A stretch of 58,500 bases of DNA, filler included, from Basidiobolus ranarum (GCA_040143965.1; 9 parts of 9 records of this genome joined end to end with filler, not necessarily neighbours in it); one strand, 5' to 3'. Numbered from the whole stretch's first letter, positions 1 to 58,500 are shown. Program-made: numbers and translations. The notes: generated from the sequence alone by a model not told the origin.

Positions 1-194
1 CTGCCATAGTTTGCATGTTTCTTTCTTTTCTTCCTATTCTTCTTTGTGTTCTTTCGCTTTGATTTATTATACTTTCTACCACCGTTAACCAAAATGTTTA
101 CCATTTCTTATGACAAGGTAAAGAGAGTGAAAGTTGGCGTGAGTAGATGGGTACTACTAACCCAAAGCGAAACTAGCAATAAATTATGTAAAAT

Positions 195-1463
195 CTAAGG
201 ATTTCCTTCACGGATGGGAAGTAGCGGAGTGTCTTCGCAGGGACATGTATCTTGCTTACATATAGGGCACTAGATGCGAATGAGATTTATGATGTTTAGA
301 ATACTAGTGTTGATATCGAGGGGTACAGTATGTCTACTTACGAATTTCTTGCGTGTTGTAAGCCAAGGATCTCAATATTAGAATGCAAAGTTAGAATAAG
401 ATAGAACATGTAAAAAATATGAATGTGCTATAGTACCAATACAATCGATGTGAAATTCATGCTTGCACGGAAGAATACGCAACTTATCCTCATCAACATA
501 ATCTTCAAGACAGATTGCACACTCTTGCGGTTCATTGCCCTTTCGCTTCTCTTTATAAAACGTTTTCTTGGGTAGATTGGAAATGACACTGACGGGTGCA
601 AGATCGCGCTTTTCACGCTGCCTCTGGCGAAATCTCCATAAAATGTATATAAATGTCATCATGACTGTTGGCGACAATAGTGTGACTATAATAACATCGA
701 GGAGAGGCCTGTTGATTGAAAAGTGAATACTTATCTACAGCCATGAACCAAGAAACTTGCAAACATTACCAGTCTAGCATGTCATCTTTGATCAAACGAA
801 CCATCAATGGCTCGTCTACGAATAAAGAGAGGAAGCGAATTTGCTTGTACTGAGACTGTGGGGTAAATACAGAAGGAATCTTAACATCTGACGTATCACC
901 TGGGTGATTGTATAAACTCTATTAGCTGAGGACAAACAATGAAGTATTGAGAAAGTAGTAAGGCTCACCAGAAGCATACATAGTTACTAAACTATCAAAC
1001 TCAGTGTCCCCAACTATAACAGCGCTAGCGCCAGAAGTCTGCATGTTGCGGACTTTTTCAATAAAGGAGCAGTGACCTCTTTCAACCAAAGCAATCCAAT
1101 TTGCTATAGGAGGAGGGCTAACAGTTCCACAGCCATGTCTATGTTCCGGAGCTAGGGTCTCCATCAACACAAGGGTCCCATTTATACCTTTCTCAGTAAG
1201 CCGTGGACCAAAAGCAGCAACACGGTCCTGAAATTGAATTAAGTAAGTAATACGAAGCCAGGCATTGCAGCACATAAGCAACATACTTGGTATGTGTCAT
1301 TCGTAGACTATTTGTTGTAAGCAGCCACAATCAGTTAGTATATGAGAAAGAAAGTCGTTGAGAAAAAACCGCTTACCAGAACGATCAGAGTGGCACTAGC
1401 CCAAGAATTTAAGCCTAGAGAGATTGCTAGGAATAACGAGAAGTACATTTTCCAGGCTGTCAT
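195..1463 (-). CDS. PA-TM-RING E3 ubiquitin ligase (RNF13/RMR-like), ~7 exons
   Basis: Spliced by eye with GT-AG introns: signal peptide MTAWKMYFSLFLAISLGLNSWASA (ATG 1463), 21-nt micro-exon 1287-1307, PA domain (WIALVERGHCSFIEKVRNMQTSGASAVIVGD), TM segment, RING-H2 (CAICLEDY...LPCKHEFHIDCI...CPICK), TAG at 195-197. Confidence 0.9.
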
Positions 1464-4400
1464 TGAATATGTTACAATGGAAGTATTGAATGTTCTGGAA
1501 ATTTAATAAGGAAGTTATGGAGCTTAAAGAGCTAAAGGAGAGATAATAAGAACAAGATATCAATTAATAAACAACTCCTGGACACAATAAAGCTAAAATA
1601 ATAAGAGAATCAGCAACCAAAATATGATTAATTGACTGGAGAACAGATACGTAATTGGTTGTGTATTCAGATAGAAAGGTAGAAAGACATGGAAAAGTAT
1701 AAGTTAGGAATTAGATAGCCCAGTCAAGAAGAGTAACAACACTGGATCTGGAAAAGGACAGCTACTAGTGCTGACTGGGCTTGTCCATAAATAGCACGCC
1801 TACATAGATTACAAGCTTTTGAAGTCATCTACTGATACGATACATTTGAACGGTACATTTGAAATATTCCTTGTTCCATTGATTTCCTGCCGCGTCCAAT
1901 CAATGCACGGCTGAGCATTGGAAATGGACATTGTATTAATCCCTAACTTCCCCTGTAATGTTCAAACCATCTGATGCAAGCGCCTAGTAATTGCCACTAA
2001 CCTCTGATTGTCTGATGGTATTTATGAGATTCCCAGGATTTTGAGTTGCTAACGGTGATATTTACGCAGTCATGTGAGGATCCCAAGGTAGATTATAGCA
2101 TTCCGAAGGTGTCGCTAATAGGCTGCAAAGTCAGTGAAGATCAGCATCCTGTGTGTGACTTGATGCAAGTGTTTTGCTGGTAATCACGGGAAGTTCAACC
2201 GTAACCACATGACAGCCCGTATTATCCAAGTTTCACTTGAATAAAACTGGCTCTGCCTAGCATCATATTGACCGGAAGCAGGTATTTCAATCTGATGCAA
2301 CACATTGTTTCCTGCACAGAATATATGTTATGAATCCAACTTGCATATTTGTCGTTTGGCCACATTGATGTCTTTACTCTCAGGTGATTCCTACAATCTC
2401 AACAGATAATATCAGTCAGATTCAGGGTGAATACCTAGTTTCGGATGAGCATTAATCTCTCTGTACACTTACCAAGAGATCAAGCAAGGAGTTGGAGAGC
2501 CTCTCTACGTATTGCGGGTGGATGCATAGACTGAGGTAAAAGCCAAATACAATAGTAGCAAGAATGTATTCGAAGAAGTTGTGAGTCCAAAAAATAGTCT
2601 GAGAGCATATGGTACACACAGATCAGGAAATTCGAAACTTATAATAGGGCCTGGACGGTGAATATATTTTCTGGCCACCTATTCAATGCTTTTCAGGAAT
2701 AAGTTGCAGCTTTTATGGACACTCTATGGCACTCCAAGCACTCTTCCCGAGTTATATCCTGATGCTGATGATTGGGAAAAATCTTGCTCAGCATCGTGTC
2801 CAACAGAGGAGCGATATAAGCTCTGGAAACGTACTGAATCAAAGAAATAATCAGATGCAGGGTCTTGGAGTTATTTAGATCCGGTGTAATAGTAGTGAAT
2901 GTAGATGACTAGCGCTGTATGAAGTGAACGTTGATTTCTAACAGTACAACATGTGCAGCCCAGGCCTGTACTTCAATACTTATTTGGAGCACATGATCAA
3001 ACTTTCAGTGGAGCTTTATAACAGAACTTCAGAGGTATTATTTTTTATTAGCAAGAAAGTGGATCTTGACCGATGATATTTTCAGTCAGGAATGATCACA
3101 GGATATATAATTTGCTAACATTGTTTCAACTTGTCCACACTGTATAACATGCCGTTGGTGCTTTTAAATATCATTTACAAAATAATGCCAAAGTATGTTT
3201 CCTACCCTCAAAATAGAAATGTTACTAGAGGCAGTATTGTCAACCTCAGCCCTGCTTAGATATAGATGTAAACAGTGTACTTGTATCTAAAACGTTTGGA
3301 ATTACATTCAACATACATTAATTAATTCCCCAGATCTCTCACCTCAGTATCTTGCAACCAGCTGGTGATTGATGGTGAGCTACGCCACTCTGTTGCGCAA
3401 AAGTAATGCTGAAGTGTTTTGCCTCAGGATTCATATATAGGAATTACTGCATAGATGATGTTGCAATAGAGCGCTACTGAAAGTAGAAGGGTACTTAGAT
3501 CGTAGAGTCAGGCTAAGTATTGTGTGATTTACTTGCAACCCACTTTTATCTCATCAATCTATTCCTTTAGGCTCTATGCTTTCCCCAGCCTATTTTATCG
3601 TCACTTGTCCTTGCCAAAGTGAGATAACTGTAATGATAGTGATGGTAGGCAATAAGAACAATGCTATTGATGGTATCAGAAGCAAACTCTATAGAAAGCA
3701 AATGAATGAAGCCATTCCAAGACACTGGTGCTATACAAGACAAGTGGACGAGCATATATGCTAACTGAATAGCTATAATTAACAGCAGCAATCAAAATGC
3801 TAACCAATTTGTTGGTCCGCTTGTTTAATGATGACATAGTTGTTTCGTTGACTTGGTGGAAACTCAAGTTTGATTATCATTGAAACTTACTGAATGTCCA
3901 AGAACTTATCATACAGAATATTCGGAGCAAAATCCACAAGGTGGCTATGTGGTTAAGAAATTCAAGTCTGACAAGGGAGAAAGATACTTCAAATATTCAA
4001 CATTCTATTGGGTGTATGATTCATCAGTGGTCAAGTTTCACATTCAACAGAATGCTCCATACAGCTTACAACAAAAAAGTGTAGAATCAGAAGGAGTAGA
4101 TGTGAGTGCTGATGGACAAAATGAATCTGATGTGTAGGAATGATTGGACTATGGTCTTGTTGGCAGATAGTGCATGCGTGTGTTCTGATATACGCCAATA
4201 TTGCTACAATATCTGTAACAAATATCAGGTATATAACAGCGTGATGTGGTAGTGCCTCATGTATTACCATATGATAGTACACCTTGGAAATTCACTTCAA
4301 ATATTGTTATTTTACCCAGACTCGATATATTGCATAACTACCATCAAACATCAGGTGCTATGAGTCCAATACTCATTCACCAAGTTAATATAGATGAACA

Positions 4401-4615
4401 GTAGCCTTGAGCCATAATTCATTAGTCTCAATGAGTGTTTGCAATGCTACTCAGGTATTATACCTATCTAAGTAAGTACTGGTGTTTGGAATAAATGGAT
4501 AGAAGTATTTTATTTAATTTAAATCATTGTAAAAACTGAAGGTTTGTGAAGAAGACTTCAAGAAATGGAGCTGTTATATATTCATGAGATGATAAACTAG
4601 CCTGAAAGTACTTAT

Positions 4616-4962
4616 TGTTAAAGTATTTGGGAGCCTGTTGGAAGTGGTTTGGAGAATTAGCAAAATTTGTGCTTTTCACTTATTGATTTATTGAGTAAAA
4701 AGTTGACATTTGTTGTTTTGTCAAGATATAAACAGACTAAAAGATATAATGTGCTTAGGAAAGTCCCAGGAACATGTGCACAAAGTTTGGGGCTTCTAGC
4801 ACAAATTTGAAAAATCTATATATCTGAGAACTTCTAAGTTGGTAAAGATACTCTATGAAATTCAAATTGACAATAATGGGTAATATCTTGGTATTATATA
4901 AGATTACCAAGTACTAAGCTATATATATCTATATAGGTGCTCAGGCAATGCAAATTTCAATG
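4616..4962 (-). mobile_element. Solo LTR, copia family A
   Basis: Reverse-complement match to the LTR at 5364-5692; near-perfect 5-bp TSD CTTAT/CTTAC. Confidence 0.8.
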
Positions 4963-5363
4963 CTTACATCATTGAAGTTTGTAATATAAACAAGTATCAA
5001 TTTCTACTTACAAAATCTGTGGATCTAAAGTGAGCCATCATGTATTTAATTTTAATAACTGGGACATTAGAGGGAAAGTTTGTAATTCCTGTGGATTTAA
5101 CATAAATCTTAGGCACACAGTATGATTTTGAACCTAGTCACATTCTGTAAGTACTACTAACTACTTCCTGTAGATCCATTGAATATTACATTTACCAAAG
5201 TAGATGTAACATATGAAATGGCAATGAACCAAGTTTAACTAAGTATGACCATCACATGATTTCTAAATCTTGGTTTTGCCTACACTTTGGAACAAAGGTT
5301 AAGTTCAAGAGCAATATGCTTATTAGCATATCTACAAGAGAAATAGAGAAATGAGCTATTTTC

Positions 5364-5692
5364 TGTTGAAATTAGCATTGCCTAAACACCTATATAGTCA
5401 TATATAGCTTAGTACTTAGTTATCTCATAATTTGCTAACATATTATCCATTATTCTCATGAGGAATTTACTGAGAAGTTCTCAGATATATTAATTTTGAT
5501 AACTTGTGCTAGAAGCCCCAAACTTTGCACACATGCTTCTGGGACCCTTCTGAACACATTCTACATATTAGTTTGTTTACATCTTGACAAAACTATAAAT
5601 GTCAACTTTTTACTCAATAAATCAAATAGTAAAAACCACCAATGCCTCTAATTTTCCAAACCACTTCCAACAGGCTCCTAAATACTTTAACA
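5364..5692 (+). mobile_element. Solo LTR, copia family A
   Basis: TGTTGAAATTAGC...TTTAACA termini with perfect 5-bp TSD TTTTC (5359-5363, 5693-5697). The same LTR follows a PPT and copia RNase H at 10867-11217. Confidence 0.9.
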
Positions 5693-5989
5693 TTTTCCAC
5701 ATTGTCCATCATCCATGAAGGCTATTTGATCCTTGAGCATATATCTTCAGGTGCGGAGCATTTAGGCAAAGCATTTTGATAACAGTTTTAGAAATTAGTG
5801 ATGCTCATTTGCTTAGGATATATGCTGCATACAAGAATAAATAAATTATATCTAAGAAATGTTGGATAATCAATCCTTATCAAGCAACTCAGTTAGCTCC
5901 AGATATGATACTTATATCTGAACTATGAAAGCATCACATTGATAGCCCCTATACTCTGATGTGGAATATTGCTATATCTTTGTAACTAG

Positions 5990-6317
5990 TGTTGAAGTAA
6001 GCATAGCCTAAGCAACTATATAGTCATATATTGCTTAGTGTATTTATTATATATTTCATCATGACATCACCCACTATTCTCATGAGGAATCTAATATCTA
6101 ATTCTCAGATAGGTAGATTTCTTAAACTTGTGCTAGAAGCCACACACTTTGCACACATGATCCTGGGATCATACTGAGTACATTGTACTTGTTAACTTGT
6201 AAATATCTTGACAAAGCTATAAAGATAATCTTTCAACTGAACAAATCAATAGGTGAGAGCCACTAATTCTTCTGGTTCTCCATATCACATCCAACAAACT
6301 CCCAGAGTACTTTAACA
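5990..6317 (+). mobile_element. Solo LTR, copia family A (diverged copy)
   Basis: TGTTG...TTTAACA termini with perfect TSD ACTAG (5985-5989, 6318-6322). Confidence 0.85.
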
Positions 6318-6326
6318 ACTAGTGTG

Positions 6327-6436
6327 TGTTAAAGTATTTGGGAGCCTGTTGGAAGTGGTTTGGAGAATTAGAGGAATTGGTGGTTTTCACTTATTGATTT
6401 ATTGAGTAGAAAGTTGACATTTATAGTTTTGTCAAG
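6327..6436 (-). mobile_element. Partial LTR, family A, cut by contig end
   Basis: tgttaaagtatttgggagcctgttggaagtgg is identical to the end of the 4616 copy. Confidence 0.8.
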
Positions 6437-6536
6437 NNNNNNNNNNNNNNNNNNNNNNNNNNNNNNNNNNNNNNNNNNNNTTAATTAATTAANNNNNNNN
6501 NNNNNNNNNNNNNNNNNNNNNNNNNNNNNNNNNNNN
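6437..6536. other. Artificial contig spacer (also at 12964, 19481, 25990, 32497, 39001, 45504, 52003)
   Basis: Identical 100-bp N44-TTAATTAATTAA-N44 linker with stops in all six frames. Contig lengths between linkers are 6427, 6417, 6409, 6407, 6404, 6403 and 6399 bp. Confidence 0.97.
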
Positions 6537-7862
6537 CCTTCCATGTTCCACCGACATCTTTGACTACTGCTTGACCACCGAGTTTTCCTTCCGTGCCTAC
6601 TTCTAAAGAGACCCTTGTCACCTCAGTAGCAAATGTCTGCAACTGATCCACCATAGTGTTAATGGTGGTCTTTAATTCATGAATTTCTCCTTTCACATCG
6701 ACTGTAACCTTCTTGGAGAGATCACCTCGAGCAACTGCTTTACTCACATTCGCAATATCTCGGACTTGTGCGGTTAAATTAGAAGCCATTAAGTTTACAT
6801 TATCGGTTAGTAACTTCCAGGTACCATCAACCCCAGGAACCTCAGCTTGGACACCCAGTTTTCCTTCAGTTCCAACTTCATGAGCAACACGAGTCACTTC
6901 AGAGGCGAAAGAGTTCAATTGATCTACCATAGTATTAATCGTATTCTTTAAAACAAATGTTTCTCCTTTCACATCTACCGAAATCTTTTTTGATAGATCT
7001 CCACGAGCAACTGCTGTACAAACTTCCGCGATATCACGAACTTGTTCAGAGTGACTAGAGGCCACTCGATTCAAATTAATCATCATTTCTTTCCAAGAAC
7101 CACCCCATTTATGGGTTTCTCCTTGAATACACAGTTTGCCCATTTCAGCCATTTCACGTCCAACATGTAATACTTCAGAAGAGAGTTCCTCAAGACGATC
7201 AGCCATTCCATTGATTGCGTTCTTTAAAGCCAAAGTAGATCCGGTAGCGCGAGTACAAATAATTCTTTTCGAAAGGTCTCCATTTGTGATGGCGATAGCA
7301 ACATCTGTGCACTCATCCATACAATTCAAACAAGTACTGCCTGAACCGTTAGCTGACGAATGATGCTCATCAACATCGTCTTCATAATCCTCTCCAGAGG
7401 CAGAAGTGCAAGAGGACGAGAGTGACTCAGCCTCGGAATGCTTAGCAGATATTGAAGTTGGCAGATGTGTACCAGCTAAAGATACGGATAAATTAAAGAA
7501 GTTAAGTATGTCTTTATCAAGATTTGAACAAGAAGAAAAAAGTTACTTGGATTCTCTAAGGTGTGACCTTCTCTTTGCTTTTTAAGATACTCGCAATCCC
7601 CATTATCCACATTAGAGCTTAAAGGTAAGTATGGACAAGAGGTGTTGATTTCACTAGGGGGTTTCCTCTCGAATCGGTTTTGATATTTCTCCAATTCCTT
7701 TTCTAAGAAAAGTTGACGACGTAATACCTGTTGTAGTGCTTTTTCAACATATATCTCAGTTTCGGAAGTGCCACGATTCAAAGAATAGGTGTATTTGCTG
7801 GGACTGTCGTGACCCATGGAGGTCAGAACATCGCCTACGTATTTTAAAAAATCTGTCGTCAT
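6537..7862 (-). CDS. Group III-type hybrid histidine kinase (Nik1/Os-1-like), 5' part with tandem HAMP repeats; truncated by contig end
   Basis: Repeated HAMP units ([23 protein letters not shown]...[35 protein letters not shown]). Upstream exon probably starts MTTDFLKYV; start and intron (~7475-7555) are approximate. Confidence 0.88.
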
Positions 7863-10332
7863 ATTACTAGGAGTACTAAGTATAGGGTCGGATAAGAATT
7901 TATCCTCGGTTGCTATAGAAACTCTGCGAGAAGCGAAGGTCATGAATACTTGATATTTCAAGAAATTTTAAGGTTGCAGGAAAGTAGTCTAGGGGTACGA
8001 AGACGCTATCCTCTATGAAAATACAATATATATGGTACAAGTGGTATACAGGTAAAGAGGGTATGAGTAACTCCTTTGACTTGTTTCCTATCTTCTTAGG
8101 GGATTTACGTAACAAAGGACGTTTCCTTTGGTAAAGGGGAGTGGTGATATGGGATTTCTAAGAGTTGGGAATTAGTGAAGAAGTCAGATCGATTAAACTA
8201 TTGCGATAAAGACTTTTAAACCGAAGTGCAACTTGAAAGAGTTGAATAAGGATTATCGTCAGAAGAAATAAAGTGGGAAGGAGACTAATAAATCAAAAAT
8301 GAAGTCTCTTTTTTATTTGTATTACTATTGTAAAATGTCACTCGGAATTCAGGGAGTACAAGCAAGTCCATGAATCAGTGCAGTAGAGACTATGATGACA
8401 TAGTTTGTAAATAAACATAATTGATGCTTATTTAAGGTATTGGGAACAGGTAACGGGATAAAGCGACACTCTGGGGCCTTTCATTTTCAAATAGCAAATC
8501 AATATAAATTTTAAATTAGAGAAAGACATCATGATATCCAGGATACCACACATCGTCTCAACCAAACCTACATTTTGTCAGTATTCGATCATAGAACGCA
8601 CCAGCTTCCTGAAAGGTTTTAGGAAAATCATGGAAGCGAATGGTGACAGACAAAGTTGGTACGTGTTAGCATCACCAGTATTGAGATCGCAGCTGGGTAC
8701 ATAACTTCCCCATCAACAAACATGATGCATGTGCTCATAGTTTTGGCAATTTAATTGCAAACCAAATAATATTGGGAAGACTCAGACGATCGATAGCTGG
8801 AACACGGACATGTGCATAGAAAACCTCCATTTGCATATTCTATATGGGCTCCGTAAACCATTACATTATCAATCTCAGCCACATGCCTATCAGTATAAAG
8901 GCTCGAGTAACATTAATGGAGATATCCAAGACCGGTATTGCCATTTTTGCCAGATTGGTACAGATCAATTATCCGAATTTTCCAAGATCGGCAATTCAAT
9001 GGGTGACAATTACGTACATTCCAAAAAGCACTGGCCAAGAAATTCTGGCATTTACTGAAGCTCCAATAGAGTCGCGCTTTTCAATTAAAGTAAGCTTGGC
9101 ACAGAATTTCTCGATTCATAGTTGGATTGTTCCGATTACGGACTCTAGCGCCCAGTTGTTCGTCGTGAAGAGGAAGAGAAACAGCCCAAGTAGAGTGGGT
9201 GCAGGGAAGTCCAAGAAAACGTGCAGTGAGGGTGATCAGAAATATCGCATAGTGAGCAAACTCTCTAACACGAGGGAGTACTGACTGGATCTTCTGGTAG
9301 GGTTCTACTCCAGGTGTCAGAGTTACTAGCAAGAGTCGGCCTCTTCCTGATTTCAGCCATGGGCTTACTGTGGAGTTCCCCTTGGTTGAGCAGAATTTTC
9401 TATTATTTCCAGTGGTAGTGCAGATTGCGCCTTATGCACAGTTAAAACGGAACATATCCAATGGGTAGTCTTAATCCCGCGGGTATGGTGACATATTAAT
9501 GTACTACAGATCTATGCTTGAGCCAAGCAGCCACGACCTGAGAGCATTAAGGAGCCATTTCGATTAAGGAGTAGGTTCAATCTGCCTAGTCAGTTGAGCA
9601 ACCAATGCGTAGACGGTATCTGTACGTCTCATTCTCGATGGCCAATGCATCCCGAGGCCCGATATATACAATACCGGTATCATCCATTCATTAGTTCTGA
9701 AAGTACTTTGATCATGATATAGAGTGCAATCTATGAGTTAATAGATTTGCTTCACTGCCATATTGGGCCAGGCTCAAGAACTTTTACATGCGGCAAATTT
9801 GAGCACGCCAATGTAATACACTCTTATCAGGCAACATATTTCTCACCCTGTAATTGGCATCAAAGATATTTTATTCAGTCAAACATGTCGATGCTTCAAT
9901 GGCTCGTGATTTAAATCATTTCCTATTCATGTGGATTCTCATAGAGAACAGCCCCCCCTCGAATATACAGAAATCTTACTGTATAGTGATTAAGGTAGTT
10001 TACTGTTCCTATGACACATGCTCCCCTGTTAATGTTTAACCTTCAAACAAAGAGATTCAAACTGTCCTATTGTTCATAAACCAAACCAGAGCTTTGCTTG
10101 CAGCTTTGGTCTTGTAAATGACCATCATGTCTGTGATCCCTATTGAGCACTAGTTTTGGTGATACTTTCATAGTCAGAGTAGCTCCCCAAGCTAAGTTTA
10201 GTTCCATAATGGTATAGTTAATAATTATTGTCTTCTTTTATAGTGTTTAGACATTCACTCCAAGGGTAATGGTTAGTTGCCAGAGTTTCACAGAAACTAG
10301 CCAGTATTCCAGGGTTGTTTTCATGTATAGCC

Positions 10333-10866
10333 CTAACAGAAATTTGAGAATGATTATTGTAAGAAAACCATCACAATTATAATCCATTTTGGGTTGACCA
10401 TTTACTAACCATCATAAAATCATCAAGTTAGATTTGATTTTAATCAATTTTTTCAATTTCAGGAGTGAAATTTCAAGATCTCACATAGTAGTTGCACATG
10501 ATTGGCTACAATATCAGAAAAGTATGGATCAACACATGTGTGAAAAACATATCCCAAATTTTTCACATTTACCACTGGTATGCTAATTTATCATCTTTAA
10601 AATCCTTAGTTTCTTTGTTATATTCTCCTGAATACTATTTTTAAGTACTTCATACCCAAGGTTTGGCTCATATCCAATACAAGTTTGTATCAATATCTCC
10701 ATCATAGCCCACCATTGTATTAATATTACTGAATCAACATTCTTCCAGCTATCTGCCAGATACCCCACAATATTGTGAGACTCTATATTAAGTTCTTGAC
10801 AGATATCTGCATGGTCAATATCAGATTGTATGTCAAGTTGAATATCCTTCTTCCAAAGCCACTTGC
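10333..10866 (-). repeat. Unclassified repeat family C (other copies 12787-12963, 43482-44830, 53010-55095)
   Basis: Shared terminus (C/T)TAACAGAAAT and a homologous decayed ORF (KWL.KK.IQL.IQS..DH.DIC.EL....HN.VGYL.DSWK.VDS..LIQW). Confidence 0.75.
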
Positions 10867-11584
10867 TGTTAAAGTATTTCAAAACCTGTTAGAAGTGGTT
10901 TGGAGAATTAGAGAAATTGATAGTTTTCACATATTGATTTATTGAGTTAAAAGTTCACATTTATAGTTTTGTCAAGATGTAAGTAAGCTAATGTATAGAA
11001 TGTATTACAAAAGGTCCCAGGAACATGTGTGCATAGTTTGGGACTTCTAGCACAAGTTTGAAAAAATCTATATATATCCAAGAACTTCTAAGTAGGTGTC
11101 AATATTCTAGGTAAGTTCCAAAAGAGAATAATGGATAATATCTTGGTGAAAAATAGGATAGCTACACACTAAGCTATATATGACTATATATGTATTTAGG
11201 CAGTGCTAATTTCAACACTCTCCCTCAACTGAATAGTCATATAAACTAATCCTAAAGAAGGTCTAAATTCCCAAAATATCTATTTAGCTAATGGTTTGGA
11301 CAATATATCAGCAATCATGTCTTCGGTAGAATAATAAGTTAGGTCTATAAACTTATTCTCTGTAGTCTCTTTAATGAAGTGATATCTAATATCTATGTGT
11401 TTGCTTCCATTATGAAACATGGGATCTTTAGCTAATTTAATACAACTTTGATTATCTTGAAATATTTTAGTGTGTGAATTTTGAGAACAACCCAAATCAG
11501 TTCAGAGTTTTCTTAACCATATTGCTTCTTTTGCTGCTTCACTGGCAGCCATTTATTCTGATTCTGTTATTGAAAGCACTATTG
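10867..11584 (-). mobile_element. Ty1/copia 3' end: RNase H + PPT + LTR family A
   Basis: IFQDNQSCIKLAKDPMFHNGSKHIDIRYHF...DMIADILSKPL, followed by PPT TTGAGGGAGAG and TGTTGAAATTAGC. RNase H resumes at ~12670-12786 after a nested insertion. Confidence 0.88.
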
Positions 11585-12656
11585 TGTAGCAGGATTGAGT
11601 TACTACCCACTGGCAGGTTGAATTATTTCCATTCCTAGCTCATATCACTATTATTCCACAATTTCTATTTTCTTTTCTATATTTGACTTACCCAGACTTT
11701 CTAGCTAATCATATTGCACTATCAGTACTATCCTCTATTATTTGAGATTTATCAGTACTAACCCACTTTGGCCCTATGATTTTCTGGAAATTTCTACAAT
11801 CCTCCAGAACATTCAATAAGATTCTTGGAATATTTGATGATTGCTTGAATTTTGACCAATCAAAACTTTATTTTGCTGGAATGTTCCACTAATTTTTGTA
11901 TTATTTTACAACCTTCCAGAACATTCCATGGATCACTAATTTTATAATTTATGATGATTTCATATCCCTAGATCCCAACCAATAGAAATATCTGGAGCTT
12001 TCTGGAAATTTTTGTTAGTGATCTTTCTTCCTTGAGAAAAGTACATATAGGAGCCATATCTTTTCAATAAAAATCATACTGGTTTTTGACTTACAATTGC
12101 TACTTGTGATCACCTCTTATTTTTATCACTGCTTATGAGACCTTGAAGGGAAGCTTAAGAGAGACTACTAAAGACAGTTACAGGCTACTGTGTAACTAGA
12201 AAGGACTTGACTATCTCAAAAGAAGTATTGACAGGCAGGTGTTATAATTTGGATACTGTTTATGTTTTTCCCTAGCTTTGTCTGTAAAGGCAAGGAACTT
12301 TTCATATCATTGGATAAATCACTACTGGTGCATCCTTGTTCAAGACCCTGCTGGCTGAGTTTACAGTTGTTTTTGATTGGATATACTCATTTTGTCTGGT
12401 CACTCTCAAAGGATGTCAAAGCCAGTATATTCTTTTGTCAGGCACCCATATATCATTCAACAGAAAGCTGGATATTGCATTGTGACTTGTCAGTCCTTTG
12501 ACTTTTTTAGAGGTTTAATGACATTTCACAAAGACCTAAGAGGCAACAGATGGGCACATATTACAGTACATTCCAGAGTTATTCAACCATGGTTATTACA
12601 CCCTTTGGACACCTCACAAAACTCTTAAGATATTGCAGTTGTAGTTGCTGCTTACA
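11585..12656 (+). mobile_element. ~1.07 kb LTR-like repeat family B nested in copia RNase H
   Basis: TGTA...TACA termini; second copy inverted at 55680-56748; no clean TSD seen. Confidence 0.7.
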
Positions 12657-13063
12657 CTCTAAAACACCACAATGGTAGGATGTTTGTTTGAATTCCAAGA
12701 AATAGCTCCATTACAGCAAAGAAACAAGTATCTTGTTGTAGATCTCCCAACTTCAATATCTCTTCCCCAAGTTGCATCTGAATAAACTAACAGAAATATA
12801 AGGATTGTTATTGTAGGAAAACCATCACAATATTAATCCATTTGGGGTTGACCATTTACTTACTGTCATAAAATTGTCAAGTTAGATTTGATTTTAATCA
12901 ATTTTTTTAGTTTCAGGAGTGAAATTTCAAGATTTTGCAAAATAGTTGCACATGATTGGCTACNNNNNNNNNNNNNNNNNNNNNNNNNNNNNNNNNNNNN
13001 NNNNNNNTTAATTAATTAANNNNNNNNNNNNNNNNNNNNNNNNNNNNNNNNNNNNNNNNNNNN

Positions 13064-13870
13064 CCCTATTTAGTTGAGGAAGAGTGTTGAAATTAGCATT
13101 GCTTAATTACCTATATAGTCATATATAAAGTTTACTATTGGGTTTTTTGATATTTAACTAGGATATTACCCATTGTTTTCAATCAGAATTTACTAGCATT
13201 ATTTTTACCTACTTACATATTCTCAGGTATATGGATTTTTCAAAATTGAGTTAGAAGCCTCAAACTTTGCACACATGTTCCTGGGACCTTTTGTAACACA
13301 TTCTAGAAGCCAGCTTATCTATATCTTAACAAAACTATAAATGTCAAATTTCCACACAATAATTCAACAAGTAAAAACCAACAATTTCTCTAGTTCTTGA
13401 AACCACTTCCAACAAGCTCAGAAAACACTTCAACAAGAAGTTCTCCAATATATAGATTCTTTCAAACTTGTCCTAGAAGTCCCAAACTCTGCACAAATAT
13501 TCCCAAAATCTGCCTTAACACTTTCTATATGTTTGTTTACTCCTTGACAAAACTATAACTGTGAGCTTTCCACTCAATCAATCAATGAGTGAATACTGTC
13601 AATTTTTTCAAGTTACACAAACCACTTCCTACAACTCCCAAAATACTTCTACTGGTTGTGAGCCCCAAGCTACACACTCTGTAATGTTTACCTCTAAATT
13701 TCTGGAACTTTTCCTTCCTCCAAAAATTGGATAGAACCAATTACCAAGTTTGGAAAATAAAGATGAAAATACTGCTGCAAGAAAAAGTACTTTAGGAAAC
13801 TGTTGAAGGAGATGAAAACAACGCAGAGCTGTCTGAAACCAAGGGTTTACTCCAAGTTGGGAAAAAACAA
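13064..13870 (+). mobile_element. Copia remnants: PPT + LTR A (13085-13435), partial LTR, PBS-like site (~13654) and gag start
   Basis: TTGAGGAAGAG-TGTTGAAATTAGC; GGTTGTGAGCCC PBS-like motif; LDRTNYQVWKIKMKILLQEK gag-like peptide. Confidence 0.75.
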
Positions 13871-14248
13871 AGTGACTTTAATATAATATATTGATATCTA
13901 TTACATTGAATAATGTAAGCCTATAAAATGATGTTCAAACAAGAAAAAAGTTGACCTACGCAAATTCAACTGGTTGGTTGGCTACTTGATAACAAAACAC
14001 AAATACCTAATGACCTCCTAGTCTTTGAGTGTCAATGGGAAATGTTCAACACACCGAGATCCCAACCTTACAATAGTGTAAATAGAGAATCAATGTCTAC
14101 GATATGGGTATTTGCTTTAGTAAATTGACTTAGATGTCACCGATAAGAATGACGCTAAGCAGTAGTAAGGAAACGCCAGCCAACACAACCACTTACTGTA
14201 CTTGAACTATATTCTTAATACCTGACATAACAGGGAGATACCCAAACC

Positions 14249-15940
14249 TTAATCGACTGACTGGTAGCTATGCAGTGCTGCAATCTCATCGATTGAACGG
14301 CCTTTAGTTTCAGGAACCATCAGATAAATAAAGATGAGAGCTATTCCGTTGGTGACGGCAAAAATAATAAACGACTTAGCCCCAAAGGTACTGATTAACG
14401 TAGGATATATGAATACGACAATAGAATAGCATCTAAGAAACCAGCTTCATGTTAGACATTGTACGTGGGTGTTAAAAGCACATTTTATACTTACGCCCAG
14501 TTTGTAGAGGTCGCTATAGACACCACTATCCCGGCTGCCCAAGTAGGAACCAGCTCAGCAATAATCATGAATGGGATAGTGGCTGATCCAATACTAAAGC
14601 TAGATGTATACAGAAAGACTGTATGATAATTGAGGTTAGAACTCGTGAGGGAAGTACGGAAAGCAGTAAAACTCACCGGAAACTGTATTTAAGACCACCA
14701 AATCTGCCATATCACCAATAATAAGCAATAGACAAGACACAAACATTCCGCCTGTGCTGATTAATAATAACGGACGGCGTCCGCTTTTATCAATTAACAT
14801 GGATGAACACAAGTTAAGAATAACGTTGAGTGCTGCAATGCATATGGTCATATAGGGAGCAAGTTCTGGCCCTATTGTTTGACGAAACATCAATGTCGAG
14901 TATAGCGTCACCCCATTTACTCCAGATAACTGCTGAGCAATATGAAGTCCCATACCGATAAACAACATCTTTCGAACATATTCATCGCTCATTATATCAC
15001 TCATCCGCTCTCTTAGAGTTCCACTTTTGGATGCATTCAATGAATGCTCTGAGCCGTCGCCTTGAACACCAGAAACCATGTCATCGAATTCATTCTCGAT
15101 GTAACACCCTTTACGAAGTTTTTGCAGTGATTTCCGAGCTTCAATAACTCGATTTTTAGAGAGCAGGTACCGGGGTGTCTCAGGGCAAAAGGCAAGAAGG
15201 AACATCTGGATTCCAGCGAATACAATGGTGAGCCCAAATAACACTCTCCACAATGGAACCGTAGCCAGCCCAAGGCCTGTTATTTGCGAGATTAAAATAC
15301 CCAAAGCGATGGAGACTTGAAGCAAGGTCCCCATAGCACCACGATATCTAATCGTCGAACTTTCAGCGATATAAATTGGACCCACAACAGTAGAAGTTCC
15401 ACTACCGAGGCCGATGAGGAATCGACCAGTCGCAAACATGGTGGTATTTACTGACAGCCCAATCATGAGTCCTCCAACGACGAAATTTATATTATTGAGC
15501 AAAAGGGTTCTCTTTCTACCCAACTGATCTGCTACAGGACCGGCCGCGAGTCCACCTATCAAACCTCCTATTTGCATAATAGCAACATTAAAACCCCTTC
15601 AATTATTTTGAGAAAAATATTTCAATACCAATGATAGTTGTATGCATATTATTCGTTGAGGGCCATACCAAAGTAAATCTCCCATGGGCAGACAATCTGG
15701 AAAAATTCCTGACAAATGTTGTTCTTCGCAGCCTCGAACCACTTTTTCCGAAATATTGGGGGAACCAGTGTTCCAACCTTTGTTAAAAGAAGCCATAGTG
15801 GCTACTAAAACTGATAGAAAGACTACCATTGTCATTCCCTTTTCTCTAGAATCGATGATTCTTTCATTGGTGGTTGACGATTTGGAAGCATCTTTACGAA
15901 CCACGGGTGTCCATTCATTATCCGTTGACTCCAAGGACAT
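14249..15940 (-). CDS. MFS sugar porter (GLUT/hexose transporter-like), ~4 exons
   Basis: DQLGRK, GRFLIGLG, PIYIAE..RYRG, PETPRYL, QQLSGVN, IDKSGRRPLL and VPETKGRS motifs; GT-AG introns; TAA at 14249-14251. Confidence 0.92.
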
Positions 15941-18900
15941 TGGTGTAGAAGGATTACAGCGATGAATCTACATTCAGATATTTGTTAGGAAGTTATTATA
16001 TAAGATAGACATGGCATAAAATTGCCAAGTTATGTAATAATGTATATGGATAAGTTTAGTACAACCATGATATTATCTCTCATCTCATCAGATAGATATT
16101 TGTTCAACTTCCTCTGGCTTACATATTAATATTATTGTGGAGGAGCTTGCTAGTCAGCACGAAATTAAGATTAGATTGTTAGATTAAGGTCAATAAGATG
16201 GAACATTTCTTATTTCCCCTCATCAGTCGCAGCTAGTACATACATACATATATTTATATATACATGTATATTCTAGGATAAGCGATCTTCATCACTGAGA
16301 CCTGATCTTAATATATCGATGCCAATAATGTACTAACAGGGACAAATTCAATGCTAATTAGTGTTTGTGACGGATATTATCAGGCTGCGTGATGCTGCGA
16401 TCATATATGTATGTACAGTCCAACCATGACCGCGGTGGGAACTGAATACTGGATCTCATTCAAATCAGCGAGATCGATAGCATCGATTATTTTTTCACCT
16501 TGATACCCATAATAGTGACGCCAATACGATAGTTTTCAAATCAATAAATCAAGGTTTTCAAAGAGAGTTGAATCTTACTCTGATTGTATTTTGTTAATGA
16601 ACGATGAGAACTGCGCATATATCAAAGCGGCATTTCAAATGTGGTTTCTATACATGATGGTGGGAAGAGGAGGAGATGCTCAGTTCAAGTAATTATGCTA
16701 CAAGGCTAATTGTTCTGAAAAGTGTGAGGAAGAGAGTGACCCGTTTAGTTCTTAACAGTCTTGTGTGCCCGCGGCTGGGACACGGTAGCAAAAAGATAAT
16801 GTTCAGTGCGTTAATTAGTCAAGACGGTTTACTAAAGGTGAATAGGGCCACTCAATCCCTAGAGGTAAACAAAATCAAGATAATGATTCTGGTCAAGCTA
16901 GGGGATATTCATAAATTAAAGAGCTCGAGAAGAAAGGAAATAGGAGTTCCTTTCTTAGTTGGCTTATCCTCATAGTGCTCGGAATCCAGTTCGAGAACTT
17001 CATATCGAGGGAAGGAAATATATTCTGATTGCCGAAAGTTCTTTTCACTATCAATGCAAACAGACCCTTTGCAGGTAGTACGACAGACCATGCGTTTTAA
17101 GGAGCTAGAAAGAGTTTCTATTTGAGTGGTGTTAAGAGTAGCATGAGCTAGCGCTATACTAATTCCTTTATGTTCCGGTGTGGTATTAACAGGAACCCAA
17201 GCCTCAACTTGGTTAATTGAAGTTTTGTGTAAACTCATTTGCTTGCAACCGGGCATACTTCTTGAGGTTATTCAGTTTCGTGGCTTTGAGTGAAGGGGCA
17301 GTTGCTTAGGTGAACTAAGTAGCAGGAAATAAAATGGTAAAGAGGATTTATCACAAAGAACGAAAAACAACGTCAAAAGCTCAATAGCCGAGCAGATGGT
17401 TCTTACTATGAGCCAACTGCTGATATTTAAATGTTCACTGACAATTGTAAGAAGTCTTAAACCCGCGTTCCTATTTGCTACAATATTCCTGAATAGAAGA
17501 ATGTTAGCGCAGCGCAAGAAATGATTGGATAAGTATAGCCAACCACCGGTGTTTCGCCTGTAGCAAAGCCCAAGCTAGGCTAATCCAATGGCCAGGTATC
17601 TCGATGACAAGGGTACATAGTGCGATTCATTCATGATCGCTTACAAAACGCATCAAATGAATGACTTTGTGGTGAAGTAGATCAGGGGGAACATGCTACA
17701 ACTCAGAAACGTTGCTGATCAGTGCCCGACTTGAATCGAGCCAAATAAGGGATAGTATGATGTGGGTATTTCATTTAGGGGGTAGCTCCCCAATACAAGA
17801 TAGTTAGATTGGTTTAAAGCCTGCATAAGCTTACTGTTCTCATTCTACTATATAGGATCACTTCAAATGGTAAGCGAGCATACAACTGTGAGCATTCTAC
17901 TGGTCAGTGGAAAGCCAATCAAAGGCTGGGCCATTAAATGACTAGGACAGCAGTCAAATTCCTAAATCAAATATTCATTTCACCAACCTAGTCTGATTGA
18001 ACTAGTCCTATACCACTGAGGGAGTTGACTCTTTACCATATTGGGATAGTCATACATCAACTCGGTCATTGGCAAACTACCGAACTGGAAAGGTCTCAGA
18101 GCTAATGGAAAGCGGAAAACATTCTCCAGGTTGGATACTTGCGTCCCATCTACTTTAATTAGCAGATGAAAACAACTGTCCATGGCGAATAAAATAGGTG
18201 ACTTGGGAGCTGTATCCACGTCTCGAATGATAAGAGCCTCTATGCCCATCAAAACACAAGTAATCGAGGCGGTGGGGTGTGCATAAGGAGCACAACCTAT
18301 GAAGACTTGGGCTAGGCTATAACGCAAGATATCCCGGAATATTATATTCTCTGTTGTATTACGGAACACTATTTAATATCTGTAGTGTAAACACAGATAA
18401 GTGCAATCTCAACCTATTTTAGCTATTACCAGGATTCCTTTCGTGATCCTAGTGAGTTTGGTTGGTACGTAAGAGTTATATTTTTAGAAGTGAGCTTTTC
18501 GAAAAAGACACGCGTAGTACCCATGACGCCAGCCATGGCCGCTAGCCATAAATATAATACTGTTGAGAGACTTGGTAGGTAGTGAATGTCCTAAATTATC
18601 ACGACATTGCGTCTGTCTATAGACATGTGGGTGATAAAGTGGTCCTATGGAACAAATTCGAAACTAACAAATCTTGGAATTGTCATAGAATCCCTGATAG
18701 AACCGATAACATTATTTTGAATCGCTTTGGCTTGACTCAAGATACGCACAACCTCTGACTAATTTGAATACATAAGCACGCACTTACAAGAAAATCGCCG
18801 ACTTGGCAGATAATCGGGATATCTTTGCTCAGCATATCGAGAACTTCCCAGACCTATATTTTGTTCCATCGGCGTTACTGGAGCTTTATCACTCCATCGG

Positions 18901-19860
18901 TGTTGGTGATAGCATCCAACCTGTCTATGAGGCATGTATAGTTTCAGTCGCGGGAGTCATCCCTGCATGGAACCATTCTCGATAAAATTCAATTTGGTAG
19001 CTCATGGAAAGGCTCCTATTTGCTGACAGTGTTTTCAGATGCATAATTGCTGCAAGAGGATTCCATGGATGCTTCCATAATTTGCAATCCATATGACTGC
19101 AGACCGAGCCATATGAAACCAATCTCACTAAGAACAATCAGTCACACTGGGCTGTGCTAGAATCTAAAATTAAGCCCATCTCCATTGGTCCTTGTTGTTT
19201 GCTTAACTAAACCATTTTCAATTTAAGTGCAATTTATGCGTTGGGAGGCTTCCTTTTCAATTCAATCCCAATTGTAGCCCTGTCTAAAGACGTGATCGAT
19301 ATCGGCAAGGGGGATCAGAATATCACCCTGGCATTTCAGGGTGGCTTATAAGTGATTGATCCAGAGCTTACTAAATGCCGGATCGCTAGCTATACTGATC
19401 CTATTATGTTATGCGAAGTAAGCTTAATATGCAGAGCAGCTTAAACCTTTGTTTCAGTTATCCTGTTACTAGTGTACCCGNNNNNNNNNNNNNNNNNNNN
19501 NNNNNNNNNNNNNNNNNNNNNNNNTTAATTAATTAANNNNNNNNNNNNNNNNNNNNNNNNNNNNNNNNNNNNNNNNNNNNAGCCCCTCTTTTACTTTCTA
19601 TCTAGAAAAGTTTTGCTTTGGATATTCTAACAGTGTCTGTTGTCATTGACCGAGACAGAGAATAGGCAGTACGATATGTATGCGCTCACATTAGTAACCA
19701 ACTATTATACATTGCATTGAGAGTACCGAAATGAACACAGTGAACAGAAATTAGGTGATGTGTCATAAATCTTCAACCTGCGCCATTGCACGAGCTAAGG
19801 TGAGTGGTTGGCATAAACATTTACAAGTTGATGTATACCTTTGTCCCCATCAAAAAGTAT

Positions 19861-19932
19861 GGTTTCGTGGTGTAACGGTTAGCACCCAGGACTTTGAATC
19901 CTGTAATCCGAGTTCGATTCTCGGCGAGACCT
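19861..19932 (+). tRNA. tRNA-Gln (TTG)
   Basis: Acceptor GGTTTCG/CGAGACC, anticodon arm CAGGA-CTTTGAA-TCCTG, T arm CCGAG-TTCGATT-CTCGG, downstream TTTT. Confidence 0.95.
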
Positions 19933-20005
19933 CTTTTATCTACCTCACGAAGAGCTCTTTTGAGTCTGTCTCCGCAAGTACCAGCAAATTGTATATTCAT
20001 TCTCC

Positions 20006-20031
20006 TACTACTACTACTATTACTACTACTA
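20006..20031 (+). repeat. (ACT)n microsatellite
   Basis: tactactactactattactactacta. Confidence 0.8.
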
Positions 20032-20091
20032 GTGAACTCAATAGTCAAGTAGTTTGAACTTGTTTTCAAAGAGAGCCTAATTTTCAATTGA

Positions 20092-20173
20092 GACGACATG
20101 GCCGAGTGGTTAAGGCGTATGACTAGAAATCATATGGGCTCTGCCCGCGCAGGTTCAAATCCTGCTGTCGTCG
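20092..20173 (+). tRNA. tRNA-Ser (AGA)
   Basis: Acceptor GACGACA/TGTCGTC, anticodon arm TATGA-CTAGAAA-TCATA, long variable arm GGGC-TCT-GCCC, T arm GCAGG-TTCAAAT-CCTGC. Confidence 0.95.
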
Positions 20174-20178
20174 AATTT

Positions 20179-20252
20179 GCTCGCATAGCTCAGTTGGTTA
20201 GAGCGTGGTGCTAATAACGCCAAGGCCGCAGGTTCGACCCCTGCTGTGAGCA
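20179..20252 (+). tRNA. tRNA-Ile (AAT)
   Basis: Acceptor GCTCGCA/TGTGAGC, anticodon arm TGGTG-CTAATAA-CGCCA, T arm GCAGG-TTCGACC-CCTGC, followed by TTCTTTTT terminator. Confidence 0.95.
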
Positions 20253-20577
20253 TTCTTTTTCTGTTTTCGTTTGGTTCTGCATTCGCTTTTCTTTGGTTAA
20301 CTTGATATTGATGTCAGGGCAAGGATAACTATTGGGATATTCCATGCGCGCAGCCTTTTTTGCCTAGCTATCTCATCCATCTAGTCACCATTATGCCGTT
20401 TGATAACATACTCAATGCTGACTGCTATTGCAAATAAATTATGTTTTAAGATATCTATACACAAGCATAATATGTGAACCTTCGTCGAGCTTGATCAAGC
20501 ATTCAATATGAATGGATTATGTGTGCGCAATGATTTAGGAATGTGAGATACTAACCAAGATTGAACAACATATGCAA

Positions 20578-20591
20578 TCTCGGATAGTATA
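20578..20591 (+). repeat. Left target-site duplication (= tRNA-Asp nt 1-14)
   Basis: TCTCGGATAGTATA is identical to 25830-25843. The exact TSD/tail boundary is ambiguous within the TA run. Confidence 0.93.
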
Positions 20592-20797
20592 TATATATGG
20601 GTCTTTTTATTCATTTAGGGTGTTGTGTGTAGTAACAAATGGAAAAGGGAATAGGGTTTGAGTGAGGCCTGTATTTCCGTATGTTGCCTCCGACTTGTAG
20701 TAACCTTAAAGTTATACACGCAGCCGTGGGGCAATATGTTGTTTCTGACACTGGTGAGCTATGGTGTAATAAGGATGTAGAGTGGTAGTTATCTTAT

Positions 20798-23700
20798 CTA
20801 TTTCTTTCGTGGTTGGATGCCAATAGTGTTGTGGATTTTCTGACGTTGTTTAGGTGATAAGGGGTATTTCACTAGTTGTGCAATGCGTTCTAGGCATTGA
20901 AACATCTTCTGAATGAGGTTGTCTGTGGGTGAAATTTCAGGGCCTCTACTTGCTATGTCAATGATGGGGCATGGTATGTGGCCGGGTGTGGGTAAAATGG
21001 TGTTTGTGTGGGAGCACTCCAGAATGTGGGAGCGAGTGATCTTTGTGTCGCATTTAATACAGTTATTGTTGCCGTTGATCATGGTGCCGGCTATCCAATG
21101 TAGAAGGATTAGTTTGCTGCATTCGGGGATGTGCGCGTTGAGCCAACGGCGCATTGTAGAGGTCATGTGATAGCCGCTGATAGCTTCTGGTATTATAAAC
21201 TTAGCTCGTTTATAGCCATATGTTTTGGAATGTTGTAAGGTGTGGAGGTCTTTTAATGCCCATTTGGTCCAGTATTCAGGATGAATTGAGGTCGTGGGGT
21301 CCGGCCGTTGGAGTAGTTGACACTTAAGTACTTCCTTGGTGATGTCACGCCATATAGGATTGCTTTCTAATTGCCTGATGAGGGACCGGCTGGGTTCAAT
21401 GCGCTTGATCTTTCGATGGATCCAATGGCCCAGGTGTGATTTGTTGGTATGCAAGTATCGGCTTAAAAAGCAGCATTTCTGCCATGCCAGTAGTAAGTTG
21501 GTGGAGGGGAGATCCAGAATCCATTGCCAGAGTCTAGTCGGGGTGGAGCTTCCGCCACCTACCATATTACGAATGCAGTTGAGAATTATTTTGTCTAACT
21601 GTTTCTCTATATTAACGTTGGTGCTGGTTAGCCATGTGCCGTATTCAAGTGAACTGTATATAAATACTCGTAGGAGATGGATGTTAGTACGTATCATGAA
21701 ACCGTGTCTTTTCATTCCAATTTGACGAAGGGTTCGGGCTGTATTTTTTGCCTTCTGTATGCGGTCGTTGGCCTGAATCTGGCTGTTGATGCCTTTTGTG
21801 TCGATTTGGACACCGAGATATTTGGCGTTTGTGGCAGTGGGTATTTCCTCGCCATAGATATACAAGTTAGATCTGGGTTGTTGACTTATTACGATGCATT
21901 TAGCTGGTTTCCATCGGTATCCGTTTGCATTTGAGTGTTCTTCGCATTTCTGTAAAGCGAGTTGCGCTTTTTCTGGTGTAGTGATGGTGATGACGTCGTC
22001 CACATAAAGGAGTGCGTTTACATGTAACGTGGTTGATAGGTCTACACCACCTAATGCAGCGCGGATATGATTAGGTAGGTCATCTAAGAATATGTTGAAG
22101 AGTAATGGACTAAGCAGAGATCCCTGAAGGATTCCGGTAATGGGGGTTATGAGGTTGGTAAGCGCGCCGTTAACAATGACTCTGAAGGAACAGTTGTCAT
22201 ATAAGCTACTGATGGCTTTGAGGGGTTTGCGTTGGAAACCTTTGTTTGCGCATTTTTCCCATAGTATAGGGCGGTTGACCGAGTCAAATGCCGCGGATAT
22301 GTCTAATAGTGCCATCGTGGGTGTAACCTTTTTGTGTTCCATGATATTGATTAGTTCTTGGAGATTTACTATTTGGTCAATGGTGCCTCGTCGTGCTCGG
22401 AATCCTCCTTGACAGATGTCAAGCTGATTCAGCTGCTGTTCGTTGATCCATGTTAGAATGATGCGTTCAAAAAGTTTGCGCATGACGTTAAATAAGGAAA
22501 TGGGACGGTGATTGGTAATGCTTGTTCGGAGTCCTTTTCCTTTGTACAGCGGAAAGAGGTGAACTTCTCTCCAGTTGGATGGTGTGTATCCTGTGTTAAT
22601 GACTAGGTTGGTAAGCTTGGCAAAGCACTCATTAAATTGTGTTGTGAGGGTTTCGTCCCACTGGAGAAATTTGATAACTTCAATTGATATTCCGTCAGGA
22701 CCTGGTGCTTTCTGGTTGGGAAGTGTTCTCCATGCGTTTTCCACGTCTTCTGTGCTGACTTTGATTTGCTGTGTGTCCTTCATATCTTCCCAGAAATGTG
22801 AGGATGGCTCGGATGGTAGGTTTGTATTGTTGTTGAACATATTTTGATAATACTGTTCGACTTCTTTGTCAATTTGTAGATTAGGGTCATCTGCAGTTAG
22901 TATGGTGGCTTGTGACCGGGGTTTGATGAGGTTTTTAATGGTTTTGCTCATTTGGGATAAGTCGCTGATGCCTAGTCGTATACTGAAGTTTTGAAATCGT
23001 TTCCGGCGTTCCTTGTCTAGTTGTTTGCGGAATGCGTGTTGGGCTATGATATATTGAGACCAAATGGCGTCTGCGTGTGGTTTACCTTGGTTACGTGTCC
23101 ATGATCGGTGCAGTTTGCGGCGTGTCTTCATTAATTGTTCCAGTGTGGATGACCAAAACCATTTCCAGTTGGTTTTGCGTGGTGTAGTTTTACCTGTGGA
23201 GGATATGGTTTGTGTGAGAAACCAGATTAGTTTGTTAGATATGTTTTCAATATGTTGTTCAGGGGTTGTCATGTCGGGTGCATTGATTTGCATGATATCG
23301 GGGTACACTTGATGCATTGCTAATTTGGCTTGAGTCAGGCATTGATGTTTGATATCGTGTGCCATAGATCCATTTGTCTCGGTTGGGTATGATCGAGATG
23401 TTCGATTTTTTACTTTGCCTTTTTGTGGGAGTGGCAGAGCCCAGATTTTCCAACGGGGTTGTACGTATGTGGGTACTTGGGTTGGTGTGTTATTGTTGGT
23501 GATGGTGAATGTGACAGGTGAGTGTTCTGTGCTTCCGATAGAGTATGGTGCTAGGATTTCGTTATGTATTATGCGGTGGGCGGCATAGGTGTTAAAGAGT
23601 ACATGATCGATGGTACTCTGTCCTCGGTTATTGTGGAAGGTGGGTCGTTCTACTGCTGGAGGCTTGCGACTAATATTGAATTGGTCCATTAATCGGATGA

Positions 23701-24184
23701 GGGTGTGTCCCAGGACGTTGGTGCGAGTGTCTTGTGCTAATGGACCTATTCGAGCATTGAAGTCACCACACCAGATGCACGGTTTCGTGGTGTTGTTTGT
23801 AGGGAATAGTTGTTCAAGATGGGATGTGGGTGAGTTGGGCGGGATATAACTGAAGCACATGGTGATTCCTTCTAGTTCGAACCAGACTGAATCGGTCAAG
23901 TCGTCTTCTTTAATTAGTTTGAATTTGTTGATTTTGGTTGGTGTGGCCTGTAAAATGATGAGACCGCCTTTTGGTCGTCCGCCCCCTGTGGTATTAGGTT
24001 TGGTGGCTGCTTTGAAGTATAGTGTGCGGTCCTGGAAGTAGCTCTTTGGTAAATGTGTTAACCATGTTTCGTTACACAGTAGAAATTGGGTATTATTGTG
24101 GTCTAGGTATCGATTAATCTCGGGTATTTTGTTACGTATTCCTCCTACGTTAAGGAATGTGATGCTAGTGGTGATGTGTTTCAT
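20798..24184 (-). CDS. LINE ORF2: AP endonuclease + reverse transcriptase + C-terminal CCHC zinc knuckle
   Basis: EN motifs FLNVGG, NETWL, GDFNA, PTF, TIDH, TEH. RT motifs KAPGPDGI, HRPISL, QGGFR, LDISAAFDSV, GILQGSLLSPLLF, LYVDD, KYLGV. Knuckle CIKC-x7-H-x3-C. An in-frame upstream ATG at 24211 is also possible. Confidence 0.95.
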   Translation of the reverse strand: MKHITTSITFLNVGGIRNKIPEINRYLDHNNTQFLLCNETWLTHLPKSYFQDRTLYFKAATKPNTTGGGRPKGGLIILQATPTKINKFKLIKEDDLTDSVWFELEGITMCFSYIPPNSPTSHLEQLFPTNNTTKPCIWCGDFNARIGPLAQDTRTNVLGHTLIRLMDQFNISRKPPAVERPTFHNNRGQSTIDHVLFNTYAAHRIIHNEILAPYSIGSTEHSPVTFTITNNNTPTQVPTYVQPRWKIWALPLPQKGKVKNRTSRSYPTETNGSMAHDIKHQCLTQAKLAMHQVYPDIMQINAPDMTTPEQHIENISNKLIWFLTQTISSTGKTTPRKTNWKWFWSSTLEQLMKTRRKLHRSWTRNQGKPHADAIWSQYIIAQHAFRKQLDKERRKRFQNFSIRLGISDLSQMSKTIKNLIKPRSQATILTADDPNLQIDKEVEQYYQNMFNNNTNLPSEPSSHFWEDMKDTQQIKVSTEDVENAWRTLPNQKAPGPDGISIEVIKFLQWDETLTTQFNECFAKLTNLVINTGYTPSNWREVHLFPLYKGKGLRTSITNHRPISLFNVMRKLFERIILTWINEQQLNQLDICQGGFRARRGTIDQIVNLQELINIMEHKKVTPTMALLDISAAFDSVNRPILWEKCANKGFQRKPLKAISSLYDNCSFRVIVNGALTNLITPITGILQGSLLSPLLFNIFLDDLPNHIRAALGGVDLSTTLHVNALLYVDDVITITTPEKAQLALQKCEEHSNANGYRWKPAKCIVISQQPRSNLYIYGEEIPTATNAKYLGVQIDTKGINSQIQANDRIQKAKNTARTLRQIGMKRHGFMIRTNIHLLRVFIYSSLEYGTWLTSTNVNIEKQLDKIILNCIRNMVGGGSSTPTRLWQWILDLPSTNLLLAWQKCCFLSRYLHTNKSHLGHWIHRKIKRIEPSRSLIRQLESNPIWRDITKEVLKCQLLQRPDPTTSIHPEYWTKWALKDLHTLQHSKTYGYKRAKFIIPEAISGYHMTSTMRRWLNAHIPECSKLILLHWIAGTMINGNNNCIKCDTKITRSHILECSHTNTILPTPGHIPCPIIDIASRGPEISPTDNLIQKMFQCLERIAQLVKYPLSPKQRQKIHNTIGIQPRKK

Positions 24185-25740
24185 GGTTTTTTCTGGTTGG
24201 CGAGGATGCATGCTTCAAAATCGGGGGTTTCTAGTTGGAGTTGTTGGCTGTAGTGCCAGTACCATAGTGAAGAGTGATTGTAGCCGTAAATTTGTCGGTG
24301 AATCCGGGTTTTGGTGAGGTCCCTTGCTGTCGTTAATTTCGCGTCGTCCGAGAGGTGTTGGAAGCGTGCTCCCAGGCCCTTTTTGGAGAGTGGGTCAGAG
24401 GGGATTTGGGGATATAATTTGCCTGCCTGTAGTTTAGCCAAGACTTCAATGAGATCGTCATTGTTAATCAGTATCTCTAGGATGCTCTGCCCAATGAAGT
24501 GAAAGTTGATGAGTTGTGTATGTTCAATTCCCAGCTTCCAGAATATCTGTCTGATTTCTCTGTAGGGTAATTTTTGACAGCGAATATGTTTGATAGTATA
24601 GTTGTGTGGGTTGAAGTCGGTGAGATCATATTCCGGTTTACGGAGTGCCTTAGTGATGTTTGCTTTGTCTTGATTTTGATTTTGTTGGCGGATGTGGGGT
24701 TGAACTGCTCGGGGGGGCATTATTGATGCAAGGTTGACGCTGGTCGGAATTGGTGTAGTGGTGTCAAGTTCTTCTAACTCATTCCTTTTAGCGTCCAGAA
24801 TGATGGTGCCGTCCACTACTGGGTAATTGTTTTCATGGGGGTTGTTATATCGGTGTAGTTGTGCCAGGAATGATTCGTTGTCCACCTGTTCCGATTTGAT
24901 TGATGGGATGGGATCTTGTTGATCCTTCTCCGTCGTTTCTACGCCGTTGGTCATTGTGTTGTCCATGGCGTTCTGTTCGTCGTTTTTTTCTGGCAAGTTT
25001 TGATTGAATGTATCCTTCGTTTTATGCGCATAGTTGATGGGGGTATCATTGTCTCCGATAAGATTGTCGTTGAAGGTGTGTTTGCCTTGTACTATGTTGC
25101 TGTATGTAATTCGATTCTGCGATTTTGTCATTGGTTGTTGATCGAACCCTTCGATGCCTTTCTTCTTTTTGATGAGGTGGGTGTTTTTGTTATTTTTCAT
25201 TTGTAGTATCCATTTCATAGCTGTTTTTAGTTTGTTCAATTCTTTCTGCATTTTTTCAACCCTTTTCGTTAAGTGTTTATATTGGGTCCGCATTACCTTG
25301 CTGGGTGTACGGGGTCGTTGGTAGGTGGTAATGTATTCCATTTGTTCTTCGTCTCCTACGTTTTCCCATTCGGCTTCCTGTTGGGTTTCGACACACTCCT
25401 CTCTCGTGTCCGGTTTTACTGGTCGGTTTGTTTTTGGTGTTTTTGATTGATTTCGGTTTTTCCATTCCTGTATGATAGGTTTAATGGTGTTTTCGTTGTA
25501 TGATCGGCCGCATATAGTTTTGCGTTTGGTGGTGGGGTCCTGTAAGAGTACATGGTGACATCGGAAACGTAATGTGCGTTGTCTCGTGTTCAACTTGCTC
25601 TTGGGGTCGGTTCCATCGGGTTGAATGTTACCCGTGGTGTTACATTTAATGCATCGCATTTCCTTTCTGGACTGTTCGATTTGCTGTCGTGTTTCTTGCT
25701 GCACGTTAGTTAGTTCGTATCGAGTATCCAGGGGTGCCAT
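24181..25740 (-). CDS. LINE ORF1 (519 aa): N-terminal Cys cluster, coiled coil, C-terminal putative RNA-binding domain
   Basis: Uninterrupted ORF directly upstream of ORF2 and inside the TSDs; CIKC...FRCHH...ICGRSY; heptad stretch YKHLTKRVEKMQKELNKLKTAM. Confidence 0.88.
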   Translation of the reverse strand: MAPLDTRYELTNVQQETRQQIEQSRKEMRCIKCNTTGNIQPDGTDPKSKLNTRQRTLRFRCHHVLLQDPTTKRKTICGRSYNENTIKPIIQEWKNRNQSKTPKTNRPVKPDTREECVETQQEAEWENVGDEEQMEYITTYQRPRTPSKVMRTQYKHLTKRVEKMQKELNKLKTAMKWILQMKNNKNTHLIKKKKGIEGFDQQPMTKSQNRITYSNIVQGKHTFNDNLIGDNDTPINYAHKTKDTFNQNLPEKNDEQNAMDNTMTNGVETTEKDQQDPIPSIKSEQVDNESFLAQLHRYNNPHENNYPVVDGTIILDAKRNELEELDTTTPIPTSVNLASIMPPRAVQPHIRQQNQNQDKANITKALRKPEYDLTDFNPHNYTIKHIRCQKLPYREIRQIFWKLGIEHTQLINFHFIGQSILEILINNDDLIEVLAKLQAGKLYPQIPSDPLSKKGLGARFQHLSDDAKLTTARDLTKTRIHRQIYGYNHSSLWYWHYSQQLQLETPDFEACILANQKKP

Positions 25741-25829
25741 GTCTTGAAAATTTTCTTCGTCGTTGGGGTATCGGTCTCCTATATAAGAAGTTGTCGTTCG
25801 GCTAGGCGCGGAGAGTGAACAGTGTTCCC

Positions 25830-25901
25830 TCTCGGATAGTATAGTGGTGAGTATCCCCGCCTGTCACGCGGGAGACCTGGGTTCAATTCCCAGTCCGAGA
25901 G
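25830..25901 (+). tRNA. tRNA-Asp (GTC)
   Basis: Acceptor TCTCGGA/TCCGAGA + G discriminator, anticodon arm CCCGC-CTGTCAC-GCGGG, T arm CTGGG-TTCAATT-CCCAG, downstream TTTTT. Confidence 0.96.
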
Positions 25902-26089
25902 CTTATTTTTGGCTGTCTAGTTAGATTGAGGAGTGTTATGTTTTTACAATCTTAGTGGTTGACACGTTGACCTTTTATAAGAACTGCTGNNNNNNNNNNN
26001 NNNNNNNNNNNNNNNNNNNNNNNNNNNNNNNNNTTAATTAATTAANNNNNNNNNNNNNNNNNNNNNNNNNNNNNNNNNNNNNNNNNNNN

Positions 26090-29023
26090 GCTCTCTGTCC
26101 AACCAAGAGAACTGTCTATCACTGTCCCCAAGATACATTCCAACACTGATCCTGGTTACTTCAATACACCATCAGATTTGCATTCTTCTACTTCTCCCAA
26201 ATCTCCGGATGTCCCTCATGCGATATGTCAGAATGTAGATGGCAAGTCTCCTCGTGAGTTGGTTGCCGCAATTAATCAGTGCGTATCTAACTTGTTCTCT
26301 CCAATACCTCTTCATGATTGGGTTTACGCTTTGAGTGATTTGGAGCTCCAAACTATTGATCCTTTGGCGTGGTATCCTAAAAAGAAGGCTTCACCTGTAG
26401 TGGATGATGAAATCATTTTTTCAGACATCTATATTGCTATTGAGCATTGCCGTCACTCTGTAGCTTCTAGCAGTAATACTCAAGCCAGCAACACGTTATT
26501 CTCAACAATCCCTAGTTCAATTGTTGGTCTCTTCCGTGTACATGAAGCTATCAAAGTGTGGGTCATTTCTGAAATAGCCGCATTAACTATTGATTATAAG
26601 CTACGAATCTCACGTATAGAAAAATTCATTGAAATGATTCTACTTTGCCGCCATGAGATGTCTGCACTAGGACCTGGTCGTATTAAAACCTTTAGTCAAT
26701 TGGGCGTATCTGGAGATCTCGGTGGAAAACAAAAGTTATACGTTCCCTCGTTTGTAGAATCTGCCATAATCGCTGGATTGATTAGTCCCGAGAGCAGAGC
26801 ATTTACAAAAGCTTGGAATGATGTATCCCAGAATCATAATTGTGGACTCGACACATTGCACGCCTTGATTAATGGGTTCGATAGCGTTACTTCAGGTTCA
26901 CCATTCTCGCCGCAATTTCAGGATAGCTCAGCTACTGAACCACTTGGTCTTGTTCCGTCACTTGGCTGGATGATTGAAAGTATTTTGGAGATTTTCTACT
27001 ACCTCCCAGACCTTTTGTTTACTTCAGGCCATCTGATTAACTTTGACAAGAGACTCCATGTATATTATTTAATCAGTTCTTTCCGGGAGTGGGCTTCCAA
27101 AGGTCAAAGTGGTTCTTCTCAACCTTTGGATGATGATATCGATATGAGTTTTCTTATCTCTCAAAGTGGGTATGCTACTAAACCGGATATTCGTCAAGTT
27201 AGAGAATTCGCAGCCCGTGAAAATTCTATGATGCGTTACAATTCGAGTGGTGGGACTAGCGGTAGTAGCTGGTCTTCGTCTCACCAATCAGCCCCTGTTA
27301 GGAAGGTATTTGCAAAGTTAATTCACGAAGAGCAGGAGAAATTTAAACGGGATTCGAGAGAGCGTGAGCGCCTAGAACGTGAAGCCAGAGAAAATCAACT
27401 GAATATGCAGAGAAGGATGAATGAGGAAGCCAAAATAATTGAAAAAAGAGTAAAGGAACAACAACAACGCCGAGCTAAAACTAAAGAACTAGAGATGATG
27501 ACAAATCTAATGAAAACTGTTCGAACCACTGATTCCGTGTGTGAGAGTTCTGCCAAAACTCCTATTGCTGATGCTATTATTCCTCACTTTAACGCCGTAC
27601 CTGATTCAATGGGTTCCCGTAATCGAGATTCAGAAGCACCACGTACTTCTTCATTGCCCTCCTTTTTATCGAAAGCACCTACTGTTAAACCCTCTTTAGC
27701 TATCAATCTTATCAACTCAATAATTTCTGTTGAGCACTCTCATGCGAAGCGAGATCATGTCTTCAAGGTAGAATCTGAAGAAGGTTGTCAATATTTCTTG
27801 CAAGCCATTGATCGCCAAGATATGATGGACTGGGTTCAATCCATCAATGATGCAGCCAAAGAAGCTGCCGCCCGAAGAATCACTGTTCTTGTCGAAGATG
27901 CCCAGAAAGAAATCATCGAGCAAGAAAGAGCCTCTAATAGGCCACCATCTATTGGTTCGAGTCCTGGAAGTTCGGGCGCAGGAGCCGACTCGTCCGGTAA
28001 ATATTTACATTTTTGCAAGAGGTTTTTATCAATATTACTAACTTTGTCGCATAGTATTTGGTGTTGATTTAGAACAGATGATGAAAAACGCCGATGGTTT
28101 GAGTGGGTACACCATACCTATACTAGTAGAAAAATGTTTAAGTGAGGTCGAGAGTAGAGGTAATTTTGTTTGAATCCTCTATTTTCGTGAATTTGATATT
28201 CACCTGTGCTGTATAGGTCTTTGTGAAGTAGGAATTTATCGTCTTTCTGGAATGATGTCTAGCATTGAGCGACTACGTCAGGAGTTTAATAGAAGTATGA
28301 CCTATGTTGTGACAACATTCTTAGGTTCACAGTAAATTAAGTTCACTTTACTTTTTCATGTAGATGCTGAAACAGTTGATTTGTCTAACGATGAATGGAG
28401 TGATATCAATATTGTTTCCGGATTACTAAAACAATGGCTTCGTGAGCTACCAGAACCACTACTCTCTTTCGATTTATACGACGATTTCATCTCAGCAGTA
28501 GGTCAGTATAAGTTCAGCAAGATGATTGCGAGAGTATTTATTAAGCCTGGTTTGTTTCAACAAAAGATATCGGAGACTATGATGAAAGACTTTTCGCCAT
28601 CAAGGACATGGTGCATGCTCTCCCTATGCCTAACTATGTGCTTCTTAAGCGATTAGTCGAACATTTGGAAATGTAACGAATAATCATAGGCTTTTGTATT
28701 ATTGCACTGATGTTGACGACCCTTTGCTTTCATCTAGGATTACTGATTATGAAGATATCAATCACATGTACGCTTCAAATTTGGCAATTGTATTTGGTCC
28801 CACTATTCTTCGTCCTCCACCAGGTCCTGCATCTTTTGCCACTTCGATGGCAAATTTAGGTCAACAGCAGAGTATTGTTAAGAACCTTATATTGCAATAC
28901 CATTGGATATTTGATGTTGAAGCCGATGTAGAGCAGGAGAGCGAAAAAGCCGCATATATGGAAACATTGACTGAGGAAGCTGAAGAATATGAATATGAGG
29001 AACATGAAGCTACGGCCCGCTAG
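26090..29023 (+). CDS. RasGEF-like + PH + RhoGAP protein (Bem2-like), 5' truncated by contig edge
   Basis: RasGEF-like WVISEI...RISRIEKFI and LINFDKR; PH C-terminus (KRDHVFKV...YFLQA...MMDWVQSIN); spliced RhoGAP (IPILVEKCL.EVE.RGL.EVGIYRLSG, SGLLKQWLRELPEPL, NHMYASNLAIVFGPT). Confidence 0.88.
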
Positions 29024-29696
29024 CTTAACATCATTCATACAAAATTGTGAATGGCATCTCGCATGCCATACTTAGGCTGGTCCTCGAATATTCAGACTTC
29101 CTCACCTTCTCATCCACCTCATCTCATTTACATAGAATCATGGAAAGAAAGCACATCTTGAAAGTATATGATGCCGTATTTCAACGTTTAAGGCTTCATC
29201 ATTCAACTTGTTAAGACAGAACCACCACAGTAATCAATATATTCATTCTTTTCATTCATACCCATAATTATCAGACCTTCTCATCAATTTCAATTGTCTC
29301 ATTGAATTGTTTAAAATACCCTATAATACCAAATCCGTTTCATTGTACAACTCTTCCCCACTTCTTCACACTTTGGATAGTTCACGTTTTCCAGTCTACA
29401 TTACAATACGTGTGTATTTCCCAAGTCCCCAGAACAGTCTTATCTTCTTTTTAAACTTCAAAGATGACATGAAAATTCTTTTCCAAAAGGATTTATTCAC
29501 TTTCATAGTATATATATGTTAGAAAATTCGTAATATCATAATAAAGAATGTGGTATAAAAAAGGGGGAATTGGATATAAATAATTAACATGAAAATATGA
29601 CATAAAATATGTTATCAAATAAAATAAGGAGGGAGGGGGGAATGCTCATCTAAATCGCCTACTCCGATGAATTAATGATCAGTAGGGTAGCCTATT

Positions 29697-30514
29697 TTAT
29701 GCATTAGAGTAATATGATAAAAATAATTTAGATGTCCGTATGGCTGCTTTTTCATAACGCTCTTGGTCATTTCTTGCTTGTATTAAAATGACTAAAGCAA
29801 AGAATGCGAACACATCCACTGCTACAAAGCCAAATAACGCGGTATATATATTTCTTAAATAGTTATCGGAATATATGTGGATCATATCGACACAGCCGGG
29901 CCAAGCGTGCTCTGGACTTCTACAAGAGATGGAGTCTGCGGGGAAATCTGTACTATCAAAGTAACCACAGCAACTATCCTGTAATACATCATGTCAGCAC
30001 AAAACCAAATAAACCGAGAATAAACTGGTAAACCAGTAAAAATGTGCACTTACAGTTTCTTGGAATAGTGCTCTTAAAGCAGGATCCCAGGTTCTCCATT
30101 TATCCGAGAAATTATTCCGGATACTTAAGGACCTGAACCATATCACTGCCCCTAATGATAGCTCAATTACTAGCACCGCCACTACCAACCACCCATATAA
30201 CACTAACCATCGTTTATTCCGAACTGGGTGTGCAGAGCCATGAAATCCGATAAATGACGAAAATGTTGCCATTATTCCCATAGAAAGTCCAGCTATAAAA
30301 GTAACCAAAATGGAGCATCAATACGTGACTGTCTTTGTCTAGACACCAACAAACCAAAATTACCGATAAGTATATCTTGAGTAACGACTACACGACGGCG
30401 AGCGTACGGTGTTGCCCAAAAATAAGAACCAACACTTATAGCGACAAGTCCAGAAGCCATGAATATCATGGTGAGGATGAAAAAGGATATCTTAATATTG
30501 AAGCTAATATCCAT
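29697..30514 (-). CDS. Fungal tetraspanin (Pls1/Tsp-like), 3 exons
   Basis: Four hydrophobic segments; spliced large extracellular loop reads FQET/DSCCGYF...SC...PGCV (CCG signature); 3' end tentative. Confidence 0.85.
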
Positions 30515-32596
30515 ATCAGCTTAATTGTTCACAAAACTATTAAAGCTCTTGGTATCTCGAAGTTAGGAATGGAGAAGTAGATATTTCAAAGTTCAGTTCC
30601 AAGGACGAATTGACTCTTTTTGTTAAAAATTCGAATGACAATGTATGAAGAGGCAGTAGTATTTGTTGATTCTAGGAGAATTATATGGTTCAAAACGAAG
30701 AGCTACTGCAGGCTCGAAAGTTCGGAAACCGAAAAACTGCATCAATGAAAAAGATCCGTACATTAAAGTTACTCGAAAACTTTTGATAGCTTCATGGCGT
30801 ATCTCTTCTAACAACACGAAAATACTTACTAGATTGATGGATGCAACAACGACATAATCGTGCATGCAAAATGTTATGATCGAAAGCCAATCGAATTTAC
30901 CGTCATCCGATGTACATAACACAGCGTTTGTTCTGCAATCACTCAACTGAAGCCCGCAGAATTTGCACTTCCCGATACAAAGCATGTTGTAGCTGAAGCC
31001 AACTGATATAGATTGCAAGCAATGCTGATACTATGATATTATATCATAATAGCAGATCAATGAGCTCAGAGTTTTAATAGATGGCCACCATAAATAATGC
31101 ACTATAAAACATCATCATTAATAGGACATACTGAGCATTCTCTTGGCGATCTGTACCGTTGAATTTGTTATGACAGAAATCCATAACAGCTGAGGTTGTG
31201 TAGTTGCAGCAGTAGCAAATACAAATCTGAAAAGTGGATGAATAGTAAATATAATACCGCGAATAGTAGTCGGTGGCATTTCTTAGCAAGGCCGCAATGT
31301 TATGAAAACATTTATTTTTCTGTAAGTAAAAATCTGGTATATTTGTTTAATAAAGACTTTTAGCTAGATATAGCTAAAGAAATCTGTCATATATTAGAAA
31401 AATACTAATCTCTGTTCTAATTTTTAGGATGAGATGCTCTTCTGCTTGCAGTAATCTTCTATCGGGCATCGGCTTTGGATCTGTATATTGAGTAGGTCTT
31501 GATCGTGAATTGATGGGTGTATTCAATTTATGGCATTTGTCATTTTGAGTACAATATACACCTATACCTATGGAAATATTTTATTGATGCTCCCGATAGC
31601 ACATAGCCGGCGGTTCGAGAAGCTCTTTTCGAGAAAAGCATATTTTATATCAAACTATAATATATGATCTGCTGCTTGGTACGTGTAGTGGCTTTGGCAG
31701 TATAAGTTCTCCTGAGAAACTGCAGTGCTCACTGAGTTATATTCCCTGAAGAAGGAACGATACCATTGAAATGGTTTTGCCTACTTACTCTATCTTGCAC
31801 CTCTCCGCAGAAGAAATAGAATCAAATATTTATCTAGTAATATCCCGAAGATCTGTTCAAAGGACAGCCGATTAGGATTTTCATATGTAGCAAATAACTC
31901 TTCATATTTAGTTGATATCGCCTGATCCTATGTTGAGTTTCATATCCATAGCTACCATCCCGAGGACTGCAACTGGCGATTACAAATATATAATCTTGGC
32001 AGATCTCTGCTTCTTAAACTTTTGCCCTTGTTACAAAGTTTCATATTCACCTCTCCTACTCCCTGGACAGTAAACTTGGATAATACTCATTGATCTTGAT
32101 CCCCATTGTGAGCATAACACAGATAACTTGGCATCTATCACTTGATTGAGTCATCAAATACCAACAAATGTTGATTGAACAACTAGGTATGCTGGTCAGG
32201 GCACTCAGCAACACATTTACTACAGTCAAGAAATGCACATTGTATTGGCATCAACTAAAAAGATCCCACAAGCTCCTTTTCACATCATGTCACAAGTACA
32301 TAATGAAAGATTTATTCATCAAATATGGATGGACAGTCACTGAATCGTTCAGTACAGGCGCGCTGTAGCAACTTAGTAAAAAGGACCCACTAGCCCTTGT
32401 GCATATGTTGATTCAATTTTAGAAATTCGCTCAGCTGAAAGGTGCTGATCCAAATTAGAATACTCATAACACAGTGGCTGACTCTGAGTGTTGACTNNNN
32501 NNNNNNNNNNNNNNNNNNNNNNNNNNNNNNNNNNNNNNNNTTAATTAATTAANNNNNNNNNNNNNNNNNNNNNNNNNNNNNNNNNNNNNNNNNNNN

Positions 32597-33292
32597 GATT
32601 ACCAATTGACATGTTGTCTTTAGGTAATGAAAGCGTCTCCTGTGGTCTTGCTTAAACCATTATTCATTGTTATTAACCTAAATATGTTTACCAGGGTGTA
32701 TCTTATGTGAAACATGGATGGGTCATACACTCTTTGCTAGTATTACACGACGCGAAATGATGGCTGAAATGACCCGGTTACTCGGGAAATTTCCCAAGGA
32801 AGTGTTCAAGAACGGGAAATACTGTGACGAGCAATTTCTCAAATCCTCTAAAGATGATGCAGACATTAAACTCCAAGTGGCGCAAAGGTAATTCCGAAAA
32901 TTCCCTTATTTTGATAATAATTAAGCCACTACTAACACCTACTATTTGACATGTATAGTATTGCAAACCTTTTAAAAACCACCGATGTTAAATTTTTGGA
33001 CTTCATCTCCGGTTTATTACTATATGATCCTTCCAAGCGTCTAACACCTGGAATGGCAGTTCATCATCCCTTTATTGCTGATATGGTTCCTCTGGATTCT
33101 TTCTCAGACAAATTATACCCCTTCTTAATCCCTCTAAATAGCCCACAGTGGACTTCTAATCGCGAATCTGCAAATACTCATGAATTGAGTAATAGACTAT
33201 CACAAGGAAAGCAAGTGAAAAGACCAAAGCAGGAGCAATGCGATGAAAATGACAATATTCAAGCGAAGAAGCGACAACTCAACAGAGAGTAG
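32597..33292 (+). CDS. C-terminal part of a CMGC (DYRK/HIPK-like) protein kinase, partial
   Basis: LPIDMLSLG (subdomain IX), EMMAEMTRLLGKFP (X), FLDFISGLLLYDPSKRLTPGMAVHHPF (XI); exon structure and 3' end uncertain. Confidence 0.7.
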
Positions 33293-36218
33293 TAGGTGTC
33301 ATCACCTTTGATACGAACTCCGGTTTATTTCAGAGTTCATACTCAGATCTAAGGAATATCCTCGCGCTTAGATTGACTACGACTGCGAGCTAAACGATGA
33401 GACGAAGGTACCCCTTTCGAAACCTTCATAATGTTGCAGACATTATGTATATTATGCACCACAGGATTCAGAAAACATCATCCATCCTCCCCCTTCCTAT
33501 TCAGTAGACACCTAAACTTGCCTGGACAATAGGTGAGTTTCAATATTTTCGAAATTGTGTGCGTATGTAGTTTATGAGCACACAAATGAGATCGAGTTAT
33601 TCAGAGGCTTTCTTTATACTTGAAGATGATTACCATAATGAAAAAAGGGTATCCAATTGCCAATCTTCATCGATTTTATGTAATATTTGTTCTCTATGTC
33701 TCTCTTTTTTTTTGATAATGAATAGCCCAAAAAATAAGTCACTTATTTATTCTACCCCTCCCTCCTCCCTCCTCATCAAACACCATCCTTGTACTTGTAT
33801 ACATCTCCCAAAATATTACCCACATCAAAAGAAATATCGATTTTGTCTAGTAAGGATAGATTCTTGAAGATTAATGCAACTTTGATGCAAGGAAATCCAG
33901 TATATAAATTGTATTTGGAGCAATTCGATGAGAAACAGAACGAAATCACAATGTCGATGATTAAATAATCCAATGAAATTTCCTATTTAATGTGGGGTTT
34001 TAGATTTTCTAGCATCTTGGCACTTCACCAAATATTTTATGATTATATGTAGATTCACTGAATCGAGATTCAGTCCGATCTTGTGTAATCAATTTTTAGG
34101 AACATTTTCACGTTGTAGTGGTTTTTGCGTAAGTTCAGGTGGAATTCAAATATATATATGTAGAAAGTTTAGTATTGTGATATTCATGATAGGAACCCCT
34201 GCGGTAATTGTTGATGGAAAGTGGCAACCTTCTAATTCATCTCATTAGTCTACAATGGTATTTAGTGTGGATCGGGCAGTTACTACTACCCGAGGGGAAG
34301 GAGAGGGAATTCGATAGAGATGAAAATCAGTTCTCAGTGACGCATTGAAATATCATGATGATCGATTTATGCCATCGATTATTATATACAACAAAGGGGT
34401 GATAATGATGGTGACGAATATCAGCAAAGAGTAGGAATTTAGCTGAAGAAAAATACGAAGAATTCTCCTCACAAGCACTACCACTACAAAATTGATATAT
34501 AATTTTGAATTGTGGACTGAGAGGCTCATAGGGCTCGAGTATTGTTTGAGGATATTGAAGCCTGGATAGAGAAGTATGCGTTCATTTGTAGATATGCAGT
34601 CGGAGCAATTGGGATATCACAATATGTACAAGTAGATATAAGAATAGATACTTCTAGTGGCACCCCGAAATTATCAGCATCCCTGTAACCAAATCTCTTC
34701 GGAAAAAGGGTGCTACTGTGCGATAATATAACTTTATCAAGTGAACGTCATTTCTCTGATACGGTAAGTCCAGTTTCTCCAGTGGCCTTATCCTTAATTG
34801 GATCCAAATTTTCGGTAAGCCAATAGAATCTTCCCAATTTGAAACATTCATCAATTAAACAGAACCAATTTGGGATAAAACCTACTCCCGCTTAACTCCT
34901 GCAACCTGAGTTGACCAATGACTTGTGGCTACCTGAGTAATTAATCGAGGTAATTCAACAAAATTCATATCACTGTAGTAAGTATATTATGCATTGATAT
35001 GGCGTATGCACACATGATATCAGAGGCTATATAAATCGACACATCATTATGCTTCGATCAATGATGAGTCAGTAAGCGATGTGCAATCATTCAATCAGTT
35101 AAAAATGGCCTGAGAGTCCTATCGAATCGACTTTTTCAATGTAAAATTTCGATGTGGAGTAGCAGCTTTGAAGATTGGAGTTTCGATTTCAAGCAATTAC
35201 TCCATCCAGTCAGAGTACCTGAACAACCAATGGAACATGTATAATTTTTAATGTGACAAACAATTCATTTGGATCTGATAAATGGACTTTTTCCTGTTGG
35301 TAAACTATATAGATTCGGGATATTCTAGTGCTTCATTTACATGATAGAAGCCCCAACTTCCTGATTTTGAATCAATTTATTTTTCGATTTTAGCAGGTCA
35401 CTTAGATAGTCAGGATAGTGATCCATCTTACCCGACCAGGAGAAAGTGAAAATGTGGCATTTGCACCTGAACACACGCCATGTTGAAACAACGCAACAAC
35501 CAACGCTATCGATTGAGTAATACATGGTTGTTTATTCTAATTGAAGAATCAATATAATTCCAGAAGCATGAGTTGGTTTCGGATGATTCTCTATAATGGT
35601 AAACCACTGTTAAGCATGCAAAGTCTAATCCCAAGCACCAGATAGCATTATCTTTATCTGTATTGAATATCTTATGTGGTCTTATTGAAGTGTGCAACTG
35701 GCTATATCCTCTATATTTGTTATCTTCGGTAATAAGATTTAATATTTGAAAGTAGATCAGTTGGGCAAATAAATAAATTTTCTCTACTCCAATTGCTTTA
35801 TGGTTTATTACTTTAAATCTGAGAGAAGTATTTGTTCAACCAAGTCATATCAATATTCACCTCAAGGATTTCCTTGGTAAGTTACATCGCTCATCAGACG
35901 TAATTAACATAGACTTACTCGATGATTACTTCGACCAAGCTTCACATGACAATAATGAAAAATGATAGTATATGCTTAGTAAGGGGAATTCCCACCAATT
36001 CTATACCAAGTCGATCCGTTTCGTATAGGAGTAAATCCCATTAATCAGCAAGAAATCTAAATTTACATAATAAAGTGGCCTATGGTCTCATGCTGTGAAA
36101 CCGTGCTGAAAATTCGCTAGCAATATATAATCATGTATAGATTCAAAGTCTTTGTAGAAACCAAGCAAACTAACACCCAACACACTATATTATTTCCATT
36201 TCTTCAACATTCCAAAAT

Positions 36219-37438
36219 ATGGCAGCTCCAGTCGATACAACCAAGGTCTTTTTACCTGATACACTTAAAGGAAAAGTTGCTTTCATAACTGGTGGAGGTA
36301 AGTTTCATCATGCTTATATCAACGTTTGCTTGGTTAAGTAAAGGAATACCAAATGTGACAACCAAGTTCTTTTTCGACTGGCTTATTGAGTTTGCTTTGT
36401 TAAAGGAAGCGGAATTTGTAAAGGAATTGCCGAAGCACTTATGAGACATGGTGCTAAAACTGTTATAGCTAGCAGAAAGTTGGTTGAAACTTGTACTTTA
36501 TTATTTTGAACTTTAATTTAACGAGTGATATTCTTTCAAATAGTTTGGAAAGAGTAACCAAAGCAGCTGAGGAGATGACGAAAAATATTGGTACTTTCGT
36601 TGTTTAGTCTATTTGAAAATAGTCACTAACTTCGTTTAATTTTTCCATTTACTTGATACAGGTGGAGAATGTTTTGCCGTTTCTGCTGACGTTCGTAATC
36701 CTGAGGATGTTGAAAAGGCCGTTGCTAAAGCTGTTGAAAAGTTCGGTGGTATTGACATTTTGATCAATGGAGCGGCAGGAAACTTTTTGGTCCCTGCTGA
36801 GAACATGTCGTACAACGCATTCAGGACTGTTATTGAGATTGATTTGATTGGCACATTCAATGTCAGTAAAGCATGCTTCCCTCATCTCAAGAAATCCAAA
36901 GGTAGTATCATCAATATCAGTGCTACTTTGCATTACAATGGTACACCCCTTCAAGCCCACGCCTCCTCAGCCAAGGCTGGCGTTGATACTTTGACCAAGG
37001 GACTCGCCTTGGAATGGGGACCATATGGCATTCGTGTCAATGGCATCGCCCCTGGTGTAAGTTTATCTTCTAAGTAGAGTCTTGAATTTTCATTGAAATT
37101 AATTTGTTCTTTGCTTTCACAATTCTAGCCCATCTCCGAAACTACCGGAATAGATGTACGTATTTGTTCCACTTTTGCTTGTTGATTTAAACTAAACTTT
37201 ATATTATTTGCAGAGATTACTCCCCAAAGATTACATCAAGGGATACGTTCGTGCTGTCCCTATGCAAAGATTGGGCAAGATTCGTGATATCGAGCATATG
37301 GCGGTTTTCTTAGCATCACAAGGTGCTAACTGGATTAGTGGTAGCAATTTCGTAGTTGATGGTGGTGCCTGGTTAACTGGTAATGCCTACCAATACCCAG
37401 ACAGTATGGAAAGAATGCGCAAGGCTTCTAAGCTTTAA
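36219..37438 (+). CDS. SPS19: Peroxisomal 2,4-dienoyl-CoA reductase (SDR family)
   Basis: MAAPVDTTKVFLPDTLKGKVAFITGG/GSGI, INGAAGNFL, AHASSAKAGVD, GIRVNGIAPG/PI, VVDGG, C-terminal PTS1 -SKL; several GT-AG introns. Confidence 0.93.
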
Positions 37439-37903
37439 ATATCTTCCCGTTGTATCAAACCAAGTTCCAGTAATAAAGTTTTAACTAAGTTTTCACAATG
37501 TAACGATATTCTAGAGAGCACTACTTTTCTGTTCTATGTTAGAATCAACGCGAAACGGCATAACAACTTGTAGTAACTGAACTCCCAAGCTATCATCATA
37601 TATTATCAAGAAATTAAAATAGATGTCTCTAGCGGAATATATAAAATGAATAGATATGAACTTGGTACTCACTCATGTATTCCTTTCTGATGCTCAAAAA
37701 TAAATACAAAATGGTATGGGACAAGCTTATGGGTTCCACTTACCACCGCTATAACAGCTCAATTTTTCATCATATTCTTGGAAGTTGAGTACTCCTAGTT
37801 GATGTTGAGATGGATTGAATGTAGATACATATGGATCCTCTCTCCAGGATAATATTCAAGAATGAACTCTACACGCTTTCTCAATGAATGTACTGGTTGA
37901 ATA

Positions 37904-39000
37904 TGTTGAAGTATTTGGGAGCCTGTTGGAAGTGGTTTCAAGAATTAGAGGAATTGGTGGTTTTCACTTATTGATTTATTTAGTATTCAGTTGACATTTA
38001 TAGTTTTGTCAAGATGTAAGCAAACTAATGTGTAGAATGTGTTAAAGAAGGTCCCAGGAACATGTGTGCAAAGTTTGGGGCTTCTAGCACAAGTTTGAAA
38101 AAATCTATATATCTGAGAACTTCTATGTTGGTAAAAATGTTCTAAGTAAATTCCAATTGAGAATATTTGATAATATCTTAGTGAATTATAAGATAACTAA
38201 GTACTAAGCTATATATGACTATATAGATGTTTAGGCAATGTTAATTTCAACAATATAAACTAATCCTAAGGTAGGTCTAAATTTCTCAAATTTCTGTCTA
38301 GCTAATGGTTTGGTTAATATATCAGCAATCATGTCTTTTGTAGAACAATAAGTTAAGTCAATAAACTTAATCTCTATAGTCTCTCTAATGAAGTGATGTC
38401 TAATATCAATATGTTTGCTTCTATTATGAAACATGGGACTTTTAGTTAATTTGATACAACTTTCATTATCTTGAAATATTGTAGTTGGTAAATTTTGAGA
38501 ATAACCTAAATCTATTAAGAGTTTTCTCAACCATATTACTTCTTTTGTTGCTTCACAGGCAGCCATGTATTTTGCTTCTGTTGTTGAAAGTGCTACAATA
38601 GGTTGTTTCTTTGAATTCCAAGAAATAATTCCATTACAGCAAAGAAATAAGTATCCTGTTGCAGATCTCCTGTCTTCTATATTGCTTTCCCAATTTGCAT
38701 CTGAATATCCCATCAGATCAGAGTTTGATCCAGAATAGATGCCTTTTAAGCACAGATCTGTTGAAATTAGCATTGCCTAAGCACCTATATATAGTCATAT
38801 ATAGCTTAGTACTTGGTTATCTTATATTTCACTAAGATATTATCAATTACTCTCAATTGGAATTTACTTAGAATATTTTTACCAACTTAGAACTTCTCAG
38901 ATATATAGATTTTTTCAAACTTGTGCTAGAAGCCCCAAACTTAGCATATATGTTCCTGGGACCTTTCTTAGCACATTCTATATGTTAGTTTGTTTACATC
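37904..39000. mobile_element. LTR A (minus, 37904-38252) + copia RNase H fragment (minus) + LTR A (plus, 38759 to contig end)
   Basis: GYSDANW...RRSATGY...SWNSKKQPIVALSTTEA...DNES...KHIDIRHHF...ADILTKPL lies between two family A LTRs of opposite orientation. Confidence 0.88.
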
Positions 39001-39100
39001 NNNNNNNNNNNNNNNNNNNNNNNNNNNNNNNNNNNNNNNNNNNNTTAATTAATTAANNNNNNNNNNNNNNNNNNNNNNNNNNNNNNNNNNNNNNNNNNNN

Positions 39101-42100
39101 ATCTTAAAACCAATCCAAACAAGAAAAGTCTACTTAGGTGATGACTTTGCACTAGATGCAGTTGGTAAGGGCACAGTTGTACTCAATTTATACCAAAATT
39201 CAGCTACACCTTCTGCAAAATTGGATGATGTACTCTATGTACCAAATATAGCCAAGAATCTACTCTCAGTAAGCCAAGCTACAACTCAGGGATTATATTT
39301 TGTGTTCAGTACGGCTGGATGCACTATCACAGATCAGATTAATACCAAATTAGCTGCTGGGATCAAAAGTCAAAACTTATACAAGCTAGAAATCAAAAAA
39401 TTGCATTCTAAGCATGCGAACTTGGCCCAACCTGGTTAAATAAGCAGGGAACTATGGCATAGAAGATTAGGCCATATTGGGGAACAAAAAACTGACCCAA
39501 ATGATCCACAATCAGCTTGTTTCAGGCTTGGAATTTGGATATATCACCAAATTGGATCTGTCCGAAGGTTGCATATATGGAAAGCATCATAGACAGCCAT
39601 TTTCAATCTCTTGAGAGGTTAAATTCACTGGGAATTTTTCCCTGATTTATTCTGACCTATTTGGGCCCATAAAACATGTCTCACTGGGTGGGAAAAGGTA
39701 CTTTATGACCATTATTGAAGACCAAAGAAGATATACTTGGGTATTCATTCTCAAATCAAAATCTGAAGCCTTAGCTACATTCAGGCACTACAAAGCAATG
39801 GTAGAGAAAGAATTAGCACAAAAAAAAAGGTATTAAGGAGTGATAATGGTGGAGAATACTGCTCTAGAGACTTTACTAGTTTTTGCTCCAAACATGGAAT
39901 TAAGCAACAAACTACTGTACCTTATACTCCACAGCAAAATGGAGTTGCAGAATGTGCTAACAGGACCATAGTGGACATGGCAAGATCAATGTTACATCAT
40001 CAAAAGTTAGATTACCAATATTGGGCTAAATCTGTCTCCACTGCAGTCTATATCAAAAACAGATGCCTAACAAGATTACTACAAATTTCTACTCCATTTG
40101 AAGCTCTACATGGATCAAAACCAAGTGTGGATCATCGCAGGATCTTTGGTTGCACAGCATATTGCCTAATTCCAGCTCAAAAACACTCAAAATTGGAACC
40201 CAAAAGCAGAAAATGCATATTTCTTGGTTATGGTGATGGATCCAAGGCCTACAGACTGTTTGATACCAAACATCAGAAGTTAATTAAGTGCAGAGATGTG
40301 ATTTTTGATGATAAAGGAAATTATTCACCTCAAATCACATTTCTAGATCCAGAAAACCCAATCAGTACTTTTCAGGAAGTGTATGACAAAATTCCAGCTG
40401 TATCTGAGCCCTATTCAACCAAAATATCAGTCCCAATTACATCAAAGGATGATTCAGGACCCAGAATATCATCCAGAAGGAGAAATAAGCCAGGGAGCTG
40501 GTGGAACACTTCGAATGATGATATATATGCTTATGCAGCATTCTGTGATGAGCCACAGACTCTAGATCAAGCTTTGAAGTGTCCAGAATCAAAATTATGG
40601 GAAAAAGCAATGTCAGATGAGTTTTCTTGACTTCAAGACCATAAAATGTGGGTTTTAAGACCTCTTCCATATGGGAGAAAGGCAATAGGTGGCAAATGGG
40701 TCAACAAAGTCAAAAGCCAAGCTGATAGAATCATAGAAAGGTACAAAGCAAGATCAGTTGCAAAAGCTATTCCCAGACCCCAGGAGTTGATTTTAATGAT
40801 ACATTTGCTCCAGTAGCTAAGTTTAGCTCCATTAGATCAATCCTGGCACTCTCAGCCGTCCATAACCTCAATCTACATCAAATGGATGTAAAAACAGCCT
40901 TTCTGAATGGAAATCTAGAAGAAGAGATCTATAAGGAGCAACCAGATTGATTTGTTCAACCATAACATCCCAATATGGTCTGTAAACTGCAAAACTTGCT
41001 CTATGGACTTAAGCAAGCACCCAGGGTGTGGTACAACAAGATAGATACCTATTTGGAATCTCAGGAATTCAAAAATGCACAGCTGTTCACAGTATTTACA
41101 TCAAAACTACCGGAATTAGGATCCTCATCTTGGCACTGTATGTGGATAACCTAATCATAGCCACATATGATGTACAAGCACTTAATCAGACAAAAAGCAG
41201 CTTATCAAACCAATTTCAGATGACTGATATGGTTGAATTAAGTTATTTTCTTAGAATACAAATCAAGAGAGAAAACCCAATCAGAAAATCATGCTTAATC
41301 AGTCTAGATACATTGTAGACATCCTAAAACGCTTCAACATGGAGAATAGCAAGCCTGTATCAACACCAATGGATCCCTATGTGAAATAAATTAAAATTTC
41401 ATTTCAATTTGGCCCAAAATGACTCAAATCAAAGCCAGGAGTTCCCTTATCAATCCATGGTTGGTAGTTTAATGCATACAATGGTTGAAACATGTCCAGA
41501 CATTGCTGTAGCAGTGGGAACTGTCAGCTAATATCTCAAAAATCCCGGATCTGAGCACAAAACTGCAGTAAAACAAATATTCAGGTATTTGAGAGGAACT
41601 GTAGATCTAGTTGTGAAATACTCTGCCACTCCTGATGCACAATATTTTGAAGGCTACAGTGATGCAGACTGGGGAAGAAACCTTGATGATAGAACATCAA
41701 TAACTGGATACACTTTTCTCTATGGTACTGGAGCCATAACATGGAATAGTAAGAAGCAACCAACGGTAGCTCTTTCCACTACAGAAGCAGAGTATATGGC
41801 TGCCTCTGCTACTACACAAGAAGCTATGTGGTTAAGGAAGTTATTTACAGACTTAGGATACATGCAAAAACATGCTTTTACTGTATTTCAAGATAATCAA
41901 AGTTGTATTTCATTGGCTAAAAATCCTACACTTCATGCTAGAACAAAACATATAGATCTTAGGCATCATTTTGTTAGAGAAGCAATAGAGAATGATATAA
42001 TTGAACTTGTCTATTGCCCTACTGAAAAATGATAGCTGATATCTTAACAATCCCTTTAGATAAAGCACAATTTCAATTATTAAGATATAAGTTAGGTTCA

Positions 42101-42483
42101 AGAGAAATACAAATAATTAGTTGAGTGGGAATGTTGAAATTGGGTAAATAGCTACTCATTATTTAGTAGTTAGTTTATCCATATTCCGATTATTTAGTAC
42201 TCAATTCTGTCATTCAAAAATGTGTGTACATTGCTCTAATTGATAGAAATATCAATTAGATCACTTTTATCAATTTTCACTATTTTTTCAAAACCTCTCC
42301 AAATCACCTCAAATTTTCACTCATGCTTAACAGGCATGTTTGTTATGATCTAAGCATGTCCAATAGTTCTATTTCATAGTAAACTATAAGTAGGACATAT
42401 TCAATTCAATAAAACACAAGTGCCTAATTCACAAATCTAAATCTTGTCCAAAACATTTTCAAATCCCCTAAACACTTTTATCA
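39101..42483 (+). mobile_element. Decayed Ty1/copia element: PR-IN-RT-RNase H, PPT, 3' LTR family D (42132-42483)
   Basis: DVLYVPNIAKNLLSV, LWHRRLGH, RSDNGGEY, PYTPQQNGVAE, HQMDVKTAFLNG, LYVDN, GYSDADW; many stops and frameshifts; PPT TTGAGTGGGAA. Confidence 0.92.
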
Positions 42484-42512
42484 TACCCTTTTCACCATGG
42501 TAATGGATGCAT

Positions 42513-43272
42513 GACTTGGAATAGTAAGAAGCAACTAACTATAGCACCTTCCACCACAGAAGCTGAGTGTATGGCTGCCTCTACTACTATACAAGAAGCT
42601 ATATGGTTAATGAAGTTATTTACAGAGTAAGTACACATGCAACAATGTGCTATTACTGTATTTGAAGATAATCAATGCTTTCTTTCATTATCATTCAAAG
42701 TTGTATTTCATTGGCTAAAAACCCAACATTTTACGCTGGATCTAGACATATGGATATCAGGCATCATCTTGTTAGAGAAGCTATTGCAAATGAAATAATT
42801 GAACTTGTCTATTGCCCTACTGAATAAATGTTTCTTGACATCTTAACCAAACCTTTAGCTAAAGCACAATTTGGTTTTTCAAGATATAAGTTAGGTTTGA
42901 GAAATATATAAAATAACTTGTTGAGTGGAACTGCTGAAATTAGGTAATTAACTGTTCAGTATTCAGTAGTTAGTTTATTCATATTCTGATTGTTTAGCAC
43001 TGAATTATCCCATTCAAAAATGTGTGTTTATTACTCTAATTAACAGAAATAGCAATTAGATTGGTTTTACATAATTTCACTATTTTCTCAAAACTTCTCC
43101 AGGTCATCTCAAATTTCACCTATGCTTAACAGGTAAGTTCGTTATGATCCAGAAGTCCTATTTCATAGTAAACCATAACTGGGACATATCCACTTCAATC
43201 AAACTCAAGTGTCTAAATCATTAATTCAAATCTTGTCCAAAACATTTCCAAATCCCCTAAACACTTTTATCA
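42513..43272 (+). mobile_element. Second copia RNase H end + LTR D (42932-43272)
   Basis: Diverged direct repeat of 41740-42483. Confidence 0.85.
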
Positions 43273-43481
43273 TTAACAACATCCATAAACAACATCAAAA
43301 GTTGCCAATACTTATCAGGCAGGAATCTTTTCAAAATTACACTTGAATGTATTCAAATCCAATACTTCTAGGCTTTGCTTTTCACTTAATATCTAGGAGA
43401 TTAGTGTTGTATTTGGATAGCACAATGTGTATGCCTAATGTAGTGAACTCCATTGATTTGACAAGTCTACAGCAAGATACC

Positions 43482-44830
43482 TTAACAGAAATCTAAGGAT
43501 TGTTATTGTAGGAAAACCATTGCACTCTTAATCCATTTTAGATTGATCTTTTATTTACTGCCATAAATTTATCAAGTCAGATTTGATCTTATTCAATTTT
43601 TGCAGTTTAAGGGTGATATTTTTGAGAATATGCACAGGAGTTGCTTGTGATTGCTGCAATCTCAGAGAACTTGGGATCAGCACATGTGCAAAAAGTGTAA
43701 CTGAAACTTTACTCATTTACCACTTGAACACTAATTTGTCATCTTGGAAATCCCCAGTTTCTTTGATATATTCTCCTGAATATTTTTATAGAGTACTTCA
43801 TTCCCAAGGTTTAGCTCATATCAAGCACAAGTTTGTATTAATATTTTCATCAAAGGGCACCATTATATTAACATTGCTGAATCAACATTCCTCCAGCTAT
43901 CTGACAGATACCCTGCAATATTGTGCCACCCTTATTAGATTCTTCCAAGATATCTGCATGATCCACACCAGACTAAATATTAGGTTGAGTGTTCTTCTTT
44001 GAATCCACTTTCTGCATATTTGAACTGCACTTTTCCCTTCATACTTTTGAAAAAACTTGTCAAGCACTTTTACTATTATTATAGATCATTCTAGTGTGAT
44101 GCTAGTCAGGATGCTTTACAGTATTTATGCAGCTTTTGACTTCCCTTTAAGCATGGGACTAATTTCAATACTTTGAAAAATACCAGTTGATGTTGGAGAG
44201 CTGTGAGTTTTGGCTGGTGTTTTGCTTGTTGAGAGATGCCAGGTGCTGAATAAACTTCCAAACTGAGCACTCTTGCCATTGGTGTACTTAGTTCTATAGT
44301 GTAATTAAGCTTTTTGGCCAGTTTATCTGGCTCTGGAAATACAGAGTGAGACAGTTGAGCCTAAGCTCACTGACTCCTTTGCTTTTCCCTTGGGCTTACT
44401 AACTTCCTGCTCTTTGAGTACTTTTTTGGCTGCTTTTGAAGGGATGGCACAGCAAATATGATGTCATAACCTAATAATAGAGGAGTTCTATTTGCAGTGG
44501 ATCAGTATGCTAAGATCAGAGTCATGACAGTTATTGATTTACTATGTAAGTGGGGTATTACAATCTCTCCGCTTACACTGATGCCGGAAAGCAACATTTC
44601 TGGTAAATTGATCAATGCTTCATCTTTACTTGAGTTACTTTCTGGCATAGTACTATCTTCCAAAGTGGATAGTGGATAGCTAGACTGCTCATCAATCAAG
44701 TCCTTTGTTCCCTCTGTTTTTCTTCCTAATGTGCCAGCTGGCTTTTGCTTGGAAACCAATTTTGAATAAGATTTTGAATTCTTTTTAAATGGCATTGAAA
44801 TTTTCAGATGGTATTCTTGGTGCAATGAAA
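43482..44830 (-). repeat. Repeat family C copy
   Basis: Reverse-complement similarity to 53010-55095. Confidence 0.75.
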
Positions 44831-44869
44831 AAGCCTAGAAGCAGTTTATAATAAATCAAATTTCCATCA

Positions 44870-45503
44870 TTTATCAGCATTGTGTTCCACTTACCATCCA
44901 TATGATTGCCCTATAGTTCTACAAGAAGGAAAACAACCACTGTTTGGCTATATCTACAGGCTGACCCAGCCCAAGCTCAGCATTCTGAAAAAATATATTG
45001 CAGGAAATCTGGAGAAAAGACTTATTCAACATGTAAAGTCTCCAGCAGGTTCTCAAATCTTGTTTGTTAAGCAAAAGGATGAATCTATCCATCTCTGTGC
45101 TGATTTTCAAGGCCTAAATAATATTACAGTAAAAAATTGGCAACCCTTGCCATTAATCAACTAACTCTTGATTGCTGTAACAGGTACTTACAATCTTTTA
45201 GGAATCAAATTAGGAGACCAATGGAAAACTGTTTTTTGACCTTGCTATGGACACTTTGAATACAATGTCACGCCATTTAGACTTACCAAAGCCCTTGCCA
45301 TAATTCAGCACATCATGAATGATATCTTCTGAGAGTATCTTGACCAGTAGGTGGTAATTGACCTTGCCAATATGTTGGTCTTCTCAAGCTCTGAAGAAGA
45401 ACATAATATTCATGTTTCCCAAGTTGTAGAAAGTTGAAAACCTCTGGTCTCTATGCTAAACTTGAGAAATGTGAATTTGACCAAGCTCAAGTTGAATTCC
45501 TTG
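44870..45503 (+). mobile_element. Decayed Ty3/gypsy RT fragment
   Basis: HPYDCPIVLQEGKQP...SPAGSQILFVKQKDESIHLCADFQGLN.ITVKN..PLPLI; YGHFEYNVTPF; LEKCEF. Confidence 0.85.
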
Positions 45504-45649
45504 NNNNNNNNNNNNNNNNNNNNNNNNNNNNNNNNNNNNNNNNNNNNTTAATTAATTAANNNNNNNNNNNNNNNNNNNNNNNNNNNNNNNNNNNNNNNNN
45601 NNNTGATTTTGCTATTTTGGAAGACGGATCCCATCCAGATTGATTTGAT

Positions 45650-47340
45650 TTTATTTTTATTAGGGGGCTCCAAAGGGCAAAATGCAGCTCTTCTTTGGGT
45701 TTTAATGTGATTAATTTAAAAACTAGGGCAAGTTTTGACTATAATTTCTTAGGCACTATCAAATAAACACATGCATCTGATATTACTTTGACTTTTCCAG
45801 GGCAATGGGTGATAAACCATTTGGTGCTAACATACTTTCACAAGGTGTGGTCTGTCATCACAATAGTCTTAACTGCTTTCAAATAGCATCTGCAGACTTT
45901 TTGGCAATGGACAATGGCTCACATCTTCTTGTCATGAATTAGATAGTTTGGTTAAGCACTCTTCATCTTGTTGGACTCACAGGCAATTGGGTATTCCACA
46001 GGATTGTGAATCTGGTCACAAGCTCCTCCTTTGGCAGAGTCTGAGGCCTCTGTGGTGCCAATGAATGGCTGGTTGAGATCTGGAAACTTCAAGTGAAGTA
46101 ACTTTACTTGTTCTACTTTCATAGATTTGAAGGCTACTGCACAATCACAGTTCCAAGTCATGTCACTTTCCTGCTACAATAGCTCAGTTAGTGGGGCAGA
46201 GATCAAGGCATAGCCTTAAACAAATCTTCTGTAATAAGAAACCATTCAAAAGATGAACTTGTTACAATATGTCCTCAATATTCAGCTTGGTCCTTCATGT
46301 ATTAACACCTGCTTGTTTTCCCTAGAGTTTGTTTGTTTGCAGTATCCCCAATACTTTCCTTACATGTCTAATATGCCCTTCCTGATCCTTACTGTAGATT
46401 AGTGTGTCATCAAAGTAAACAAAGACAAACTGGTCTAAGTATGTGGCAAAGACATTATACATTAATGTCAGAAAGATAGATGATGGATTGGACAGTCCAA
46501 AACTCATGACAGGATGTTTGTAGTGTCCATATCTTGGTCTAAAGGCATTCTTGGGAATACCTTCTGATCTCACTTGGATCTGATTATTGCCTGACATTAG
46601 AACAATTGTTTTGAAATTTTGGCACCACTAAGTGGATCCAGTAACTAAAATTTCCTAGAGATATTTGTTCTTATCAGAGACTAAGTTTGGTTCTTGATGG
46701 TCAACATATATTCTTAGGTTTCTATCTTTCATCATGGTAAATAAGACTGTTGCTCCCTATGGTTACATGCTTGGTCTAATATATCCTGGCTCCAAGAGTT
46801 AGCTGATCTGCTTCTTAACTTTCTGTAGCTCCAAAAAACTGATTAAGCAAGTTGCTTTGCCCATAGGTTTACTGACTCCTGTATTAATTACATGGCCTAC
46901 ATCTCTGGCTAGTGGCAGCTCTGTAAGTTACTCTGATATTACATCCTGATATTTGTTCAATACTTTTGTCATTGCAGTAGGGATACCCTCTGACTTCTTG
47001 TCCTGCAATACAGCAAACAGAAGTATCTCTTGATTCTCCCTCCCCACTTGACTAAGCTGACTCTTACTGGCAGATATATCACTCTTCTGGCTGATGTAGA
47101 TAAGATCATACTCCATTTTGGCTGGGGTTGGTTGATGAGTCTTGCCTTCTTTTGACAAAGTAATCTCATGGCTACTGCAGTCAATGTTTTATTTAAGTTT
47201 AAATACCAAGTTGGTGCTAACATGAAGTCAAACTTACAGCTCTCAAACAAGCAAGCTGGTATGTTATTCTGGTAGTCTCCTACAGTGATCTGCCAGGGAC
47301 TTGTCATTTGACATATAGACTGGGCCATTCCTTCTGCAGT
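45650..47340 (-). mobile_element. Decayed Ty3/gypsy PR-RT-RNase H fragment
   Basis: KNAFRPRYGHYKHPVMSFGLSNPSSIF...FVFVYFDDTLIYS; FIGTTEASD...PIACES. Confidence 0.85.
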
Positions 47341-47744
47341 AGAAACTCAGGTTGTAGGAGTAGGCTTGGAGCAAATACTTGCATTGCTGGCAGACTGTGA
47401 TGATATCTACTCATGTGATACTCCTGAAGTAACCATGACTGTGCCGGAAGTTCCATTTGTAACTATATTGAAATATAGTAGTCTTCCTAATCTCTCATAC
47501 TCATTGCAAAGGTATTCAGGACTCTATTCTAAAGTGGGCTCAGCTCCTTCTTTCTGATTGTTTAATGACTCTGCCATAGTCTCAACACCATTAGTCTCTT
47601 CTTTGTTCCATGCTGTCTGGGGCTTGGTGGTGTACTTCCATCTTAGTTTGTCCTTTGAATCATTTGACAAAGTGTTGTACTATGTCTAGCTGATGCATAT
47701 GTTTGATCAGGCCCATGATACAAACCGGAAATCATCAAATTGCA

Positions 47745-48690
47745 TTATCAGCATGCAAACTTGGCAAAAACCAGTGAAATAAGCTGTCAAACATGTCATA
47801 TAAGATTAGGCCACATTGGGGAATAAAAGTTGACTCAAATGATCCAAAATCAGCTTGTTTCAGGTTTAGAAATTGAAAATATCACTAGATTGGATATGTG
47901 TGAAGGTTGCATATATGCAAAACATCACAGAAAGCCAAATTCAAGCTCTGGAGTGATCAAATCCACTCAGAGTCTTGCCCTGATTCATTCTGACCTATGT
48001 GCGCACATGTAAAGCATCCCACTGGGTGGGAAAAGGTACTCTATGACCATTATTGATGACAAATCAAGATACACTTGGGTAAGCTGCATTCAAGCACTAT
48101 AAAGCAATGGTAGAGAAAAAATCAGCACAAAAAATAAGGGAACTAAGGAGTGATAATGGTGGAGAATACTGCTCAAAAGACTTTATTAGTTTTTGTTCTG
48201 AATATGAATTAAGCAACAAGCTACTGTATCTTATACTTCACAGCAAAATGGAGTTGTAGAATATGCTAATAGTACCATAGTGGAGATGGCAAGATTAATG
48301 TCCCATGATCAAAAGTTAGATTACCAATATTGGGCTGAATCTGTCTCCACTGCAGTGTATATCAAAAACAGATGCCCAATAAGTTTACTACAAAATTCTA
48401 CTCCATTAGAAGCCCTATATGGATCAAAACCTAGCATGGATCATCTCACAATCTTTGGTTGCATAGCATATTGTCTAATTCCAGCTCAAAAATGCTCTAC
48501 ATTGAAACCCAATAGCAGAAAATGCATATCAAAATTTCATTTGATTTAACCCAAAACAACTCAAATAAAGCCAGGAGTTCCCATGTTTATGTTGGGTAGT
48601 TTAATATATACAATGGTTGGAACATGTCCAGATATTGCTGTAGCAGTAGGAATTGCACAAAACTGCAGTGAAACAAATATTCATGTATTT
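47745..48690 (+). mobile_element. Decayed copia integrase / RT-end fragments
   Basis: CEGCIYAKHHR, LIHSDLC, RSDNGGEY; paralogous to 39420-40220. Confidence 0.85.
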
Positions 48691-48699
48691 GCAATGATC

Positions 48700-50080
48700 T
48701 GCTTGGTTGTGAATTATCCTTTGTTACAATTGGGACTGAAATATAAGCTGGATTTTGCTCAGAAAATGCTAGAATTTTGCCAGACACTGGCTGAATTGTG
48801 CTTACTGCCTTATCAGCATCACAAACTGTCATTTAAGGTAAAAAAATCTGCTTTTCTTCAAAAATGACATTACTGCAGTTAATTAACTTTAGATATTTGG
48901 TATTCAAGAGTCTGTTGGTCTTAAACCTATTACCATAACCAATAATTTTGTGCTTACTGTCTTTGGTTTCCAACTTGCAATGTTTTTTAGCTAGAATTAA
49001 GCAATTTTTAATGCAGCTCAAGATCTTGACATATTCCACACTTGGCTTCCATCAATACTTGGCTTCAAATGGAATAAAATTTTATAGCAATCTGGTCTAA
49101 TATGGATTCTTGATACATACTACAGGTGATCCATTCAACCAAACAGCAGCAATCAAACTTTTGATTATTTAACATTGATCCTTCCATGGCTACTATGGTC
49201 CAATTAGCACATTCCACAACTCTATTTTGTTGTGGAGTATAGTGCATGGTAGTTTGCTGATTAATTCCATGTTCAGAGTTAAAACTTCAAAGTCCTTAGA
49301 GCAGCATTCTCTACTGTTATCACTTCTAAGCACCAATATTGTTCTGCAGATTCTTTCTTTACCATTGCTGTTTAGTGTATGAATGTTGCTAAGACTTTGG
49401 ATCTTGATTTGAGAAAGATTGCATTGATATGTCTTGTTTTCCCATCAATAAGGGTCAAAGCATTCCTTTTGCCCTCCAGTAAGATACTTCACAACTGCTC
49501 ACATTGAACAGAATAGGCTAGGGTAAAGTTGTGAGTGGATTTGATTTCTCCAGTGGTTGTTAATGGTTCTTTGTGATGTTTTTAACATATTCAACCTTAA
49601 TGTAGCATCAATCTGGAAAACTCCTTACTTTATTATCTTGAAACAAGTTTCTTTTGGAATGCTTGGGTAAGTTTTTGCTCCTGAAAATTAGCCTAATCAT
49701 CTATGACATCTTTGGCAGCTACTACACAAGTTTGATCTTAGTTAGCTTGCTCAGAATGCAGTTATTGATTTCTAGTTTGTGTAAGCTTTGAGTTTTGATT
49801 CCAGTGCTGGATTTAGTAATATTTTGATTTATAATAGTGCATTAAGCCTAAACTGAGCACAAAAATAGTCACTGAGCTGTTGCTTAGCTCACTGAGAGCA
49901 GATTGTTGGCCATGCACCATTTGACATTTCTTTGAAAGCTGGTTTGGGCATAACCTGATAAAAGTATTTTGGACAAGATTTAGATTTGTGAATTTATAAC
50001 CAAGATTTATTGGATATCAATATGTTGTATCAATATAATAAAATGAAATGGGACTATGAGACAAATTTGGAGCACAACAA
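48700..50080 (-). mobile_element. Decayed copia (LTR D end, PBS, integrase) in opposite orientation
   Basis: HYTPQQNRVVECAN; reverse-complement GGTTATGCCC abuts the LTR end at 49956. Confidence 0.75.
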
Positions 50081-50083
50081 ACA

Positions 50084-50990
50084 AGTTGAAATTAAGTAAA
50101 TAGCAACTCATTATTTGGTAGCTAGTTTATTCATATTCTGGTTATTTAGCACTTAACTTGGTCATTCCAAAATATTTATTTATTGCTCTAATGGATATTT
50201 CTATCAATTGGATCACTTTTACCAATTTTCACTATTTTATCAAATCTTCTCCAAATCACTTCATATTTTCTCCCACGCCTAACAGGCATATTTATTTTGT
50301 CTATACAAATCCCATAGTCCTATTTCATAGTAAACCACAAATAAGACTTAATCAATTTAATAAAACTCAAGTGTCTAATTTACAAATCCAAATCTTGCCC
50401 AAAATACTGCCAAATCCCCTAACCACTTTTATCAGTTTATGAGCCCCAAGCTAGTTGTTAAAGCAGTATCTACCATTACTATTACCAATGCTTTGCATAC
50501 ACAGAGAAGTTTGATGGTGTAGACTTTAACCTTTGGAAGTTCAAGATGCAAATGGTGCTAGAAGATGAGGGCCTATAGGGATTTGTTACAGGAGAAGAAG
50601 TAGAGCCAAAGGGACCACCAGAAGCTACCCTAGCATTTCACAAGAAGCAGAGGAAAGCACTCTCTACAATTTGTCTACATTTCCAAGACTGTCAATTGAG
50701 GCATATACAATCAGCCAAAAATGTTCAAGATACTTGGGAAACACTTGAGGGACTATATGAGACTAAAGTCTGGCTAATAGGCTACATCTTAAGCAAAAGT
50801 TATTCTGAATTCAGATGAACTCTTTTGATTTTTGGCTTAATCATATAAATTAAATAAAAATTAAGGCAGATCTGCTCTCATCCATTGGAGCAATTCTAAA
50901 TGAAGATGAATTAGTCATTACACTACTTGGGAGCTTGCTAGACAAGTTTGGAACTCTCATAATTGCCCTACAATCAAGATCAGAGCCATT
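50084..50990 (+). mobile_element. Copia 5' end: LTR D (to 50434), PBS, decayed gag
   Basis: LTR matches 42132-42483; GTTTATGAGCCC; KFDGVDFNLWKFKMQMVLEDEGL; LLGSL-like motif. Confidence 0.82.
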
Positions 50991-52102
50991 GGACTTGTTC
51001 CATTGGACCAGGTCAGATTGTGCTGCTTGATCCAGCCTGCTAGTACACCATCTGGTGCAATCTGTCAATTACCATGGCTGGATCCTATAACTCTTGATTG
51101 GTCACTCTAAGAAACAATATGGCACTATCCCACCACAATTGGATATAATGATTTTTTTGGAGATATTATGCCAGCCTGTTGCAAGTTACCCATTTAGTAT
51201 TGCCAAATTAATATTTTGGGTAACTGACAAAGCAAGTTCATCCCCTAGTTTGTAACCTATGGATTACTGAATGTGTACCAATAAACAATTTATACTCTAA
51301 CCTACCTAATCAAATCTATAACTGAGTCATTCACATATTTTAGGCCAATCATTAGTCCCTGACTAAAACAGTATCCTGATATTCAATTGGGCCCAATGGC
51401 TCCAGCATTACACAACACCAGTAGTTTTGGCATGCTGGTGACAAATCACAGCACTCAATGATGGATCAATCTGCAGTATGATAGTAGTGATCAGGATTGC
51501 TTGATTCATCATTTTTAGATCAACATCTTATCCATTCAATCACAGAAGCTTCTAAATGGGTGAGAATGTGAAAGGATTGAGCCATATCAAGCCAATAAGG
51601 CTGCAAAAGCTGTTTATTGACTGACAGTTTTCTTTTAATTGTAGTGAAAACACTTGTATTAAAATGTATCTTTGATTTTTTTGATATATGACAATTTCAC
51701 TCTATCAGTGTTTCATAATGACATAAGCAATTGTGATCCCACTAAAGTGATTTATGCTATATTTAACCGCAATCCATATTAATTTTGTAAAATGTACTAA
51801 ATGATAAAGATAGGATAATGTAACTATTAACAAGAGTGCTCAGCAGTTACCCAGGTTTGAAGTGGTACATGCTGATTTGCTTATGTTATTTTGTTGTCTC
51901 CTTGATATTTCCATGGATGGAACTTTGCTTGAGCCTCTGCACTGAGTTGGTTGGTTTGATCCTGCTGAAGTTGCTCTACCTCAGCCAGCATAAGTTGTGG
52001 CTNNNNNNNNNNNNNNNNNNNNNNNNNNNNNNNNNNNNNNNNNNNNTTAATTAATTAANNNNNNNNNNNNNNNNNNNNNNNNNNNNNNNNNNNNNNNNNN
52101 NN

Positions 52103-52760
52103 AATTGTGTGCAAACAGTACATGACTTCAGGTTTTTCAGATCACCAGTGAAAGCCAAACAACCATTTGGACATGAAGGTAGCTTAATTACTGAAGGATT
52201 ATAAGTCATACAATTGACAAGTGTTTTCCACTTGTACCAGGTCTGTGGAAAGCAACAATTGCCAATCAACTGTAGTAAAAGTGTAAGAAAACCAATAAAC
52301 ACCTGGTTGCTAAGATTGGATTGAACTCTCCACTCCTCTATAATAAAGCTTCTTCCTTTAGTGTAAGTGTTTAGAGTGGACTAATGCTTGCTGATAACAA
52401 AGAGTCCATAACAAAACTTTATTCTTTTCTTAAACTTTGGACACATGACCATCAGTACTGGAATAATTACAGTCAACATCTTGCAGCAAGTCCTTAAAGT
52501 TGTCTGAACTTTTTGATTTGACCAAAGTTGTATTTCTACCTATATCATTATGATCATATAACTGTGATAACTTGATGTTATTTTGACTTTTGTCTGTGTT
52601 AACAAAACTTTGAGGCTGAGTAAAGTCAGTGGACTCAGAAGGCAAAACTGATTTCAATTTTATGCACTTATTACTGTTGATATTCACCAGGCTTTGTGCA
52701 GCTGGCAGCTTGGTACAGTAACTGTGCTTGTCATTATTTTTTCTATGAAGCCTCTGGCTT
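52103..52760 (-). mobile_element. Decayed CACTA-like transposase 5' fragment
   Basis: CPNGCLAFTGDLKNLKSCTVC; inverted paralog of 56840-57465. Confidence 0.65.
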
Positions 52761-53009
52761 TCATAGCACAGGCATTTGTGATATTAATAGCAGGGCTTCT
52801 TTAAATATTTGTGTTGCAGCATGAGAAGGACATTGTAGAAAATAGAACTTCTCCTATGTAAGGGTTGTGCTCTATGTATAGCCCATGTATATAATCAGCT
52901 GATTCTAAGAGTGTCACAGATGAGGAATTGGGGAACTTACAAGATATTTTGGTAATAGATGGCAATTGTGGTTTATTAGATGCAGTTGCTAAGCAATTTT
53001 ATTATATCA

Positions 53010-55095
53010 GATTTACCATCTGAAAATTTCAATGCTCATTAAAAAGCATTCAAAATCTAAATTAAAATTGGCTTCCAAGCTAAAGCCTGCTGGTGTGAAA
53101 GGAAAAAAACCAATAAGAACAGAGGACTCAATTGATGAGCAGTTTAGCAATCCACTATGCACTTTGAAAGACACTCACATGCTAGAAACTAACTCAAGTA
53201 ATGATGAAGCATTAATCAACTTACTAGATGTTTTTCTTTCCAGCAACAGTGCAAGTGAAGAAACTGTAATCTATCAATTACATAGTAAATCATTAGTTGA
53301 GCAAAGGGCAACCAAAACACCCACAAGACCATGAACTTCTAAAATGGCCACTTTGCCCACTGTAGAACAACTCTCCATAGAAAAATTGAATAGAGTAATT
53401 ACAATAAGGGAATTACAGGCAGAGCACCATAATGATTGGTGGTGATCATAAGTAAAAAACTAAAAAGTTGCTATATTGCGCATGACAAGCATTAATGCTG
53501 TAATATCACAATTGATGCAGCATTTGGAAGCCACTAGCCAACAGTTAGAGAGTCACTCACCAATGACACCGGACCCTCAGAATGCTGTACTTAGGATAGG
53601 ACAACTTGCTGCTCCCTCCATCCATTCTCATATGAGATTTCAATCAATAATACCATATGAAAGTCACTATGAAAATCTAACAGAGCAGTATATATGCAAG
53701 ACCATTAAGCATACACAACAACCTCAAGTTACTTGGGCACATGAAAGTAGAAATCTCATAGGAAAACTGAAAATCAAAAGACTCTGAATGTCAGAGCTGC
53801 CATCACTTGCTCTGATGATGAATGATTTGCCAATTTGGAAACTGTGTGGAATCTTGCCCAAAATCACCAGGATTTGAGCCAATTGTGGAAAAACAAAACC
53901 AGGTGTTACTCTGAATGTTCTTGACTTATTTCACGTACCTTATCCTGGGCTTTTGCAGGCAATTGGCAATTGGGCTTGTAAAGGCCTTTCATGCAACAAC
54001 TCAAAAATGTATGCAATTATTGACTTGGAAAAGAAAAAAAAACAGCTAAAGAAGTACTCAAGGAGCAGGAATTTAGTAAACCCAAGGGAAGCACAAAGCA
54101 GCCAGTGAGTATAGGCTCTACTGTCCCACTTACCAAATTCTTCACACCGTACAAAGATCTGCATTTCCAGAGTCAGATGTACTGGCAAAAAAGCTTATTT
54201 TCACCATGGAACCAGGTACACCAGTTGGAATAGTATGCAAAATTGGAAGTTTATCCAACATCTGGCATCTCTCACCAAGCCAAAATACCAGCAAATAAAA
54301 CTCATGGCTCTCCAACCTCAACTGTTTCATTTTAAAGTGTTGAAATTAGCCCAAAACTTGAAGGCATGCAAAAAGCCACCAAAACATCACAAAGCACCCT
54401 CAGTAGTGTCACACTAAATTAGCCCATAACTTGAAGGCAAGCAAAAAGCCACAAAAACATCAGAAAGCACCCTCAGTAGTGTCACACTACAAGGACATAC
54501 AAAAATAGCAAAAGTGCCTGAGGAGTATTTTCAAAAGTATGAAGGGGTAAATGCAGTGCAAGTGTGCAGAAAGTGGCTTCAGAAGAAGAACATTCAACTT
54601 CACATTCAGTCTGGTGCTGACCATACAGATATCTGCAAAGAACTTAGTTCAGAGTGGCACAATGTTGTAGGGTATCTGCCAGATAGCTGGAAGTATGTTG
54701 ATTCAGCAACATTAATACAATGATAGGCTTTGATAAAGATATTGATACAAACTTGTGTTGGGAATGAGTTAAACCTTGAGTATGAAAAAACCTAGAAAAA
54801 TTTGCAGCAGAATAAGAAACTAGATATTTCAAAGGTGATGAATTGGCATTCAAGTGGTAAAGGTGTAAAATTTGAGTTATACTTTTTGCAGATGTGTTGA
54901 ACCATGGTTCTCTGGCATTATAGCCAATCATGTGCTACCATTTTGCAAGATCTTGAAATTTCACTCCTGTAACTGAAAAATTGATTAAAATCACATCTAA
55001 CTTGAAGATTTTATGATAGTTAGTAAATGGTAAATTCTAAATGGATTAAAATTGTGATGGTTTTCCTACAATAACAATCCTCAAATTTCTGTTAG
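53010..55095 (+). repeat. Repeat family C, longest copy, with a 73-bp tandem duplication (54343-54488)
   Basis: Decayed ORF pieces shared with the other copies; ends ATTTCTGTTAG. Confidence 0.75.
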
Positions 55096-55679
55096 AGCTT
55101 TCCTCAGTTGTTTTTGGTGTTGGTTTTGGGTTAGTAGTTTCTTTTTTGACTTTGTTAGTAGGTGTTGGGGTCAGGCTTTCAGTAAATAAATAGTAAGGGC
55201 AACTTCAGTCATAACAACTTGCTGGATCAAATATGCTCCAATATTTTCAAGTTCTTGGGTAAATTGCTTGGTTGGCATCTTTGAGGAGCTGGTTTAGCAA
55301 AGCCTCCAAGTCAAAAATTGAGTAGGTATGGCATGGTTCTCCACAATTTTCCAGCAAGTGTCCTTTTATTGGGCTCTAGTCTTGTAGTATTGAAGGGTTA
55401 TGTTTGAGTGCTAACATGATATCATCTTCACAATAAGGTGGTATTTCCTCAGTGATTCAATCTTGAGGAACATTGTAAGCTTGGCACAAACATTTCCATC
55501 TCCTGATGAATGCTTGAACTTTGGTTGCATCAAAAAAGGGAGTTCCTGGTTATCTGTATAATAGTAGTATTAGGGTTAACATGTTGAATGAGGGGTAGTA
55601 GTAGTCTTTCTTGTTGTAAGTCTTCAGAGAGATTCAGTTGAACCCTCCACACTGAGTGCCAACTGTAGTTGCCTTACAT

Positions 55680-56748
55680 TGTAAGTAGCAACTATAACTT
55701 CAATATCTTCAGGGTTTTATGAGATGTCCTAAGGGTCCAACAACTATGGTTGAATAACTCTGGGATGTAGTATGTGTCTGTCTCTTGCCTGTTGGGTCTT
55801 TGTGAATGGGAATCAAGCCTATAGATATGTCTAAGGACTGATCAACCACAATGCAATGTCCAGCTTTCTGTTGAATAATATCCTGGCACCTGACAAAAGA
55901 ATATACTGGCTTCAACATCCTTTGAGAAAGGTCAGATAAAAACAGTATATCCAATCAAAAACAACTGTCATCTCAGCCAGCAGGGTCCTGAATGAGGATG
56001 TGCTAGTATGGAATTTTAACAAGAATATCAAAGTTCCTTGCTTATGTAGACAAAGCCAGGGAAAGAATACAAAGTATCAGAAGTATAACACCTATCTCTC
56101 AGCACTTCCTTTGGGCCAGTCTAGTCCTTTCTAGTCACAGAGTAGCCTGTAAATACCTCTAGTAATCTCTCTTGAGCTTGCTCTTCAAAGGTCTTGTAAG
56201 TAGTGATGAAAATAAGTGGTGATTACAAGTAGTATTTGTAGTTAAAAAACCAGATTTTTTTTATTTAAAAAGATATGGCCCTTATTTATACTTTTATGAA
56301 GGTAGAAGTGATTACTAATGAGATTTTCTGGAGAGTTCCTGAGAATTCTATTGGTAGGGATCTCAGGATATGAAATCATTATAAACCATAAGATTAGTAA
56401 CCCATGGAATGTTCCAGAAGATTGTGGAATAATCCAGAAAGTCATGGAATATTTCAGCAAAATCAAGTTTTTGATTGGTCAAAATTCAATTATCATCAAA
56501 CATTCCAAGAATCTTTTGAAATATTATGGTTGATTGCACAAGTTTCCAGAAAATAGTGGGACTAATGTAGCTTAATTTTGATAAATATCAAATAATTGAG
56601 GAGAGTACTACTAATTTGATATGATTGGCTAAAAAAGATGGGTAAGTCAAATATGCAGAACAAAATAGAAGTTGTGAGATAGTAATGATATGAGCTAGGA
56701 ATGGAAATAGGTCCACCTACCAGTGGGTAGCCATGCTACCCCACTACA
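55680..56748 (-). mobile_element. LTR-like repeat family B, second copy
   Basis: Reverse-complement similarity over the full length of 11585-12656. Confidence 0.75.
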
Positions 56749-56839
56749 CTGCTACACAAATATTTAAAGAAGTCCTTCAATTAATGTCACAAATTCTTGT
56801 GCTATCACAGCCAGAGTCTTCATAGAAAAAGTAATCACA

Positions 56840-58300
56840 AGCATGGTCTTGTACAAAGCCATCAGCTGTATGAAGCCTGGTGAATATCAATAGTAATCAG
56901 TGCACAAAATTGACTTTAGTTTTGCCCACTTAGTCCACTGACTGTGCTTTACCTCAAAGTTTTTGTAACACTACTGAAAGTCACAAAGCCATGCAGTTAC
57001 CACAGTTAATGACCAGAAGGATGTAGGTAGAAAAGCAACTTTGGTCAAACCAGTAAGTCTAAGCAACTTTGCAGACAAGCTCCTAGATGTTGACCTTGTT
57101 TATTCCAGTACTTTTAGTAGTATAGTAGACCATAAAGAAGAAGACAATGATTTTGTTACAGACTTGTAGTTATTGGCAAGCATTAGTTCACTGATAACAC
57201 TTACAGCAAAGGAAGCAGCTTTGATTATTGAGGAGTAGAGAGTTCAATGAAATCTTAGCAACCAGGTGTTGACTGGTTTTGGTACAATTTAACCACAGTT
57301 GATTGGCAACTGTTGCTTGCCACAGACCTGGTAAAATTGGAAAACACTTGTCAATTGTATGATTTATAGTCCTTCTTTGGTTAAGCTACCTTCATGTCCA
57401 AAAGGAAGTCTAGCTTTCACTGGTGACCTGAAAAAACTGAAGTCATGTAATGTTTGCACAAAATTGGCAATCACTGAATTACTGAATCAGGTTAATATTG
57501 TTCATATTTTGCTTGTGTGCTGTTGATTCATATTCTTAAAGTTTTGATGAAATCACCCAAATATTGAGCATCAATCTGTTCCAAAGTACCCACCATCAAG
57601 CTGGTGGTAATGCCAATTTTTTGATGGATATCACTATCAGAATCTGAAAAGTCAAGGTTTGTTTGAAAACATATATTAGCATGCATTTGCATTGGCTCTG
57701 GATGGTTCCTCACTCCACAAAAATACTGTTGAAAAGGCTTGCTGGCCAATAGTTTTGATGAACTTGAATCTTTCTCCTGCTAAACAGTATAAAAGTCGGG
57801 ATATCAAGATAATAAACATTTTATCTGGACTTACATCACCAGTGCTTGTAGATAGCTTCTTGCAGCCTTTAATTGTGGAATTTGTATGGTTATCTAATGG
57901 GATTCCAATGAGTAAATATTTTTTTAAAGCTAACATCATTGAATGTATTGGTGACACTCCTGCTTTCAGTACACTTGGAGGCTCTTGCAGGCAAAATGAA
58001 CCATCTTGCTGTAGATTTTGTCAAATCAATGAAATTTACTCTACCTGGCATATGCTGTATTACTGACCAAACATAACATCAAGCTGCATGATTTTAACAT
58101 CAAGAGCCCAGTCATATTTTAACATGCTCACCGGTATCAATACACCTAATAGTCAGTCTAACATCAAACTTGGGATCAGCTGTTTGCTCAATATTGTATT
58201 AGTAAAGTGGATCAGCTAAGGCCAGAGCTTAGAGCTAGGCACTATGCACTTACTATTCAACAATGTTCCAATATTACTTACTGAGCTATAGAGTGGAAAA
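56840..58300 (+). mobile_element. Decayed CACTA/En-Spm (Transposase_21-like) transposase
   Basis: LALDG...CWPIVLMNLNLSP...SFLQPLIVEF...CIGDTPA....G......CCRFC pattern. Confidence 0.7.
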
Positions 58301-58376
58301 CTCAACACAAATGAGCCATGCCAGAGAGGATCCAAGTTTCAAATGATTGGAAAAATGCTTGAAAACATCATGATAC

Positions 58377-58463
58377 TGTTAAAATTAGCATTGCCTAAAC
58401 ACCATATGGTCATATTTAGCTTAGTACTTAGTTTTTTTATATTTCACTAAAATATTATCTATT
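58377..58463 (+). mobile_element. LTR A 5' fragment interrupted by another repeat
   Basis: TGTTAAAATTAGCATTGCC, then an abrupt switch to sequence shared with 50990-51029. Confidence 0.7.
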
Positions 58464-58500
58464 AGACTTGTTCCATTGGACCAGGTCAGATTGTGCTGCT

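Follow-up and report, generated by a model that had tools for sequence, protein, structure and literature searches.

A full-length L1-group LINE inserted in a tRNA-Asp gene of Basidiobolus ranarum, a candidate tRNA-directed retrotransposon

Introduction

In the fungus Basidiobolus ranarum, the 5' end of a LINE abuts the first nucleotide of a complete tRNA-Asp gene, which raises the question of whether this position is a property of the element or an accident of one insertion. tRNA genes are a tiny share of any fungal genome, and placement in one of them by chance is improbable a priori. With genome size assumed to be in the tens of Mb and tRNA genes assumed to number in the hundreds, the chance of such a landing is estimated at 2e-5 to 5e-4 per insertion. 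The locus lies in a window, the whole stretch of DNA analysed, of 58,500 nucleotides including filler, in which unrelated contigs of about 6.4 kb are chained via N44-TTAATTAATTAA-N44 linkers. The genuine neighbourhood of the insertion is a single contig (Table 1), and the remaining window consists of unrelated contigs.

Results

First, the element was found intact and in an exact position. The original prediction described an intact APE-RT element of about 5.24 kb with two uninterrupted ORFs, antisense and divergent to the tRNA, and this was borne out by a LINE of 5,238 b with ORFs of 519 and 1,137 aa, Pfam matches to RVT_1 and Exo_endo_phos_2, and minus-strand ORFs head-to-head with tRNA-Asp at distance 0 from tRNA +1. 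The proposed target-site duplication (TSD) of tRNA nt 1-14 was also recovered as an exact 14-bp repeat, TCTCGGATAGTATA, which is the sole exact direct repeat of at least 14 nt among the 16 repeat families of the contig and cannot be extended on either side (left, A vs C; right, T vs G). By rough arithmetic, the probability that chance would place identical 14-mers on either side of the two ORFs, no more than a few hundred bases from their outer ends, is about 3e-4. The (TA)n tail of the element runs into the TATA of the TSD, and 4 of the 14 TSD bases are assignable to either target or tail. The tRNA-Asp(GTC) gene is regenerated in full and keeps its internal promoter region and a likely terminator, in agreement with the ARAGORN call, the TTTTT run and an Rfam score of 63 bits, compared with 63.5-65.8 bits for the three neighbouring tRNAs. 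The gene order on the contig is tRNA-Gln, tRNA-Ser, tRNA-Ile, LINE and tRNA-Asp. A false joining of the LINE to tRNA sequences during assembly is extremely improbable. The assembly is fragmented, and the window strings together contigs of about 6.4 kb in order of length, which would favour such an error; however, a mis-join would not explain why a complete element with two ORFs is bracketed, exactly at its ends, by a perfect 14-bp repeat. Even with junctions derived from two identical copies, one would still lie at tRNA-Asp nt 14 and the other at nt 1.

Table 1. Coordinates of the insertion, its target gene and its surroundings, counted from the first letter of the window
Feature	Position	Strand	Remarks
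Assembly contig with the insertion	19581-25989	.	6,409 b; N44-linker-N44 blocks at 19481-19580 and 25990-26089
tRNA-Gln(TTG)	19861-19932	+	first gene of the cluster; ARAGORN; Rfam 63.5 bits
tRNA-Ser(AGA)	20092-20173	+	ARAGORN; Rfam 65 bits
tRNA-Ile(AAT)	20179-20252	+	5 nt downstream of tRNA-Ser; ARAGORN; Rfam 65.8 bits
Left TSD copy	20578-20591	+	orphan tRNA-Asp nt 1-14, after the original upstream flank
L1-group LINE	20592-25829	-	full length, 5,238 b
3' UTR	20592-20797	-	206 nt
3' terminal (TA)n tail	20592-20598	-	…CCCATATATA on the sense strand
AATAAA	20606-20611	-	sense strand, 14 nt upstream of the 3' end; sequence reading
ORF2	20798-24211	-	1,137 aa, uninterrupted; APE, RT, C-terminal CCHC
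Zinc knuckle C-X2-C-X7-H-X3-C	21014-21061	-	ORF2 aa 1051-1066
Match to tRNA-Asp nt 48-58	21390-21400	+	11/11
Reverse-transcriptase domain	21803-22516	-	ORF2 aa 566-803, with YVDD
APE-type endonuclease domain	23504-24166	-	ORF2 about aa 16-236
ORF1	24181-25740	-	519 aa, uninterrupted
Match to tRNA-Asp nt 52-64 (T arm)	24522-24534	+	13/13
Match to tRNA-Asp nt 6-20	24592-24606	+	14/15, LINE antisense strand; across the nick position
5' UTR	25741-25829	-	89 nt, adjoining tRNA-Asp +1
Right TSD copy	25830-25843	+	tRNA-Asp gene nt 1-14
tRNA-Asp(GTC) gene	25830-25901	+	complete; Rfam 63 bits; ARAGORN gives 25830-25902
TTTTT run	25906-25910	+	likely Pol III terminator of tRNA-Asp; sequence reading

Second, the element is a young, recently inserted and apparently autonomous LINE. 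ORF1 and ORF2 share 31 nt, and ORF2 is read in the -1 frame. In the Pfam search, ORF2 matched RVT_1 at 6.9e-29 and Exo_endo_phos_2 (PF14529) at 1.7e-10, PF03372 was matched at 8.3e-5, under its cut-off, and no RNase H family was matched at E<=0.01. The catalytic residues of the endonuclease (N21, E48, D150/N152, D202 and H230) are in place, and the RT motifs, most endonuclease motifs and the CCHC motif are conserved when compared with 12 relatives; the four zinc-knuckle residues, which follow the RT region at a spacing of about 100 aa, are invariant in 13/13 aligned sequences. The endonuclease motif SDH, present in all 12 relatives, is replaced by TEH in the B. ranarum element. No Pfam family matched ORF1, for which a long helix (aa 148-194) is predicted and which folds poorly when modelled alone (mean pLDDT 40.2). 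A group profile matched human L1 ORF2p, the best solved relative, at 6e-68 across the endonuclease and RT, and its endonuclease part scored 54-71 bits against L1, 42 against TRAS1 and 26 against R1Bm endonucleases. By these relative scores against solved structures, the element is placed as an APE-type non-LTR retrotransposon of the L1 group. In APE-type LINEs of the L1 group, the length of the TSD varies and the 3' end carries poly(A); the present LINE has a TSD of 14 bp and a short (TA)n tail without poly(A).

Herein, we propose that the LINE entered the tRNA-Asp(GTC) gene by target-primed reverse transcription, with nicks that we infer between tRNA nt 14 and 15, in box A, and at the -1/+1 border. 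To begin the insertion, the endonuclease would nick the sense strand of the tRNA between nt 14 and 15 (5'-TATA^GTGG; 25843/25844 at the right TSD copy). The (UA)n 3' end of the RNA would then pair with the target TATA, and the released 3'-OH would prime cDNA synthesis. The cut in the second strand would fall precisely on the -1/+1 border, at a distance of 14 nt, and fill-in would duplicate nt 1-14 and leave a 14-nt orphan at the 3' end of the element. In other words, the fill-in of nt 1-14 would keep the entire tRNA gene, including its internal promoter and terminator. For the choice of this site, we favour, with a probability of roughly 0.4, the reading that direct recognition of tRNA-Asp box A DNA by the proteins of the element, assisted by pairing of tail and target, is a property of the whole family, as extrapolated from a single copy. 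The complementarity of the (TA)n tail to the TATA at the nick, an overlap of no more than 4 nt, is consistent with sequence-specific insertion. Among the four tRNA genes of the contig, only tRNA-Asp carries TATA at nt 11-14. Against this reading, the TATA and the (TA)n tail alone could set the nick, in which case tRNA recognition would not be needed; moreover, the copy number is one, no tRNA gene was found on the contigs of 80 distant relatives, and TEH stands in place of SDH. TATA sites are frequent, at 738 in 52,558 b or about 14/kb.

Third, matches to tRNA-Asp were observed within the LINE. In a comparison with the tRNA-Asp sense sequence, three separate matches of at least 11 nt were found on the antisense strand of the LINE and none on the other strand, and this number was reached by 0/20,000 dinucleotide shuffles of tRNA-Asp. 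The background was three matches across other LINE loci (351 kb in total) and one in the remaining window (52 kb), and, on the same strand of the LINE, tRNA-Gln gave one match and tRNA-Ser and tRNA-Ile gave none. These matches are a post hoc find, and the best single local alignment between the LINE and tRNA-Asp scored 26, compared with 25 for the best of 104 control chunks. If real, they point to a long association of the LINE with tRNA-Asp. One interpretation is that the LINE RNA, antisense to tRNA-Asp in three stretches, would find its target partly by RNA-DNA complementarity and could pair with the non-template strand while the tRNA-Asp gene is transcribed, in a manner similar to the retrohoming of group II introns; we consider this very improbable. 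A weaker interpretation is more likely, namely that the matches are relics of antisense tRNA-Asp from 5' read-in transcripts, which might have been acquired while the lineage was long resident in tRNA-Asp genes.

The search for relatives bears on the reading that the insertion is a coincidence. No further copies were found elsewhere in the window, and no close relatives in the protein or contig collections searched; among the best 150 of 66,498 matches (1.84 billion representatives searched), no protein exceeded 38% identity. On the contigs of distant metagenomic relatives (20-39% identity), most of which barely exceed the element, tRNA genes were found in 0/80 and Rfam genes of any kind in 0/20 scanned. 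The contig of the B. ranarum element spans the entire element into unique flank, which suggests that very few near-identical copies exist in the genome. An unremarkable L1-like LINE, whose nicking favours TA-rich sequence at most, might have landed in a tRNA gene by chance, and the copy might have survived because the duplication kept the gene whole. The single copy, the distant relatives without a tie to tRNA or other RNA genes, and the TATA/(TA)n microhomology, which would be enough for priming, are consistent with such an event, and the screening of many windows means that rare coincidences get caught. However, the low a priori probability of landing in a tRNA gene argues against chance, as do the three tRNA-Asp matches that no shuffle equalled and a head-to-head layout resembling that of known tRNA-directed LINEs (PMC5911963). 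Chance is considered possible but rather unlikely.

Discussion

The published systems below are compared by description. The closest in build is TRE5-A of Dictyostelium discoideum, listed in the L1 group, which shares the two ORFs, the lack of a known family for ORF1, an ORF2 with APE, RT and zinc finger in the -1 frame, and a position on the 5' side of the tRNA gene in opposite orientation (PMC5911963). This likeness supports an alternative in which an ORF1 or ORF2 protein binds TFIIIB/TFIIIC, as for TRE5 and Ty3, and tRNA genes in general are targeted. The nick position would follow from how far the DNA lies from the complex near the start of transcription, and tRNA-Asp would be just the gene struck. 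In addition, NLTR-A of D. purpureum is present in 16 copies 2-6 bp upstream of tRNA +1, near the -1/+1 cut proposed for the present LINE (PMC5006619), which itself lies within a cluster of four tRNA genes. However, the first nick would fall in the gene body, compared with about -48 for TRE5 and upstream positions for NLTR-A, and the internal matches single out tRNA-Asp (three) over tRNA-Gln (one), tRNA-Ser and tRNA-Ile (none); the three other tRNA genes, all within 720 bp, carry no insertion, an observation without weight for a single event. Tethering to a Pol III complex is possible, albeit doubtful as the full explanation, and tRNA-directed integration of any kind, by sequence or by tethering, is probable.

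Several differences separate the present LINE from these dictyostelid elements. TRE5 elements insert 44-54 bp upstream and reportedly never in coding sequence, are targeted via TFIIIB/TFIIIC and end in oligo(A), whereas the fungal LINE stands at distance 0, with its TSD inside the tRNA and a (TA)n tail. NLTR-A likewise ends almost at tRNA +1 and has overlapping ORFs (PMC5006619, PMC5911963), but RNase H replaces its zinc finger, and the present LINE has no RNase H match, no gap to the tRNA and a TSD within it. LINEs specific to tRNA genes have been described in NeSL-1_TV (tRNA-Pro), LIN15_SM (tRNA-Arg) and LIN25_SM (tRNA-Glu), and sequence-specific APE LINEs in the Tx1 and R1 clades (PMC4640811). 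As in our favoured reading, the NeSL elements insert into one kind of tRNA gene (PMC4640811); unlike the present LINE, with its N-terminal APE domain, two ORFs and L1-like character, they have a single ORF with a restriction-like endonuclease C-terminal to the RT, and their hosts are a parabasalid (Trichomonas) and a planarian instead of a fungus. Among the Tx1 elements, Dewa, Keno and Mutsu are APE-type L1-group elements homing to small multicopy RNA gene loci, with the tRNA-Leu spacer in zebrafish as the target of Dewa (PMC3706591); these elements are from animals, and Dewa lies in the spacer, whereas the fungal LINE lies in the tRNA. The DNA transposons Dada-tD/tV, a different class of element, also have a fixed insertion point within tRNA genes, tRNA-Asp-GTC among them (PMC8869645), but have a DDE transposase, terminal inverted repeats, a 6-7-bp TSD and a target in the anticodon arm, compared with RT and a 14-bp TSD. 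Yeast Ty3 integrates a few bases from the Pol III start of tRNA genes that still work (PMC5911963); unlike the present LINE, it belongs to the LTR elements, uses an integrase and is directed by TFIIIB.

In line with the original prediction, no fungal or APE-type LINE inside a tRNA gene was found in our literature search, but LINEs specific for tRNA genes or lying beside them are published (PMC4640811, PMC5006619), which tempers the claim to novelty. The novelty would be an APE/L1-type, fungal element that cuts inside box A, as tRNA-specific LINEs as such were already known. If direct recognition of box A is true, the element would be an APE-type, sequence-specific safe-harbour LINE. Should the same junction recur in further copies, no earlier LINE of the APE/L1 type, and none from a fungus, would have been shown to cleave within a tRNA gene and yet restore it, and the tRNA safe harbour already seen in yeast LTR elements, dictyostelid LINEs, NeSL-type LINEs and Dada would have arisen independently once more. 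The element would then also offer a compact endonuclease with a defined box A target, useful for studying the sequence specificity of APE domains, and a test of Pol III transcription of a tRNA gene whose entire upstream flank was replaced by an insertion. If the position is due to chance, the element would add no more than a new and highly divergent family of L1-like LINEs to Zoopagomycota. The contigs of the window are repeat-rich, and there may for this reason be little pressure to use a safe harbour.

Insertion site

The L1-type retrotransposon on the minus strand (hereafter the LINE) is bracketed by an exact direct repeat, TCTCGGATAGTATA, which is present twice, and the right copy forms the initial 14 nt of a tRNA-Asp(GTC) gene. 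Among 16 repeat families in the 6,409-b contig that carries the element, this was the sole exact direct repeat of at least 14 nt, and the duplication could be extended neither to the left nor to the right. The Rfam score of the tRNA-Asp was 63 bits, compared with 63.5-65.8 bits for its three neighbour tRNAs, and a TTTTT run lies 4 nt 3' of the gene. The LINE and the tRNA-Asp are arranged head-to-head, the tRNA gene adjoining the 5' end of the element, and the 5' UTR of the LINE constitutes the entire present upstream flank of this tRNA-Asp copy. The structural part of the original prediction was therefore borne out: the boundaries, a target-site duplication equal to tRNA-Asp nt 1-14 beside a complete tRNA, by ARAGORN, Rfam and the repeat search of the contig; an APE-RT element of approximately 5.24 kb with two open ORFs, by its length, frames and Pfam matches; and the antisense, divergent placement, by the minus-strand ORFs and the head-to-head tRNA. 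The LINE inserted in tRNA-Asp is a genuine feature. An assembly artefact that joined the LINE to tRNA sequence is highly improbable, because a mis-join would not yield an exact duplication flanking a complete element.

Positions of the features, counted along the window
Feature	Position	Strand	Details
Left copy of TCTCGGATAGTATA	20578-20591
Right copy of TCTCGGATAGTATA	25830-25843
LINE	20592-25829	-	5,238 b
ORF1	24181-25740	-	519 aa, open
ORF2	20798-24211	-	1,137 aa, open
Endonuclease motif TEH	23519-23527		ORF2 aa 229-231 region
Antisense frame within ORF2	21342-21725	+	127 aa, ATG-started
tRNA-Asp(GTC)	25830-25902		ARAGORN
tRNA-Asp(GTC)	25830-25901		Rfam
tRNA-Asp nt 6-20 match	24592-24606	+	14/15, across nick position
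tRNA-Asp nt 52-64 match	24522-24534	+	13/13
tRNA-Asp nt 48-58 match	21390-21400	+	11/11
13-mer common with tRNA-Gln 5' end	23781-23793	+
tRNA-Gln, tRNA-Ser, tRNA-Ile	19861-20252
tRNA-Ser(AGA)-tRNA-Ile(AAT) pair	20092-20252
Contig of the LINE	19581-25989
N44-TTAATTAATTAA-N44 joins	6437-6536, 12964-13063, 19481-19580, 25990-26089, 32497-32596, 39001-39100, 45504-45603, 52003-52102
MITE-like inverted repeats	4616-5692, 10867-11075, 13236-13424, 37904-39000		~200 nt
MITE-like arm pair	38013-38230/38783-39000		91%
MITE-like arm pair	4616-4839/5469-5692		84%
LTR retrotransposon fragment	39767-40630
Sugar-porter gene fragment	14636-15598
HAMP-repeat fragment; RasGEF and PH frame	6481-7542 / 26091-28067

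Proteins of the element and their relatives

ORF2, in the -1 frame, shares 31 nt with ORF1. Pfam matches on ORF2 comprised RVT_1 (6.9e-29, aa 566-803) and Exo_endo_phos_2 (1.7e-10), RNase H was absent in the same Pfam search, and only RT families were recovered with ORF2 in the Atlas. An alignment with 12 of the nearest proteins showed that ORF2 retains the endonuclease (EN) residues N21, E48, D150/N152, D202 and H230, the RT motifs, YVDD among them, and C-X2-C-X7-H-X3-C near its C terminus, and that the LINE has TEH at an EN motif that reads SDH in all 12 of these relatives. The group profile aligned with human L1 ORF2p over both the EN and the RT regions (6e-68), and its EN part scored 54-71 bits on L1 EN chains, 42 on TRAS1 EN and 26 on R1Bm EN; the ORF2 EN domain by itself had no match among solved structures. 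Because the profile scores best on L1 ORF2p and EN among solved structures, we call the LINE L1-group, an assignment by those scores rather than by named clades such as Tx1. The 3' UTR of 206 nt contains AATAAA 14 nt before the element end, and the 3' terminus reads …CCCATATATA, with poly(A) absent. The antisense frame within ORF2 is probably spurious.

No Pfam family was assigned to ORF1, and its single-sequence fold was poor (mean pLDDT 40.2), with the exception of one long helix at aa 148-194. In the Atlas, its neighbours were clusters without names that occur most often in Zoopagomycota and Mucoromycota; with a score of 0.92 and recognition under the customary threshold, these ties are a lead only.

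The LINE is a new and very divergent L1-like family. Masking the element, blastn and tblastn detected no second copy in the window, and exact look-up in a 15-billion collection found neither ORF1 nor ORF2. The word-index protein search with ORF2 returned 10 matches (best 23-31% identity), the 13-sequence alignment used as the query returned 13, none closer, and exhaustive HMMER against 1.84 billion representatives returned 66,498, the best 150 of which had 24-38% identity. None of the 43 pattern matches from the ORF2 metagenome scan was confirmed, and ORF2 found no relatives in the viral and prokaryotic contig collections. The alignment-based metagenome scan gave 379 relatives, the best 80 of which had 20-39% identity; no ORF1 homologue was found at these 80 loci (best E 1.2). 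The three named relatives among 20 representatives looked up were one mucoralean fungus (Parasitella parasitica) and two arthropods (Artemia franciscana and Cordylochernes scorpioides).

A tRNA-Asp-targeting family, as put forward in the original prediction, gained nothing from these loci: tRNA genes were found at none of the best 80 of the 379 metagenome relatives, mostly without flanks, and Rfam RNA genes at none of the 20 loci scanned. This absence is weak evidence, because most contigs barely exceed the element in length and the proteins found are distant ones, and it argues to a small degree against a link with RNA genes across the lineage.

Targeted integration or chance

The junctions allow a course of integration to be proposed. 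First, the LINE reads in sense on the minus strand, and synthesis of first-strand cDNA would therefore have been primed by the plus-strand 3' end at 20591; the first nick would fall between tRNA-Asp nt 14 and 15 (TATA^GTGG), which we take to be within the box A region. Second, a (UA)n end of the RNA could pair with TATA at the nick. Third, a second nick, 14 nt from the first at the -1/+1 border, followed by fill-in, would produce the 14-bp duplication and leave a whole tRNA gene head-to-head beside the 5' end of the element. We infer this course of nicking, priming and fill-in from the junctions.

TATA occurs at approximately 14 sites per kb (738 in 52,558 b), and tRNA genes make up a minute fraction of a fungal genome. 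Assuming a genome of tens of Mb with some hundreds of tRNA genes, the probability that a random insertion falls in a tRNA gene is approximately 2e-5 to 5e-4, which stands against a chance entry of the LINE into tRNA-Asp; we consider chance unlikely. Because the prior for a LINE family being tRNA-directed is a few per thousand, compared with this random probability, targeting is the more likely explanation. We therefore propose, with a probability of about 0.7 and from the single copy known, that integration of the LINE is directed to tRNA genes by one of two routes. Direct recognition of the target sequence by the LINE, again on one known copy, is a tentative proposal at somewhat below even odds, and tethering of the LINE to the Pol III complex is doubtful.

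Several known elements provide a comparison. Dictyostelium TRE5, listed under L1, has two ORFs with an APE-RT-zinc-finger ORF2 and integrates in opposite orientation to tRNA genes, 44-54 bp upstream of them, via ORF1-TFIIIB contacts (PMC5911963). NLTR-A of D. purpureum has RNase H, and 16 copies of it are located 2-6 bp ahead of tRNA +1 (PMC5006619). In the NeSL lineage, NeSL-1_TV, LIN15_SM and LIN25_SM are specific for tRNA-Pro, tRNA-Arg and tRNA-Glu genes, respectively (PMC4640811), Dewa of the Tx1 clade targets a tRNA-Leu spacer (PMC3706591), and the interior of tRNA genes, including tRNA-Asp, is the insertion site of Dada DNA transposons (PMC8869645). The LINE is most like TRE5 and NLTR-A in geometry and most like Tx1 and NeSL-type elements in precision. 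However, it does not share the distance that defines TRE5 or the RNase H that defines NLTR-A, and it lacks the restriction-like endonuclease that defines NeSL.

L1 LINEs have been reported from entomophthoralean genomes (bioRxiv 10.1101/2023.09.13.557621). The statement in the original prediction that no fungal APE-type LINE is known to cut within a tRNA gene holds for the literature covered, which had no report of any fungal LINE, or of any APE-type LINE, inside a tRNA gene; as a statement on LINEs in general it would be too broad, given the published tRNA-gene-specific NeSL elements. Repbase and its reports lie outside that literature, and the family may therefore be catalogued there. If the placement is a family trait, the LINE, with one copy so far, would be a tRNA-gene-directed element, both APE-type and fungal, whose cut falls in box A and whose insertion restores the gene.

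tRNA-like stretches inside the element

The plus strand of the element, which is the antisense of the LINE, shares three separate stretches with the sense of tRNA-Asp, and no tRNA-Asp matches were found on the opposite strand. It also has a 13-mer in common with the 5' end of tRNA-Gln. When the tRNA was shuffled by dinucleotides 20,000 times (mean 0.06), not one shuffle had three matches of at least 11 nt, and of 2,000 sequences drawn from a Markov model of the element, not one reached the observed count of 10-mer positions. The real-DNA background was 3 matches in 351 kb of other LINE loci on the same relative strand and 1 match in the 52-kb remainder of the window. Several points weigh against the matches: they are a post hoc observation, all three fall in coding sequence, the best single local alignment scored 26, barely above the 25 of the best of 104 control chunks, in-register identity to the whole tRNA was 24-32 of 72, and Rfam detected no tRNA-like fold in the element. 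The excess is a lead. The stretches might be relics of antisense tRNA-Asp acquired during long residence in such genes, might have a role in target pairing, or might be coincidence.

Other candidate explanations were rejected. Rfam at E<=10 found no tRNA-like gene within the LINE, antisense A/B-box promoter pairs at 24522/24592 have the wrong box order, and, in a LINE-tRNA template-switch chimera, the tRNA would not be antisense to the element and outside the duplication, as it is here.

Genomic setting

The window comprises nine unrelated Basidiobolus ranarum contigs of approximately 6.4 kb in falling length order, with 16 N-runs arranged as eight pairs around TTAATTAATTAA. These runs, the linkers and the slowly falling piece lengths indicate that the window strings together contigs of a fragmented assembly; the contig of the LINE is its only true neighbourhood, and repeats or synteny across the linker blocks have no chromosomal meaning. 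All four tRNA genes detected in the window by ARAGORN and Rfam are on this contig, in the order tRNA-Gln, tRNA-Ser, tRNA-Ile, LINE, tRNA-Asp. Before the insertion, approximately 325 bp separated tRNA-Asp from the preceding tRNA-Ile, and the genes of the cluster shared one strand. The gap between tRNA-Ser(AGA) and tRNA-Ile(AAT) is 5 nt (AATTT), without a run of at least four T, and these genes look like a dimeric pair that may be co-transcribed.

Several contigs carry MITE-like inverted repeats of one family, and an LTR retrotransposon fragment has an open frame with matches to an integrase core (rve, 2.2e-8) and a retroviral SH3-like domain (SH3_retrovirus, 1.7e-28). The sugar-porter fragment (Sugar_tr, 1.6e-70) is 99% identical to an NCBI B. 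ranarum protein; NCBI labels both this protein and several paralogues in B. ranarum 'Bifunctional purine biosynthesis protein PurH', which looks like an annotation error at the source. Other contigs also hold ordinary host genes: one is a protein fragment with HAMP repeats (HAMP, 6.9e-24), which typify group III histidine kinases of fungi, and another is a frame in which RasGEF and PH domains matched weakly.
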